64,000 bases of DNA from Candidatus Poribacteria bacterium. GTDB lineage: Bacteria > Poribacteria > WGA-4E > WGA-3G. The position numbers and the translations under genes were made by a program. The notes beneath the pieces were generated by a model, which worked only from the letters and a program-made list of their open reading frames with translations, made no database searches and had not been told where the DNA came from. Shown piece after piece: positions 1 through 64,000 of the stretch (the stretch's first letter is position 1; every line of letters begins with the position of its first letter). The DNA is taken from assembly GCA_963665235.2 (NCBI GenBank), contig CAXXLX010000001.1, positions 1,534,902 to 1,598,901 on the forward strand, read 5' to 3'.

Positions 1-241
1 TAAATTCCGTGACCTCAAGCGGACGCTAAAGGTGGAATTGACACTTGAATCTGATGCTGACCTACATCTTGAAGATTATCGAATCTTCGCAGCCAACGGT
101 GAGGAATTATTCCTGAGTTAACCTATACAATAGGATGCGTCATGGGGAAGTTCCCTGCGGAAACAGACCTATGACGCACCTACGTATCCCGATAGAGAAT
201 GGATTAGTGCTACGAATCTGCTGTAAGAGAAGGAGTAACCG

Positions 242-973
242 ATGCGAAGCCACGAAATAGATTACGAAATTTTTGGAAACGATATGCAAGTCGTCGAGAT
301 TGAACTCGACCTAGACGAGACCATCATCGCGGAAGCCGGTGCTATGAACTGGATGGAGGACGACATCATCTTTGAGGCAAAGATGGGTGACGGCTCCAAA
401 GGGGACGAAGGTTTGATGGGCAAACTTTTCAGTGCTGGCAAGCGAGCCCTCAGCGGTGAATCGCTATTTCTTACACATTTCACCAACACAAGCAGCCACA
501 AAAGACGGGTTGCATTTGCTGCCCCATACCCCGGTCATATTATCCCCATCGATTTGGCACAAATGGGCGGCGAACTCCTTTGCCAAAAAGATGCTTTCCT
601 CTGCGCGGCCCTCGGGACTGAACTGAGCATCGCCTTCACGCGGAAATTAGGCGCGGGGTTTTTTGGCGGTGAAGGGTTTATCCTTCAAAATCTCCGTGGC
701 GACGGCATGGCATTTGTACATGCAGGCGGGGCAGTCATCAAAAAGGAGCTCGTCAACGAGACGCTCCGAGTTGACACCGGGTGCCTTGTCGCCTTCTCTG
801 CCAGCGTCGACTATAGCATTGAAATGAACAAAGGGTTAAAGTCAATGTTTTTCAGCGGTGAGGGGTTTTTTCTCGCAACCTTGAGGGGTACCGGCACCGT
901 TTATCTCCAAAGCCTCCCCCTTTCAAGGCTTGCCGACCGCATCCTTGAACACGCCCCGGCCACGAGCAATTGA
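242..973 (+). CDS. TIGR00266 / AIM24 (DUF124) family protein
   Basis: 243-aa ORF with AGGAG upstream of the ATG. Motifs [39 protein letters not shown] and [19 protein letters not shown] match this family from memory. Confidence 0.8.
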
Positions 974-1127
974 CAATGACTCTTTGGCAGTGGCTCATGT
1001 TATAGGTGTGTGCGATTGTTTTAATAAACGCAATGGCCACAGGGATTAAATTCTCTTATGCACTTATTTTTTACATGAGCCAAACCCTTTATTACAATGT
1101 TCGGTTTCGCGTGTGCTCAACCTGCAA

Positions 1128-1731
1128 TTATTGCACTTCGGGTATACTCACAGCCATGAGATGCCCAATTGCACCGAACACCTTTTTGAGTTCACTGATT
1201 GTAAGGGCGGTCTCGTTGCGCGTAAACAGATTTCCAACTAATTTCCCGAATTGCCACATCTCCCCATCCGTTACAATGCCAAACCGTTTTTTTATCGTCA
1301 CTGTCGGTTTTTTGAGCAGCAACCAACTCCGCCAGACACTGTCCCCATCCCTTGATGAAGTCGTTCCGTTTTGCTTCAACGACGATGATAATCGGAATCC
1401 CTGGCACTGTTTTCCCCAACGCAGATTTTGTTGAGATTAGGTAATCGGGGGTGCCGCTGAGCTCCTCATTGTAAGCGATGGATTCGTGGCTCCACAACGC
1501 AAACCATTCTACATAGTTTTTGTACACATCCCTGAGAATAGGATAGATGACGTTTTCACAACGGGCCGCTTCTGATGAGAATACGTTGATGTGCTGCTTG
1601 CTGAATTCAAATTCCTCCAAAAATGCCGGGGAAGGTTCAATATCCTCGTATTGAAGATAGTCGACCTCGTTATATTTAATTTTGAAGGTTTCCTGGACTT
1701 GTGCAATTGAATTGAAATCGGTAGATGCCAT
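1128..1731 (-). pseudogene. PD-(D/E)XK-type nuclease-fold protein, split by a frameshift
   Basis: ATG at 1731 follows GAGGAG. The N-part carries PDYLIS...VVEAKRND (D...ExK). The C-part, RFGIVTDGEMWQFGKL..., continues in another frame as the 1128-1379 ORF. The frames switch within homopolymers at 1287-1293 (T7) or 1308-1313 (T6). Confidence 0.6.
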
Positions 1732-1890
1732 CCGATAGCTCCTCAATATTTCGCTGCATATTCCATCCGTGTTCAATCGGGGACTATCAGCAGTTAGTCC
1801 ACTGATAGCCTCCCGTAACGTGTGTTCAACGCCAGATTTACTATTAGTCGTAAGGATTTTCAGAGGTTCGCACCTTAATCGCTGCGGGTG

Positions 1891-2922
1891 TCAATGCGCC
1901 GAGGGGGCTTCACCTTTGAGCACCCGGACAAAATCGTCAACAATCATATCAGCGACGCGTAGGTTTGCATCCTTTGTTCTACCAGCGATATGGGGTGTAT
2001 GCACGACGTTATCTCTATTCCGCAGTTCGTCATCAATCGGTACCGGTTCTCTGTCATAAACATCGAACGCCCCGGCGAGTTCGTCTTTGACAATCCGTTC
2101 GCGTAAGGCGGCCATATCGACAGCGTGTGCGCGGGTGATAATCACAACCAACGCGCCTTTATGCAGATGATAAATACGTTCACGGTTCAGCAGGTGTCGT
2201 GCAGAGGGTGTCGGTGGCACAGCGACAAAGACAATGTCCGCTCTATCGACAAGCGTGTCCATATCCACGCGTTCCACGTCCCATTCCTGTAGGAGTTCGT
2301 CTGAAACGAACGGGTCGAATCCCATAACGGTTGCCCCGAAGGCGCGACACCACTGTGCGATTTTCCGTCCAATCTGTCCAAGTCCAATAACCCCAATCTG
2401 TTTTGTGCCGAGGTCACCATTGACAAAGTCCGGGTCATCACAGAATTGGTGTGCAACGGGGAGTTTGTTGGGGCCCCATATCGGGTTGGTCCAATTCCAC
2501 AATTTTTCGCCGTGTGCCATTTGCATGTGCCACTGCGCGGTTCGGCGCAGCGAAGACAAAGCGAGTCCGAAGGCACATTCGGCAACAGATTGTGCCCAGG
2601 CACGTGTCGATTCAATCACAGGAATGCCGCGTGCTTGAAGTTTAGCGTAAGGAATACCGTGCCCCGTGTTATCAGTCATTGTCCCGAGCACTTTAAGTTT
2701 CGGGGCGTTATCAATACAAGCCTCAGTAAGGCTGCCGCCCCAGTGTGAAATTCCGATAACTTCGCTTAAGTCCACCTGTTCATGGAGGGGGTCTCTGCTG
2801 GTTGTATTGAGAACAAGTGTCACGCCTAATTCTTCAAGTCGTTTGACCATCTGTTCATGGACGAAGGGCCATGACCCCTCTAAGCCGGGGTTGCGAGTGA
2901 ATAGAAATTGGTGTGTTGCCAT
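1891..2922 (-). CDS. D-isomer-specific 2-hydroxyacid dehydrogenase family (NAD-binding)
   Basis: 343 aa. Has a Rossmann motif GLGQIGRKIAQ, a catalytic-region HTPHIAGRT, and AGGAG before the ATG. Confidence 0.85.
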   Translation of the reverse strand: MATHQFLFTRNPGLEGSWPFVHEQMVKRLEELGVTLVLNTTSRDPLHEQVDLSEVIGISHWGGSLTEACIDNAPKLKVLGTMTDNTGHGIPYAKLQARGIPVIESTRAWAQSVAECAFGLALSSLRRTAQWHMQMAHGEKLWNWTNPIWGPNKLPVAHQFCDDPDFVNGDLGTKQIGVIGLGQIGRKIAQWCRAFGATVMGFDPFVSDELLQEWDVERVDMDTLVDRADIVFVAVPPTPSARHLLNRERIYHLHKGALVVIITRAHAVDMAALRERIVKDELAGAFDVYDREPVPIDDELRNRDNVVHTPHIAGRTKDANLRVADMIVDDFVRVLKGEAPSAH

Positions 2923-3007
2923 GAAATCGAGTCTCCTATGTTAGTTTTACCATTAGTGACAAGTCGTGCTGAGCACTGCAAGTTAATTTTCGCTAAAATC
3001 CAGTACT

Positions 3008-3036
3008 ATTGTAAAGGATATTTTTTCGATAGTCAA
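3008..3036 (-). promoter_or_regulatory. sigma70-like promoter candidate for the 2922 gene
   Basis: The reverse complement reads TTGACT, 17 nt, TACAAT. It lies about 86 nt upstream of the start codon. Confidence 0.4.
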
Positions 3037-3045
3037 GCAAAAAGT

Positions 3046-3070
3046 GGGTGTGTAAAGTTTTTGTACACCC
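3046..3070 (+). repeat. dispersed word W1 (GGGTGTGTAAAGTTTTTGTAC, here closed to a hairpin by ACACCC)
   Basis: Exact or near-exact copies at 7326, 11352, 11911, 11940, 13002, 60847 and 61671. Confidence 0.85.
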
Positions 3071-3103
3071 GTTTGTAGTAGGGCGATTCATCGCCCGTCG
3101 GGT

Positions 3104-3235
3104 CGTATAACGTGAGTTTGAAAAATTTTCCCCTCGTATGAGGAGCGGGAAACCGTTTGCCCGAATACTGGGCGATAAGTCGGCTTCTTAGGGACGATAT
3201 GTTTATAGGCATCTGGGTTTCTGCCCGCCTCTTAG
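3104..3235 (+). repeat. ~135-bp dispersed repeat (left, direct copy)
   Basis: Aligns by eye at roughly 85-90% with the reverse complement of 8395-8530. Partial relatives occur at 11735-11900, 13870-13975 and 61696-61800. Confidence 0.7.
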
Positions 3236-3472
3236 TGGTTCACTCGGTAAATTCTTATGTCTTATGAGTTTCCAGATAATAGCCGGGACGGACTACTGTG
3301 CTTGCGACGATGTCGTGTCCATATTACCATACAAACTTAGCGAGCAGACCACTTAGTGGTTCACTCGGTAAATTCTTATGTCTTATGAGTTTCCAGATAA
3401 TAGCCGGGACGGACTGCCGTGCTTGCGACGATGTCGTGTCCATATTACTATACAAACTTAGCGAGCAGACCA
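3231..3472 (+). repeat. tandem duplication, 121 bp x 2
   Basis: Units start at 3231 and 3352, with a third start at 3473. The two copies differ at only a few positions. Confidence 0.9.
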
Positions 3473-3789
3473 CTTAGTCCTGTAGGGACGATATATTTAT
3501 AGAAAACCGTTTCCGCCCCGATTCTTAGTCCCGTAGGGACGATATATAGTGAAACCTATAATTACTTTGACACTTTTGTAGAAGCACACTTTCTAGTTTG
3601 CGGACACGCCTGCACAAACCTTATTGTTTGCGCTACCAAAACCCAGTCCGGGGGTTCATAGCACACGTAGCGGGAACCGCAGGGGCTGGGGGCCCTAGGG
3701 GAAACACCCCAGCAAAAACACCCCTACAAACGGGTTGTGTGTGTGCCCTATCACAGCGTGCTCACATATTTTCAGAATTTACTATATTT

Positions 3790-5198
3790 ATACTAAAGTT
3801 TGGACAATATTCTAGATTTCAAGCAGCCTTGTCAAACGGCAGGGCGTTATCTTGCGTTTTCTCGGTCAGAATATTCTGCGAGTTTGTTTTATCTTCGGAA
3901 CTCGCAGAATATCGGCGGCACAAAATCTGTGCTTGAAGATAAGCAACCCGCAGCCCTTGTGTGAGTTTCTTCGGTTTATACCAATGAATGCCTAGTTTTT
4001 CGCAGACCTGCTCAACACTGATACGTTTTTCTGTCGTTTCCGGCATAGCAAAGATTAGCTTTGTTAGAGACGCTGCAACGAAACTCAGTTGTCCGAAGCG
4101 ATTGATGCTTTTGCGCGACTTGACCTGATACCCGCTGAAACCGAAGTGTTGCTTTGCGTCACGAAAGGCTGTCTCTATCTCCCATCTGCGGCGATAGTAT
4201 TCAACAATCTGTGGTATCTCAAGCGTCAAATCTGTCGTCCAGACACAGAAATACCGGTAAGGTTTTGACTGTCTCGTCTCGGTCTCGTTCGGATGACAAC
4301 TAGTCGGACATCTACCGGACACATTTTTGCACTATCTGTGATGCCACTTGATAGTCTTTGCCCATTAGGGAGACCACTTTATACCGCAAGCGCCGGATGT
4401 TTAGACGCGGTCCGTATTTCTTCGGACGCCCGGGGCTCCGACGCTTCGGGGCTTTAGGGCGGCGGTAAAACACCGCATTTGACTTCGCACGACACAAGAT
4501 ATGGTGTTTGAATGCCAAAACCGTCTCAAACACTTTGCGACGGGCGAACCCTCTATCAAAGATAATCAGTCCCGCAGGTATCTTTGATACGATACGCTTC
4601 AATACCGCATCCCCTTTGTCACGGACTGTCTTCGGAACAACCAGCCTGACCCACACAGGAAATAGTAAACATTGCGTCGCAGTCTCACACAATAAACCCA
4701 AAGCCGCAAACTCATGACCGAAGTGAAACTTAGATTGATTCACACGCCCCCTCTGATACTTGAAGTTGCGAAAAAAATGTAGACCATATTGACCCTTGCC
4801 GGTTTTCACAGCAGACGTGTGGTCATAAACATAAACCCAATTCGGAAATACCTGCTGTAGCTTTTCAACGAGCTTCACCGCAACAGCATCCGCACTCCAA
4901 ACACCCCGGGACAGAAACTTCGGTAAAGACCAATACTTCGTCCCGAAGACACTTGATTGATAAAGACCCGTCAGGGTGCCACCCTGGCTATTGGAAGCAA
5001 TAAAGCCAAAAATCATCGCTTGGAAAAGCGCAAAGTTTTGTGGGTTGAATAAACAACTAAAATGTGATAGAATATCTTGTAAGCAGAAAAGAAGGTTCAT
5101 TTTTATTTTCCTTTCGAAAATTTAATTTATTTTAAAATGATACCTACTTTTTTGCTTCTTGTCCATCTTAATTCTTAAAATTGTCCAAAGTTTAGTAT
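3790..5198 (-). mobile_element. IS4-superfamily insertion sequence (~1.4 kb) with terminal inverted repeats
   Basis: ATACTAAAGTTTGGACAATATT at 3790-3811 pairs with the reverse complement of 5177-5198 (ATACTAAACTTTGGACAATTTT). The repeats enclose the transposase frames. Confidence 0.75.
3819..5100 (-). pseudogene. DDE transposase (IS4/IS701-like), split into two frames
   Basis: ORFs 4312-5100 and 3819-4322 overlap by 11 nt in different frames around a CAAAAAT run. The second part has the Y-2-R-3-E-6-K signature (YYRRRWEIETAFRDAK). Confidence 0.65.
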
Positions 5199-5390
5199 TC
5201 GTTCAGAAAACGAGATAAATCAGTTTAATTCGGTATAAGCTAGGTTTACAGAACAAGTTTTTTATGAGTGTCAACGAAAAAAAGTTAACAAAACACAGAA
5301 ATGAACGGATATATAGAGAAAGATGTCCTGTGTGATGGACAACACCCAAAAAAGTTGACACCGCACACGTTTCTATAGGAGGATAGATTT

Positions 5391-6410
5391 ATGACAAAAA
5401 AAGTTTATGTAGGAATAGGTATCCTGATGCTTCTTGTCCTCGGAAGTGCCATTTTCCTCCTGAATCACAAGTTAGACACGGAACCTGAAGTTATCTATGA
5501 ACCGCCCTCAAAGGAGGTTTTAGAGAACCTACGAAAGCAAACCGAACGGGGAACTGCGGCGATAGAGCAACAGTCCGAAGTCAACGGACAGCGTCGCCCG
5601 GTTTCCGACACATCAAACCGTAGTACCGAAACAACAACCGCGGCAGAGAACAATGCCGGTGCCGCGGAAGCAATACCCGACGACTTGGCAGGTATCCCCC
5701 ACGTGCGGGGTTTTACCTCGACCAATCCGATGTTCGCGGAGGGTGTCCCTGAACACTTACAATGTCCCAAACAGTGGGTGGGACTTTACGATAGTGAGAC
5801 AGAAGACGACCTATCGGAGATTCAAGCCTACATGCTACCTATTATTTACGAGATTATGACAAAGTATAACCCCGAACGGCCACTGACAGAGGTCTGGCCT
5901 GCGTATATTGAAGCGGAACGCTTTTATTACGAGAATGCGGACCCAGAACTGGGAAACGCAAACGGTGCTAGCGGTAGATTTGATTGGGAATATCAACACT
6001 TGCTAGATTTCCCAGAGATAATGGTTCTTGCTGAAGAAGACCCGCACCGAATGTCAACCCTTCAGCGGGTATTGATAGGACGTTGGCCTGCCACTTTGAA
6101 CCAACATGAACTGCCGGATGGCAGAATATTCTACGCAGGACACGAAGCGAATTATGAGGTCTGGGAGAAACTCCCCGATGGTATGATGCACCCCGATGGT
6201 ATGATGCACCGGTCTGTCGGTTTTGGGCATTCGGACACGGGCCGCATCATCAAGATTTACCCTGACACGATGACAGATGAAGAACTGAAAGCGATCGGTG
6301 GATGGAATTATAATATTGACCCGTATTCAACAGGGTTTTATACACTCCCGCCTGATGCGACCCAGCGCCTCATAGAAAAGATAAAATCTTTTATCTCAAC
6401 GCCACATTAA
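5391..6410 (+). CDS. hypothetical membrane-anchored/secreted protein
   Basis: 339-aa ORF with AGGAGG before the ATG and an N-terminal hydrophobic helix. No family recognised. Contains an internal PDGMMHPDGMMH duplication. Confidence 0.55.
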   Translation: MTKKVYVGIGILMLLVLGSAIFLLNHKLDTEPEVIYEPPSKEVLENLRKQTERGTAAIEQQSEVNGQRRPVSDTSNRSTETTTAAENNAGAAEAIPDDLAGIPHVRGFTSTNPMFAEGVPEHLQCPKQWVGLYDSETEDDLSEIQAYMLPIIYEIMTKYNPERPLTEVWPAYIEAERFYYENADPELGNANGASGRFDWEYQHLLDFPEIMVLAEEDPHRMSTLQRVLIGRWPATLNQHELPDGRIFYAGHEANYEVWEKLPDGMMHPDGMMHRSVGFGHSDTGRIIKIYPDTMTDEELKAIGGWNYNIDPYSTGFYTLPPDATQRLIEKIKSFISTPH

Positions 6411-6438
6411 CGCAGTGCTACATTTTAGGAGGTATCTC

Positions 6439-7212
6439 ATGAAAAAAACAGGTATATTTTTCGTTTTAATAGTGTTGATGTTTTTGATATTTGTAGATTA
6501 TGAAGGCACAGCGAAACCGAAAAAGACATATGAAGTGCTGAAAACCCATGATTGGGAAACAGCCGATGCTGATACAGAGCCGATGAATTCTAATTACATC
6601 CGAGGCAGAGCGAAAAAGTATGGGTACCGAGTGAAGGCGAGCGGTTTCTTGAACGGTGTCACCCAAAACGGCACCATATACGGTCGATCTGGGGATGCCT
6701 ATGCCAAAGTAGAGGTTTACACAGACCTAATGAAGATAGGGGACGAAGTGAACGTAGTGTCTTGGATTCGAGCAACCGCTGCACGAAACCTCATCGACCT
6801 GCCTTCACAAGAGTTTCTAAAAAATGTCGGACACCGACCAAAGCACCGAAAACCTAGCCATAAGCATGAATGGGGCTATGTGCAATATGGAGTCTCCTAT
6901 AAACCCGGAATCGCCTCATATGTAAGATTGCATAAGTTGAGGTTCTGGGAGGATCCAGTTAGAAGACCTTTTGAGCATGACTTTGACGTAACCAGTTACT
7001 TCCATAGGGTAGGAAGTCCCACGGATCTCCCCGACCCGAACCCTTATATCATTGCGGATATAGATATCACGAGCCGTCAGTTTGTAGGGGCAGGAATAGG
7101 TTTTGCTACATTCTATACCCCTATGTGTGAGGGGAGTGATGGTGAGCATCCGATCCCCCTCTTGGAGGATAAGTGCCCGGGTGCTCCAGGCGCAACATAT
7201 ACGACACCGTAA
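6439..7212 (+). CDS. hypothetical secreted protein
   Basis: ATG at 6439 follows AGGAGG. N-terminal signal-like segment MKKTGIFFVLIVLMFLIF. No family recognised. Confidence 0.55.
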   Translation: MKKTGIFFVLIVLMFLIFVDYEGTAKPKKTYEVLKTHDWETADADTEPMNSNYIRGRAKKYGYRVKASGFLNGVTQNGTIYGRSGDAYAKVEVYTDLMKIGDEVNVVSWIRATAARNLIDLPSQEFLKNVGHRPKHRKPSHKHEWGYVQYGVSYKPGIASYVRLHKLRFWEDPVRRPFEHDFDVTSYFHRVGSPTDLPDPNPYIIADIDITSRQFVGAGIGFATFYTPMCEGSDGEHPIPLLEDKCPGAPGATYTTP

Positions 7213-7230
7213 GGATTTGTGTATTCCATA

Positions 7231-7269
7231 ACATAGGCAGGTAACCGTTCTGTTACCTGCCTATGTTTT
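7231..7269 (+). terminator. Rho-independent terminator
   Basis: Perfect 15-bp stem (7231-7245 with 7252-7266), 6-nt loop, then TTTT. It starts 19 nt after the stop at 7212. Confidence 0.75.
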
Positions 7270-7325
7270 CACCTATTCCCTCTGCATCTGCCGTACCTTC
7301 TTTACACTAAAGCCGCGTAACCTCT

Positions 7326-7346
7326 GTACAAAAACTTTACACACCC
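7326..7346 (-). repeat. word W1 (inverted copy)
   Basis: GTACAAAAACTTTACACACCC. It directly abuts the 5' truncation point of the Res fragment. Confidence 0.85.
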
Positions 7347-7365
7347 GTTCGGAAATGCAACAAGT

Positions 7366-8289
7366 GTGCCTAAACCGCCCAATGCACGGAAGCGTGGTGT
7401 TGCCAAACTCAAAAAAGCGATGATACTCACACCGGAATTTGAGGCACTCTGGGAACGGATTAAGCACAAAACGCGATACAAAGTTGACATTGACACTGAA
7501 AAATTAATCGCTGAGGTCGTTGAGGCATTAGATGAAACCAACATCCAATTACCTAAAATAACGATTAGAAAGGGTATAGTGGTAATTGATGAAGAAAACG
7601 AGTTTAAGGTTCAACACACCGGAGACGGCAGCTTGGCATATCGCTTGTCGGGCCGTGCAAATGTTTTGAGGTTAATTGAGCATCGGCTGGCGCATACTAC
7701 CCCTACAATGAAATTGACGCGTCAGACCCTTTGGGAAATTCTCAATCGCACAAAAAATCAACAAGCAGTCTTAGACAATCCCCCTGAATTTTCTAAAGTT
7801 GTGGTGAAACACATCAGGAAGAAAATTATGCATCAACTGATTGATGGTGTAAAGTATGAGAAGATCGGTGAGGTGTATGAGATGCGTCAGTTCGATTGCA
7901 AGTTGGAAAGCTGGAAGGATTGCATGGTTCCCGCGTCGCGCTCCATCTACGATTACGTAATATGGGATTCGGAAGTTGAAAAGAGGTTCGTTGAAGGATT
8001 AGAAGAGCGAGACGACATTAAACTCTATCTGAAACTTCCTGCTTTTTTCACTGTGCCAACCCCTATAGGCAACTATAACCCGGATTGGGCGATAGTCAAA
8101 GAGGACAGAGATGCACATGGTGAACCGACCGGTAAAGAAAATCTCTATCTAGTTAGAGAGACCAAAAGCACAACTAATTCAGAAGACCTCCGAATCCGTG
8201 AACAACAGAAAATCAATTGTGGCGAGCGGCACTTTCGTGATGCTCTCTGCGTTGATTACGCGGTTGTTACCTCTCCTGAGGAAATCTAA
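7366..8289 (+). pseudogene. C-terminal fragment of a type III restriction enzyme Res subunit (endonuclease domain only)
   Basis: 307 aa. Contains LTPEFEALWERIKHKTRYKV and a PD-(D/E)XK-like NYNPDWAIV...LVRETKST. No helicase domain. The open frame begins just after W1. Confidence 0.5.
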
Positions 8290-8394
8290 TAGCTGCAGGA
8301 TGGACGCAGCGCGTTGATAATTCCTTATGATAAACGTGAGCTTGATAATAAATGTCCGTTTGCACTAACCTTTATAAAGATATCGTCCCTACGG

Positions 8395-8530
8395 GACTAA
8401 AAGGAGGATAGAAACCCAGATGCCTATAAAGATATCGTCCCTAAGGAGCGGGCTTATCGCCCAGTATTCAGGCAAACAGCCCGCTCCTCATACTAGGTGA
8501 AAACTTTTTTCAAGCTCACGTTAAGATACG
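8395..8530 (-). repeat. ~135-bp dispersed repeat (right, inverted copy)
   Basis: Reverse complement of the 3104-3235 copy. It overlaps the last 5 codons and the stop codon of the GH2 gene. Confidence 0.7.
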
Positions 8531-11185
8531 TATATGTGGAGCAGTCGGATATCTACCGCGACGGTTACCGTAAAGCGAAAGTCCACCCCTGTTTTCAGCG
8601 TTGCCTTTGACCTCATAACGCACGGTGAGCGTTTCAGCGTTGCCGTTTAAGCACTTCTCCTTATCTAATTGGACACAACACAGATAGCCGTAGTTGCCAA
8701 GGTTTTGATGGATATAGGTTAGCACACCGCGTGCATCCGCCGGGCAATCGGGAAGTGTCAAGGTTTCAACCGCAACCCCGTTAACCGAAATTGTAACATC
8801 GGATGGGTGTTTCTCCGGCTCCGTTTGCCGTGAACCGCCATTTGATGAGGAGGCTTCAAAAACGAGTTCCATCTTTGAAATCTCATCAGGATTGAGTTCA
8901 GTCAGCACGGGTATCTGATATTCAACGTATCCAGCACCTTGTGCAGTTAAAAGTTGCTCCGTTATTTCGGAGCCTGCATCCCATTTGCTGGTTGTTATTT
9001 CGCCCGGAAGATGAGAAAGCGATTGTTGCGAATCTTCGGAGAATATCTCGAAATTGATGTAATTTCGTGCCACAACCGCACCCGTTTCATCGGCTACCCA
9101 TACATGTAACGTGCCAACCGCCGAGTCAATTTCAGGGATAGCAAGTTCAAGTTGATGAACGTGCGCTACCTGATACTGTGGAAAAGGAATATCAACGTTG
9201 CCATTGACGCGGCCCCGTGTCAATTCACCGTTCGGCTGTAGTGTATCCAGTTGCCAGTGGAGCGTTGTGCCTTCAATCGTTTTGTGTGAGAAGTGACTGG
9301 CGTAGATATCCGCCTCTACGTTTTCACCGGGGGCAACCGTAGTGCCGGGGGGATAATCAATTGCGATGAAATCGAGGGTGTTGATGTCGTTGTAATCGTA
9401 TCCGAATTCCTTGACTGAGCGGTCATAGTTCATGAAGCCGTTGTGTTCCCACTCAATATCTTGCAGCTCGGTATACACATATCCACAGATTTTTGGATGG
9501 AGGCGCAACTCGTTTGTCAAATACTTAAAGCACCACGCCACGTCTTTATCACCTGCGCCAGCACTAATCCCGCCGTATTCGCTGTTTATGAGGGGGACAT
9601 CCGTTTGCACGTTATCACCCGCATAGTTAAACTTTGAGCCGGGGTATGTCTGTTCAACGACATTAGCGATATGGCCTTTGGCATGTTCGTAATTGTTGAT
9701 GTAGAAATGCCACGAGTTAATATCGGTTTCCACGTGGTCGTAGAGGCATGGCGAGTTGTCCTCGATGAGGCGAGTCGGGTCAAGCGATTTTGCGAGGTGA
9801 TACATCTCCCGCACCCATTCTTGACGGTCTGTTTGCTGTTTGTAATCTCCCCCGCCGAGTCCCCACGTTTCGTTGAAATTGCACCATGAGATGATAGAGG
9901 GATGATTGTAATCGCGTGCGATGTTTCCGCGGAGTGTCGCTTCAAACCTGTCTTTCGCTGTATCGGTGTAATGTCCGAAGTTAGGAATATCACACATAAA
10001 GAGCAGTCCTAATTTATCTGCCCAGTAGTAGAGACGCGGTTCATCCACTTTTATGTGCAGGCGCAGGAAGTTGAAACCGAATTCCTTGGCGCGTTCCACA
10101 TCCGTTCGGATTGCCTCATCGGTGAGGAAGGTATACACCCCCTCCGGGTTAAATGACTGATTAAGCGCACCTAACAGATATATCGGGCGGTTGTTAAGAT
10201 AAATGTAGTTGTAATCGCCTCCCGGTGCCTTATCAATTGAGACCTTCCGCATTCCGAAGTAGGTGTAAATCCTATCAATTGTTCCGGCTTCACCGGATAC
10301 CAATTTGAGCGTGACATCGTAGAGATTTGGCGTATCTACGTCCCAAAGTCGAAGTTTTTCTGGCGGAATATTGACCGTGAACGTTGTCTTTTCTGCGGCG
10401 GCAGTGCTTCCATTTATGCCATCACATTCCCACTGCAATTCGGTGCCTGATGCTATTTCACCCGCAATTGCCACATCAACGGTGGCCGTGCTATTATCAA
10501 TGTCCGGTGTTATGTGGCACTGTTCGATATAGGTTGCGTTTCGGGGTTCCAAAATGACAGTCTGCCAGATACCGCTAGTCCGTGTGTACCAACCGATTTG
10601 TTTTCCAGCAAGTTGTTCGCCGTGGTCCTGTGCATCGTACGCCCGTACAACGATACGCGCGGGTTCGCCGGGCGTGAGGGCATCCGTAATGTCAAATTCG
10701 AACGGGAGATATCCGTTTCCGTTTTCACCGATGCGGGTGCCATTCACCCAGACCTTTGTTTCCCAGTCAACAGCCCCGAAATTCAAAATAACGCGTTTGT
10801 CGCCCCAGTTTTCGGGAATAGAGACAGTTTTGCGATACCAACCGATGGTATGTCGGGGTTCGCCGCGGTAATTTCCCCCTCTGTCAAGTCCGCCACATGT
10901 GACGTTTTCCGGTGTGAGGTAGGCATTTGTGCTTAAATAGGTTGCGTTATCCGCGCGGTCCGCTTCTCCCCACGCTGCAAGGCTTTCCCAAGGATAGGGT
11001 ACCTGTATCTGCAAAGGAAAGTCATCAGCATTGTCAGAAAACCATTCCGCTTTTTCGCCGACATCGTCCGGGTCAAACGCAAATTCCCATGTGCCGTTGA
11101 GGTTTATCCAGTCGAGTCCTTCGGAAGTGCCGCGTTGAAAATCGGGTCGTGGATATTCTGGGCGTGGTGTTTCTACGTGTGTCAC
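8516..11185 (-). CDS. glycoside hydrolase family 2 (beta-galactosidase/glucuronidase-like)
   Basis: 889 aa with a GTG start. Has the GH2 sugar-binding pattern (VILNFGAVDWETKVWVNG...YLPFEFDITDAL) and TIM-barrel motifs FNFLRLH, WCNFNETWG, NSEYGG. Confidence 0.85.
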   Translation of the reverse strand: MTHVETPRPEYPRPDFQRGTSEGLDWINLNGTWEFAFDPDDVGEKAEWFSDNADDFPLQIQVPYPWESLAAWGEADRADNATYLSTNAYLTPENVTCGGLDRGGNYRGEPRHTIGWYRKTVSIPENWGDKRVILNFGAVDWETKVWVNGTRIGENGNGYLPFEFDITDALTPGEPARIVVRAYDAQDHGEQLAGKQIGWYTRTSGIWQTVILEPRNATYIEQCHITPDIDNSTATVDVAIAGEIASGTELQWECDGINGSTAAAEKTTFTVNIPPEKLRLWDVDTPNLYDVTLKLVSGEAGTIDRIYTYFGMRKVSIDKAPGGDYNYIYLNNRPIYLLGALNQSFNPEGVYTFLTDEAIRTDVERAKEFGFNFLRLHIKVDEPRLYYWADKLGLLFMCDIPNFGHYTDTAKDRFEATLRGNIARDYNHPSIISWCNFNETWGLGGGDYKQQTDRQEWVREMYHLAKSLDPTRLIEDNSPCLYDHVETDINSWHFYINNYEHAKGHIANVVEQTYPGSKFNYAGDNVQTDVPLINSEYGGISAGAGDKDVAWCFKYLTNELRLHPKICGYVYTELQDIEWEHNGFMNYDRSVKEFGYDYNDINTLDFIAIDYPPGTTVAPGENVEADIYASHFSHKTIEGTTLHWQLDTLQPNGELTRGRVNGNVDIPFPQYQVAHVHQLELAIPEIDSAVGTLHVWVADETGAVVARNYINFEIFSEDSQQSLSHLPGEITTSKWDAGSEITEQLLTAQGAGYVEYQIPVLTELNPDEISKMELVFEASSSNGGSRQTEPEKHPSDVTISVNGVAVETLTLPDCPADARGVLTYIHQNLGNYGYLCCVQLDKEKCLNGNAETLTVRYEVKGNAENRGGLSLYGNRRGRYPTAPHIRILT

Positions 11186-11380
11186 TTATCAGTCCATCCT
11201 TACTGTTTTCGCGCAAATAGCTGTCAGTCAATAACCGTTGTCGGGTTTCGCAAGCTCGACCCGACCTATAAATAACCAGTCATTCGCACGTGCTGAATTT
11301 GTTTTCTTTTATAATACACAATCCGCATATTTTATGCAACGATTAAAATACGAGTGTGTAAAGTTTTTGTACTATGATAG

Positions 11381-11481
11381 TGGGAAGGGTGGAAGGGTGG
11401 AAGATTGGAAGGATGGAAGAGGGTGGAAGGGTGGAAGGTGGAAGGGTGGAAGAGTGGAAAGATGGAAGGGTGGAAGAGTGG
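11381..11481 (+). repeat. GGAAGGGTGGAAG-type microsatellite-like word (W5)
   Basis: Degenerate GGAAG(G/A)(G/T)TGGAAG iterations. Related tracts at 16313-16355 (inverted), 30334-30370 and 31565-31600. Confidence 0.8.
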
Positions 11482-11910
11482 ATTTCGCTTGTGTTGTCTG
11501 AATCGCGGATGACACGGAGAACACGGATTTCGCGGAGTGTCCGATGCGTAACAATCCAAGTTTTGTGATTATAGTTTTAGCGTTTTTTTGTCTGAATGCA
11601 CGTCGCATTTGGGCGAGTACGCCACAAATCGCGGATTATCGCGGAGAACGCGGAAGACGCGGAGTTTAAGAAATGTCCGCCTATCTAGAAAGGTATCGCG
11701 TGCCCAGCACGCTCCTACATAACACGTTAAGTACAACGTGAGTTTGAAAAAAAGTTTCTTTAGTCCCAGTATTCGGGCAAACGGTTTCCCGCTCCTCAAG
11801 GACGATATCTTTATAGATAACCGTTTTCCCAACGCTTCTTAGTCCCATATTCGGGCAAACGGTTTCCCGCTCCTAGCACAAACGGACATTTATTATCAAG
11901 CTCGCGTTAA

Positions 11911-11960
11911 GTACAAAAATTTTACGCACCCAATCAGACGGGTGTGTAAAGTTTTTGTAC
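11911..11960. repeat. two W1 words in outward-facing inverted orientation separated by AATCAGAC
   Basis: GTACAAAAATTTTACGCACCC, AATCAGAC, GGGTGTGTAAAGTTTTTGTAC. Confidence 0.85.
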
Positions 11961-12005
11961 GGCTGCGATATTTTTTATGAAGAAAAATCAAACAGTTCGC
12001 AACTA

Positions 12006-12375
12006 ATACCATTTCTAATTGAAAATGTCTCTTGATTGTAGCATAAACTTCCAGTTTGTGCGCTTTATCGTAGCATAAACTTCCAGTTTGTGCTTTATTG
12101 TAGCATAAACTTCCAGTTTGTGCGCTTTATTGTAGCATAAACTTCCAGTTTGTGCGCTTTATCGTAGCATAAACTTTTAGTTTGTGCGCTTTATTGTAGC
12201 ATAAACTTTTAGTTTGTGCGCTTTATCGTAGCATAAACTTCCAGTTTGTGCGCTTTATCGTAGCATAAACTTCCAGTTTGTGCTTTATTGTAGCATAAAC
12301 TTCCAGTTTGGGTCCTCCGTTCTCCGTTTCATTTCTAACAACCGGTAATGATAGAATAATTAATAAAAATGGTAT
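12006..12375 (+). mobile_element. MITE-like element E1 with internal 32-bp VNTR (9 units)
   Basis: Ends are ATACCATTT...AAATGGTAT. A conserved 5' head (TTCTAATTGAAAATGTCTC) and a conserved ~75-bp tail flank the GTAGCATAAACTTCCAGTTTGTGC... units, which have periods of 32 or 30 bp. Confidence 0.6.
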
Positions 12376-12494
12376 AACATAACAGAGAACCAAAACATTT
12401 TTCGGAGGAAAGCGGCACGGTTTGCAACTCACCTGATTAGCCACCGATAGCGAAAGTGTGACATTTCATTTTTTTGAAATCGTCCAAGGTGGGT

Positions 12495-12995
12495 CAAAAC
12501 CGCTTACGAACATAGACGGGGCAGGCGTTCAGGAACATCCACCACCGAGAACCGAATGTCACACTTTGTGTCAAAAGTGTAACATTTACACCAGAACAGC
12601 ACACAAAAGTAGGCAGGAGTGATAACCGAAAACCGGCAGCCAAAATGGCACAACGCGTTTTTTTGTGTTGCGAAAAATATAGGGGTAAATCGCCTATAAA
12701 CATAGACGTGGCGTGGGTTTGTGCGAATACAGCACCGAGAACCAAATGTTACACTTTGTGTCAAAAGTGTAACATTTCCACCGGACCGCCTCAAAAAGTA
12801 GGAGGCAGCACGGTAAGAAAAGTCCGCAGAACTGATACCTGAAATCGGCGGTTGAAATGACACATTTTGTTTTTTTTGTGTTGCGAAAGCGAGAGTGCAA
12901 AACGGCTTACAAACATAGATAGGGCATGCGTTTGTGCACATGCAACACCGAAAACCAAATGTTACACTTTGTGTCAAAAGTGTAACTTATGCACC
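12495..12995 (+). repeat. degenerate tandem repeat, ~190-215 bp x 3, each with a 10-bp-stem hairpin
   Basis: Units start near 12495, 12683 and 12897. Each carries GTTACACTTTgtgtcaAAAGTGTAAC (one copy has GTCACACTTT). Confidence 0.7.
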
Positions 12996-13001
12996 GGTTT
13001 T

Positions 13002-13023
13002 GTACAAAAACTTTACACACCCC
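13002..13023 (-). repeat. word W1 (inverted copy) followed by AATCAGAC
   Basis: GTACAAAAACTTTACACACCC(C), then AATCAGAC at 13024-13031. Confidence 0.85.
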
Positions 13024-13096
13024 AATCAGACAAGACGATTGACATTTAAGCCAACACAGGGTAAAATAAACGTAACGTTATAAGGAGAACTCCTTC

Positions 13097-14633
13097 ATGA
13101 AAAACACTTTGTACTCCATTTTGACAGCACTGTTTGTAGCGGCAACATTTACGCCTATCAGCCTCGCCCAATATTCCCCGGGATGGGATTCCCCTGATGG
13201 CGCGAACGCGCGCATCAGAGGAGGTAAGCTCCGCATCTATGATGTAAAGTATTCACCGGATAGCACACGGGTCGCGGTGTCCGGTAGCTTCGGTGTCCGG
13301 CTCTACGATGTTCAGACAGGTGAAGAACAGGTTCAATTCATAGGGCACCGAGGTAAGAAGGTCTGGAGCGTGGCGTTTAGTCCAGATGGAAAAAGGCTTG
13401 TGAGCGGTGGACAGGATAATACCATTCGGTTGTGGGATGTGAACATAGGAAAACACATCCGAACAATCACAGAACGGGCCTGGAGCGTAGCATTTAGTCC
13501 AGATGGCACGACGATAGCAAGTGGGGATTGGATTCAGACCATTAGTCTATGGGATGTGAACACAGGGAAACGTCTATTTACACTCCCTGAAAATATAATA
13601 CCATTTTTATTAATTATTCTATCATTACCGGTTGTTAGCAATGAAACGGAGAACGGAAGACCCAAACTGGAAGTTTATGCTACGATAAAGGGCACAAACT
13701 GGAAGTTTATGCTACGATAAAGGGCACAAACTGGAAGTTTATGCTACGATAAAGGGCACAAAGAGGCACAATCTGGAAGTTTATGCTAACGAGTTGTGCT
13801 AAATGACTTTTTGTACAACATTATTTCACACAAGAACGTTTTGTCCGTGCTTCTCATTGGTTTGGACGCTCTTCAGTCCCAGTATTCGGGCAAGCAGCCC
13901 GCTCTTTAAGGACGATATCTTTATAGCTAAGCGTTCCACCTTTCTCTTTAGTCCCATAGGGACGATATGTTTGTATGACAACATCCAATATCTGTGAGAA
14001 AAACAAAAACAACCAGTTAACTGGCACAAGTCATTATGCTACAATAAAGAGGCACAATCTGGAAGATTATGCTACAATAAAGAGACATTTTCAATTAGAA
14101 ATGGTATAACTAAGCTCTGGAGCCTAGCGTTTAGCCCGGATGGAAGGATGCTTGCAAGTTGTGGCTTCGAGTACAATACCGGCAGTGGGGACAATACCAT
14201 TCAGTTGTGGGATGTGAAAACGGGAAAACACATCCGAACAATCAGAGAAGAGGCAGTTGGGAATGGCATCACAGACGTGGCGTTTAGTCCGGATGGAAAG
14301 ACTATAGCTAGTGCCAGCTCGTCTATCCTTCGGTTGTGGGATGTGAAAACAGGAAAACACATCCGGACATTTACAGAGGAGGCGGCTGGTGTCTGGAGCG
14401 TGGCGTTTAGTCCGGATGGAAAGACTATAGCTAGTGCCCATATCGGTGCTATCGGTCTGTGGGATGTGGAAACAGGAAAATTCCTACGAACAATCAGCGG
14501 ACAGGGTCATGTCGGAAGAGTGGTGGCGTTTAGTCCGGATGGAAAGACTATCGCAAGTGGGGGTTGGCGTGGGGCATATCTGTGGGATGCAAACACAGGA
14601 CAACGCCTCCGAACACTCATAAAGGATTATTGA
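13097..14633 (+). pseudogene. secreted WD40-repeat protein, interrupted by a ~510-bp MITE-like insertion
   Basis: The 5' part (13097-13597) has a signal peptide plus WD40 blades and runs into the element. The 3' part (from about 14109) resumes with KLWSLAFSPDG and more blades to the stop at 14633. Removing 508 or 511 bp restores one frame. Confidence 0.75.
13598..14107 (-). mobile_element. MITE-like element E3 (same family as E1/E2, inverted) carrying a nested ~240-bp repeat insertion
   Basis: Same termini, head and tail as E1 and E2. Its 32-bp units are GTAGCATAAACTTCCAGTTTGTGCCCTTTATC. A foreign block at about 13790-14030 is made of other dispersed words. Confidence 0.7.
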
Positions 14634-14659
14634 CACAGCATATTGCAAGGAGAAATATC

Positions 14660-16216
14660 ATGAAATATGTCAACGCTTGTCTGTTTACGACTTTTATTCT
14701 TATCACAGTCCTGCAAATCGGCTGTTTATCCACAGGGGTGATGGATAAGGCAGAGAAATTGGTCGAAGTAAAGGATTATCGGGGTGCAATAGAGCTTTAT
14801 CAAAGCATCGTTGATAGTAAATCCGGCACGGCTGCCGCACGCACAGCACAACTCGCTATCGGTGAACTCTACATTGCACATATCAATCAACCCGAACGCG
14901 GGATTGAAATCTACAAAGCGGTCATTGCTGAAGCCCCCAATAGCGATGAGGCGGCAGCAGCACACTATCGTCTCGGGATGCACGCCTATCGTCAAAAAGA
15001 TTTTGACGCAGCGCAGACCCACTTTGAGACTGTCGTTAACCAATTTCCGCCTCTACAATTGCGTCAGAATGCACACCTGATGTTGGCAAAAAGTTATGAG
15101 GAAAGGCAGAAATATCAACAAGCTGTGGAAACTTTTGAGGATTTTGTGAACCGCTATCCACGGAGCAAACGCGCTCCCCAGGCCCGCGCCAATAAAGCAC
15201 GAATACAACGCAAATTCCTTAAAAAAGACTTAGAAGCATCGGTTGAACCCAATGCTTCTGAGGGCTCTATAACCCCCATCAGGAAAGGTCAGATTAAGGT
15301 TAATAACATACAGTATTCACCCGATGGCACACACCTTGTGGTGGCGGGCAACTTCGGGATTTTGCGCTATGATGTTCAGACAGACGACGCACCTGTCAAA
15401 TTCACAGGGCACTCAGGGAGAGCCTGGCGCATCGCGTTTAGTCCAGACAAAGTGCTGTTCGCAAGTGTCAGTTCGTCCGGGGAAATTTATCTGTTGGATG
15501 TGAACACGGGAGAACGTCTCCGAACAATTAAAGAGCCAGAATTAGGCATCTCGGGTATAGCATTTAGCCCGGATGGCAGGACGCTAGTAAGTGGAAACGC
15601 TGACCATACTGTCTGTGTATTCGATGTGGACACAGGGAAACGGCTCCGAACCCTCATAGGGCATACAGCTCCCATCTTTAGCGTGGCGTTTAGTCCGGAT
15701 GGCAGGACAATCGCTACGGGTAGTTCTCGTGAGGATAGCACAGTGCGTTTGTGGGACGCACGGACAGGAGAACACCTCCGAACTCTCACGGGGCATGCGT
15801 ATCATGTCTTTAGTGTAGCGTTTAGCCCGGACAGGACGCTGCTTGCAAGTGGTGGTGGTCTTGACGGAACGGTCCGCTTGTGGGATGTAAACACGGGAAA
15901 ACAGGTCCGAACACTTCCAGAGGACCATCCGGGAGATACTATAGGTACGTGGAATCGTATGAGTCCGCACCAATGCGTAGCTTTTAGTCCGGATGGCAGG
16001 ACGCTCGCAAGTTTCGGTGGTTTGGGCATTCGTTTATGGGATGTGAAAACAGGCAAACTTCTCCGCAAACTCAGGGAGCGCAATGGCAGTCATGGTATTA
16101 GTGTGGTGGCGTTTAGTCCGGATGGCAAGACGCTAGCAGTTTGCGCTAGCGACGAAGTCGATCTGTGGGATGTGAAAACGGGAAAACAAATTCGAAGACT
16201 CATAATTCCATTTTGA
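14660..16216 (+). CDS. TPR + WD40-repeat lipoprotein
   Basis: ATG at 14660 follows AGGAG. Lipobox-like LQIGC. The N-terminal half has TPR-like helices. The C-terminal half has about 7 WD blades (AFSPDG...LWDV.TG). Confidence 0.8.
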   Translation: MKYVNACLFTTFILITVLQIGCLSTGVMDKAEKLVEVKDYRGAIELYQSIVDSKSGTAAARTAQLAIGELYIAHINQPERGIEIYKAVIAEAPNSDEAAAAHYRLGMHAYRQKDFDAAQTHFETVVNQFPPLQLRQNAHLMLAKSYEERQKYQQAVETFEDFVNRYPRSKRAPQARANKARIQRKFLKKDLEASVEPNASEGSITPIRKGQIKVNNIQYSPDGTHLVVAGNFGILRYDVQTDDAPVKFTGHSGRAWRIAFSPDKVLFASVSSSGEIYLLDVNTGERLRTIKEPELGISGIAFSPDGRTLVSGNADHTVCVFDVDTGKRLRTLIGHTAPIFSVAFSPDGRTIATGSSREDSTVRLWDARTGEHLRTLTGHAYHVFSVAFSPDRTLLASGGGLDGTVRLWDVNTGKQVRTLPEDHPGDTIGTWNRMSPHQCVAFSPDGRTLASFGGLGIRLWDVKTGKLLRKLRERNGSHGISVVAFSPDGKTLAVCASDEVDLWDVKTGKQIRRLIIPF

Positions 16217-16357
16217 TACGACCGCGCACCGTTGTAGGAGCGTGCTGTGCACGCGACCCCTTTCTTCTGTAGGAGCGAGTTGCGCTCACGCTCTTTTGAC
16301 TTTGTTCCTCCCGATATCCCCTCTTCCATTCTTCCATTCTTCCATTCTTCCACCCTG

Positions 16358-19300
16358 CTACTCGAAATCGCCGCGGACTGTTAGGGCACTTGCAACAGAG
16401 AGGAAATCTCTGCCCTCTTCAACCCTATCGTGATTATAACTGATACCTAAATGTAGGTTAGCCGTTAGATACGTGCTGATTTTGTACCCTGCGCGGAACG
16501 TTGTTTCATATCGTTCTGAACGTTCCTCTCTATTGGCACCGTAGTGTTCCCTGCGGATTGCCCAAGAGAGCGTGTTTGTGAGTTCCAGGTCGTGCTTAAG
16601 CGGAATTCTGCCGATAAACGGCAAACGAATCCCGCCTTCGGTGCGGTAACGGTAATCTATACTGAAGTTTGGGGTGATGATAAGTGCATTGCTTTCAATA
16701 CCACTGCGTTCCTGGTTGCGGAGTGTGGTACGGATACCGAGTAACGTTCGGGTCTCCTGCCCCCATGAGTGGTTCCAGCTCAGGGAAGGCGTGTGTGCCG
16801 TGCTGTCGCTGAGGGTAGTTTGTAGGTTCGCATTCTGCCGCGTTGTAAAACTGTATCGGAGTTGAAAGCTAGAGGTTTCTTGCGCCTTAATTTTGATGTC
16901 CGCCTCATAAGTTTCTGCATTCGAGGTGTACGTGCTGCCCAGGCTTTTCCTGAAACTGTTGGATGTAATGACGTTGCTACCGAGGGTTGCCCATCTCCAC
17001 GGGGTCACAGAGCTTCGGACTGTGTAGCGATTGCTTCGCCGGGAATTGGAACGTTCCGTTGCCTCTGGTGCGAGCTGCCATAAGTCTACGATAGATAGTC
17101 CAGACTCCAATTGGCGATAGGACTCGGTGGCACTGAAGGTCGCGTTGGTATTCAGAGTGAAACTTTTCAGAATTCGATGCAAAATGCCTTCTTGTGACGG
17201 GGTCGGAGGTTGCTGTGCTCGCTGCCCTATCGTGCCCCCATTGTCAGTAGGAGGCGAAAGCTGCTGTGCCAATTCTGCCTTATCCCGAGTAATCCAGTCG
17301 CTGCGGTTTTCCTCTATTTCCTGAATCTGTGCTTCGTCGATACCTTTTTCGCGTAACTGTTGAATCTGGTTGTCAGTTGTCGGCTGTCCGGTCGCTTTTC
17401 GTTCATCAACCTGCTCCCTCTTTTTTTCTTCAGTCAAAAGCCATGTGAACCACTTCTGAATACGAATATTCACACCGAGGCTGACATTGCCGTTGAGTGA
17501 AGCGTTCTTCTGTTGACTGAACCAGTTTTCGCGAAAACTGACACGGCTTGTGACGGTGGGCCGCATCCCCAGGAGGTCGCGATTGAGGCGCGGTGTGAAA
17601 GCGAGGCGATGCTCACGTTCCGCCATAGAAAAATCCGGCACAGCCGTGTCCTCAACATCAGTTTCCCCTCCTTGCGAAGGGTTAGGGGAAACGGTATATC
17701 GGCTCTCGTCTCGCCTTTCAAGCGTTCGGCGGATGTCATAGCTCGGATTAAGGCTAAAAATGTTTATCGGTGTGATGTTAAGTGTAATAGAGCCGCTATC
17801 TGTTTTCTCGTCCCGATTTCTGCCGTAACCGTAACTGAAGTAGGAGGAGGTTGTTCCCGTTGTATCTGTGGCAGTTTCCGGCTTTGCGAGGATATCTTCA
17901 TGCCGGTATTGTGCACTGAATCCGAGTTTTGTGCCGATGTCATATTGAAAGGTGCCCGTGTAGAGATGACTAATCTGTGTGCCTTGCCGCTCGTTCCAAA
18001 AATCCTGATAATTGTAGGCGAAGCCGAGGTTCGGAAGCGGATTACGGTTGAGTCTGACAGAAAAGTCTCTGTTGTGCGTTTCACTTTTTCCGCTCTGAAA
18101 AGAGCTGTAGCTACCGCGCTGTGCTTCCGTTTCAGATTCCTGCTCCCGGATGGCATAGCGGATGGGCAACCATGAAAAGAGGGTGACATCCGCATTGATA
18201 TTGAAGTCGTTGTTTGTTGTGCTGTACCCGCGTGAAGAGAGCCGTTGCCTGCCGATTTCACCTGTTCCGCTTTCAAAATCCTTGTCTTGACTGGCGTAAC
18301 CGCCTCGGAGCCGGACCAAATTGCCGAGGGACACTGACATATCGCCTCGGCGTGCCCAGCCGGCCCGTACAAGCGGGTCGCCGAGATGGATTTCGTTAAC
18401 CCAGACCTCACCGCTGATTTCCTGTTCCGTATCGTTTCGGATACCTATCAGAATGCCGCCGATATTTTTAATAGAGAGCCGCGAACTACTGACCTGTGTC
18501 CCCGCGCCCCTGATTGTGAACCCATCCGGATGCCCATCGGGGCCATTTGATATTACGGGCGGGTTTGTGTCGGGCTGTGTGTCGGAGAAAGGTGCTTGGG
18601 TGTTTTCTGCATCTGGATATTCATTTTTCCGCTGGTCCCGCAGGTCAATTTCAATCAACTTCCAGCCTTCAAAGTCAATCGGCACGGTGTATTCATAGTA
18701 ATCTGTCAGATTCTCAAAAACATTGACATCCTCCTGTTGAGGTTGGTTCACAAAGGGGTCGGCACTGTAAAAAGAGCTTCGGTAGCCTGTTCGGACAGTC
18801 GGAGCAAGTTGTAGGACAAAGGTTGTATAGCTTTTATCGCCGTATAACCAGAGCCGTAAGGTATCGTGTTTGCTAAAGTCTTGGCCCTCGCTTTGTGTGA
18901 GTCCTTTGAGTTGCTTGGAGGTAATTCCGTGGGAGTCAGGGAACAGATAGTATTCTAAGCTAAGCGTCTGTTCGCGTTGCTGTTGTGTTTGAAAGCCGAG
19001 CGATGTTGCGGTGAACGGGTGCAGTTTTTTAAAAAGTTCGTTGTCCTCAATTTCAAGGTATGCACTCTGGTATGTGTCATAATTGAAGTTATCCTTTGTG
19101 CCAACGATGAACCTTTCCGGTGTATCTTGAACCACCTCTCGGTCCGATAGTGAGCCTGTAGCGTCGGTGAGCGCGCGGGTGACGATACCGCGTTCCCATT
19201 TGTTGCCAACGATTTCTATAGATGCCCATTGGAATGTGCCTTTCACGTTACCGGGGCGGTTTTTGATAAGCCAAAATCGGCAGTGCTGAACGAATACTAA

Positions 19301-22300
19301 ACTCGGTACGCGGGAGCCTTCGGGGGTAAATGCTGAAATTGGAATGCTGAGAAACGTCCAGCCGTTGTTATTTGTGCTTTTAATCCATTCGTTCGGAATT
19401 TCATTGAGAGGTATTGCCACTTGGAAATACGCATCAATTTTATCAAGCACACCATCGCCGTTCAGGTCTTCGCTATCAAGAATTTGGTTATCTGCCCCGA
19501 CAGCTATAGGTTCACCTGCGCCATCGTACATCCACCCTATATCTTCACCTGTATCGAGTGCGCCGTTCCCCCGATGGCGGAGTGCCTCCGGTAGGTTTTC
19601 AAGGTCCAGGTCGAGTGCGTCGACGTTTCCATCTCCGTTCGTATCGGTTAGCGTCTGTGGGAGGTCTTCGCTGTCTAGGTAGTTGTCAGCATCGGTGTCT
19701 TCGTTGACGATACCAAAATTGAGGAGTAGGGTGACATCGTCGTCGCCTTGGACGCGCATCCACATTTCAACGAGGCCGCGTTCGGAATAGTCTGCCCCTG
19801 CTTTTGAGAGTTGTAAGGCGAACCCGCCCCATTCTTCGACCACATCTGTGAAATCGTAGCCGACTTCCATAATCAACCGTTCTTCGGTTGAAAGTGAGAG
19901 CGGTTGGATTGAAGATGCGGGGACATCTCGGTTTCGCATATAATTGCCCACCGCTTCAGAATCGTCCTTATCTTTCAGCGCGACTTTAAAAAGTGCCCTA
20001 TTCTCTTGTGTCGGCGTGTACTCCAAGCTGTTAGTATTCTCCTCTGGTGAGTCTGGGATGTATGGGACACTACTAGGTTTCCAGTTGTATTTTAGGGTGG
20101 GGACCGTTGCGGATTCCCTTGCGCCCTCCATACTATCAATTAGGGCAACGCCGATGCTATTCGGGTTGTTATGTGAGTATGCAGCTTCGCCACTGAAGTC
20201 AATAGAGAGCGGAAAGTTTTGCATGGATATAAGCGGTAACGGGTTTAGCAACCACGCCATGTTGAACGTTTTACCGAAACTACTGTTGACATTGAAGGCT
20301 TGTAAGCGGTTCGGTACACTGTTGACATCCGGAACCTCTACCTGTTTTTGGCCGGTGGTTAAAATATAGCCTGTTGAAAGTGTAAAATCCTTTTGGAACA
20401 CCGGATTGAAATAGGATGTCCCGCCGCCGTAGCCGCCGAGATACCCCTGTCCGATTCGGGAACGGCCGCCGAAGCCTCCGAAGCTTCCATACCCGCTACT
20501 TCCAAATCCCCCGCCAAAACTGCTCTGTCCAAACCCACCGCCGAAGCGACCGCCTGCACGCGGGAATCCCCCAATAGGCGGAAGGTCCAAATCGCCCCCT
20601 CCAATTGTCTCGTCACTCACATCTGTCCCGGTTATTTGTAAACCGCCTAACCGCCTAAATCTATCCTCAAGATTCTGTTCTCTCTGCGATTTCGCTTTCG
20701 GTTTGTGCGTATATTCCAGCCAAACCCCCGCGACGGCTTGCTGTGATGCCCCCCCGAAGGGGGTTCTCTCAAATTCTACGACGATTTCATCGAATTCATC
20801 CAATTCTGTGAAGAACCGGATACTTCCAACTTCGTAAACCATCAGATACTCTGTATCTCGCGTGAGCCGCCGTCCGTTGAGACGAACGGTTTCACTGTCC
20901 GGAATGACAAATAATCCGACATTATAGGTCTCGGATTGATAGGAGTAATCCGCAATAATTGTGTATACTTGGTCGGTGTTGCGAATGCTTTCAAAATAGA
21001 TGGCCGCGTTGTTGAGCGAATCGCGATACTCATAATAGGGATGGGTTGGGTCTTTAATTTCGAACGGGTCAAAATCGGGAAAGCGCAGTAAACCCCTGTC
21101 ATAGTCAATAAACTCGACATCAACGTTGCCATCCCCGTTTTGGTCTAATCCAAAGATTTCAAGGTAAGGCACAAGTCCCTCTTCTGTCTGAAACGTTTCA
21201 CTTTCACCTTGTCGTACGATTGTCAGTTGAAAATCGCGCGGGTTGATGTTGCGATTACCGAGGCTGTAGACATGACTTGCTTCCGTGCCGCGAAATCCGT
21301 CCTCCTTTAGCACAATATAGCCAAGCTCTTCCCCCTCTTCATCTATGATGCCGTCTCCGTTTTCGTCAGCAAAGACGTTGCCGGGGGCCCCAACGGTTCC
21401 GCCCCCATCGCCGAGGTATTCATAAGCCACAACGATAGTATAGCTGGACGAAATAGGCGACAAAAACTCTATCTCTCCAGTTTCATAGTCTATGTTGTAA
21501 TCCTGCCCGGGGAATTGTGGATTGAAATAGCCCCGGCTTGTGCGTTTTCCGCCTTGATTGTTTCCGACTACACTATCGTCAATATAGATTTCCTCACTGC
21601 CCGATTTAATCGGCAGATAGGCTTCGTGCAGGAGGCCATCCTCCCCCTGCTGAATGAGATAGAATCTATTTTTAACATAATTTGCATCCGCTATCTGAAT
21701 ACCGCGCGGTCCGTAGCCGAAACTTGCACGCCGGGACTGCCCGCGGAACGTGCGTACCTCACGTACACCTTTACTTCGAGAACCGAACGCGGTCAAGCGA
21801 GCGTTCTTATATTCAAACACGCCCTCCAAACCGAATAGGTTGCGGTTAATGTTTAAGAAACGTGTGTTCGGCAGGTTGAGCGTAATATCCCCGAACGAAA
21901 TCGTTTTGATGAAACTATCCGGTTTGCCTTCATACCAGATTTTTATTTTTTGTTCTTTAGCTCCATCCAAACCGTATCCGCTGTATCCCCCGCCGTATCC
22001 GCCATATCCGCCTGTGCCGCCGCCGAATGTATTGCCCGCGTTGTAATCCACAGCAATATGCATCCGTTCCCCTACGCGGCCGTGCAGCCCAATCTGCTGC
22101 TGTTGTCGGATATTAATACCTGTTGCACGTGGAATCCCACTGCCGTAGCTGCTATATCCACCATAGCCGCCATACCCTGAATCATAACTCGAATATCCTC
22201 CCCCAAATCCGCTACTGTATCCGAAATCTTCGTAACCGTAAGAGGAGGTGAGCCCAAGGTCCAGCCCGGAACTGTAGCCGCCATAATTGCTATAGCCATA

Positions 22301-22774
22301 ACCGCCGTACCGATTCAGATCGCCTTCGCCGAAGTAGTGTGTTTTGTTGACCTCAACCGTAACAGATTGGTGAATTTTTATCTGAAGATTAGAATCCATG
22401 GGGAGGTCTATCCCTTTAGTATCGCGCTTGGGCCGCGGTTTCCAATCGTAGAGTTCGGAGAGATTACCGAGGTCGGGCGGATACTTCCATCTACGCAGCG
22501 TCTCCAAGTAGGGCAGCAACGACTGTCGACGTAAAGTCTCGTCCGAATCTGCAGCGGGGTCAGTTGGTTCTTCTGTCGTCGCCTCCGTTTCAGAATCGCG
22601 CTGCGTCCATATCGTCTGTTTCGGAAACGTGTAAAACGGTTCCGCAGATTTTTCCGGGGGGGGTGTTGGGATAGATTCCTCCTTGTCCGCGGTTAAGGCA
22701 GGTTCAGCAAAAACGTGAAAACCGAGGACAAGCAGGAATAGCAAATTATAAATAAATTTTCTATTTTGATTCAC
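16358..22774 (-). CDS. giant SprA-like outer-membrane protein (putative T9SS translocon family)
   Basis: 2138 aa with a signal peptide. The segment ISFGDITLNLPNTRFLNINRNLFGLEGVFEYKNARLTAFGSRSKG resembles the SprA N-terminal signature. The C-terminal third has alternating beta-strand character. The size class fits. The assignment is from memory, not from a search. Confidence 0.55.
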   Translation of the reverse strand: MNQNRKFIYNLLFLLVLGFHVFAEPALTADKEESIPTPPPEKSAEPFYTFPKQTIWTQRDSETEATTEEPTDPAADSDETLRRQSLLPYLETLRRWKYPPDLGNLSELYDWKPRPKRDTKGIDLPMDSNLQIKIHQSVTVEVNKTHYFGEGDLNRYGGYGYSNYGGYSSGLDLGLTSSYGYEDFGYSSGFGGGYSSYDSGYGGYGGYSSYGSGIPRATGINIRQQQQIGLHGRVGERMHIAVDYNAGNTFGGGTGGYGGYGGGYSGYGLDGAKEQKIKIWYEGKPDSFIKTISFGDITLNLPNTRFLNINRNLFGLEGVFEYKNARLTAFGSRSKGVREVRTFRGQSRRASFGYGPRGIQIADANYVKNRFYLIQQGEDGLLHEAYLPIKSGSEEIYIDDSVVGNNQGGKRTSRGYFNPQFPGQDYNIDYETGEIEFLSPISSSYTIVVAYEYLGDGGGTVGAPGNVFADENGDGIIDEEGEELGYIVLKEDGFRGTEASHVYSLGNRNINPRDFQLTIVRQGESETFQTEEGLVPYLEIFGLDQNGDGNVDVEFIDYDRGLLRFPDFDPFEIKDPTHPYYEYRDSLNNAAIYFESIRNTDQVYTIIADYSYQSETYNVGLFVIPDSETVRLNGRRLTRDTEYLMVYEVGSIRFFTELDEFDEIVVEFERTPFGGASQQAVAGVWLEYTHKPKAKSQREQNLEDRFRRLGGLQITGTDVSDETIGGGDLDLPPIGGFPRAGGRFGGGFGQSSFGGGFGSSGYGSFGGFGGRSRIGQGYLGGYGGGTSYFNPVFQKDFTLSTGYILTTGQKQVEVPDVNSVPNRLQAFNVNSSFGKTFNMAWLLNPLPLISMQNFPLSIDFSGEAAYSHNNPNSIGVALIDSMEGARESATVPTLKYNWKPSSVPYIPDSPEENTNSLEYTPTQENRALFKVALKDKDDSEAVGNYMRNRDVPASSIQPLSLSTEERLIMEVGYDFTDVVEEWGGFALQLSKAGADYSERGLVEMWMRVQGDDDVTLLLNFGIVNEDTDADNYLDSEDLPQTLTDTNGDGNVDALDLDLENLPEALRHRGNGALDTGEDIGWMYDGAGEPIAVGADNQILDSEDLNGDGVLDKIDAYFQVAIPLNEIPNEWIKSTNNNGWTFLSIPISAFTPEGSRVPSLVFVQHCRFWLIKNRPGNVKGTFQWASIEIVGNKWERGIVTRALTDATGSLSDREVVQDTPERFIVGTKDNFNYDTYQSAYLEIEDNELFKKLHPFTATSLGFQTQQQREQTLSLEYYLFPDSHGITSKQLKGLTQSEGQDFSKHDTLRLWLYGDKSYTTFVLQLAPTVRTGYRSSFYSADPFVNQPQQEDVNVFENLTDYYEYTVPIDFEGWKLIEIDLRDQRKNEYPDAENTQAPFSDTQPDTNPPVISNGPDGHPDGFTIRGAGTQVSSSRLSIKNIGGILIGIRNDTEQEISGEVWVNEIHLGDPLVRAGWARRGDMSVSLGNLVRLRGGYASQDKDFESGTGEIGRQRLSSRGYSTTNNDFNINADVTLFSWLPIRYAIREQESETEAQRGSYSSFQSGKSETHNRDFSVRLNRNPLPNLGFAYNYQDFWNERQGTQISHLYTGTFQYDIGTKLGFSAQYRHEDILAKPETATDTTGTTSSYFSYGYGRNRDEKTDSGSITLNITPINIFSLNPSYDIRRTLERRDESRYTVSPNPSQGGETDVEDTAVPDFSMAEREHRLAFTPRLNRDLLGMRPTVTSRVSFRENWFSQQKNASLNGNVSLGVNIRIQKWFTWLLTEEKKREQVDERKATGQPTTDNQIQQLREKGIDEAQIQEIEENRSDWITRDKAELAQQLSPPTDNGGTIGQRAQQPPTPSQEGILHRILKSFTLNTNATFSATESYRQLESGLSIVDLWQLAPEATERSNSRRSNRYTVRSSVTPWRWATLGSNVITSNSFRKSLGSTYTSNAETYEADIKIKAQETSSFQLRYSFTTRQNANLQTTLSDSTAHTPSLSWNHSWGQETRTLLGIRTTLRNQERSGIESNALIITPNFSIDYRYRTEGGIRLPFIGRIPLKHDLELTNTLSWAIRREHYGANREERSERYETTFRAGYKISTYLTANLHLGISYNHDRVEEGRDFLSVASALTVRGDFE

Positions 22775-22907
22775 GGTTTTTGATTCATGGCCTCCGTTAA
22801 TAATGATAACGATTCTTCATTTTTTTAGAAGTATAACGGAAAAGTGGCGGGTAGGTTTACTTTTAGCAATCACCAATCATGAATCATCAATCCTGTTTTC
22901 GATTCTA

Positions 22908-24251
22908 TTAGGACAACCCTTCTAAAGAGCCGGTGCTGTCGCCTAATTGTGCTAAACCGACATCCATTCGATTCAGCATTGACAACCAGAGGTTGTTAAG
23001 CGGTGTCTCTTTCGGGTACTGGATATGCCGGCCGCTTTTAAGTGTCCCACACCCATTGCCAGCAAGTAGAATAGGTAGGTTGTCGTGGCTGTGTCGGTTG
23101 CCATCAGCGTTGCCACTGCCGTAGAGAACCATTGCGTGGTCAAGCAGTGAGGCATCCCCTTCGGGGGTCGCGTTAAGTTTCTCTAGGAAGTATGCCAACT
23201 GCTGCGTGTGAAAGATATTAATTTTACGGATTTTCGCCTTCTTCGCCTCGTCACCACCGTGATGCGATAGGTTGTGATGACCCTCAGAAACGTTGATAAA
23301 CGGATATGGCTTATTACTGCCTTCGTTTGCCAGCACAAATGTGACAATTCGGGTTACATCTGTCTGAAATGCCAGGACAATCAGGTCCATCATGAGCCGA
23401 AGATGCTCCTGATAATCTGTGGGAATTTTCGCTGGTCCCGTATAGTCTGGACTTTCGATGTGCGGAAATTTTTCAGTGGCTTCTATTCTCTGTTCGATGT
23501 CGCGAATTGCGGAGAAGTACTCGTCAAGTTTACGCACGTCATTTCCACTTACCTGCCGGAGCAGGTCTTTTGAATCCTGCTGCACAAAATCGAGGATACT
23601 TTTTCGTTGCTGGTCGCGTTGCACTTTTTCTGCGTCTGGCATCGTAGAAAAGAGCCGTTCAAAAGCGAGTTTTGGATTAATCAGTTTCGGGAGCGGTTGT
23701 GTGGCTGAACGCCAGGATAGCGTTGATGAATAGACGCAGCTATAACCAGAGTCGCAATTTCCTGATCTGTAACCCGGCTCAATTCCGAGTTCCAGCGAGG
23801 GTAACCGTGTGTGATTGCCGATACGGGAAGCGGCGGCTTGGTCAACAGAAATCCCAGCATGAATATCCGCACCGTCGGTTTTACGGGGCTGCGCGCCTGT
23901 TAAAAAGGCAGCCATGGCGCGGGCGTGGTCACCCCCACCGTCACCGTTCGCACGTGCCTTGTCAGCGGTGAGGCCGCTCAGCACTAACGTTTTATCTTTG
24001 ACCTTCGCCAACGGTTTCAAAATGTCTGTGAGTTCATAGTTTGCGCCTACCTGCTTCGGTGTCCAATCCACCATATTCTTTCCGTTAGGGACATAAAGGA
24101 AAGCCATCCGATTCGGCGGAGCGGGCAGCCCACTTGTGGACGCATTCGCCCACGTTGTCAAGGGCCCCATTGTCTCAAGCCACGGGAGGGCAACACTGAC
24201 ACCCAGTCCGCGTAAAAATGTTCTACGTGAAATTTGTTTTGATGCTTTCAA
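22908..24251 (-). CDS. DUF1552 domain protein with twin-arginine signal
   Basis: 447 aa with a TTG start. Tat motif SRRTFLRGLGV. MAFLYVPNGKNMVDWTP is typical of DUF1552. Confidence 0.85.
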   Translation of the reverse strand: MKASKQISRRTFLRGLGVSVALPWLETMGPLTTWANASTSGLPAPPNRMAFLYVPNGKNMVDWTPKQVGANYELTDILKPLAKVKDKTLVLSGLTADKARANGDGGGDHARAMAAFLTGAQPRKTDGADIHAGISVDQAAASRIGNHTRLPSLELGIEPGYRSGNCDSGYSCVYSSTLSWRSATQPLPKLINPKLAFERLFSTMPDAEKVQRDQQRKSILDFVQQDSKDLLRQVSGNDVRKLDEYFSAIRDIEQRIEATEKFPHIESPDYTGPAKIPTDYQEHLRLMMDLIVLAFQTDVTRIVTFVLANEGSNKPYPFINVSEGHHNLSHHGGDEAKKAKIRKINIFHTQQLAYFLEKLNATPEGDASLLDHAMVLYGSGNADGNRHSHDNLPILLAGNGCGTLKSGRHIQYPKETPLNNLWLSMLNRMDVGLAQLGDSTGSLEGLS

Positions 24252-24277
24252 GGATTTTTTTCTCCGATATATAGTTT

Positions 24278-24299
24278 TACTAAACTTTGGACAATTTTA
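24278..24299 (+). repeat. solo terminal repeat of the IS at 3790-5198
   Basis: TACTAAACTTTGGACAATTTTA is identical over 22 nt to the reverse complement of the IS right end (5176-5197). No transposase is adjacent. Confidence 0.6.
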
Positions 24300-24333
24300 G
24301 AGTTTCGATTTGCGTTGTTTTCTATAAACATAT

Positions 24334-24452
24334 CGCGATTAGCGATTAGCAATTGGCGATTGGCAATTGGCAAGATGTTGTGATTCTAATTAGGTTTATG
24401 ACGCGCGTCAAAAACCTCTTTCTCTTGCTAACAGCCAATAGCCAACAGCCAT
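24334..24452. repeat. palindromic GCCAAT-rich element (family P)
   Basis: Arms of (TTAGCGATTGGCAA)n and (TTGCCAATAGCC)n-type repeats surround a conserved core GATGTTGTGATTCTAAT..GTTTATGACGCGCGTCA. Relatives at 30510-31020, 60926-61055 and 61431-61566. Confidence 0.75.
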
Positions 24453-24460
24453 TTCCGAGA

Positions 24461-26662
<2,202 letters not shown>

Positions 26663-26765
26663 CTAGTGCCTGTCAAATTTCATGCTTGTATAGTAAAAAG
26701 GATAACAGATTTAGGAAAAAAATGTCAAGTCAAAAATCGGTTCACCTTCCACTTTTTTATATTCC

Positions 26766-27779
26766 TCAAGGTGCCATATAACGTTCACCGTACGTGAGCA
26801 TGATCCGATTTTGAATAAATTCGTATTTCGCAGGTGAACAGGCATGCAGTTTATCCGGATACACCAGGTAATATCCGAGACTTTCCGCCATATCCTCGTT
26901 AGGGTTTTTGTCATGAGCGTAATCTGTCACAAATTCTTTCCGGGGTTTCGTTGTTGACCATCCCGAATCGCTATCCGGGTTTTCATACCATCCGCCAAGT
27001 TGCATCCAGTCCTGTTTAAGTTGTTCGGGAAAAAGATACGCCCACAAAAAGTGCGCCTTTTCGTGTGCAATTAAACGGCGCGTATCGTTTGAATCGTGCC
27101 CCCCGAAGATAGAGTCGGCAAGCTCAATATACCCCTCACTCGTCCAGGCTACGCCCGGTGCTGTGATATTAGCGGATTTACGGACGATATACTTCAATTG
27201 CGGTATTTTATGTAAGGCTTTCGGGAACTCTTCAAGTATAGAGATAAGCGTTATCAGGTCTTCGTTTTCAAATTCCGAAAAATTTTCCGCCGCCTCCTTT
27301 ATGGCATGGGCAGGAACATCTATATGAATGCCGTACCGCTCTTGCAAGATTAATTTTAGGGCATCTCTATTCGTCCCATTTTCTGTCAAGAATTGAACGA
27401 TGGCATAATATAGGCGTTTGTCCGGGCCTGATACGGTTTGTGCCCCTTCAATTGGAAAAATATCTGTCCGTATCGTAACGAAATTTAGACCATTTTGAAA
27501 TTTAATTTCAAAGTCATTCGGCAAATCCTCGCGACTTGAGTGCCATATAGAGGGGGCTATATTGAGTTCCTGCAATTGCCCTATACTGCCAAAGATTTTT
27601 AAAAGTTTCTGGGCATGCTCTGTGGACCAGGTAGAATCCAGATGGACATCGTACTTTTCTTGTAGTTGCGAAATCGGGTCAGCTTTTCGTGTTTTAAAAT
27701 GTTTTTGAAAATAGGCGGTATAGCAGCCTATTTGCAAAATGAACACGGCAAAGAGAACGATAATCACAGGTTTTTTCAC
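26766..27779 (-). CDS. putative zinc metallopeptidase lipoprotein (HEXXH)
   Basis: 337 aa with a GTG start 4 nt after the upstream stop. Lipobox-like LQIGC and an HEKAH motif. The family was not identified. Confidence 0.5.
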   Translation of the reverse strand: MKKPVIIVLFAVFILQIGCYTAYFQKHFKTRKADPISQLQEKYDVHLDSTWSTEHAQKLLKIFGSIGQLQELNIAPSIWHSSREDLPNDFEIKFQNGLNFVTIRTDIFPIEGAQTVSGPDKRLYYAIVQFLTENGTNRDALKLILQERYGIHIDVPAHAIKEAAENFSEFENEDLITLISILEEFPKALHKIPQLKYIVRKSANITAPGVAWTSEGYIELADSIFGGHDSNDTRRLIAHEKAHFLWAYLFPEQLKQDWMQLGGWYENPDSDSGWSTTKPRKEFVTDYAHDKNPNEDMAESLGYYLVYPDKLHACSPAKYEFIQNRIMLTYGERYMAP

Positions 27780-27782
27780 ACG

Positions 27783-30185
27783 CTACTCCTTTTTACCTTG
27801 CTGCAACCGAAACGGCTCGCTTTTGACAATTTCTGTAATGAGCACAGTGCTGCTATACTCTTTCGCCTCGAGTTCATCGACAATCCGCTCGACCGTCGGC
27901 CGGTCGTAATATGCTAATCCTCTGCCGAGGGCGTAAGTTAGCATTTTCTCGGTTAGACATTTTGCAAAGTGCTGCTTTCTATCTTTGAGAATCTGTTTTA
28001 GGTCGGTTATACCCTGAAATGATGTGCCATCTGGCAGTTCTCCAGTTGTATCGAGTAGGAGCTCCCCCTCCTTTGTTCGGAATGCCCCGATAGCGTTGTA
28101 GTTTTCAAGTGCGAATCCAATCGGGTCCATTTTGGCGTGGCAGTTCGCACATGCGGGGTCTTTTCGATGTTGTTCGAGTCGTTGCCGCAAGGTCTTTCCG
28201 CTGATTGCCTCATGTTCCTCCGCTAATTCTGGGACGTTCGGGGGTGGAAGTGGCGGCGGTGAACCGAGTATCTGTTCAAGCACCCAACGACCACGTTTGA
28301 CAGGTGAGGTCCGGGTCGGATTGGAGGTTACTGTGAGCACACTCCCGTGCGTTAAGATACCGCCGCGTGTTGCATTTCCTAACGCAACCCGCTGAAAACC
28401 GTTCCCCTGGACTTTGTTCCCATTTATGTCCTTGTAGATGCCGTAATGCCTTGCTAAGGGTTGATTGAGAAAGGTGTAGTCTGCATCGAGCAGCGTAAGA
28501 ATGCTCCCGTTTCCACGAAAGATTGAATCTAAAAAGAGTTCGGTTTCCTTCAACATCGCTTGACGCAGTTTCGGGGTGAAAGTTGGAAACTGTTGAAGGT
28601 CGGGGGCAACCGTTGTAAGACGTTGAATCTGTAACCACTGCGTTCCGAAGTTACGTGCTAATTCTGTCGCTTTGGGGTCCGCGAGCATCCGCTTAACTTG
28701 CGCCTCAAGGTTGACAGTCAGCTGCTTTTCCTCAGCGAGTGCGAAGAGTTCATCGTCCGGCATACTGCTCCACAAAAAGTAGGAGAGCCGGGAGGCGAGC
28801 TGAAATTCATCAAGCGGGTAAGGATTACGGCCTTGGGCTCGGTCATCTAATTCCCATCGAAAGAGAAATTTAGGGGAGCAGAGAACGATTTTAAGTGCTT
28901 GTTGAATCCCTGCTTCCCACTTTTCACCATCGGCCTGGACGCTCTCTACAAATTGTGCAAGTTTTTCCACTTCAGCTTCACTGGGCGGCCTGCGATATGC
29001 GCGGCGAAGCAGACGCGTCAACACTTCACGGGTCTGTGCTGCCTGTGGGATATTCGGCGTACATGCCAAAATTTTGCGTTGAGAGACGGGACGGGTGTCT
29101 AGCGGCCCCTCTGACCATAGCAAGCGAATCATGAGCTTGGCTTCGGGTTCACCTTGTGCAGGTTTAACCATCGCTATTCCTGCCTTTTCGACGTTAGGGA
29201 TACGGCTGACAAGGGTTTCAATCGTCTGCGGTTTTTTCGGGTCGCGGGCGGTAATCTCGAACGTCTCCAAAATTTTGATTCTGTTATCTGCTGTGGGGTC
29301 AACGCCGACAAGCTGTGCAAGTTCATCAGGTGTAGAAACCGCTGCTAACGTTTTTCCCTGAACGAATAGTGCCGCCTTCACAGGCGTTTGACGCTCCGTT
29401 TCGGCATAAAGGGTTGCCCGGTATAAAATCTCTATATCGGGGAGAAACCTGAGATGCGCTGCACCTGTCGTAAACGGTCCTGTTTTCCAAGGCTCTTCGG
29501 CACCTGGGTCAAGCAGGCGAAAACGGTTCGGGGGTACGTCTCTGTGACGGGGGTCAAGCCGTTGTCCTCTCTGATACCGCCTAGCTGGCGGCGGCGGCTC
29601 CACAAGGATAACCCGTTCAGCGATTGCCTCCGCTGCTTCTAAATAACGTTCCATCAACAGCGGGGACATCGTCAGCACATCGCCGATGTTATCAAACCCA
29701 TGCCCTATATCGTCAGCAGGAAAATTTACAGTCGGATCGAAATCAACGTAGAGTAGGTCTCGGACGGTGTTTTTGTATTCAACTTTATTGAGCCGGCGTA
29801 CCGTAACTCGCCCCGGTTCAGGTTTAGCTGTCCGCGCTGCGTTTTCAAAAATCGCTTCAACATGCCCGACAAACGTTTCGCGCTCTGCCATAGAGGGTTG
29901 TGTGCTATCTGATGGCGGCATCTGATTTGTCGTTAGCATATCCAAAACGTTTTCCCAAATATCGTGATGCTTGATTATGGAGAGGTCATCCGGAAATGCG
30001 TCAAGTGAAAGTTCAGCGGCGGGCTCCTCACCGGCGTGGCATCCGAAGCAGTACTGTTTCAAAAAAGGAACGTCTACTTTCGCAAAGTCGGGGGGCTCCC
30101 GACCTGATAGGTTGGGGACAGATGCAATAAACACCAGCATCAGGAGCAGACAGAGATGTTGTGGGATGTAATTACGTGCGGTCAT
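27783..30185 (-). CDS. DUF1587/DUF1592/DUF1595/DUF1588/DUF1585 multi-domain protein with CxxCH motifs
   Basis: Contains CFGCH and CANCH, VTVRRLNKVEYKNTVRDLL (DUF1587-like), TSPVKRGRWVLEQILG (DUF1588-like) and CHAKMDPIGFALENYNAIG (DUF1585-like). The start was set at the ATG at 30185 rather than the TTG at 30200. Confidence 0.85.
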   Translation of the reverse strand: MTARNYIPQHLCLLLMLVFIASVPNLSGREPPDFAKVDVPFLKQYCFGCHAGEEPAAELSLDAFPDDLSIIKHHDIWENVLDMLTTNQMPPSDSTQPSMAERETFVGHVEAIFENAARTAKPEPGRVTVRRLNKVEYKNTVRDLLYVDFDPTVNFPADDIGHGFDNIGDVLTMSPLLMERYLEAAEAIAERVILVEPPPPARRYQRGQRLDPRHRDVPPNRFRLLDPGAEEPWKTGPFTTGAAHLRFLPDIEILYRATLYAETERQTPVKAALFVQGKTLAAVSTPDELAQLVGVDPTADNRIKILETFEITARDPKKPQTIETLVSRIPNVEKAGIAMVKPAQGEPEAKLMIRLLWSEGPLDTRPVSQRKILACTPNIPQAAQTREVLTRLLRRAYRRPPSEAEVEKLAQFVESVQADGEKWEAGIQQALKIVLCSPKFLFRWELDDRAQGRNPYPLDEFQLASRLSYFLWSSMPDDELFALAEEKQLTVNLEAQVKRMLADPKATELARNFGTQWLQIQRLTTVAPDLQQFPTFTPKLRQAMLKETELFLDSIFRGNGSILTLLDADYTFLNQPLARHYGIYKDINGNKVQGNGFQRVALGNATRGGILTHGSVLTVTSNPTRTSPVKRGRWVLEQILGSPPPLPPPNVPELAEEHEAISGKTLRQRLEQHRKDPACANCHAKMDPIGFALENYNAIGAFRTKEGELLLDTTGELPDGTSFQGITDLKQILKDRKQHFAKCLTEKMLTYALGRGLAYYDRPTVERIVDELEAKEYSSTVLITEIVKSEPFRLQQGKKE

Positions 30186-30509
30186 CGTTATTTTTCCCAA
30201 GCTGCAGAGCGTTGGGGTTTTTGCTAATGTTGTGTTTTTTAGGATTACATTTTAAAATGATACCACAGAATCTTGCGAAAGTCAAGTGAAAATTTGGGGG
30301 TTAGAGTGAGATGTTAAAGTTTTTGTCACATGGATAGGTGGAAGGGTGGAAGATTGGAAGAGGGGAAGCGAAAAAAATTGTCTGAATTACGGATTAGCGC
30401 GGAAAACGCATAAAATGAAAAAAATCGCAAAAAAATTTGACATTTATGATTTGACATTTATGCAAATCTGTGGTACACTTAATGACATAAAACAAACGCG
30501 ATTCGACCT

Positions 30510-31020
30510 TGAGATGTTGTGATGCTAAGCAGGTTTTTGACCTGCGCCAGAGACCTCTTGCCCACGGTTTCCAACAGCCGCTTTGGCAAAGAGCAAAGAG
30601 GCGAACAACAAGATGTTGTGATGCTAAGCGATTTTTTGACCTGCGCCAGAGCCTTCTTGCCAACAGCCAATAGCCAACAGCCAATAGCCAATGACACATG
30701 TGCTTTCCCGTTTGAAGGGAATGTGAAATGGCGAATGGCGAATGGCGAATGGCAAATAGCAAGAAAACCCTCCTACCAAACAGGCGGGTGTTGTCCAAGT
30801 TCGCGATACTTTCGATTGGAATGATAGCAACGGGTAAAGTTTTACAACAAACCCTCTTGCCAATAGCCAATTGCTAACTGCTAATAGCCAATACCACTTG
30901 TGCTTTCCCGTTTGAAGGGAATGCGAAATCGCGAATGGCGATTAGCAAATAGCAAGAAAACCCCTGGGAAGTAGAGGCGTGCTGTAAAAGTTCGCGCTAT
31001 TTTCGCTTGGAAGGATAGGA
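30510..31020. repeat. cluster of family-P palindromic elements, including a ~195-bp tandem pair
   Basis: GATGTTGTGATGCTAAGC..TTTTTGACCTGCGCCAGAG occurs twice. Two units of CTCTTGCCAATAGCC...TGTGCTTTCCCGTTTGAAGGGAATG...GGCGAATGGC...AGCAAG follow. Confidence 0.7.
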
Positions 31021-31034
31021 GGGGTTATATTGTT

Positions 31035-31408
31035 ATACCATTTCTAATTGAAAATGTCTCTTTGTAGTAGCATAAACTTCCAGTTTGTGCACTTCTTCGT
31101 AGCATAAACTTCCAGTTTGTGCACTTCTTCGTAGCATAAACTTCCAGTTTGTGCACTTCTTCGTAGCATAAACTTCCAGTTTGTGCACTTCTTCGTAGCA
31201 TAAACTTCCAGTTTGTGCACTTCTTCGTAGCATAAACTTCCAGTTTGTGCACTTCTTCGTAGCATAAACTTCCAGTTTGTGCACTTCTTCGTAGCATAAA
31301 CTTCCAGTTTGTGCACTTCTTCGTAGCATAAACTTTTAGTTTGGGTCTTCCGTTCTCCGTTTCATTTCTAACAACCGGTAATGATAGAATAATTAATAAA
31401 AATGGTAT
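31035..31408 (+). mobile_element. MITE-like element E2 with nine 32-bp units (eight identical, the last variant)
   Basis: Same termini, head and tail as E1. Units of GTAGCATAAACTTCCAGTTTGTGCACTTCTTC start every 32 bp from 31067 to 31323. Confidence 0.65.
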
Positions 31409-31600
31409 TAGAACACCCCCTCTTGCCAATTTGCTAATTGCCAAGGAGATTGTTCCGCATCTTAAAATCCGCGAAATCCGTGTCCTTCGCGATAATCCCC
31501 GATTCAGACAACACACACTCGTGTCCTCCGCGCTAATCCGCGATTCAGCAATACACACGCCAAACCTACCCTTCCCCTCTTCCAGCCTTCCCTCTATCAT

Positions 31601-32000
31601 ATCGTGTAATGTATCGCGTGCACAGCACGCTCCTACAGAAATCGTGTAATGTATCGCGTGCACAGCACGCTCCTACAGAAATCGTGTAATGTATCGCGTG
31701 CACAGCACGCTCCTACAGAAATCGTGTAATGTATCGCGTGCACAGCACGCTCCTACAGAAATCGTGTAATGTATCGCGTGCACAGCACGCTCCTACAGAA
31801 ATCGTGTAATGTATCGCGTGCACAGCACGCTCCTACAGAAATCGTGTAATGTATCGCGTGCACAGCACGCTCCTACAGAAATCGTGTAATGTATCGCGTG
31901 CACAGCACGCTCCTACAGAAATCGTGTAATGTATCGCGTGCACAGCACGCTCCTACAGAAATCGTGTAATGTATCGCGTGCACAGCACGCTCCTACAGAA
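31601..32000 (+). repeat. perfect tandem array, 40 bp x 10
   Basis: ATCGTGTAATGTATCGCGTGCACAGCACGCTCCTACAGAA is repeated ten times without a mismatch. Each unit holds the W4 hairpin GCGTGCacaGCACGC. Confidence 0.95.
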
Positions 32001-32208
32001 GAGGATGGACATATATATAAAGTGAATCTGTCCAACTAAATGGCCCTGGGGTTTGGGATGAGGGGAACACGGTGGAAAGACTATGAGATTTGGTCTACAC
32101 ATATCGCCCTGTTGGGGCTAGGAGGGGGACGTTGTGCGATTCTATAAACATAACACCCATACTGGGCTAAGGGGGCGTGTGTTTCTACCCTCCTCAAAAA
32201 AACTAAAC

Positions 32209-33210
32209 CTAGTTTTCCGTGTCGATTACGGTCCGGTAAGCGTGCTCCCGTAGCTCCGCTACAATGCCTAAAACACCATCGTAGCTATCACACGTAACCA
32301 GACGGTAACGGAAAGGTTTGACGTGAGGGATACCCTTAAAATAATTACTGTAATGTCGCCGCATCTCAATAAGTCCGAGTTTCAAACCTTTCCAGTCAAT
32401 AGAGAAATCCAGATGTTTTCTAAAAACGGCAATCCGTTCGTCTATTGAAGGCGGAGGGAGCAATTCACCTGTTGCGAAATAGTGCTTTATCTCGTTGAAA
32501 ATCCACGGGTATCCAATTGCTGCCCGGCCAATCATGATGCCATCCACGCCGTATTGTTGACGCATCTGCGCTGCTTTTTGGGGACTATCCACATCGCCGT
32601 TGCCGAAAACGGGGATGGTCATGCGTGGATTATCCTTAATCCTGCCGATGAGTGTCCAGTCTGCACTGCCCTTATACATCTGTCGGCGCGTCCTGCCGTG
32701 AATTGCGATGGCACGGATACCGACATCCTGGAGTCGTTCTGCGACTTCAACGATATATTTCGTATTTTCATCCCACCCGAGACGTGTTTTGACAGTAACA
32801 GGCAGGGTTGTGGCTTTCACCATCTCGGCAGTCATCTTAACCATCTTGGGTATATCCTGCAAGATGCCCGCGCCCGCGCCTTTACACGTGACCTTTTTCA
32901 CGGGACACCCGTAGTTAATATCAATGATATCCGGTTGAACCCGTTCGGTGATTTCAACAGATTCGCGCATCACCTCAATATTGTGTCCGAAAATTTGGAT
33001 ACCGATAGGTCTTTCCACTTCAAAGATATCTAACTTAGCGACGCTCTGTGCAGCATTTCGGATGAGTGCTTCAGAGGAGATGAACTCGGTGTACATCAGA
33101 TCGGCACCGTTCTCTTTGCAAACGGCGCGGAAAGGCGGGTCGCTGACATCTTCCATCGGTGCCAGCAGCAGGGGAAAATCAGGGATGTTCAAATTACCAA
33201 TTGTTAGCAT
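32209..33210 (-). CDS. dusB: tRNA-dihydrouridine synthase
   Basis: 333 aa. LAPMEDVSDPPFR, INYGCPVKKV, and an FMN-binding TIM-barrel pattern with a C-terminal helical domain. Confidence 0.85.
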   Translation of the reverse strand: MLTIGNLNIPDFPLLLAPMEDVSDPPFRAVCKENGADLMYTEFISSEALIRNAAQSVAKLDIFEVERPIGIQIFGHNIEVMRESVEITERVQPDIIDINYGCPVKKVTCKGAGAGILQDIPKMVKMTAEMVKATTLPVTVKTRLGWDENTKYIVEVAERLQDVGIRAIAIHGRTRRQMYKGSADWTLIGRIKDNPRMTIPVFGNGDVDSPQKAAQMRQQYGVDGIMIGRAAIGYPWIFNEIKHYFATGELLPPPSIDERIAVFRKHLDFSIDWKGLKLGLIEMRRHYSNYFKGIPHVKPFRYRLVTCDSYDGVLGIVAELREHAYRTVIDTEN

Positions 33211-33277
33211 AATATCGTTTTTGCGTAATGTTTTTAGGGTATCTCGAATCGCGCAGCAAATGTGTTTATAGTTAGAT

Positions 33278-33306
33278 ATTATAACCTATAGGTGTGCCAA
33301 TGTCAA
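33278..33306 (-). promoter_or_regulatory. consensus sigma70-like promoter for dusB
   Basis: The reverse complement reads TTGACA, 17 nt, TATAAT. The -10 element is about 68 nt upstream of the ATG. Confidence 0.55.
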
Positions 33307-33410
33307 GTTAAGCAAAGTTCTGCTTGATAATTTTCCAATTTCGTGATAGATATAAGGGGAGGCTACAGAACGTTGTTTGTTCATCGACAATTCAATAGTG
33401 AGGTATTTTT

Positions 33411-34127
33411 ATGAGATGTGTTTTTGTTGGTATCGAGTATGCAGGAAAATCAACGTTAATCAACTTGTTGACTGACTACTATCGGCATAGGAAATTAGCA
33501 GTTCACGTGGATGATCATTTTACTATCCCGGATGCGACGCTGAGTGCGGACTCAAGAGCCGCGTATATGGATTTTCCGGATGACGTGAAGGAGCGGATGC
33601 AACGGATGCAAATCCAATATCACGTTGAAGTGATCAAAAACTATCCGAACACCCTGATAGCAGGATGGCATATAGAGGAGGCAGTCTATACCTCAGTTTA
33701 TGGAGATGCGCCAGATAGTCCATATTATAGAAACTATCATTACCGTGCGCAGCGAGGTTATGAAGCCCAAGTGATGGAGGCAAGACTGCCGGATGTGGTT
33801 TTAATACACGTCACTGCTAGTGATGCGGCGATTCAGGAACGGATGGAAACCGCCCCTCACGAATACCAGATTATCAAGGCGGCGGACATTCCGACACTCA
33901 AACGCCTTTTTCAGGAGGAGATCGATAAATCTCTATTTACGCAAAAAGGCCGTAAAATTGTGCTGGATACAACCGACAAAACACCGGCTGAATCTCTTGA
34001 TACGTTGCTGCTACTTTCCGAACCGCTTGTCACCTTCGGTGAGTTGGCTGTTCGTGCGATGGATGTGCCGCGTGTTCCCTATCAGGTCCGCTATGAAAAC
34101 GGGGTTCGGAAGATGGAGCCGGTTTAA
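33411..34127 (+). CDS. P-loop NTPase/kinase-like protein
   Basis: 238 aa with a Walker A GIEYAGKST near the N-terminus. The subfamily was not recognised. Confidence 0.5.
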   Translation: MRCVFVGIEYAGKSTLINLLTDYYRHRKLAVHVDDHFTIPDATLSADSRAAYMDFPDDVKERMQRMQIQYHVEVIKNYPNTLIAGWHIEEAVYTSVYGDAPDSPYYRNYHYRAQRGYEAQVMEARLPDVVLIHVTASDAAIQERMETAPHEYQIIKAADIPTLKRLFQEEIDKSLFTQKGRKIVLDTTDKTPAESLDTLLLLSEPLVTFGELAVRAMDVPRVPYQVRYENGVRKMEPV

Positions 34128-35203
34128 GCCCCTCTGCTCAATGGATGCTCCCGGTTGGCAATCGGGAACGGGACGCGTTGTCCGGATAGCTGCGACTCAT
34201 AAGCGCCCAAAATCATCTCTAAGGCAGCGAGAGCATCTTCGGCGGCGGAAATCGGTTTTCGGTCATTCTCCATCGCATCGATGAGGTCAAGGATAGCCAG
34301 CTCGTTGCCTTTGAAGAAGGGGGTATCGTCTAGGTCAATTGCTTCCCACTCTTGTGCTGGATTTGAGGGGAGCAGTACGGGATATGGATAGACCATAAGA
34401 CGGTTAGCCACATCGCCACGAAGCGAAAAGATGCCTTCACTGCCAACAATCTCCATGCCGTATCTGCCTGTGCCAGCCTGGTCCTTGCGAGATTGAAAAA
34501 AACCGGAAACACCATTCTTGAAAGCGAAGTAGCTATTGACGCAATCGCCTGCGACCGGGCCGACAGGTTCAGTCGGTTCGTGGGCATCGCCATAGGCCAC
34601 CTCTCTGCCATCTTTGGTGACGTGGGACTGCATCCATGCGACATCTCCTGCGAAGAAGCGCATCATGTTGAACGTGTGTGTGCCGAGGGTAATCATATCC
34701 TCGCCGCCGCCGCGTCTATCCTGTTTACCGCTGGCATAGATAGCTTGTACCGTGCCGATTTTCCCATCGTTGAGCATCTGTTTGATGGTATGCGTTGCGG
34801 GAAGGTATACAGCCTGATGTGCCACGGCAACCTTTAAGCCGCGTGCCTGTGCTGTCTGGACGATTTTATCGCCATCGGCAAGCGACATCGTCATCGGTTT
34901 TTCGCAGTAAACGTTGCAATCTGCGTCAAGACAGGCGGTCACCATCGCGAGATGTTCCGGTACCCAACGGGTACAGACACTGACAATGTCGAGTGTCTCT
35001 TTTTCCAGCATCTCGCGATAATCGGCGTAGCTGCGCAACGCGCTTGTTTCCTCAACCGCTTTTGCTCTGCCCGCTTCATTCGGGTCAGAGATAGCGATAA
35101 ATTCGACATTTTCTATATTTTTGTATGCAGTATGCAATCCGTGTCCGAAGTTTCCAGCCCCGGTGTGGCCGATTGCTGCTGCACGATATGTCTTTTGACT
35201 CAT
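34124..35203 (-). CDS. Gfo/Idh/MocA family oxidoreductase
   Basis: The internal ATG at 35203 follows GGAGG. Rossmann start YRAAAIGHTGAGNFGHG. The longer ORF to 35350 would overlap the upstream gene. Confidence 0.8.
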   Translation of the reverse strand: MSQKTYRAAAIGHTGAGNFGHGLHTAYKNIENVEFIAISDPNEAGRAKAVEETSALRSYADYREMLEKETLDIVSVCTRWVPEHLAMVTACLDADCNVYCEKPMTMSLADGDKIVQTAQARGLKVAVAHQAVYLPATHTIKQMLNDGKIGTVQAIYASGKQDRRGGGEDMITLGTHTFNMMRFFAGDVAWMQSHVTKDGREVAYGDAHEPTEPVGPVAGDCVNSYFAFKNGVSGFFQSRKDQAGTGRYGMEIVGSEGIFSLRGDVANRLMVYPYPVLLPSNPAQEWEAIDLDDTPFFKGNELAILDLIDAMENDRKPISAAEDALAALEMILGAYESQLSGQRVPFPIANREHPLSRGA

Positions 35204-35264
35204 GTGAAAATAATACCTCCGATTCGGGGGGATGCCCCTCAGGTTCAGGAGCACACGCCTACTT

Positions 35265-36425
35265 TTAGGGGTCAATTTGTTTATGGAACTGCTTTTCGCC
35301 ATTTTTGATAGTGAGAATGGCAACGCTTTTGGTCGGATGCCGGTTTTCATTATATCGTCCGATGTGTGTTGCCCCGATGTAGTTCTCAGTTAGCATCAGT
35401 TGGTTTCGAATTGCGTTTGCGTCAAGGCTGCCCGCTCGTTCAATTGCTTCGGCAAGCAATTTGACAGCGTCGTAGTTGACTGCAATGCCGCCTGTGGGTA
35501 GATGTTCGTAATCTGCTTGGTAAGCCTCTATAAACGCTCTCGCGCTCGGTTCATCGGTGTTTGGCGAAAAGTCGGTAGTGAAAAAGCTTCCCTCCAATTC
35601 GGCATCTTCATTAGCTAACAGCACCTCACTATCCCACGTATCGGTGCCGAGAAAGAGCGTTGGGGTTCCGACAGCATTTTGCAACGGAAACGTTCTCGCT
35701 TGCTGCGTTATAGGGGCAATGTCACCTGAAAAAGCGGCGACGAAAAACGCATCCGGTTTTGTCGCTGCAATATGTGTCAATTGTTCCGTAAAATCTGTTG
35801 TTCCGCTTTCGTAGAAGACATTCGCGACGATATTACCCCCAAGTTGGCTGAAGCTGGTGGCAAAGAATTCGGCTACACCCTCTGTATAGATATCTCCGCT
35901 TAGCGTCAGAATCGCAACGGTGGTTATTTCCAATTCGTCTATCGCAAACCGTGCCATGACCTGTCCCCGAAATGTATCTGTAATGGATGCCATGAAGACG
36001 AAGTCGCCTGCTTTTGTGACATCGGGGTTCGTTGCAGAGGTGGTAATCATCGGTATCCCGTAACGTTGGGCTAGTGGGCCGACCGCAACTGCGTGTGTAG
36101 AGCGGTTGGGACCGATAATAGCGATGACCCCCTCTTTTAGAATCATGTCCTCGGCGGTTTGTGTGGAAAGCGGTAATGAAGCCTCTGTGTTAACGAGGCT
36201 GACCAATTCAATAAGGGTGGTGCCGAGTAGTCCGCCGCGGCTGTTAATCTCATCAACGGCTAACTGTGCACCGTTTAGGTAAGATGCCCGGTCCCCCGCA
36301 ACAATAAAACCGATTTTTACAGTTTGAGGTGCATCTTCCGGAGGCATCAGGTCTTGGAGCCGCTCACATCCCGAAAAAATTACTAGCCCGATAAACAGAT
36401 AGAATATTGCACAAAATTTTCGCAT
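35265..36425 (-). CDS. ABC transporter substrate-binding lipoprotein (type-1 PBP, Liv-like)
   Basis: 386 aa. Lipobox FSGC, an IGFIVAGDRASY...GAQLAVDEIN pattern, and GPNRS. Confidence 0.75.
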   Translation of the reverse strand: MRKFCAIFYLFIGLVIFSGCERLQDLMPPEDAPQTVKIGFIVAGDRASYLNGAQLAVDEINSRGGLLGTTLIELVSLVNTEASLPLSTQTAEDMILKEGVIAIIGPNRSTHAVAVGPLAQRYGIPMITTSATNPDVTKAGDFVFMASITDTFRGQVMARFAIDELEITTVAILTLSGDIYTEGVAEFFATSFSQLGGNIVANVFYESGTTDFTEQLTHIAATKPDAFFVAAFSGDIAPITQQARTFPLQNAVGTPTLFLGTDTWDSEVLLANEDAELEGSFFTTDFSPNTDEPSARAFIEAYQADYEHLPTGGIAVNYDAVKLLAEAIERAGSLDANAIRNQLMLTENYIGATHIGRYNENRHPTKSVAILTIKNGEKQFHKQIDP

Positions 36426-36626
36426 GTTTTAAATTTCCCGTAAAAAATATCTTTCCTTTGTTTTAGATTTCTGCTAAAATAAAAAAAGCTGTTGTAGGAG
36501 TGAGCTCCCGAGCGCGACCGACCTATTGAAAAGTAGCATCAGGATCGCTCTTCATATAACCCGAACAACTTTTGTAACTATTATCCTTTAATTTACGAAA
36601 ATAAGCAAGTCATTTCTATATCTATT

Positions 36627-37370
36627 ATGGCAACCTTAATCACAATCATTGGCCGGGGGCATTCTGGAACCCGTGCGATTTCCCATACGTTGTACGCCAG
36701 CGGGGTTTATATGGGCAGTCAGCTGAATCCATCCGGCGATAAGATTCCACCGCACGCGATGTACGACGCGTGCCGAGTGATGGCACAATACGTTGAATGG
36801 AAGGGGGGATTATCGTGGAATTTTGAACCCCTATTTACGATGCCAATTGATGTTGAGTTCGAGCAGCTTATCAACACCTACCTAGCAGATGTCATGCGTG
36901 ACACGTCTGAACATAAGGGGTGGAAGATACCTGAGACGACGCTTGTCTATCCGTGGATAGTGCGAATGTTTCCGGAGGGACGATTTATCCACTGGATTCG
37001 CGATCCGAGGGATTGCATTTTGGGCAGTCACAAAACGGACAATTTACGCGACTTCGGTATTGAATACCCACGAACAGATGATGTTTTCGAGAGGCGTGCA
37101 ATTTCTTGGTACTACCAATATGAGTTGATGAAACGGACACCAAAACCGAAACATGTTATCTATGTCCGATTTGAGGACTTCGTGCTCAAACAGGAGGAGA
37201 CGCTCAAACGGCTTGAGACGTTCTTAGGCATTCCGTTGGGACGGATAGTTGTGCGTCCGGAGGCGGTTGCACGCTGGAAAAGAACGCCTACACCGTGTGC
37301 CCTCCCGTTTGATTTCTTACAAGAGGCTATTGTGGAAAACGGTTATTCGTTAGCAGAAGCGAGACAATGA
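36627..37370 (+). CDS. sulfotransferase family protein
   Basis: 247 aa. A 5'-PSB-like IIGRGHSGTR and a 3'-PB-like WIRDPRD. Confidence 0.7.
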   Translation: MATLITIIGRGHSGTRAISHTLYASGVYMGSQLNPSGDKIPPHAMYDACRVMAQYVEWKGGLSWNFEPLFTMPIDVEFEQLINTYLADVMRDTSEHKGWKIPETTLVYPWIVRMFPEGRFIHWIRDPRDCILGSHKTDNLRDFGIEYPRTDDVFERRAISWYYQYELMKRTPKPKHVIYVRFEDFVLKQEETLKRLETFLGIPLGRIVVRPEAVARWKRTPTPCALPFDFLQEAIVENGYSLAEARQ

Positions 37371-37424
37371 AAAATCAAAATTTTTCATTTCTCTATAAAT
37401 TTTGATAAAAAACGAGGTAATATT

Positions 37425-38450
37425 ATGGCGAAAGATGGTAAATACCAGGTTGGACTTGTTGGAACCGGCGGCATTGCGCGTGCACACGGCAACGCATGTC
37501 AACAGGCACCGAGTGCCGAATTAGCGGCAATCTGTGATGTGTCCGAGGGGGCATTAGCTGGGTTCGGTGAACAGTTCAACGTCGATGCAGAAAACCGCTA
37601 TCTCTCTTTAGAAGAGATGTTGGACGCTGAAGATTTGGACATTGCAATTATCTGTACATGGGGTGCATATCACGCTGAGGTAGGTATCCAAATCGCTGAG
37701 TCCCGCCAAGTCAAAGCCATTCTGTGTGAAAAACCTTTCACGTCAACAGCAGCAGAGGCGGAAGCCTTTGTCGGTGCTGCGCAAGCAAATGACGTTATAG
37801 TGGCGGAAGCGTTTAAGTTTCGGCATCATCCGATGCACATCAAGGCGAAAGAGCTGATCGATTCAGGCGCAATCGGTGAACTTATGACGTTACGTAGCAC
37901 TTTTTGCACAGGCGGGGGCGGCGGCGGGCCCGAATCACGTCGACCGGAAGCAAATTGGCGTTTTAACAAAGCGAAAGGGGGCGGAAGTATTTACGATTTG
38001 GCATGTTACAATATCCATCATGCACGGTTTATGTTCGGGGCTGAACCCATTCGCGTATCGGGCGCGTCACAAGCCGGGTTAGAAGTGGACGACGCTTCTT
38101 ATCTATTGTTAGTATTCCCGGAGGAACGAACCGCCCAGATTTCTACCGGTTTTAATTGTGCCGGCGGACAGTATGCCGAAATGGCCGGATTAGGCGGTCT
38201 GTGTAGAATAGATAGAGCGTGGAACAATGAAAACTCTCCCGTGAATATCGTTTTACAGAACCGGGAGGGGCATCAAGTCATCGAGATTGAGCCCTGTTTT
38301 CAGTTCGCATTGCAGCTGGAACACATGTGTGAATGTCTGGCAACTGGGAAACCGCATCGTATCTCCCCGGAGAGCTGCGTGAATCAGATGCGTGTTATAG
38401 ATGCCGCATTTGAAGCAATGGCAACCGGTCGGACAGTTGAATTGGGGTAA
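37425..38450 (+). CDS. Gfo/Idh/MocA family oxidoreductase
   Basis: 341 aa. VGLVGTGGIARAH and an EKP motif (LCEKPF). Confidence 0.85.
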   Translation: MAKDGKYQVGLVGTGGIARAHGNACQQAPSAELAAICDVSEGALAGFGEQFNVDAENRYLSLEEMLDAEDLDIAIICTWGAYHAEVGIQIAESRQVKAILCEKPFTSTAAEAEAFVGAAQANDVIVAEAFKFRHHPMHIKAKELIDSGAIGELMTLRSTFCTGGGGGGPESRRPEANWRFNKAKGGGSIYDLACYNIHHARFMFGAEPIRVSGASQAGLEVDDASYLLLVFPEERTAQISTGFNCAGGQYAEMAGLGGLCRIDRAWNNENSPVNIVLQNREGHQVIEIEPCFQFALQLEHMCECLATGKPHRISPESCVNQMRVIDAAFEAMATGRTVELG

Positions 38451-38592
38451 GTGCTTTCTCTGCACCGTCCAATCAACACGCTAAGACATATCGCAATCGG
38501 CTTTCGGTTTTCGGAAAGAAGGGTGTTGGAATTCCCTACCTCTCTACCTGACTGCTGTCTGCCGATTGCTATAAGCAAGGACAAGACAATTT

Positions 38593-39342
38593 ATGACGAA
38601 TTTCGCTGAAACGAAGGCACTCACGTTTGACCTATTCGGGACGATTTTAGACCTCGGTGGCAGTCTTACACCCTTTATTGCTGAATCTCTAGCGGCAAAC
38701 CCTGCTACGCATATAGTGACACCTAAAGCGAATAGGGGGCGAGGCGACCTCGCCCCTACGAATGTGTCTCCGGATGAATTTTGGGAGCTGTGGCGTTACA
38801 GACAACGGATAGAGCAATATCAAGATACGATGATGATGCTTGGGCATAGCGGCTATCTACAAACAGTTCGCCGCGCATTGCACTACACACTCCAGCACAG
38901 CGGCATCGACCCTTCACCCGATACTGTAGAAACGTTTATGCGGGGTTGGCAATACCTTTCACCCTTTCCAGAGGTTTTGGATGCCCTCGATAGACTAAAA
39001 GATAGGTATCGGTTAGTGGTGTTATCAAACGGTGACCCTGAGTTTCTTGACTATCTTGTCACACAGCGGGTCTCATGGGATTTTGACGACGTAATCTCGG
39101 TTACGTCTGTTGGCGCGTTTAAACCGCATCCAGCAGTCTACCGAGGGGCAGCGGGACAGCTAGGGCTTGAAGTTAATACCTGTTTGATGGTATCGGCAAA
39201 TTCTTTTGATGTTATGGGCGCGCGGGCATGTGGCTATAGCGGTGCGTTTGTCAACCGCTACAGCCTACCGTATGAGGATACCCCTTACCAACCCGATGTG
39301 ATAGTTCCTGATTTCACAGCGTTGGCAGACGCGTTGCTGTGA
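38593..39342 (+). CDS. HAD-superfamily hydrolase (haloacid dehalogenase type II-like)
   Basis: 249 aa. Motif I is FDLFGTILD. Also has WRYRQ..EQY, SNGD and a late FD pattern. Contains an extra segment encoded by a DNA hairpin (see findings). Confidence 0.7.
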   Translation: MTNFAETKALTFDLFGTILDLGGSLTPFIAESLAANPATHIVTPKANRGRGDLAPTNVSPDEFWELWRYRQRIEQYQDTMMMLGHSGYLQTVRRALHYTLQHSGIDPSPDTVETFMRGWQYLSPFPEVLDALDRLKDRYRLVVLSNGDPEFLDYLVTQRVSWDFDDVISVTSVGAFKPHPAVYRGAAGQLGLEVNTCLMVSANSFDVMGARACGYSGAFVNRYSLPYEDTPYQPDVIVPDFTALADALL

Positions 39343-39347
39343 GCAAA

Positions 39348-41909
39348 TTATTTGCGTATTAACATCTTCCGAGTTGCGGAGAATTTTCCCGCTTCTAGGG
39401 TGTAAAAATAGACTCCACTCGCTACAGGCTCACCTGCTTCGTTTTTGCCATCCCAATACGCTGCACGATTCCGACTGTGATAAAGCCCCGCAGCCTGATT
39501 GCCTAAGACTAACTGCCGAACCAATGTCCCATCCGCAGTATGTATAGATATACGGACATCCGCGGAGTTTGCCAACTGATACGGTATCCACGTCTCCGGG
39601 TTGAACGGGTTCGGATAGTTCGGAAGCAGCCCAGTCTTTTTGGGTGTTAATATTGCGAAAAGTTGTTGTAGGAAATGAATACCGCGTTGTGCCGTTGGTT
39701 CGGTAAGTGGCAGCTGCTGTGCTTGTGCGAGCCACTGCTGCACCGCTTTTGCGGTAAGCGTAGGCGGTACCTTTTGATACACGGAGGGTGCTGCCGCTGC
39801 GTCGGCAAGTGCTGCTGCAACCTGGATAAGGTCTGCAATGTTGACAACGCCATCCCCGTTGACATCGGCAGGATTTGGACCTGTCTGTCCGAAGTTTGCA
39901 GCGACGATGACTAAATCGTGAACATCTACGACACCATCCCTGTTTACATCCGCTTCAAGTGGAATCAACTGTTCGGGTGGTATTTGTCCGGGGTTGATTA
40001 TGGAAGGCAAATCCCATAAAAGTATTGTCCCGTACCAATTACTAGTAGCGAAGGTTTTTCCATCCGGACTGAACACAAGGTCATCAATCCCATTTGGCAT
40101 GCCTCTTAGGATTGATTCACTTTCGCCACTTATTGCATCCCAAATTTGCACTGTTCCCTCGCTTCCAGCAGTTATGAGCGTCTGTCCATCTGGACTAAAC
40201 GCAAGCTCGATATAGCGATCGGTCTGCTCAATAGGGATTATCTTTCTGTCACTACTATTAATACTCCACAAATAGAGTTCTCTATTTTTCCATACAATAG
40301 CGAGGGTATTTCCATCCGGACTAAACGCAATATTACTGATTCTGCTTCTGTACGCGGGTGCATGGAATGTCGCTATGGCCTGTCTACTTTCAATATCCCA
40401 CAAACGTATTTCTGAATCGATGCCAATTGCAAGTTTCTGTCCATCCGGACTGAAAGTAACAGCTAAATAGCCTTCCTGACGTTCACCTTCAGAGATTGTC
40501 CATATAGGATTACCCGTAGCAACATCCCAAAAAATTGCCTTTTTAGTGGATGTTGCCAAAATGCGTCCATCTGGACTAAAGTTAACATTAGAACCAGAGG
40601 TTTTGTGTCCGAGAAGCGTTGCCTTCTGTGTGCCTGAGGCAGCATCCCATAACCTTACTGTGTGGTCAACGGCGAACCAGTAATAGCCAGAAATTGAGCC
40701 ACCACTACTAGCTATAGTCTGCCCATCTGAACTAAAGTCGACAGATACAGCAGGGGTTGGATGTCCCCGGAGGGTTCTTGTGTTTTTACTTGTTGTGGTA
40801 TCCCAGAGCCGCAGCGTTTTATCCTGCCCTGCGCTTACAATTGTCTGTCCAGTCGGACTGAAGGCGATATCAGAGAATCCGCTGGTATGTCCTGTTATTG
40901 TTATTTTTTGCTGTAGGCTCTCCGTATCCCATAAAATGATTGTGCTGTCGAAGCTACCGGTAGCGAGCAGAGTTCCCTCCGGATTAAAAGCAACACTTAC
41001 GACTTCGTCCGTATGTGCTATGAGGGTCGTTTTATAGCCGCTCGTAGCAACGTCCCATAGACACGTCGTGCCATCCTTGCTGCCACTTGCGAGGGTGCGG
41101 CTATCTGGACTGAAGTCGACACTTCTGAAACTATGCACGCGCCGTCTAAGGATAGTTTTACGTCTGCCGGTAGCGACATCCCACAGATGGGCTCGGCTTT
41201 CCAACCAACCTTCATGCCCTGCGAGAGTTTTTCCATCCGGACTGAAGGTAACATTCTCAGTACCCCAGCCAATCTCGTTGTCTGTTGTGAGAGTGGTTTT
41301 GAGTTCACCCGTGGCAACATCCCACAACTTTACCGTGTTCTCTTCATCATCCCCCCCGCTTGCAAGGGTTTTCCCATCTGGACTGAAGGCGATACTGCTA
41401 ATATCATCTCTATGTCCCATAAACGTGGTTTTCAGTGCTCCAGTCGCAACGTCCCAAAGCTTCACTGTTGGCTCTTCGTAGTCACCCGCAGTAGCGAGGG
41501 TTTTTCCATCCGGACTGAACGCGACATCTGATATTTCGTTCGAGTGTGCTGCCACTACGATTTTGCGTTCGCCTGTAGCAACGTCCCATATATAAAATTC
41601 TGCGCCACTGCTACTTGTGAGGGTTTTCCCATCTGGACTGAAGTCGACACTTGAAACATACCCTATATGATTGGTGAGCAGCTTGCGTTCTTTCCCTGTG
41701 CGTACATCGTAAAGCCAAACGCCTATAGAACTCGGCACAGCGAGCAGGGAAGTATATCGTGAAAAGATTATATTGCCAGAGATTCTTCCCTTCCCAAGGC
41801 GCATTTTGGCACCCGCGGGCAACCCCCATCGTTCGCTTGAAAAAGCAGGTGGTAAAAAGCATGTTGCTATAAGAAGTAGTGCTAAAATGGTAAATCGTAT
41901 CGTTTTCAT
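39348..41909 (-). CDS. WD40 array gene A1: signal peptide + 14 WD40 blades + dockerin-like module + T9SS-type CTD
   Basis: 853 aa. 14 WD-type blade endings (LWDV.TG and similar). DVNRDGVVDVHDL...DVNGDGVVNIADL. C-terminus LLPNYPNPFNPETWIPYQL...GVYFYTL. Confidence 0.85.
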   Translation of the reverse strand: MKTIRFTILALLLIATCFLPPAFSSERWGLPAGAKMRLGKGRISGNIIFSRYTSLLAVPSSIGVWLYDVRTGKERKLLTNHIGYVSSVDFSPDGKTLTSSSGAEFYIWDVATGERKIVVAAHSNEISDVAFSPDGKTLATAGDYEEPTVKLWDVATGALKTTFMGHRDDISSIAFSPDGKTLASGGDDEENTVKLWDVATGELKTTLTTDNEIGWGTENVTFSPDGKTLAGHEGWLESRAHLWDVATGRRKTILRRRVHSFRSVDFSPDSRTLASGSKDGTTCLWDVATSGYKTTLIAHTDEVVSVAFNPEGTLLATGSFDSTIILWDTESLQQKITITGHTSGFSDIAFSPTGQTIVSAGQDKTLRLWDTTTSKNTRTLRGHPTPAVSVDFSSDGQTIASSGGSISGYYWFAVDHTVRLWDAASGTQKATLLGHKTSGSNVNFSPDGRILATSTKKAIFWDVATGNPIWTISEGERQEGYLAVTFSPDGQKLAIGIDSEIRLWDIESRQAIATFHAPAYRSRISNIAFSPDGNTLAIVWKNRELYLWSINSSDRKIIPIEQTDRYIELAFSPDGQTLITAGSEGTVQIWDAISGESESILRGMPNGIDDLVFSPDGKTFATSNWYGTILLWDLPSIINPGQIPPEQLIPLEADVNRDGVVDVHDLVIVAANFGQTGPNPADVNGDGVVNIADLIQVAAALADAAAAPSVYQKVPPTLTAKAVQQWLAQAQQLPLTEPTAQRGIHFLQQLFAILTPKKTGLLPNYPNPFNPETWIPYQLANSADVRISIHTADGTLVRQLVLGNQAAGLYHSRNRAAYWDGKNEAGEPVASGVYFYTLEAGKFSATRKMLIRK

Positions 41910-41920
41910 AATCTCCTCTC

Positions 41921-44485
41921 CTATTTTCGTATTACCATTCGCCGTGTAGCTGTTACATCGTCTGCGGATAGTGTGTAGAAATACACCCCGCTTGCGACCG
42001 GTTCACCCCGTTCATTTTTTCCATCCCAATAGGCAGCACGGTTTTGATTTTGATAAATACCGGCAGGCTGATGCCCTAACTTTAGCACTCGAACCAAGTG
42101 CCCCGTGGCAGAATGGATTCGAAGTGTCACCTCGGCGGCGTTTGCCAACTGATAAGGTATCCACGTCTCCGGGTTGAACGGGTTCGGATAGTTCGGAAGC
42201 AGCACAGTCTTTTTGGGTGTTAATATTGCGAAAAGTTGTTGTAAGAAATGGATACCCCGTTGCTCCGTTGGCTCGGTAAGTGGAAGCTGCTGTGCTTGTG
42301 CAAGCCACTGCTGCAACGCTTTTGCGGTAAGCGTAGGCGGTACCTTTTGATACACAGATGGTGCTGCGGCTGCATCGGCAAGTGCTGCTGCAACCTGGAT
42401 AAGGTCTGCAATGTTGACAACGCCATCCCCGTTGACATCGGCAGGATTTGGACCTGTCTGTCCGAAGTTTGCAGCGACGATGACTAAATCGTACACGTCT
42501 TCGACACCATCCCTGTTTACATCCGCTTCAAGTGGAATCAACTGTTCGGGTGGCATTTGTCCGGGGTTGACTATGAAAGGAAAATCCCATAAAAGTATTG
42601 TCCCATCCCAACTACTAGTAGCGAAGGTTTTTCCATCCGGACTGAACACAAGACTATCAATCCCATTTGGCATGCCCATGAGGGTTGATTTACTTTCGCC
42701 ACTTATTGCATCCCAAATTTGCACCGTTCCGTCCCTTCCAGCAGTTATGAGTGTCTGCCCATCTGGACTAAACGCAAGCTCGATGTAGTAACTAGTCTGC
42801 TCAATAGGGATTATTTTTCTGTCGCTACTATTAATACTCCACAAATAGAGTTCTCTGTTTTTCCATACAATAGCAATGGTATTTCCATCCGGACTAAACG
42901 CAATATTGCTGATTCTGCTTCTGTACGCGGGTGCATGGAATGTCGCTATGGCCTGTCTACTTTCAATATCCCACAAACGTATTTCTGAATCGATGCCAAT
43001 TGCAAGTTTCTGCCAATCCGGACTGAAAGTAACAGTTAAATAGCCTTGCCTACGTTCATCTTCAGGGATTGTCCATATAAGATTACCGGTAGCAACGTCC
43101 CAAAAAATTACCTTTCTAGTGGACTTAGCCAAAATTCGTCCATCTGGACTAAAGGTAACATTACCACCAGAGGTTTTGTCTCCGAAAAGCGTTGCCTTAT
43201 GTTTGCCCGAGGCAGCGTCCCATAACCTTACTGTGTGGTCAACGGCGAACCAGCCAGTGCCAGAAATCAAGGTGCCACTACTGGCTATAGTGTGTCCATC
43301 TGAACTAAAGTCTACAGACCCAACAGGCGTTGGATGTCCCCGGAGGGTTCTTGTGTTTTTACCTGTTGTAGTATCCCAGAGCCGCAGCGTTTTATCCTGC
43401 CCTGCGCTTACAATTGTCTGTCCAGTCGGACTGAAGGCGATATCAGAGAATCCGCTGGTATGTCCTGTTATTGTTATTTTTTGCTGTAGGCTCTCTGTAT
43501 CCCATAAAATGATTGTGCTGTCCCAGCTTGCGGTAGCCAGCGTAGTTCCATCCGGACTGAACGCCACACTTGCGATTGCATCCGTATGCGCTATGAGGGC
43601 CGTTTTATAGCTGCCCGTAGCAACGTCCCATAGACACACCGTGCCATCCATGCTGCTACTTGCGAGGGTGCGGCTATCTGGACTGAAGTCGACACTTGTG
43701 GTCCCACCCATGTGCCCTATAAGGGGAGCTTTAGGTGTGCCGGTAGCAACATCCCATAGAAACAATTGCTTTCCCCACCAACCTTCACACGCTGCGAGGG
43801 TTTTCCCATCCGGACTGAAGGCAATATTCCTGACACCCCGGAGGCCGAACTCATCCTTTGTTGTAAGAGTGGCTTTGAGTTCCTCCGTGGCAACATCCCA
43901 CAATTCTATCGTATTTTCTTCATCATAACCCCCGCTCGCGAGGGTTTTCCCATCCGGACTGAAGGCGATACTCCTAATATCATCTGTATGTCCCCTAAAC
44001 GTGGTCTTCAGTGCTCCCGTGGCAACGTCCCAAAGCTTCACTGTTGGCCCCTCGTAGTCACCCGCAGTCGCGAGGATTTTCCCATCCGGACTGAAGGCAA
44101 CATCTGAGATTTCATTCGAGTGTGCTGCCACTACGATTTTGCGTTCACCTGTAGCAACGTCCCATATATAAAATTCTGATCCACTGCTACTTGCGAGGGT
44201 TTTCCCATCCGGACTGAAGTCGACACTTGAAACATATCCTGTATGATTGGTGAGCAGATTGCGCTCTTTCCCCGTGCGTGCATCGTAAAGCCAAACCCCT
44301 ATAGAACTTGGCACAGCGAGCAGGGAAGTATATCGTGAAAAGATTATATTCTCATAGACTATTCCCTTCCCAAGGCGCATTTTGGCACCCGGGGGCAAAC
44401 CCCATCGTTCGCTTGAAAAGGCTGGTGGTAAAAAGCATGTTGCTATAAAAAGTAATGTTAAAATAGTAAATCGCACCGTTTTCAT
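41921..44485 (-). CDS. WD40 array gene A2 (type A body, B-type CTD)
   Basis: 854 aa with the same architecture. Its stop is 11 nt before the A1 start codon (spacer GAGAGGAGATT). Confidence 0.85.
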   Translation of the reverse strand: MKTVRFTILTLLFIATCFLPPAFSSERWGLPPGAKMRLGKGIVYENIIFSRYTSLLAVPSSIGVWLYDARTGKERNLLTNHTGYVSSVDFSPDGKTLASSSGSEFYIWDVATGERKIVVAAHSNEISDVAFSPDGKILATAGDYEGPTVKLWDVATGALKTTFRGHTDDIRSIAFSPDGKTLASGGYDEENTIELWDVATEELKATLTTKDEFGLRGVRNIAFSPDGKTLAACEGWWGKQLFLWDVATGTPKAPLIGHMGGTTSVDFSPDSRTLASSSMDGTVCLWDVATGSYKTALIAHTDAIASVAFSPDGTTLATASWDSTIILWDTESLQQKITITGHTSGFSDIAFSPTGQTIVSAGQDKTLRLWDTTTGKNTRTLRGHPTPVGSVDFSSDGHTIASSGTLISGTGWFAVDHTVRLWDAASGKHKATLFGDKTSGGNVTFSPDGRILAKSTRKVIFWDVATGNLIWTIPEDERRQGYLTVTFSPDWQKLAIGIDSEIRLWDIESRQAIATFHAPAYRSRISNIAFSPDGNTIAIVWKNRELYLWSINSSDRKIIPIEQTSYYIELAFSPDGQTLITAGRDGTVQIWDAISGESKSTLMGMPNGIDSLVFSPDGKTFATSSWDGTILLWDFPFIVNPGQMPPEQLIPLEADVNRDGVEDVYDLVIVAANFGQTGPNPADVNGDGVVNIADLIQVAAALADAAAAPSVYQKVPPTLTAKALQQWLAQAQQLPLTEPTEQRGIHFLQQLFAILTPKKTVLLPNYPNPFNPETWIPYQLANAAEVTLRIHSATGHLVRVLKLGHQPAGIYQNQNRAAYWDGKNERGEPVASGVYFYTLSADDVTATRRMVIRK

Positions 44486-44495
44486 CCTATACCTC

Positions 44496-47015
44496 CTATT
44501 TTCGTATTACCATTCGCCGTGTAGCTGTTACATCGTCTGCGGAGAGTGTGTAGAAATACACCCCGCTAGCGACCGGTTCACCGCGCTCATTTTTTCCATC
44601 CCAATAGGCGGCACGGCTTTGATGTTGATAAATACCGGCAGGCTGATGCCCTAACTTTAGCACTCGAACCAAGTGCCCCGTGGCAGAATAGATTCGAAGT
44701 GTCACCTCGGCGGAGTTTGCTAACTGATAAGGTATCCACGTCTCCGGGTTGAACGGGTTCGGGTAGTTGGGGAGCAGCACAGTCTTTTCAGGAATTAATA
44801 CAGTCAAAAGTTGCTCAAGCCTTGCAATTCCTTTCTGTAAAGTAGGGGTGTTGCTGCTAACTTGCCGCGCTTGGCTTAACCAATCTCGCACCTCCGCAGC
44901 GGTAAGCAGGTCTATAGGGTGTGAACGGCTTGAGGGTGCGCTGCTTCCGTTTTCGAGTGCAGCGGCAACTAATAAAATATCCTCTATGTTGACGATGCCA
45001 TCTGCGTTCACATCGGCATCACTTTCCTGTTCAGACTGCCCGAGTTGGGAGGCTACAAAGATTAGATCTTGAAGGTCTACGACACCATCACGATTCACAT
45101 CCTCAGCGTGTTGGACAGGGGCAACGGGACCGTCTGAAAAAGTGGTGGCATCCCACAAAAGCACCGTCCCATCCGAACTTCCACTTGCAAGCGTTTTTCC
45201 ATCCGGACTAAAGACGATATTGCGAACACTATACCTATGCCCTGTGCGGGTAAGTTTCAGGTCGCCAGTCGCAACATCCCAAAATCGCAGTGAGGTGTCG
45301 TCATAGCCTGCCCCGCTACTAACGAGCGTTCTACCATCAATACTGAAGTCGAGACTATTTATCCCATCGGTATATCCTGTATGGATAACACGCGATTCAT
45401 CGGTGGCAACATTCCATAGAATAATCGTATTGTCCTTACTACCACTTGCAACTATGCTAGCATCCGGATTAAATGCAACGTCATATACACGGTCTGTATG
45501 CCCAGTGAAAAGCCCTATCTGGTTGCCAGACGCAAAATCCCACAAACGGACTGTCCTATCGTGACTTCCACTCACAAGGATACGGCTATCCTGACTGAGG
45601 TCAATTGAAGTAACCCCTGCCGTATGTCCAGTAAATGCCGCTACCTGGGTGCGCCCCAAACGCCATATATGCACTGCTGTACTGGTATCGCTCGCCCCCG
45701 CGAGAAATTGACCATCTGGACTGAAGACAACCTCGCTAAATCCCCAACTCTCGGTTAACCTGTCTCCACCATACCCTTCGAGTGCTGCAATGTACGTGCC
45801 ACGGCTCACATCCCAAAGAAATACCACTGAATATGAATAACAAGCGAGGGTGTTTCCATCCGGACTGAAAGCTAAGCTACGATTAAATGACCAATCCCTC
45901 AAATATATGCCTGTTTTGTATTCGGCTGTAGCAGGGGCCCATAGATGGATTTCTTCCCTACCTCCAGTAGCAAGTGTTTTTCCATCCGGGCTGAAGGCGA
46001 TTGCTGCAACTCCGATCGTATGACCCGAAATAGACAGCTTGCGTGTACGGCTTTTAACGTCCCACAGAAATAACCCGCTTCCGCCACCGCTTGCGAGAGT
46101 AGTGCCATCCGGGCTGAAAGCGATACCGCTAACTCCCCAGGGATGCCCGCTAAGTTCGGCTATATGCGTCCCATCAGCAGCGTTCCAAAGATGCAAATCT
46201 CCCCTACCGCCAGCAATCGTGTTGCCATCCGGACTGAGCGCAATGCGATATATATTTGAACCTGTCCTGAATTTTTGCTGTTTCCTAGTCTCAATATCCC
46301 ATAGGTTGATAGTGTTCCCGTCCACAGCTATAAGTTTGCTACTATCCTGGCTGAAAAGTAGACGATCATATCCGCGCGCGTACTCGGATAAAGTGGTTTT
46401 GTGTGTAGCCGTCGCAACATCCCACAAGCGTAACGTGTTATCGTAACTCCGACTCGCAAGTGTGGTGCCATCAGGACTAAATGCAATTGCGTCCACAGAT
46501 TTAGTATGGCCGGTGAACGTAGCTCTTTGCTCGCCAGTGGTAAGTGACCAAAGCTGAATCTCTTCTCCGACACCGTAGGCAAACATCTTACTATCTGCAC
46601 TAAAGGTGCTCCTATCTGCCCAGAAGACGACCCTACGAATATCCTCCGCATCCGCTTTTAGTGTTGCTTTCACGCTGTTAGTTGTGAGGTCGCGCACCCG
46701 CACTATATCGTCCGCGTCCAAACTAACATACGTCTGAGCATCCGGGCTCACCCCGATAAAAGTTGACGGACCTAATGCGATAAAATCCAATTCCACACCC
46801 GTGTGTGTATCATAAATCCATAAACCTATAGAACTTTGAACAATCAGCCGGTTGCCATCATGGGAAAACATTAAATTCCCTACAGACCCCTTACCAAGTC
46901 GTGCTACTGCCCCTTCAGGTAAATCCCACCGTGTATAATCTTCCGCAAAAACGTTTGCTAGAAAAAGAGGGAAAACCAATAGTAATGCTAAAATCGACAG
47001 TTTTATATTTTTCAT
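44496..47015 (-). CDS. WD40 array gene B1
   Basis: 839 aa. Type-B N-terminus (AEDYTRWDLPEGA). Same propeller, dockerin-like and CTD order. 10-nt spacer to A2. Confidence 0.85.
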   Translation of the reverse strand: MKNIKLSILALLLVFPLFLANVFAEDYTRWDLPEGAVARLGKGSVGNLMFSHDGNRLIVQSSIGLWIYDTHTGVELDFIALGPSTFIGVSPDAQTYVSLDADDIVRVRDLTTNSVKATLKADAEDIRRVVFWADRSTFSADSKMFAYGVGEEIQLWSLTTGEQRATFTGHTKSVDAIAFSPDGTTLASRSYDNTLRLWDVATATHKTTLSEYARGYDRLLFSQDSSKLIAVDGNTINLWDIETRKQQKFRTGSNIYRIALSPDGNTIAGGRGDLHLWNAADGTHIAELSGHPWGVSGIAFSPDGTTLASGGGSGLFLWDVKSRTRKLSISGHTIGVAAIAFSPDGKTLATGGREEIHLWAPATAEYKTGIYLRDWSFNRSLAFSPDGNTLACYSYSVVFLWDVSRGTYIAALEGYGGDRLTESWGFSEVVFSPDGQFLAGASDTSTAVHIWRLGRTQVAAFTGHTAGVTSIDLSQDSRILVSGSHDRTVRLWDFASGNQIGLFTGHTDRVYDVAFNPDASIVASGSKDNTIILWNVATDESRVIHTGYTDGINSLDFSIDGRTLVSSGAGYDDTSLRFWDVATGDLKLTRTGHRYSVRNIVFSPDGKTLASGSSDGTVLLWDATTFSDGPVAPVQHAEDVNRDGVVDLQDLIFVASQLGQSEQESDADVNADGIVNIEDILLVAAALENGSSAPSSRSHPIDLLTAAEVRDWLSQARQVSSNTPTLQKGIARLEQLLTVLIPEKTVLLPNYPNPFNPETWIPYQLANSAEVTLRIYSATGHLVRVLKLGHQPAGIYQHQSRAAYWDGKNERGEPVASGVYFYTLSADDVTATRRMVIRK

Positions 47016-47026
47016 AAGTGCCTCTC

Positions 47027-64000: not shown

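Follow-up and report, generated by a model that had tools for sequence, protein, structure and literature searches.

A 21-bp ISKra4-type transposon end at the truncation points of three gene relics in a Candidatus Poribacteria genome

Three gene relics and a recurring transposon tip

Three gene relics in a 64-kb stretch of a Candidatus Poribacteria genome (hereafter the window, to which all coordinates without a contig label refer; C1, C2 and C3 denote contigs of the assembly) break off at copies of one 21-base word, GGGTGTGTAAAGTTTTTGTAC (W1). This word is the terminal inverted repeat of an insertion sequence (IS) of the ISKra4 group (Mutator-like DDE) and of its non-coding derivatives. The relics, which derive from a type III restriction endonuclease gene (res), a tnpB gene and an Rpn/YhgA-like gene, all adjoin the GGGTGTG tip of W1, with breakpoints 0-3 nt from it. 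Each junction is probably one half of an original insertion, the remainder of which was lost by a later deletion. Read in this way, the truncations are real but an ordinary result of transposon insertion followed by deletion, with no new mechanism, and the victims are dispensable or mobile DNA. The features on which the argument rests are as follows.

3046..3548, no strand: W1, exact, in left-end orientation; the interior modules are those typical of a MITE, and the copy at 7326 is its nominal partner
7326..7346, no strand: W1, exact, in right-end orientation (element interior to the left); the repeat only (21-22 bp), with unique DNA on the inner side
7347..8292, plus strand: type III restriction endonuclease (Res) relic, aa 570-881; RE_endonuc present, helicase part missing
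11940..13022, no strand: intact W1 MITE, 1083 bp; its target duplication, 9 bp long, is CAATCAGAC, and beyond its right tip, at 16 nt, is TTGACA-N17-TAAAAT
60657..60846, minus strand: 3′ relic of an IS605/IS1341-type element, comprising the last ~45 tnpB codons and the right end; cut at W1
60847..60867, no strand: W1, exact, in left-end orientation with the interior on its right; the next feature is only ~30 bp away
60899..60919, no strand: a second word like the repeat but degenerate, GAGTGTGTAAATATTTTGGAC, oriented as W1 at 60847
61063..61433, minus strand: C-terminal part (DUF4351 region) of the Rpn/YhgA-like pseudogene to which the fragment at 61557..61670 also belongs
61434..61556, no strand: short palindromic heptamer-repeat MITE inside the Rpn gene; the paralogue at C2:180915 carries this insertion too
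61557..61670, minus strand: Rpn/YhgA-like N-terminal fragment, ~codons 62-97, with a weak PF04754 match; the first ~61 codons are cut at W1
61671..61817, no strand: W1 with 1 mismatch, in left-end orientation; it is followed by ~126 bp of MITE interior but by no partner inverted repeat

W1 is the terminal inverted repeat of an ISKra4-group element

Within the window, W1 occurs 8 times at up to 3 mismatches, against 0.01 occurrences expected by chance, and the copies that adjoin relics occupy positions 7326-7346, 60847-60867 and 61671-61691. Across the whole assembly (5.31 Mb in 4 contigs), 272 ends are found at the same stringency, 90 of them exact. A single intact IS (C1:327050-328506, 1457 bp) carries exact W1 at both ends, where the inverted repeats are complementary at 21/21 positions, and encodes a 444-aa protein that scores 217.4 bits against NF033572 (“ISKra4 family transposase”), an NCBIfam equivalog model with a curated cut-off of 205 bits. 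This is the one ISKra4-family transposase gene in the assembly, which besides contains a few fragments of the left end of the IS.

Corresponding elements exist in related genomes. An IS from a Candidatus Poribacteria assembly, the transposase of which is 55% identical at the amino acid level, is bounded by an inverted repeat, GGGTGTGTAAAGTTTTTGCACA, that is nearly the same as W1 and is complementary at 22/22 positions; the closest transposases in the genome collection, of which this is one, come from Candidatus Poribacteria assemblies. At up to 2 mismatches, W1 is present in 24 of 61 related genomes, all belonging to one family, with as many as 157 copies, and a reversed W1 control pattern was found in 0 of the 61. 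The transposase model, the inverted repeats, the target duplications and the promoter spacing (the latter two described below) all place the W1 element in the ISKra4 family. The first-pass annotation of the window had taken GGGTGTG to be the outer tip of an inserted element, and this reading is borne out by the position of W1 at the bounds of the transposase gene, by 9-bp duplications outside the tip and by the repeat of the related IS. The transposase, the duplications and the related IS likewise rule out W1 as a promoter, a site-specific recombination site or a cassette boundary. In the annotation of this genome, W1 is usable as a flag for element boundaries and pseudogene breakpoints.

Non-coding derivatives and insertion preference

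Most of the W1 ends belong to something other than the autonomous IS. There are 84 neighbouring, inward-facing W1 pairs, which enclose non-coding segments of 0.2-1.8 kb, and a 9-bp direct duplication lies directly outside the GGGTGTG tips in 22 local pairs exactly and in 23 at up to 1 mismatch; 49 of the 84 pairs are without a target duplication. Target duplications in the ISKra4 group are 9 bp long. With lengths of 200-1800 bp, neither long ORFs nor a transposase, shared repeats, target duplications and many copies, these elements are MITEs. By the sequence immediately internal to W1, the ends can be sorted into five large, mutually unrelated classes (59, 35, 22, 19 and 18 ends) and many small ones, and 43 ends have unique interiors; several MITE families therefore have only the 21-bp repeat in common. 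Altogether, W1 elements number more than 130, among which modules of up to several hundred base pairs are shared, and the single transposase gene presumably acts in trans to mobilise the non-autonomous derivatives.

The insertion sites show a preference. At 60 of the 272 tips, TTGACA (up to 1 mismatch) is located 15-17 nt outside the tip, compared with 1.9% of random positions, and at 52 of these 60 tips TAnnnT follows 16-18 nt beyond TTGACA, compared with 4.4% at random. W1 elements thus land 16 bp upstream of sigma-70 -35 boxes, which matches the published habit of the ISKra4 group, members of which insert 13-17 bp upstream of sigma-A promoters and, when their repeats are symmetric, on either side (PMC3942029). 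The MITE at 11940..13022 served as the reference for such a canonical insertion.

Several arrangements of W1 elements were observed in addition. The reference MITE forms part of an abutting W1 MITE pair (window 11352-13022, spacer AATCAGAC) that recurs in inverted orientation at C2:205111-206237, the two-MITE block having been copied as a unit. Outside several W1 tips (for example C1:1473761, C2:453249, C2:519604 and C2:715355), at a distance of 5-15 nt, is the motif AACTAAAT(A/G)(A/G)CCCTG, probably the end of another repeat family that serves as a favoured landing site. At C1:3933399-3934004, the sequence next to a W1 right tip is an IS fragment (positions 170 to 63 of the IS) with 100% identity to the master copy, which points to recent activity of the W1 system; a second fragment (positions 71 to 15) is situated 420 bp beyond the first, and the 9-bp overlap between the two (positions 63-71) suggests that another element inserted into that IS copy. 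Finally, in the region C1:327050-331022 the intact IS is joined by 2.5 kb of neighbouring DNA, in which there are two ORFs (157 and 288 aa, measured from stop to stop), and by a W1 end of the MITE type. The whole region is flanked by an exact 9-bp duplication, TGAAAGCAA, with TTGACA 16 nt outside the right tip, and has the appearance of a compound W1 element whose 3973 bp moved together.

The relics end exactly at W1

The Res relic at 7347..8292 illustrates the precision of the junctions. When the frame is translated from position 7321 and aligned to type III Res proteins from two related genomes, 881-882 aa in length (75-76% identity over 313 aa), the alignment starts at homologue residue 570, which corresponds to window codon 7348-7350, one nucleotide past the end of W1; the residues encoded by W1 itself do not align with the full-length homologues. 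The relic covers positions 678-955 of the 986-position NCBIfam Res model and retains the C-terminal endonuclease domain (Pfam PF19778). Its first 569 residues, which bear the helicase, are missing, as the first-pass annotation had supposed of the helicase half. Searching the assembly by tblastn with the full-length Res of a relative recovered no N-terminal part, and with that relative's Mod as the query only distant methyltransferases were matched, so that the cognate mod is absent as well. With both the helicase part and mod missing, the locus does not qualify as the Res of a type III restriction-modification system and is a relic rather than a working gene.

No target duplication is common to the 7326 W1 and its nominal partner at 3046. 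Beside the latter, a strong outward promoter, TTGACT-N17-TACAAT (window 3031-3045, 2990-3036), faces a 2-hydroxyacid dehydrogenase gene (1891-2922, minus strand); at 9 nt rather than 16 nt from the W1 left end, its spacing is non-canonical. Two ORFs between the ends (5391-6410 and 6415-7212) were considered as part of the restriction-modification island of relatives, to which they have no similarity. The former encodes 339 aa, for which neither Pfam nor NCBIfam gives a match. It is part of a multi-copy host family that matches 11 times in this genome and is represented in 12 of 40 relatives, sharing being widest over the first ~50 residues. The 93 bp upstream of this ORF (window 5278-5370, including a TTGACA) are duplicated at C1:1398145-1398237 with 98.9% identity, and at C1:1398239 the duplicate is cut by an exact W1 tip 11 nt past the TTGACA. 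A 135-bp inverted repeat (3104-3235 and 8396-8523), considered as a W1 partner, is actually a different, nested MITE with ACGTGAG termini. Its right-hand copy resides between the stop codons of Res and GH2 (window 8331-8523), where an ACGTGAG...CTCACGT MITE at 8396-8523 is the inverted partner of 3107-3235, together with a W1-less copy of the “TAAACGTGAGCTTGATAATAAATGTCCG” module, other copies of which sit directly inside W1.

At the second junction, window positions 60657-60843 align at 83-86% with the 3′ ends of two tnpB copies of the same genome, one with an intact frame (C1:1066533-1066733) and one with a frame disrupted near its 3′ end (C1:2460344-2460547). Homology starts at CAGATAG, 3 nt from W1. 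Since ~45 of ~390 codons remain, roughly 88% of the gene has been lost, rather more than the 5′ three quarters given in the first-pass annotation. The degenerate word GAGTGTGTAAATATTTTGGAC just inside this W1 resembles a low-copy variant end, GGGTGTGTAAATATTTTGTAC followed by TTATG.GTCAAT, that is found at 9 other places.

The third junction can be read against a close paralogue. Window 61434-61670 is 99.2% identical to C2:180915-181151, and this identity ends exactly at 61670, in agreement with the claim that the N-terminal fragment is cut at 61671. The C2 copy and three other Rpn paralogues contain ~61 further N-terminal codons. Because the heptamer-repeat MITE is also present in the C2:180915 paralogue, its insertion predates the truncation by W1, and the paralogue shows the state of the Rpn pseudogene before truncation.

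Considered together, these alignments to longer homologues, the check that the first-pass annotation had proposed, define all three breakpoints, and in no case does homology run through W1. They uphold its statements that W1 is at the truncation point of each relic, at the coordinates it gave, and that Res, tnpB and Rpn all adjoin the GGGTGTG side; that the orientation is always the same is an automatic consequence of a transposon tip. With 8 tips in 64 kb, coincidence is not a reasonable explanation for three breakpoints that each lie 3 nt or less from a tip (an estimated ~1e-3 each). The annotation had further suggested that an insertion or an adjacent deletion took part of each gene, and indeed the missing halves were found neither across the far side of the elements nor elsewhere in the assembly.

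Relocation of these halves was pursued as well and is rejected: beyond the tblastn result for Res, a blastx search of the outer flanks of all 272 ends turned up the complementary part of tnpB or Rpn beside none of the W1 tips. Inversion or translocation by recombination is likewise rejected, the 9-mer target-duplication partners between distant ends being segmental duplicates only.

Coding relics are rare among W1 tips

An enrichment of W1 at pseudogene boundaries throughout the genome, which the first-pass annotation had raised for a survey, was not borne out. An open frame of at least 100 codons touches 34 of the 272 tips, as compared with 67% of random positions, and by Pfam these 34 frames, with the sole exception of Res, are intact neighbouring genes whose start or end is a few dozen codons away. 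Among the 23 insertions with a verified duplication, none is intragenic. This depletion of W1 tips from genes is in line with the specificity for insertion upstream of promoters, and it fits the suggestion that the victims simply reflect where insertions are tolerated. About 26 non-nested tips adjoin repeats whose paralogues extend beyond the junction, the other half being nowhere within 8 kb, and most of these repeats are non-coding. The coding relics at W1 tips are Res, tnpB, Rpn and two truncated IS pieces (C1:2509606 and C1:3933399); there is no general rule that ties W1 to pseudogene boundaries.

Some W1-containing stretches recur together with their flanks (C3:13653-17491 and C1:1015656-1019566; C2:849940-855474 and C1:4354083-4356290). 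These are either real segmental duplications or assembly redundancy, the contamination estimate being 5.65%.

Origin of the junctions

All three elements at the relic junctions are truncated on their inner side, to the repeat only at 7326, to ~30 bp at 60847 and to ~126 bp at 61671, and no partner repeat was found for any of them. An insertion followed by a later deletion is therefore the most likely history, in which the order of events and the kind of deletion are inferred. A W1 element would have inserted into a dispensable gene (res, tnpB or rpn) and thereby created an exact junction. A later deletion, bounded within the element on one side and past the missing half of the gene on the other, would then have removed the rest of the element along with further DNA, which at res probably included mod, and the outcome would have been a gene stump fused exactly to the repeat tip.

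Certain features fit this history less readily. Unlike canonical insertions, the three junctions all lack a -35 box at +16, although a promoter-like target could have resided on the lost side, or the events could have been off-target. Insertion into an ORF is atypical for this element, given that none of the intact insertions is intragenic. At 7326, the deletion would have had to end right at the inner edge of the 21-bp repeat; alternatively, the 4.3-kb block at 3046-7346 may have been a compound element carrying unique DNA. Moreover, neither a pre-deletion nor an empty allele was found in other genomes or, by exact 24-mer search, in metagenomes.

The exactness of the junctions could also reflect a deletion made by the transposase, in which a resident W1 end attacks the victim gene intramolecularly, so that deletion and fusion to the tip occur in one step. 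A junction that is exact at the tip and without a target duplication is the classical signature of IS-mediated adjacent deletion, as known from IS1, IS10 and IS903, and such an origin would be in keeping with a system that looks recently active (given the IS fragment at C1:3933399) and with the many W1 pairs that have no target duplication. However, an adjacent deletion should leave an intact element with its other end in place beside its original far flank, and at the three sites there is neither a partner repeat nor a recognisable interior. Because all three elements are truncated inside, this model would still need extra deletions, and the new junctions lack the -35 box that marks a normal target of the transposase. 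To our knowledge, the chemistry and mechanism of ISKra4 transposition have not been characterised experimentally. We regard this origin as rather unlikely. Homologous recombination between directly oriented W1 elements or other dispersed repeats, which would leave a tip beside a gene that had been interrupted by a second element, would have abundant substrates, considering the number of elements and their common modules, the density of other repeats in both junkyards and the majority of W1 pairs without matching target duplications. Yet it predicts an intact hybrid element with two repeats, seen at none of the three sites, and reciprocal target-duplication partners at a distance were not found. 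The unique DNA on the inner side of the 7326 W1 offers no substrate for recombination, and a prior insertion would still be required to make the junction. Recombination is accordingly very unlikely, and, like adjacent deletion, it would be possible only with additional deletions.

The junctions might instead be chimeric, the contig having been mis-joined at a repeated element. Mis-joins classically occur at repeats, the genome is apparently metagenome-assembled, with the contamination estimate given above and MAGs as its closest named relatives, and contig C3 duplicates part of C1. Against this, the assembly consists of only 4 contigs, one of them 4.36 Mb, which points to long reads, and the stretch of shared sequence, at 7326 as at 60847, is just 21-22 bp, which is not enough to misdirect an assembler working from long reads. 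That mis-joins should have arisen three times independently, always exactly at a tip and with an in-frame relic left behind, is unlikely, and we consider an assembly artefact highly improbable.

A broader reading holds that W1 ends and the single ISKra4 transposase repeatedly make one-sided rearrangements, pruning defence and mobile genes and packaging host DNA between two W1 ends in a manner comparable to Pack-MULEs. It is prompted by the compound element at C1:327050-331022 with its exact target duplication, by the 43 W1 ends with unique interiors and by the two host-family genes in the 4.3-kb block at 3046-7346. We think this broader reading unlikely. The recurring 21-mer of this Poribacteria genome is explained as a transposon end, one autonomous IS of the ISKra4 type is documented as supporting more than 130 promoter-targeting MITEs, and the junctions show a probable route by which a type III restriction gene, a tnpB gene and an Rpn gene became stumps. 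They add to the cases in which the erosion of defence genes is linked to mobile elements, here in a lineage of sponge symbionts.

Comparison with known systems

Three bodies of work bear on these observations. IS1, IS10, IS903 and IS256 are the subject of the literature on IS-associated gene truncation and adjacent deletion. As in those cases, the stumps described here are fused exactly to the outer tip, have no target duplication and are missing their other half; the difference is that the elements here are truncated inside, for which a single transposase-made deletion is insufficient.

MITEs that are mobilised in trans by a related IS include the Correia, Nezha and BrickBuilt-type elements. 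The W1 derivatives resemble these in being non-coding, in sharing their repeats with an autonomous IS and in their target duplications, high copy number and mainly intergenic location. They differ in that several unrelated interiors are built on one repeat, and in that there is at least one compound element (the IS and two ORFs at C1:327050-331022, within an exact 9-bp duplication).

The third comparison is with the ISKra4-group IS, the p-MULT 4 Mutator-like DDE transposases of Guerillot et al. 2014 (PMC3942029). The transposase of the W1 element scores above the NCBIfam cut-off for this family, and the element shares with the group its near-perfect inverted repeats starting with GGG, its 9-bp target duplications and its placement 16 bp upstream of a sigma-A -35 box, which may be on either side. 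Three differences set the present system apart. One autonomous copy is accompanied by non-coding derivatives, more than 130 in number and with interiors of at least five unrelated kinds, which have only the 21-bp repeat in common; the host is a member of Candidatus Poribacteria; and the three relic junctions are non-canonical, being intragenic, with no promoter at +16 and no target duplication.

Follow-up and report, generated by a model that had tools for sequence, protein, structure and literature searches.

The DNA analysed here is a stretch of 64,000 nucleotides from a Candidatus Poribacteria genome (GCA_963665235.2, CAXXLX010000001.1:1534902-1598901), which we refer to as the window. Within it, a 1.9-kb intergenic region, with a gene for a GH2 glycosidase to one side and a gene for a WD40-repeat protein to the other, contains a 1,083-bp element bounded by two inverted copies of a 21-nucleotide word, W1. 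The features of this region, with positions counted from the first letter of the window, are as follows.

8516-11185, minus strand: GH2 glycosidase gene
11352-11372, plus strand: old W1 end with one mismatch, facing the divergent GH2 gene and kept in relatives
11911-11931, minus strand: older degenerate W1 end with two mismatches
11931-11939: left copy of the 9-bp direct repeat CAATCAGAC, read as a target-site duplication (TSD); its first C is the last base of the older W1 end
11940-13022: the element, 1,083 bp, or 712 bp without the nested VNTR element
11940-11960, plus strand: left W1 terminal inverted repeat (TIR) GGGTGTGTAAAGTTTTTGTAC, a perfect 21-mer that recurs unchanged at the end of an ISKra4-type IS of Poribacteria
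11961-12003, plus strand: leader (ggctgcga tattttttatgaagaaaaatcaaacagttcgcaac), 43 nt
12004-12006 and 12375-12377: TAA duplication flanking the nested element
12007-12374, plus strand: nested VNTR-bearing MITE with ends TACCATTT and AAATGGTA, a 32-bp unit repeated 8.9 times, a leader and a tail
12378-13001, plus strand: body of the element, three tandem units of about 200 bp (approximately 12395-12600, 12601-12800 and 12801-13001) that are 72-81% alike
13002-13022, minus strand: right W1 TIR, the exact reverse complement of the left one (ending CACACCC), perfect and promoter-proximal
13023-13031: right copy of the 9-bp repeat CAATCAGAC
13039-13067, plus strand: sigma-70-type promoter TTGACA-N17-TAAAAT, agreeing with 11 of 12 consensus positions and the best match of the region
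13097-13720, plus strand: WD40-repeat gene, cut by another VNTR element at about 13598-14106

A preliminary description of this DNA had placed W1 and its reverse complement at the two ends of a segment with no credible ORF, and both observations hold. The two words match exactly, and Pfam has no domain for the longest interior ORF (12504-12977, minus strand, 157 amino acids). The database relatives of this ORF all arise by reading through the same repeat in other copies of the element; they begin in unrelated flanks, run across W1 and have 49-63% protein identity; the one relative that was read as DNA, in a contig designated L059, has 77-84% DNA identity. The interior ORFs are spurious, and there is no credible gene in the element. 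Across the whole window, nothing reached an Rfam gathering threshold and a search for tRNA genes was negative; exact look-ups found neither flanking protein on record. There are no passenger genes between the W1 ends, such as a composite transposon or mobile insertion cassette would carry. W1 itself occurs eight times in the window at up to three mismatches, against 0.01 copies expected from shuffled sequence.

In a scan covering one genome per species, W1 was found at no fewer than 55 loci, and only in Candidatus Poribacteria assemblies among the matches listed. As the preliminary description had suggested looking for, some of these W1 copies flank a transposase gene: in several Poribacteria genomes, an inverted W1 pair 1,469 bp apart encloses a single ORF of 439 amino acids (305-1624 in L013). 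This 1,469-bp IS is present in L013, L029, L044, L050 and L052, and has perfect 23-bp inverted repeats that start with W1; within and between two genomes its copies have 99-100% identity, and other genomes contain variants of 84-91% identity. The ORF scores 233 bits against the NCBIfam model NF033572, ‘ISKra4 family transposase’ (cutoff 205), and has weaker matches to ISLre2 (80 bits, cutoff 200), ISH6, a Mycoplasma ICE transposase and Pfam UPF0236. Because W1 bounds an ORF that passes the NF033572 cutoff, we identify W1 as the end of an ISKra4-type IS. W1 also terminates many small, gene-less derivatives, which bears out the earlier proposal that it is the TIR of a non-autonomous element family.

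The element in the window lacks the transposase gene of its own that an autonomous IS has between its inverted repeats. A tblastn search found no homologue of the IS transposase anywhere in the window, where the sole trace of the IS is a 44-nt IS-end remnant at 7304-7346. The element and the IS have no subterminal similarity, and have their ends alone in common. The transposase partner is demonstrated in Poribacteria genomes other than the source genome. A further inverted W1 pair in the window, at 3046 (plus strand) and 7346 (minus strand), was considered as a 4.3-kb cargo element and rejected: it has no TSD, its subterminal sequences differ, and the DDE transposase in its interior is unrelated.

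The flanks of W1 units follow a common pattern. We sought inverted W1 pairs with up to four mismatches and arms up to 6 kb apart in the loci of the scan (at least 55) and in the window. Such a catalogue had been proposed in the preliminary description as a check for flanking direct repeats of varying sequence, and these are indeed present: perfect 9-bp direct repeats stand just outside 12 of the 52 pairs, against 2e-4 expected. The 12 perfect repeats all differ in sequence, and the units that they flank range from 170 to 1,469 bp.

Full-length IS copies: GAGAAGATT, TGCTTTGTC, CAACTGCTG, AGCGCGGTC
Gene-less units of 170-677 bp: AAACCGTTC, ACGTCCATT, TTCCTTTTA, TTTGGAAAC, GTCTAAATC, TGACAGTAC, TTCAATTTA
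Element in the window: CAATCAGAC

Two further pairs have 8-bp repeats, and several agree at 7-8 of 9 positions. For the element in the window, the direct repeat reported earlier, AATCAGAC at 11932-11939 and 13024-13031, is present as placed, but its length has to be corrected from 8 to 9 bp, since C13023 is paired by C11931 to give CAATCAGAC. The chance of finding a perfect 9-mer among the four inverted W1 pairs of the window is 1.5e-5. The 70 W1 copies that match a degenerate search pattern form several families with differing subterminal sequence, and have mutually unrelated outside flanks; AATCAGAC adjoins W1 at this locus only. The 9-mer is therefore not part of W1.

W1 ends also have a fixed relationship to promoters. 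Among 101 W1 ends, the exact hexamer TTGACA stands 15-18 nt beyond the terminus in 12, where 0.29 are expected (P = 5e-16); in seven of these 12 the distance is exactly 16 nt, and the remaining 56 offsets have only four occurrences. When one mismatch is allowed, the count is 19 ends against 4.2 expected. Most such TTGACA flanks have a good -10 box (TATAAT, TACAAT, TAAAAT or similar) after exactly 17 nt, and since the sequences between the motifs differ, these are independent promoters. In the five elements that combine a perfect TSD with a flank of this kind, the order is always terminus, 9-bp TSD, 7 nt and TTGACA, and within each derivative family it is the same end that faces the promoter.

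The element in the window follows this layout, with 16 nt between its terminus and the start of the -35 box of the promoter that precedes the WD40 gene. The older W1 end at 11911-11931, an inverted copy whose position immediately left of the left repeat had been recognised from the start, was 15 nt upstream of the same -35 box before the insertion. A hit at 16 nt with a 9-bp duplication therefore starts one base inside the old end and leaves an 8-bp spacer, as observed. The locus L027 has the same layout with a different TSD: a degenerate W1 end is followed by 3 nt, TTCCTTTTA, a 312-bp element and again TTCCTTTTA. Abutted W1 ends with spacers of 8 and 7 bp are found in L037 and L059, respectively, and the spacer in L027 is 12 bp. 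In L057, the W1 end corresponding to that at 11352 is exactly 16 nt upstream of the sequence TTGCAT-N17-TATTAT, which we tentatively regard as the promoter of the GH2 gene; its -35 box matches three of six consensus positions, and the distance in the window is 12 nt. Its presence in L057 shows the W1 copy at 11352 to be old.

These properties are those of a known group of transposable elements. The published targets of TnGBS/ISLre2 and of the ISKra4 group lie, for a substantial share of sites, upstream of the -35 boxes of sigmaA promoters, at a distance of 15-17 bp, or 13-17 bp under the scoring criterion used there; the elements end in inverted repeats 18-39 bp long whose terminal base is C (G on the other strand), are flanked by direct repeats of 8 or 9 bp, and have an insertion orientation that follows the asymmetry between the two inverted repeats (PMC3942029). 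We had considered a new mechanism of promoter recognition for the 16-nt spacing and dropped it, as this is already known behaviour of the ISKra4 group (PMC3942029). With that group (p-MULT 4; ISKra2/4/5/6 and ISCasp2/3; Guerillot et al. 2014, PMC3942029), the element shares near-perfect inverted repeats of 21-23 bp with GGG/CCC ends, 9-bp direct repeats and insertion 16 bp upstream of a sigma-70 -35 box; it differs in having no transposase gene and in its host phylum, Poribacteria, which is outside the discussion of that paper. The element thus shows every testable feature of the ISKra4 group save that it does not encode a transposase, and is therefore, very probably, a non-autonomous (MITE-like) derivative of an ISKra4-group IS. 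A literature search of limited scope found no description of non-autonomous ISKra4-group derivatives, or of such elements in Poribacteria.

The interior of the element has two components of different standing. Each of the three units of about 200 bp ends in a hairpin, AAATGTTACACTTTGTGTCAAAAGTGTAACATTT, with a 14-bp stem; outside the hairpin the units differ by 20-28%, and the predicted fold of a single unit is modestly more stable than that of shuffled sequence (z = -2.8). No other copies of these units occur in the window. The VNTR block, on the other hand, recurs at 31036-31408 and, in minus orientation, at 14106-13598. The uninterrupted site gttcgcaacTAAcataacag, found in homologous elements of L056 and L059, is an empty site for the VNTR element. 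With TAA on both sides and empty sites in two relatives, the VNTR block is thus a second mobile element nested in the first. The preliminary description had treated both kinds of repeat as cargo, which stands for the VNTR block but not for the hairpin units: because a homologous two-unit element stands in an unrelated context in L059, the units are the own body of a mobile W1-ended family, variable in number, and not captured DNA. The homologous elements of L056 and L059 also retain the part of the leader that starts with ‘tatttttt’ (11969-12003).

In its architecture, the nested element resembles BrickBuilt (Klein et al. 2015, PMC4596501), a MITE with a minisatellite found in Porphyromonas gingivalis: both consist of a leader, a tandem minisatellite without spacers, a tail and short inverted ends, with a unit of 32 bp in the nested element and 23 nt in BrickBuilt, and both have multiple intergenic copies. 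A point of difference is that the insertion of the nested element is seen directly, through the 3-bp TAA duplication and the two empty sites.

Relatives of the whole element were retrieved with the longest spurious ORF across the units as the probe, which yielded P0122 and P0123. The former led to L059, a 4,990-bp contig of another assembly with an unrelated context, which contains two W1 elements.

L059, 3362-3887: homologous element of 526 bp, consisting of W1 (3362-3382), leader, two units and the reverse complement of W1 (3867-3887), with no VNTR element and 77-84% identity
L059, 3895-4241: second, different W1 element, 7 bp from the 526-bp element

The outer pair of W1 ends in L059 (3362-4241) has a perfect 9-bp TSD, CGAATAAAT, so two abutted W1 elements can move jointly as one unit. 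The hairpin-unit end, the same end as in the window, has the promoter TTGACA-N17-TATAAT 16 nt downstream of it. P0123 comes from the 4.36-Mb contig that also contains the window, but from outside the window, and reads through from the flank into W1, the units and the VNTR tail; the source genome therefore has at least one more diverged copy, likewise with a nested VNTR element. This copy is near a similar promoter but only 7 nt from the -35 box, where the simple model predicts otherwise. Beside it lies P0124, an intact WD40 paralogue of 342 amino acids; this paralogue is the only close homologue of the WD40 protein, for which no orthologue was found outside the source genome. Hairpin-unit elements are thus dispersed, being found in L059, in L056 and in the second source-genome copy, P0123.

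Related genomes were also searched for an empty site, another check that the preliminary description had put forward. Orthologous loci were reached through the GH2 gene in L056, L057 and L058, whose GH2 proteins have 99%, 94% and 87% identity, respectively. L056, from the closest strain, ends inside repeats. Its homologous element, situated in a truncated VNTR element, has another left flank than in the window and 215 extra bp after W1; the difference may be due to a separate insertion event, to rearrangement of the locus or to a misjoined, artefactual assembly. L057 and L058 are without the whole segment 11404-16357, the WD40 part included. Metagenome scans with a right-flank pattern, AATCAGACAAGACGATTGACATT, which would catch both filled and empty sites, and with a hairpin-core pattern, CACTTTGTGTCAAAAGTGTAAC, gave zero hits. 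Accordingly, neither L056, L057 and L058 nor the two metagenome scans provided an empty-site allele of the insertion at 11940-13022.

The arrangement of the locus suggests the following history. An ISKra4-group transposase (a prokaryotic Mutator-like DDE enzyme) encoded elsewhere would move the element in trans by way of the W1 ends, the element having presumably retained just the 21-bp TIRs that this enzyme recognises. The insertion site would be chosen 16 bp upstream of a -35 box, which would leave the core promoter and the gene intact, and a staggered 9-bp cut of the target followed by repair would produce the duplication of CAATCAGAC. An earlier W1 element would have entered at 15 bp, and the new copy would have come to lie flush against its end, giving the reverse complement of W1 (W1rc), 8 bp and W1; this order and timing are our reconstruction. 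The predicted pre-insertion site, ACGCACCCAATCAGACAAGACGATTGACA, runs from the old W1 end through a single 9-mer into the promoter; a pre-insertion allele would read old W1rc-AATCAGAC-AAGACGATTGACA with nothing between. The VNTR element, which is unrelated to its host element, inserted at a TAA inside it. The two copies in the source genome have diverged by about 20%, whereas the ends and the TSD in the window are perfect, which argues for an insertion younger than the split between these copies: with 10% change in each lineage, 60 nt (42 of the TIRs and 18 of the TSD) would remain unchanged with a probability of approximately 0.002.

The direct repeat could conceivably have arisen otherwise. 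The preliminary description itself cautioned that W1rc and the string next to it might be a duplicated unit, and the left 9-mer does follow a W1rc-like sequence just as the right one does, the repeat extending over about 35 nt with about 85% identity and one indel. If W1rc plus (C)AATCAGAC were a duplicated block of about 30 bp, or part of a longer repeat, the TSD would not have come from transposition; that segmental duplication occurs near such elements is indicated by P0123, which stands beside the paralogous WD40 promoter and gene P0124. However, the extension past the 9-mer is W1 itself, and the unrelated outside flanks of the 70 W1 copies and the occurrence of AATCAGAC next to W1 here only contradict the caution, as do the identical architecture with a different 9-mer in L027 and the adjacency that repeated promoter targeting predicts. 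A block duplication also leaves unexplained why the opposite W1 (11940) starts exactly after the left 9-mer and why the repeat is exactly 9 bp long, and it would require perfect TIRs and TSD to have survived about 20% divergence (about 0.002, as above). We regard it as very improbable. Very improbable, too, is that W1rc-8 bp-W1 is the preserved junction between the inverted repeats of a circle or tandem dimer, with 11352-13022 as one rearranged composite. Mutator-like prokaryotic elements do form circles with their ends 6-10 bp apart (PMC3942029), abutted W1 ends recur with spacers of 7, 8 and 12 bp (L059, L037 and L027), and the two-element composite in L059, flanked as a whole by a 9-bp TSD, moved as a single unit. 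Nevertheless, the abutted elements in the window differ in content, the left end being degenerate and the right one perfect; the spacer equals the far-right flank, which a circle does not predict; and the outer pair 11352/13022 has no TSD. Successive promoter hits predict a spacer of 9±2 bp, which 7, 8 and 8 bp (L059, L037 and the window) fit, while the 12 bp of L027 fall just outside.

A reading without transposition, in which W1 and the hairpin units are regulatory or RNA modules of the host (an operator with insulating hairpins, or a cluster of small RNAs), could draw on the fixed distance of W1 ends upstream of promoters, on the constant promoter-facing end within each family, on units that fold better than shuffles (z = -2.8) and on hairpins that are terminator-like. 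But the same ends bound a transposase gene and have TSDs of varied sequence, the promoter-proximal insertion and the orientation bias are already explained by the target choice of the transposase group, and the units, which differ by 20-28% outside the hairpin, have no Rfam match. We give this reading almost no credence. All three alternatives leave unexplained why W1 starts directly behind a 9-mer that is found again at the other end of the element.

As a non-autonomous ISKra4-group derivative, the element can be compared with several known systems. Bacterial MITEs, for example Correia elements and MITEAba12, are usually shorter than about 500 bp and non-coding, with TIRs and a TSD. The element resembles them in being non-coding and intergenic, in its IS-type inverted repeats and fixed-length TSD, and in that several sequence families share the ends of one IS. 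It differs in its size, which is 1,083 bp including and 712 bp excluding the nested element (526 bp in the L059 homologue), in its tandem units of about 200 bp, and in a promoter-directed target choice that is inherited from its IS, unlike in MITEs generally. Pack-MULEs are non-autonomous eukaryotic Mutator-like elements with TSDs of about 9 bp that prefer the 5′ ends of genes and carry captured gene fragments. The element is, like them, a non-autonomous member of the Mutator superfamily, but it is prokaryotic and has nothing inside except repeats of its own and a second small element. TnGBS/ISLre2, as far as the 2009 work on them is related in PMC3942029, choose the same target, at 15-17 bp on the upstream side of sigmaA promoters, and likewise turn one particular end towards the promoter. 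The element differs from them in being small and non-coding and in having no conjugation genes, and their transposase is of a different clade (80 bits, far below the cutoff of 200, for the ORF of the W1-ended IS).

The position of W1 derivatives could also mean that they have been put to use. They might have accumulated in Poribacteria as promoter-tuning or insulating upstream cassettes at about -52 of many promoters, with the copy number of units and VNTRs as a means of tuning or phase variation, a possibility that we consider unlikely. If it were true, the fixed orientation that is seen despite perfect inverted repeats (in the window and in L059) would reflect selection and not asymmetric recognition of the ends.

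The element represents a known kind clearly but unremarkably, and is useful for annotation and unsurprising to specialists, and it leaves knowledge of the transposition mechanism unchanged. It does provide a well-bounded case of non-autonomous, promoter-targeting derivatives of the ISKra4 group in an uncultivated phylum of sponge symbionts, for which few descriptions of mobile DNA exist. In annotation, such elements can be delimited reliably by W1 (21-23 bp) together with a 9-bp TSD, and W1 ends help to find sigma-70-type promoters in Poribacteria genomes, the -35 box lying about 16 nt past the W1 end. The finding also explains the repeat mosaics between divergent promoters in this genome, as the result of one promoter being hit again and again.

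An exact TTGACA hexamer lies 15-18 nt outward of the W1 terminus (the 21-bp terminal inverted repeat of an ISKra4-type IS and its gene-less derivatives) at 12 of 101 ends, which is far above chance; this count covers, among the matches listed, the W1 loci from Poribacteria assemblies (at least 55 loci, L001-L055), together with window 13002-13067. Beyond most of these W1 ends the promoter is complete, with the form TTGACA-N17-TAnnnT, and within each derivative family the end that faces the promoter is the same, better-conserved W1 end (5/5, 3/3 and 2/2). This W1-to-promoter spacing proved to be the target choice already described in the literature for ISKra4-group elements, extended here to gene-less derivatives. 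In locus L008, a 46-bp 'minimal' unit (7865-7910) consists of W1, 4 nt and the reverse complement of W1, and nothing else, with TTGACA 16 nt downstream of one end. W1 itself contains TTGTAC 15 nt from its terminus (for example at window 11940-11960), and some W1 variants carry TTGTCA/TGACAA. The preferred target has TTGACA 16 nt outside the terminus, so its flank loosely resembles an inverted copy of the W1 end, a likeness that could be coincidental.

A second hairpin-unit element, located in the source genome outside the window and known from its read-through protein P0123, adjoins a promoter homologous to that in the window (flank residues MLPLIGLNV at the P0123 locus vs ILPCVGLNV at the window promoter). 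At the P0123 locus the W1 terminus lies just 7 nt from TTGACA, a spacing shorter than the window's by exactly 9 nt.

W1 elements also occur in combination. On L059, a contig with a homologous hairpin-unit element, two different W1 elements are abutted with 7 bp between them (3353-4250) and have in common one perfect outer 9-bp target-site duplication, CGAATAAAT; the composite apparently moved as a single transposing unit.

The 32-bp VNTR block nested in the main element is a small mobile element in its own right, and its empty sites are present in L059 and in L056, a contig with a GH2 orthologue. The copies in the window, and the gene region downstream of the main element, are:

12004-12377, nested VNTR element of 32-bp units, with TACCATTT / AAATGGTA as its ends and TAA as its 3-bp duplication
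31036-31408, further VNTR element copy
14106-13598 (minus strand), further VNTR element copy
13097-14633, WD40 gene region

The VNTR element copy at 14106-13598 cuts the WD40 gene short at about 13598, and translated repeat makes up the C-terminal ~45 residues of the gene's 207-aa product. Elsewhere in the source genome lies P0124, an intact paralogue of 342 aa that is 85% identical.

The 5.6 kb that separate the GH2 gene from the 2-hydroxyacid dehydrogenase gene (2942-8531) are missing from the GH2-orthologue contigs L057 and L058, and mostly missing from L056. Two ORFs in this stretch match nothing in Pfam; the stretch also includes:

3046, W1 end
3819-5100, split, unrelated DDE transposase (DDE_Tnp_1 / DDE_5)
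7304-7346, 44-nt remnant of an ISKra4-type IS end
7366-8289, RE_endonuc-domain protein

An 8-bp microsatellite of GGAAGGGT type at 11383-11482 and its inverted copy (TCTTCCAT x 3.9) at 16322-16352 flank a 4.9-kb segment (11404-16357) that is absent from L057, which suggests that the arrays mark the limits of an inversion or insertion. Other intergenic tandem arrays lie at 3231-3478, 31601-32000, 57543-57861 and 60928-60977, one of them made up of 10.0 copies of a 40-bp unit with 100% identity, and short hairpin repeats recur, such as tattcgggcaaacggtttcccgctcc at 11770, 11848 and 61700. Mosaic intergenic repeats are unusually abundant in the source genome.

Follow-up and report, generated by a model that had tools for sequence, protein, structure and literature searches.

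What interrupts a WD40-repeat gene of a Candidatus Poribacteria bacterium, and how did the interruption arise? The gene lies in a stretch of 64,000 nucleotides that we analysed as a whole (hereafter, the window), drawn from a genome that is extremely repeat-rich. Its two halves are separated by a segment that recurs, in related form, in intergenic DNA of the same window. This segment (13599-14106) is very probably a non-autonomous cut-and-paste DNA transposon, a MITE, that inserted at a TAA in the WD40 gene and is one of a family of elements present in many Poribacteria genomes.

To see what was broken, the two halves can be read from either side. On the plus strand, the 5' part of the gene (13097-13598) encodes a signal-peptide-like N-terminus and the first blades and runs through the left-hand TAA; it is identical to the first 167 residues of the database protein P0008. 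The ORF that starts there (13097-13720, 207 aa) reads ...NTGKRLFTLPENI, then enters the element and terminates at 13720, at a stop codon that the element brings and that is reached after 40 extra residues past the WD40 part. P0008 (207 aa), called in the public annotation, is identical to this truncated ORF. After the element, TKLWSLAFSPDGRMLASCG resumes the WD40 reading from 14110, and the frame stays open to 14633. This 3' part (14107-14633, plus strand, stop codon at 14631-14633) continues the frame of the 5' part after a deletion of 511 bp. A deletion of 508 bp also keeps the frame across the two halves, and one of 510 bp does not. The original prediction had described an element caught inside the WD40 ORF whose halves are rejoined by a 508- or 511-bp deletion, and on both points the sequence reads as it said. 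Ahead of the WD40 start lies a promoter-like site (TTGACA, 17 nt, TAAAAT; 13039-13067), so the truncated 5' half may be expressed.

Removing 511 bp, that is the element and one TAA, gives a WD40 ORF of 341 aa; the DNA of the reconstructed empty site is expected to read ...CCTGAAAATATAACTAAGCTC.... A protein search with the reconstructed protein found P0001 (342 aa), which is 89% identical to it over its full length, and in the gapless alignment RLFTLPENITKLWSLAF of the reconstruction faces RLLTLPGHTIKLWSLAF of P0001 at the junction. P0001 is absent from the window, where its best tblastn matches are the two gene halves themselves, and is most likely an intact paralogue encoded elsewhere in the same 4,364,704-bp assembly, since P0008, identical to the truncated ORF, lies on a contig of equal length. 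More distant homologues, P0002 (69%) and P0022, P0027 and P0124 (53-55%), are all uninterrupted at the junction too. There, these five proteins have the canonical WD40 'GH', and the interrupted copy has 'EN'. The check for an empty site thus found a paralogous one, the comparison being with one paralogue and four more distant homologues and not with alleles of the exact site; all five are continuous across the point that the 511-bp removal closes. None of them carries the inserted segment, so the observation named in advance as fatal to the prediction, a segment translated as protein in orthologues, is not what these genes present. Judged from the sequences, these comparisons support the view that the WD40-repeat gene exists in duplicate and that a MITE has broken up one of the copies. 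The split gene would be non-functional, its role being covered by the intact paralogue. Of the earlier statement that a WD40 member was inactivated, the truncation to 207 aa therefore stands as read, and the inactivation is what we infer from it. Insertion into a WD40 gene is, as such, an ordinary kind of event.

The element in the gene, which we call c2, measures 508 bp and runs from TACCATTT (13599) to AAATGGTA (14106). It had first been bounded at 13598 and 14107, and the outer letters are indeed as described then (ATACCATTT begins at 13598 and AAATGGTAT finishes at 14107), the true ends being 13599 and 14106. The target duplication, given earlier as AT or TA, is a 3-bp TAA on both flanks of c2, at 13596-13598 and 14107-14109. 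A 2-bp TA duplication with CCATTT ends is ruled out by arithmetic: the 506-bp removal that it entails breaks the frame, and c2 therefore supports a duplication of 3 bp. Read along the minus strand, the element starts with a head (14076-14106) that includes the terminal inverted repeat TACCATTTCTA (14096-14106, minus strand) and closes with a tail (13599-13659) that includes the terminal inverted repeat TACCATTTTTA (13599-13609) and is 95% complementary to 12283-12380. These two repeats match at 10 of 11 positions in all three window copies. Between head and tail lies a tandem array of 32-nt units, also on the minus strand, each made of a 24-nt module, GTAGCATAAACTTCCAGTTTGTGC, and an 8-nt linker. 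Four units occupy 13660-13789, the last of them interrupted by a nested insertion, and the remainder (14034-14075) holds the rest of the interrupted unit and one degenerate unit, or two degenerate units beyond the nested block; the degenerate unit carries a compensatory stem variant, GTAGCATAATCTTCCAGATTGTGC. Tandem repeat finder recognised 3.1 perfect copies at 13663-13762. The longest ORF inside c2 has 67 aa. Within the MITE size range of about 50-1000 bp, non-coding, with inverted ends and a target duplication, and multicopy, c2 has the structure by which a MITE is defined, and the original reading of it as such is supported by these same properties.

Two further copies lie between genes of the window, both on the plus strand: c1 (12007-12374; 368 bp, 8.9 units), with TAA at 12004-12006 and 12375-12377, and c3 (31036-31407; 372 bp, 8.7 units), with TTA at 31033-31035 and 31408-31410. 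Tandem repeat finder gave match rates of 93% for the c1 array and 99% for that of c3. The orientation of c2 is opposite to both, so that it is aligned with them through its reverse complement. All three copies have in common a 31-nt head, TACCATTTCTAATTGAAAATGTCTC..., about 5 to 9 tandem 32-nt units and a tail, ...CCGTTCTCCGTTTCATTTCTAACAACCGGTAATGATAGAATAATTAATAAAAATGGTA, their heads and tails differing at only 1-3 positions (97-99% identity). The three-copy alignment thereby agrees with what had been said of the common termini, head and tail; the intergenic copies, placed before at 12006-12375 and 31035-31408, are homologous as proposed, with their bounds now refined and c2 recognised as inverted. 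The eleven-mer TACCATTTYTA occurs exactly six times, at the six ends of the three elements, and at up to one mismatch it has 10 matches in the window against 2.4 expected by chance. The 8-nt linker is copy-specific (GCTTTATC/T in c1, CCTTTATC in c2, ACTTCTTC in c3), so the homogenisation or expansion of each array must postdate the separation of the copies. Slippage or unequal exchange would have lengthened the arrays once the elements were in place.

The nested insertion (13790-14033, no strand assigned) sits inside a repeat unit of c2 and is bordered by an 8-nt direct repeat, TTATGCTA, at 13782-13789 and 14034-14041. Its centre matches repeats of the window at 11757-11825, 8373-8454 and 3480-3545, and similarity to its left end and middle is found in two tandem elements of a related genome (locus L002, 5130-5545). 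Because it matches other dispersed repeats, it is best taken as an insertion event of its own, by a member of a different repeat family; the block of roughly 240 bp of other dispersed words noticed earlier at about 13790-14030 is thus present, and separate in origin. An insertion into c2 suggests that c2 is not brand new, though both halves of the gene are still open. For the claim of recent mobility speak the 97-99% identity of the three heads and tails and the open gene halves; no empty allele was seen.

How far does this family extend? We scanned the window and 94 loci for ends paired within 560 bp. Besides the three window copies, this gave 32 elements in Poribacteria loci that share the 10-nt ends and have T-N-A flanks, 35 in all, 4 of which are probable false pairings. 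The family ends are TACCATTTCT(A), and relatives match them within one mismatch, several exactly. A canonical element of the family is about 112 bp long and contains a single 24-nt module: TACCATTTCT is followed by about 20 nt, then by GTAGCATAAACTTCCAGTTTGTGC, some 45 nt and AGAAATGGTA. In head and tail it shows recognisable homology to the window element (for example at L011 1852-1962 and L026 338-449). The 3-nt flanks are identical in 20 of 31 good pairs (13 TAA, 5 TTA and 2 TCA), and in the other 11 TAA stands on one side and TTA on the other, so that the middle base differs; taking A/T alone, the rate of flank matching is no better than chance. It is the two TCA/TCA pairs, together with the restored frame of c2, that support a true 3-bp duplication. 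The mismatched flanks could possibly stem from inversion by recombination between inverted copies, which would turn TAA/TAA into TAA/TTA. Excision restores a long ORF only for c2 in the window (348 codons) and for none of the 34 others. A 25-mer from the c2 tail had no match in the collections of genome contigs and of metagenome contigs, which marks the exact subfamily as lineage-specific. Elements with TACCATTTCT ends also carry GTAG hairpins other than this module (for example at L015 5565 and L016 6393). A literature search for MITEs in Poribacteria found nothing.

The module carried by these elements consists of GTA, a 9-bp stem and a 3-nt loop, and folds as single-stranded DNA with -5.5 kcal/mol (z = -3.5); the complementary strand has A-C in place of a G-T pair and for this reason folds less stably. 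The 21-nt palindromic core, GCAYAAACTTCCAGTTTGTGC, was found in at least 90 stretches from at least 23 Candidatus Poribacteria species-representative genomes and in two contigs binned as Desulfobacterales, and had no match in viral contigs. The GTA prefix, which lay outside the search pattern, is kept in about 97% of 177 module instances. Compensatory double changes filled 22 cells among 53 distinct variants, against 5.3 ± 1.9 in shuffles, none of 500 of which reached 22. Pair 6-22 changes from A-T to G-C, and pair 10-18 from A-T to T-A, C-G or G-C. The loop is variable (TCC, TTT, GTT, GCC and others), so the stem is what is kept.

In addition, the module occurs in elements with quite different ends. 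It is present in a family B, bounded by TTATAGTGAAGCC...GGTTTTACTATAA, and in a family C, whose ends start with TATAGTAGACTTTAGAATTAA and which holds an inverted, REPIN-like doublet of the module. Arrays of module and linker have formed independently elsewhere with other periods, of 34 nt in L009, 30 nt in L034 and 29 nt in L084. The T-rich linker that follows the hairpin on the GTAG strand looks terminator-like to a simple scanner; the stem has only 3 G-C pairs, so that we take this score as a hint and not as evidence. Module doublets also flank an ORF in L039 (6633-7076), which has no Pfam match and resembles a small secreted protein. Sitting in three families with different ends, the module acts as cargo. 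An idea that goes further, and that we consider unlikely, is that the GTAG hairpin has a function of its own, whether as a structured signal in DNA or RNA or as a site bound by protein, and is carried by at least three unrelated shells and amplified in place. The elements would then be REP/MITE hybrids, either REPs hitch-hiking in DDE-mobilised shells or arrays built by an HUH enzyme not yet found.

What enzyme moved the shell? Inverted ends with a 3-bp TWA/TNA duplication favour a DDE transposase, and the pattern of the duplication points to the IS5 or PIF-Harbinger type. Movement of the MITE would depend on such a transposase acting in trans, and our assignment of it to the IS5 / PIF-Harbinger type is a tentative one. 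For the autonomous partner, with matching ends, that the original prediction proposed to look for, we screened for TACCATTTCT ends paired over distances of up to 4 kb, and examined the sequence just inside single ends for ORFs of 180 aa or more; across the window and the 94 loci (about 0.85 Mb) no autonomous element with such ends was found, and the search yielded only MITEs beside ordinary genes. The only long end pair (L046 6117-7557, with 55-bp inverted ends) was rejected as a candidate, as it encodes a 101-aa coiled-coil ORF and no transposase. The window does contain an insertion sequence (3791-5197) with a frameshifted DDE_Tnp_1/DDE_5 transposase (3819-5100), the only transposase among the window ORFs scanned, and an intact relative of it lies at L015 724-2126. 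Both were ruled out as partners on account of their different ends, TACTAAAGTTTGGACAAT.

In sum, the MITE very probably inserted at a TAA within the WD40 gene and thereby duplicated those 3 bp. The gene was split into a truncated 207-aa ORF and a 3' remnant without start signals of its own, and a second repeat element landed later in the c2 array.

Could the same sequences have been produced otherwise? A tandem array of GTAG-tagged hairpins calls to mind the GTAG REP superfamily (PMC3733652), and one could imagine a REP/REPIN-type repeat spread through single-stranded DNA by a RAYT (HUH, Y1), with the array as the product of this enzyme. REPIN-like inverted doublets of the module exist (L039, L040, L006), RAYT-like genes are widespread in Poribacteria (193 protein clusters), and in one RAYT locus, L093, the gene is preceded by six tandem 45-nt units of the GTAG REP that belongs to this RAYT, an array beginning directly after a TTATACCATTTTTA end. 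The three RAYT loci that we read by eye nevertheless bear other GTAGG-type REPs, upstream of the gene in L086 and on both sides in L093 and L094, and the module is absent from all 22 RAYT loci considered (L086, L093, L094 and L095-L113), of which 19 metagenome loci were scanned. A recognisable GTAG hairpin lies nearby in only some of these 19, and there it again belongs to other GTAGG-type REPs; L095-L097 are REPtrons of the classical form, flanked on either side by GTAGGTTCGGTTTCCTAACCGAACC. When Y1 transposase sequences were used as phmmer queries, two Y1 genes were found and confirmed by Pfam, and their flanks carry other repeats. The window elements, moreover, have terminal inverted repeats and 3-bp duplications, neither of which Y1 transposition produces, and the module behaves as cargo within three differently ended families. 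We therefore consider spread by a RAYT quite improbable. Neither is the array a CRISPR, a candidate ruled out since the units abut with a constant 8-nt linker and leave no unique spacers between them.

The remaining readings concern the gene. Its halves might be independent genes, the outcome of an old fission, or the junctions might be an assembly artefact caused by repeats, of which this genome is extremely rich. The public annotation does call the 207-aa product a protein (P0008), and an ATG at 14148 could open a 161-aa ORF in the 3' half. Against both possibilities stand the precise 3-bp duplication and the exact restoration of the frame, the gapless alignment with the 89%-identical P0001 and the four further homologues, and the recurrence of the truncated product in an independent public record. 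The 3' half, besides, has no signal peptide of its own, and the only promoter-like site for it on the plus strand is a weak one that lies in the element. We hold a fission or an artefact to be very unlikely, and independent halves, which the original prediction had named as the other finding that would count against it, are not what the P0001 alignment and the restored frame reveal. Exact restoration of the frame would also fit removal of the segment as RNA, by a group I or group II intron, or its programmed and reversible excision from the DNA, either of which would make the gene functional or phase-variable. Covariance models of Rfam gave no intron or other family at the gathering threshold, and at E <= 1 only weak miRNA-like hairpins. 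An intron is further contradicted by the identical elements in intergenic DNA and by the additional insertion nested within this one, and no recombinase or transposase adjoins the element. Such removal appears to us the least credible of these readings, and we retain that of a MITE inserted in the gene.

Among known elements, MITEs with an internal minisatellite have precedents in BrickBuilt and MITE464/PgRS of Porphyromonas gingivalis (PMC4596501), which are the closest described elements to ours, common in architecture and unrelated in sequence. BrickBuilt, too, consists of a non-coding leader, spacer-less tandem repeats in varying number and a tail, between short inverted ends. Its units, however, are of 23 or 41 nt against the 32 nt of the window element, and neither its IS5-like ends (GAGACCTTCGCA) nor its 23-nt unit is related to those of our family, with its TACCATTTCT ends (PMC4596501). 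All BrickBuilt copies lie between genes, with target duplications that are not consistent, whereas the window copies have clean 3-bp duplications and one of them is intragenic. Unlike that of BrickBuilt, the repeat unit of the window elements is a GTAG-tagged hairpin common to many species of a candidate phylum.

The duplication itself recalls another group, TWA being the hallmark of PIF/Harbinger (PMC4482050). Tourist-like MITEs and the PIF-Harbinger and IS5 superfamily share with our elements a 3-bp TWA duplication (TAA or TTA) in AT-rich targets, short inverted ends and miniature non-autonomous copies (PMC4482050, PMC2213677). In contrast to that group, no transposase with matching ends was found here, some flanks are TCA, and a third of the pairs differ at the middle base; nor do the ends of the window family resemble the IS5-family ends quoted in PMC4596501. 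With the GTAG REPs and REPINs the module has in common a GTAG tag ahead of an imperfect palindrome some 20 nt long and a high-copy, extragenic distribution as singlets, inverted doublets and head-to-tail groups (PMC3733652, PMC3116915). It differs from them in travelling inside elements with inverted ends and target duplications, and none of the 22 RAYT loci has its gene flanked by the module, even though REPtrons, RAYT genes flanked by their own REPs, do exist in Poribacteria. Lastly, a small palindromic repeat within a protein-coding gene is reminiscent of the Rickettsia palindromic elements (mentioned in PMC3733652). Those insert in frame and are translated; the window element, in contrast, adds stop codons and splits the gene.

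The locus is thus a textbook example of how a MITE can disrupt one gene of a large family of paralogues, and it is direct evidence for movement of a repeat family in an uncultivated candidate phylum that lives in symbiosis with sponges. The MITE family helps to account for the dense crowding of repeats between the genes of this genome, and its TACCATTTCT ends with T-N-A flanks can be used for repeat masking and for flagging split genes in Poribacteria assemblies. The insertion itself is modest. The part worth following is the hairpin module, which is nearly invariant across many Poribacteria species, covaries, resides in several shells and expands into arrays. Should this hairpin prove to be a functional module of the REP type that MITEs disseminate, two classes of bacterial small repeats, usually kept separate, would be linked.

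The flanks of the MITE family read T-N-A without exception (35 elements), and in 11 of the 31 good pairs one side does not match the other at the middle base (TAA versus TTA), which is not what one would expect of a simple 3-bp duplication.

Classical REPtrons, in which a gene for a REP-associated tyrosine transposase (RAYT) is flanked by its own REPs, are also present in Poribacteria. There, single RAYT-like Y1 transposase genes (157 aa) lie between lineage-specific GTAGG-type REPs such as GTAGGTTCGGTTTCCTAACCGAACC, GTAGGAGCGAGCTGTGCTCGCGAT and GTAGGAGGGCTTTGTAAGCCCGA, in some cases in tandem arrays (loci L086 7120-7958, L093 2610-3560, L094 2800-3620 and L095-L097). At L093, the REP array starts directly after a MITE-family end, TTATACCATTTTTA.

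The hairpin unit of the MITEs recurs in diverged arrays, in both orientations, at L002 5820-6010, in a distant relative whose homologue of the split WD40 gene (P0124) is ~54% identical. Downstream of these arrays is a WD40-WD40-TPR-WD40 gene cluster, similar to the WD40 and TPR-WD40 arrangement of the window. The exact 21-nt Poribacteria module is further found in two contigs binned as Desulfobacterales (L085 and L089), where its presence could reflect mis-binning or horizontal transfer.

The window contains other repeats. Immediately upstream of the split WD40 gene lie three diverged direct repeats of ~200 bp each (12440-13050), every one containing the palindrome TGTNACACTTTGTGTCAAAAGTGTAAC (at 12557, 12747 and 12960), which has no other match within the window. 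Further simple arrays, at 31601-32000, 11383-11482 and 30659-30757, are found close to the MITE copies: a perfect 10 x 40 nt array next to the MITE copy c3, 12 copies of GGAAGGGT, and runs of the heptamers GCCAATA and AATGGCG.

A second dispersed repeat family (...GGAGCGGGAAACCGTTTGCCCGAATACTGGG... / ...GGGACGATAT...) is seen at 3155-3236, 8396-8477, 11740-11895 and 13870-13975. The first two are mutually inverted 82-nt copies, and the ~5.2 kb between them contains a restriction-endonuclease-like gene (7366-8289) and an insertion sequence (3791-5197) with ends TACTAAAGTTTGGACAAT. The DDE_Tnp_1/DDE_5 transposase of this element is frameshifted into two ORFs (3819-4322 and 4312-5100); a different Poribacteria genome has an intact 425-aa version with a TAAA duplication (L015 724-2126). 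Elsewhere in the window, a solo end stands at 24278-24295.

Finally, six WD40-like paralogous genes (~2.55 kb each, 839-854 aa) are arranged head-to-tail at 39348-54674. Certain adjacent genes are up to 95-100% identical across 300-nt stretches, which suggests that they were recently duplicated in tandem or homogenised by gene conversion.

Follow-up and report, generated by a model that had tools for sequence, protein, structure and literature searches.

How do the repeat proteins of Poribacteria leave the cell, and what organises them once they are outside? These bacteria, a phylum of sponge or coral symbionts, rank among the dominant symbionts of marine sponges and are uncultured, and their repeat proteins are assumed to mediate contact with the host. 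To our knowledge, neither an export route nor an organising principle has been established for these proteins. A 64-kb stretch of a poribacterial genome (the whole of the DNA analysed here, hereafter the window) brings both questions into focus, as it carries six tandem genes for WD40 proteins, each with a predicted signal peptide, a dockerin and a C-terminal domain (CTD) of the kind that tags cargo of the T9SS. An earlier note on this DNA had read the locus as a combinatorial repertoire of exported binding proteins, possibly assembled through cohesins. Here, we examine the array, its relatives across the phylum and the candidate translocon encoded near it.

Results

Six tandem genes of two types

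Between positions 39348 and 54674 of the window, the ORF listing contains six tandem, minus-strand ORFs that begin with ATG and encode 839-854 aa. In transcription order they are gene 1 (52137-54674, 845 aa), gene 2 (49564-52125, 853 aa), gene 3 (47027-49552, 841 aa), gene 4 (44496-47015, 839 aa), gene 5 (41921-44485, 854 aa) and gene 6 (39348-41909, 853 aa). Genes 1, 3 and 4 belong to one sequence type, B, and genes 2, 5 and 6 to another, A, which gives the order B-A-B-B-A-A; members of the same type are 80-87% identical, those of different types 41-44%. Three of the five junctions consist of the identical string TAG-GAGAGGAGATT-ATG, with the 11-nt spacer GAGAGGAGATT at 52126-52136 (genes 1-2), 49553-49563 (genes 2-3) and 41910-41920 (genes 5-6), all on the minus strand like the spacers GAGAGGCACTT between genes 3 and 4 (47016-47026, 11 nt) and GAGGTATAGG between genes 4 and 5 (44486-44495, 10 nt). 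At the first spacer, AGGAG Shine-Dalgarno motifs are formed together with the preceding TAG and overlap the stop codon. Thus, the gene count, the short junctions and the two types described in the earlier note were all recovered.

The 285 nt at 54675-54959, divergent from a PPDK-like gene, are the presumed promoter region of the array on the minus strand. Promoter and terminator scans returned no enrichment relative to shuffled sequences. We considered whether the array might be a horizontal-transfer island and rejected this, as its GC content of 0.47-0.50 is the same as that of its surroundings.

Domain build of the array proteins

The products of all six genes, gene 1 included, share one build, with a signal peptide at the N-terminus and then 14 WD40 blades, a dockerin, a helical linker and a type-A CTD. 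The parts were mapped in gene 6, the copy chosen for structure modelling (AF2, pLDDT 86.4). The predicted signal peptide of gene 6 (MKTIRFTILALLLIATCFLPPAFS/SE) spans residues 1-25 (41835-41909, minus strand, as are all gene 6 coordinates below); the N-terminus is kept in an alignment of 85 sequences. Across the array, the predicted signal peptides combine a pair of basic residues with a hydrophobic core (Kyte-Doolittle 2.2-2.9) and cleavage sites AFS/SE or VFA/ED. By a heuristic, manual check, their n, h and c regions and their -3/-1 positions fit a Sec signal peptide.

A double seven-bladed WD40 propeller follows at residues 29-636 (40002-41825). The WD40 model PF00400 matches all six proteins at E values of 1e-74 to 1e-94 in 6-9 stretches, 14 xWD blade ends can be counted, and the gene 6 model has approximately 59 strands across residues 34-633. 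With Foldseek, the best PDB match of this model is the 14-blade WD40 propeller of Nostoc punctiforme (2ymu_A, E 1.4e-50, 35% identity), which likewise consists of two seven-bladed propellers; the match spans the propeller part only, with the signal peptide, dockerin and CTD outside the comparison. A further double propeller, 8i7o_P1, is matched at a TM-score of 0.77.

Next is a dockerin with the two Ca-loop/helix segments DVNRDGVVDVHDL and DVNGDGVVNIADL (residues 652-705, 39795-39956). The loops DVNRDGVVDxxD and DVNGDGVVNIxD occur in all six proteins, with D or N at positions 1, 3, 5, 9 and 12, and each is followed by a helix (663-671 and 691-704 in the gene 6 model). Fragments taken from the C-terminus of one protein per type (genes 1 and 6) score 34.1-34.6 bits against Dockerin_1 (PF00404), over its gathering threshold (GA) of 22.9. 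The linker (residues 706-759, 39633-39794) is modelled with helices at 720-730 and 738-754. Signal peptides, paired propellers, dockerin loops and linker were all features that the earlier note had claimed.

The last part (residues 760-853, 39351-39632) is a beta-sandwich, modelled at residues 773-851 after the linker helices, of the FlgD_ig or T9SS type-A sorting-domain kind. The earlier note had made the same double assignment. TIGR04183 gives 29.3-33.9 bits in six of six proteins (cutoff 23), and FlgD_ig gives 37.9-40.9 bits with the two fragments used for the dockerin (GA 27), whereas the Pfam model PF18962 stays under its GA of 27 at 21.4-24.3 bits. The domain scores higher with FlgD_ig than with any T9SS model. 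Its modelled fold can be aligned with PorZ (5m11; 73 columns at rmsd 2.3, E 1.5e-3), with the CTDs of NucA and RemZ (TM 0.57-0.58) and with that of PorU, but FlgD Ig domains score slightly better. The terminal motifs NYPNPFNP and GxYFY and a basic last strand are invariant in 85 homologues.

Constraint and exchange among the copies

Paralogues in the array differ at dS 0.18-0.28. With omega at 0.32-0.45, the genes are functional and mostly under purifying selection. Constraint differs between the parts of the protein: omega is 0.3-0.6 in the propellers and 0-0.2 in the dockerin, the lowest value in the protein. Positive selection on whole domains, as expected of a combinatorial repertoire, is absent at these propeller values. 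What stands of that proposal are two stretches in which 40-codon windows have pN/pS >1, at aa 230-290 in type A (2.3-4.3) and at aa 98-155 in type B (1.2-2.0). These peaks have a roughly estimated nominal p of ~0.003 before correction, from pairs that are not independent, and neither is significant after multiple-test correction.

Gene 5, of type A, has a B-type CTD with 97% nucleotide identity to gene 4 and a dS of 0.14 against saturation elsewhere, and this is a gene-conversion tract. Gene 2 combines an A-type CTD core with B-type sequence in its final ~110 nt, where identity to genes 3 and 4 is 96-97%.

Relatives of the array

The array family occurs throughout Candidatus Poribacteria and has hundreds of members in public annotation, where it goes by the NCBI name 'T9SS type A sorting domain-containing protein [Candidatus Poribacteria bacterium]'. 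The array proteins share 50-57% identity with full-length homologues of ~850 aa. The earlier note had proposed a check of synteny and copy number: independent assemblies, complete chromosomes among them, carry arrays of 2-7 copies at the equivalent syntenic position. In eight of eight related arrays the types alternate strictly as B-A. The array in the window deviates, and since its order breaks the alternation, strict pairing is not obligatory. The split between A and B types is older than the species divergence. Spacers in related arrays are mostly 8-14 nt long, typically open with TAG-GAG and are kept across genomes; the exceptions in size are a few junctions of 61-74 nt in arrays L006 and L007. 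Sub-families of ~760 aa that have no dockerin also form arrays (loci L069, L074 and L081).

The C-terminal cassette of dockerin, linker and CTD has 6746 matches at E<1e-10 and is found fused to WD40, LRR and LDL-B domains. To judge from these matches, it is a general module common to thousands of poribacterial proteins.

Cohesins in larger siblings

Larger members of the family, of ~960-990 aa, have a cohesin between the propellers and the dockerin (WD40-cohesin-dockerin-CTD), as detected with Pfam Cohesin (PF00963) at 27.9-39.2 bits (GA 24.1) in seven of eight such siblings. Each cohesin-bearing sibling examined has one cohesin region and its own dockerin. Across 80 loci, a family-specific cohesin HMM gave 36 strong matches (E <1e-26) and three marginal ones. 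In L001/L003, L005, L056 and L063, a gene of this kind precedes the array, 460-710 nt upstream, and L053 has a partial copy upstream of its array. A six-frame hmmsearch of the window, run with the family-specific HMM, found no cohesin (best E 1.8). The dockerins form three subtypes (A, B and that of the cohesin-bearing siblings), each conserved across genomes. Cohesin-docked assembly, as the earlier note had suggested, is a live hypothesis because of the cohesins inside WD40 siblings of related Poribacteria, although no partner lies in the window itself.

One apparent 'stand-alone' cohesin-dockerin-CTD protein, P0165, was rejected as such, being the C-terminal end of a WD40 protein interrupted by a scaffold gap. 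Proteins P0139 and P0246 also have no signal peptide, perhaps through a similar truncation.

A distant SprA homologue

The ORF at 16358-22774 (minus strand, 2138 aa), which the earlier note had picked out as a SprA-like candidate, matches TIGR04189 at E 8.7e-42 and 142.6 bits, under the equivalog cutoff of 200, and is ~23% identical to annotated SprA. A direct phmmer search against the PDB gave no match; a profile was required, and one built from 19 homologues matches Flavobacterium johnsoniae SprA (PDB 6h3i_A) at E 1.1e-70. Homologues of ~2100-2350 aa number 92, many of them on complete Poribacteria chromosomes. By profile comparison, then, the ORF is a real, distant homologue of SprA/Sov that is conserved in the phylum, and it is likely to be the export channel for the CTD-bearing proteins.

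No PorV, PorU, PorZ, GldK/L/M/N or PorK/L/M/N, SprE or SprT/PorP was found in the window, and no T9SS partner genes were found beside the SprA homologues of two other genomes. Kamke et al. 2014 (PMC3909097), working from partial single-cell genomes, reported no Por structural genes.

Discussion

The best explanation of the array, which we hold at a probability of roughly 0.5, is that its proteins are exported by Sec, pass through a T9SS-like translocon and are then assembled at the surface by cohesin-dockerin binding. The six genes would have arisen when an old poribacterial B-A gene pair was amplified in tandem in this lineage. They would form one transcription unit starting from the 54675-54959 region, with translation coupled through the Shine-Dalgarno motifs that overlap each stop codon; given such coupling, similar amounts of A and B would be expected. 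The signal peptide would carry each protein to the periplasm, and the CTD would direct it through an outer-membrane translocon, for which the SprA homologue encoded 17 kb away is the candidate by homology. At the surface, type-specific dockerins may bind the cohesins of the larger siblings, whose modules are present in related genomes. The outcome would be a cellulosome-like coat made up of beta-propeller binding platforms instead of enzymes.

Three other accounts of the proteins have to be set against surface assembly. They may be soluble, secreted, eukaryote-like effectors, exported via the CTD and then set free to act on the cells or matrix of the sponge or coral host (to avoid phagocytosis, for instance), with no assembly role for the dockerin. 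WD40 proteins do belong to the eukaryote-like repeat proteins abundant in Poribacteria, T9SS cargo can be released instead of anchored, and the two local pN/pS peaks would suit such a role, but the peaks do not survive correction, and T9SS cargo ends up on the cell surface or in the medium and is not delivered into host cytosol. The dockerin is under tighter constraint than the rest of the protein and has type-specific signatures kept across species; this and the cohesins in siblings point to retention in a complex. In one survey, moreover, WD40 repeats were not enriched in sponge-associated relative to seawater genomes (PMC8163846). We regard the effector account as unlikely. Alternatively, each propeller may be exported by its CTD and attached directly through CTD processing, so that the dockerin would be a Ca2+-dependent structural or glycan-binding module and no cohesin network would exist. 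This would fit the absence of a cohesin from the window and the dockerin-free ~760-aa sub-families that still form arrays. Dockerin-like modules without partners are also common outside cellulosomes; for many of those in non-cellulosomal bacteria we know of no cohesin partner. Arguing against individual anchoring, cohesins occur within the same protein family, beside the same cassette and often adjoining arrays, and three dockerin subtypes are each kept across genomes; we consider it improbable.

A further account, a TolB-like role for proteins that never leave the periplasm or outer membrane, with the C-terminal Ig-like domain as a FlgD-type structural element and not a secretion signal, draws on the FlgD Ig domains as best sequence and fold matches of the CTD, on PF18962 falling below threshold and on weak TolB propeller matches. 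The TolB scores, however, are 45-80 bits against a cutoff of 343, and TIGR04183 passes its cutoff in every array protein; the invariant terminal motifs and the phylum-wide SprA homologue also speak against this account, to which we give very little credence. That the array is an expansion or collapse artefact of assembly would be suggested solely by the repetitive nature of the locus. We reject it, with hardly any residual doubt, because of paralogue divergence and cross-genome synteny: copies of one type differ by 13-20% at the protein level, with the dS values given above and mosaic blocks, and arrays of similar kind stand at the same position in independent assemblies. The array also sits inside a 4.36 Mb contig.

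The preferred reading, Sec and T9SS-like export followed by cohesin-dockerin assembly, can be compared with two known systems. Like Bacteroidota T9SS cargo exported through SprA/Sov (for example PDB 6H3I, 8GL8), the array proteins combine a Sec signal peptide with a ~90-aa beta-sandwich CTD that passes TIGR04183; the modelled CTD fold aligns with PorZ, PorU, NucA and RemZ, slightly less well than with FlgD Ig domains, and the same genome encodes a SprA homologue. Unlike in that system, the host phylum lies outside Bacteroidota, SprA is very divergent, and the predicted cargo consists of dockerin-bearing WD40 double propellers, not of enzymes or adhesins. With the Clostridia cellulosome, the array shares a type-I dockerin of two Ca-loop/helix segments near the mature C-terminus, PF00963 cohesins in putative partner proteins and several dockerin subtypes. 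The cargo differs, being WD40 propellers and not carbohydrate-active enzymes, and so does the setting, a Gram-negative host whose proteins end in a T9SS-type tail instead of relying on SLH or sortase anchoring. A multi-cohesin scaffoldin and dockerin-bearing carbohydrate-active enzymes, by which a cellulosome is recognised, were not seen among the siblings examined and the array proteins; the siblings instead carry a single cohesin and their own dockerin.

A broader proposal is that a divergent T9SS outside Bacteroidota exports eukaryote-like WD40, LRR and LDL-B modules, that an intrafamily, three-subtype cohesin-dockerin code wires them together at the cell surface, and that B and A form heterodimeric units made in equal amounts. 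As the cohesins sit inside WD40 siblings that themselves bear dockerins, chains or lattices could form. The result would be a cellulosome-like machine for binding and not catalysis, and the T9SS would be the long-missing secretion route of poribacterial CTD proteins. We put this forward tentatively, as a possibility that may well prove wrong.

Part of this picture was already on record. Kamke et al. 2014 (PMC3909097) noted the combination of WD40 and TIGR04183 in Poribacteria, in proteins of the same family as the array, and left open the exit route of TIGR04183-tagged proteins; the text searched contains no mention of tandem WD40 genes or of A/B pairing. The earlier note's statement that no characterised system has this architecture is thus right in that the family is uncharacterised, but the domain combination had been described and hundreds of members are annotated. 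Relative to that paper, our data add the tandem array, the A/B pairing, the dockerin, the cohesin-bearing siblings and the SprA homologue. We searched the literature on Poribacteria with dockerin, cohesin or T9SS machinery and found nothing past Kamke et al. 2014, nor any paper joining Poribacteria, WD40 and dockerin. Within the literature searched, we found no report of syntenic B-A arrays with a Shine-Dalgarno motif overlapping the stop codon, of larger cohesin-bearing siblings, often just upstream of the array, or of a distant SprA homologue conserved across Poribacteria.

The conserved SprA homologue makes the exit route of TIGR04183-tagged proteins directly testable. If it is the route, T9SS-type secretion would extend past the one phylum to which it is usually described as limited (PMC11611037). 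Cohesin and dockerin modules within a WD40 family would likewise put the assembly principle of the cellulosome to a non-catalytic use. The conserved B-A pairing supplies concrete constructs for expression and testing. Should no reading hold, the locus would still be a large paralogue expansion within an annotated, uncharacterised family.

Among the smaller features of the window, the further WD40 ORFs that the earlier note had placed at 13097-16216 are present; one is fragmented, and neither has a dockerin or CTD. An 8-nt tandem repeat, AACCGCAA, occurs in 3.4 copies at 54872-54898, inside the region 5' of the array.

An array of two WD40 protein types

The array described in the earlier note is real and its description accurate, confirmed as written by the ORFs, the domain scores, a structural model and the N-termini. 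Six ATG-initiated ORFs of 839–854 aa follow one another on the minus strand, spanning 54674 to 39348; a PPDK-like gene lies upstream of them. The stop-to-start gaps are 11, 11, 11, 10 and 11 nt, and the identical string TAG-GAGAGGAGATT-ATG occurs at three of the five junctions, so that the ORF listing and gap lengths bear out the reported co-directional genes, short spacers and repeated junctions. Pairwise identities (80–87% within type, 41–44% between types) likewise recover two sequence types, A and B, in transcription order B-A-B-B-A-A. GC content is uniform throughout the window. The 285 nt preceding the first gene contain an 8-nt tandem repeat at 54872–54898 (AACCGCAA, 3.4 copies; GTTTTGCG on the array coding strand) that was not found in any of 85 related loci.

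All six proteins match PF00400 (WD40; E 1e-74 to 1e-94), with 14 occurrences of the xWD blade-end motif spaced by ~42 residues. An AlphaFold2 model of gene 6, the last of the array, built on 85 homologues (mean pLDDT 86.4, pTM 0.70), comprises ~59 beta-strands (residues 34–633), two dockerin helices (663–671 and 691–704), two linker helices (720–730 and 738–754), which match the helical linker proposed earlier, and a beta-sandwich (773–851). Its top PDB match is 2ymu_A, a 14-blade Nostoc propeller (E 1.4e-50, 35% identity), followed by eukaryotic double propellers; the motif count and this match uphold the interpretation of 14 blades as two propellers. To keep WD40 models from filling the lists of matches, the C-terminal 225–233 aa of genes 1 and 6 were scanned on their own. 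Dockerin_1 exceeds its threshold in these fragments (34.1–34.6 bits versus 22.9), as expected of the dockerin-like motif pair. The assignment of the C-terminal domain (CTD) to the T9SS type-A sorting/FlgD-Ig kind stands for FlgD_ig (37.9–40.9 bits in the fragments, threshold 27) and for TIGR04183, the T9SS type A sorting domain (29–34 bits in all six full-length proteins, threshold 23), but not for PF18962, which stays below its threshold of 27 in the fragments (21.4–24.3 bits). The modelled CTD of gene 6 superposes on FlgD Ig domains (E 1.7e-4) and also on the T9SS CTDs of PorZ, PorU, NucA and RemZ. The n, h and c regions typical of Sec signal peptides can be recognised at the N-termini, in agreement with the earlier signal-peptide claim.

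Pairing, recombination and selection

Tandem arrays are common among the loci fetched from related genomes. The position syntenic with the window was set by downstream HAD hydrolase, GFO/IDH oxidoreductase and sulfotransferase genes, all 70–89% identical in 13 loci. Arrays occur there with variable copy number, from one to at least six WD40 genes, which answers the question of synteny raised earlier. Clustering of the propeller regions of 40 array members splits them cleanly into clades A and B, a split older than the species divergences. B-A-B-A alternation is strict in 8 of 8 related arrays (four copies each in L002, L053, L056 and L063; two in L004, five in L005, seven in L006 and three in L007), and the window array is the sole departure among the arrays clustered. 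Its three A copies are monophyletic, as are its three B copies, which therefore points to recent amplification or homogenisation. Spacers across genomes are mostly 8–14 nt and typically start TAG-GAG, the exceptions being a few L006 and L007 junctions of 61–74 nt. With this start, the stop codon is overlapped by a Shine-Dalgarno motif of the AGGAG type, the classic layout of translational coupling. We infer that the genes are co-transcribed and that B and A are made in roughly equal amounts.

A third WD40 sub-family (~700–765 aa; L069, L074, L080 and L081), with the CTD and without the dockerin motif, forms its own arrays of 5–9 copies with 23–90 nt spacers. On a related chromosome (L001/L003, 6218–9990), an IS element with a DDE transposase interrupts one array member and leaves a 165-aa remnant consisting of the CTD only.

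An artefactual array, created by collapsed or duplicated reads as the earlier note allowed, is ruled out. Same-type copies have diverged (dS 0.18–0.28) under selection (omega 0.32–0.45), and sliding-window DNA identity reveals mosaic blocks ranging from 63% to 100%. The copies are genes that have diverged, are under selection and exchange sequence with one another. The CTD has been swapped between types: gene 5, itself of type A, has a B-type CTD 97% identical to that of gene 4 (dS 0.14, the remainder of this pair being saturated), and the final ~110 nt of gene 2 are B-type. Dockerin and linker are the most constrained portions of the protein (omega 0–0.2). There is no domain-wide positive selection in the array proteins. 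Values of pN/pS above 1 at aa 230–290 of type A (Nd 44–68 versus Sd 3–9) and aa 98–155 of type B are suggestive of local surface diversification, a signal that fails multiple-testing and recombination robustness.

A Poribacteria-wide family with cohesin-bearing siblings

An identical copy of gene 6 lies on a 4.36 Mb contig, and full-length homologues of 50–57% identity go by the name 'T9SS type A sorting domain-containing protein [Candidatus Poribacteria bacterium]'. Scanning one genome per GTDB species confirmed at least 576 stretches. Of the best 80, 78 belong to Candidatus Poribacteria MAGs or complete chromosomes and the other two are titled 'uncultured bacterium'; single genomes often supply several of these 80 loci. 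Neighbouring genes encode planctomycete-type DUF1552, DUF1592 and PSCyt domains. A planctomycete-type pair in the window, a DUF1552 gene (22908–24251) and a DUF1592/DUF1588/DUF1585/DUF1587/PSCyt gene (27783–30200), flanks a KatG-like peroxidase (24461–26650) and an unassigned 337-aa ORF.

The family is known but uncharacterised and Poribacteria-wide, so there is nothing new in its core architecture. A TIGR04183-type domain was reported in the eukaryote-like proteins of Poribacteria, 'especially WD40 repeats' (Kamke et al. 2014, PMC3909097), and WD40 is listed as abundant in Poribacteria but shows no enrichment in sponge-associated genomes (Robbins et al. 2021, PMC8163846). The earlier statement that no characterised system has this architecture is correct as to characterisation, but the combination of WD40 with TIGR04183 had already been noted (PMC3909097). 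The literature searched contained no paper linking Poribacteria with dockerin, cohesin or T9SS machinery, and the conserved B-A pairing and its coupled spacers, the siblings with cohesins and the SprA homologue appear to be undescribed there. With these three, a question left open for a decade can be put as a testable model.

Searching with the final 214 aa, the dockerin–linker–CTD cassette, returned at least 6746 proteins at E<1e-10, in which the cassette follows LRR and LDL-receptor-B modules as well as WD40. Some matches contain Pfam Cohesin above threshold. At least one apparent short 'cohesin-dockerin-CTD' protein (P0165) is really the C-terminal piece of a longer WD40 protein that a scaffold gap has cut in two. 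Family members of ~960–990 aa have the build WD40x14-cohesin-dockerin-linker-CTD, with Cohesin at 27.9–39.2 bits (GA 24.1) in seven of eight tested. Across 80 loci, a family-specific cohesin HMM gave 36 strong matches (E below 1e-26) and three marginal ones. Three loci (L034, L057 and L071) have arrays of the cohesin type only; a cohesin-bearing gene lies 460–710 nt upstream of the B-A array in L001/L003, L005, L056 and L063, and a partial copy lies upstream of that in L053.

A possible route to surface assembly

The SprA-like translocon candidate of the earlier note (16358–22774, 2138 aa) scores 142.6 bits against TIGR04189 (SprA/Sov; E 8.7e-42), short of the equivalog cutoff of 200. Of its 92 homologues, numerous ones of ~2100–2350 aa are encoded on complete Poribacteria chromosomes, many have a precomputed SprA_N match, and the remotest are named 'cell surface protein SprA'. 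A profile of 19 homologues matches Flavobacterium johnsoniae SprA (PDB 6h3i_A) at E 1.1e-70 over ~730 positions. Both matches favour the candidate, and we consider the ORF, on this homology, a genuine, divergent SprA. It is conserved across Poribacteria under public records that give only 'hypothetical protein' or 'LysM ... protein'. No PorV, PorU, PorZ or PorKLMN/GldKLMN gene was seen in the window or beside the SprA homologues examined elsewhere. A passage in a review describes the T9SS as limited to Bacteroidetes (PMC11611037).

The best-supported interpretation is a chain of four steps, built on the observed domains, homologies, synteny, pairing rule and selection pattern. The array would be expressed in operon-like, translationally coupled fashion; its proteins would be exported by Sec and pass through the SprA-type translocon in a CTD-dependent manner, presumably with CTD processing; and the A and B dockerins would dock on the cohesins in their WD40 siblings, so that propeller platforms assemble at the surface, any ligand of these platforms being putative. 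Alternatively, the proteins may be retained in the periplasm. They could also be individually anchored propellers whose dockerin has a role without cohesin. Cohesins within the WD40 siblings of relatives speak for the docked assembly suggested earlier, but the family-specific HMM detects none in any frame of the 64-kb window. The proteins might instead be released effectors; against this, dockerin sequences sort into three subtypes, namely A, B and a cohesin-bearing one, and every subtype is conserved across genomes, which favours retention in a complex.

Other features of the window

Of the two further WD40 genes reported at 13097–16216, both have WD40 blades, but one appears from its ORFs to be fragmented. 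This family-like gene (13097–14633) has a signal peptide and the conserved N-terminal motif, and lacks a dockerin and a C-terminal sorting domain; ORF 13097–13720 ends within a right repeat arm, and blades restart in ORF 14148–14633. Its 5' end is included in a ~1.56 kb segment (12200–13762, with 14033–14090) between long inverted repeats, which may be an invertible or MITE-like element. The arms (12283–12380 and 13593–13690; 98 nt, 95% complementary) are composed of 32-nt tandem units (CATAAACTTCCAGTTTGTGCGCTTTATCGTAG), and the segment has three direct repeats of 127 nt, each of which includes a 34-nt palindrome that is nearly perfect. The other gene (14564–16216, plus strand), convergent with the SprA homologue, encodes a 550-aa protein with a lipoprotein-like signal peptide, TPR repeats and a 7-blade WD40 propeller. 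It has a near-threshold YbgF/CpoB match (84 bits versus 90) and very weak matches to T9SS lipoproteins (PorW/SprE 30.5 versus 250, PorE 23.8 versus 600); the TPR-plus-propeller build recalls the N-terminal half of PorE, with scores far too low for any claim.

Finally, at 3819–5100 and 5391–8289, two adjacent DDE transposase fragments adjoin two ORFs that match no family and a gene resembling type-III restriction endonucleases (RE_endonuc, PRK15483); this region may be what is left of a mobile defence islet.
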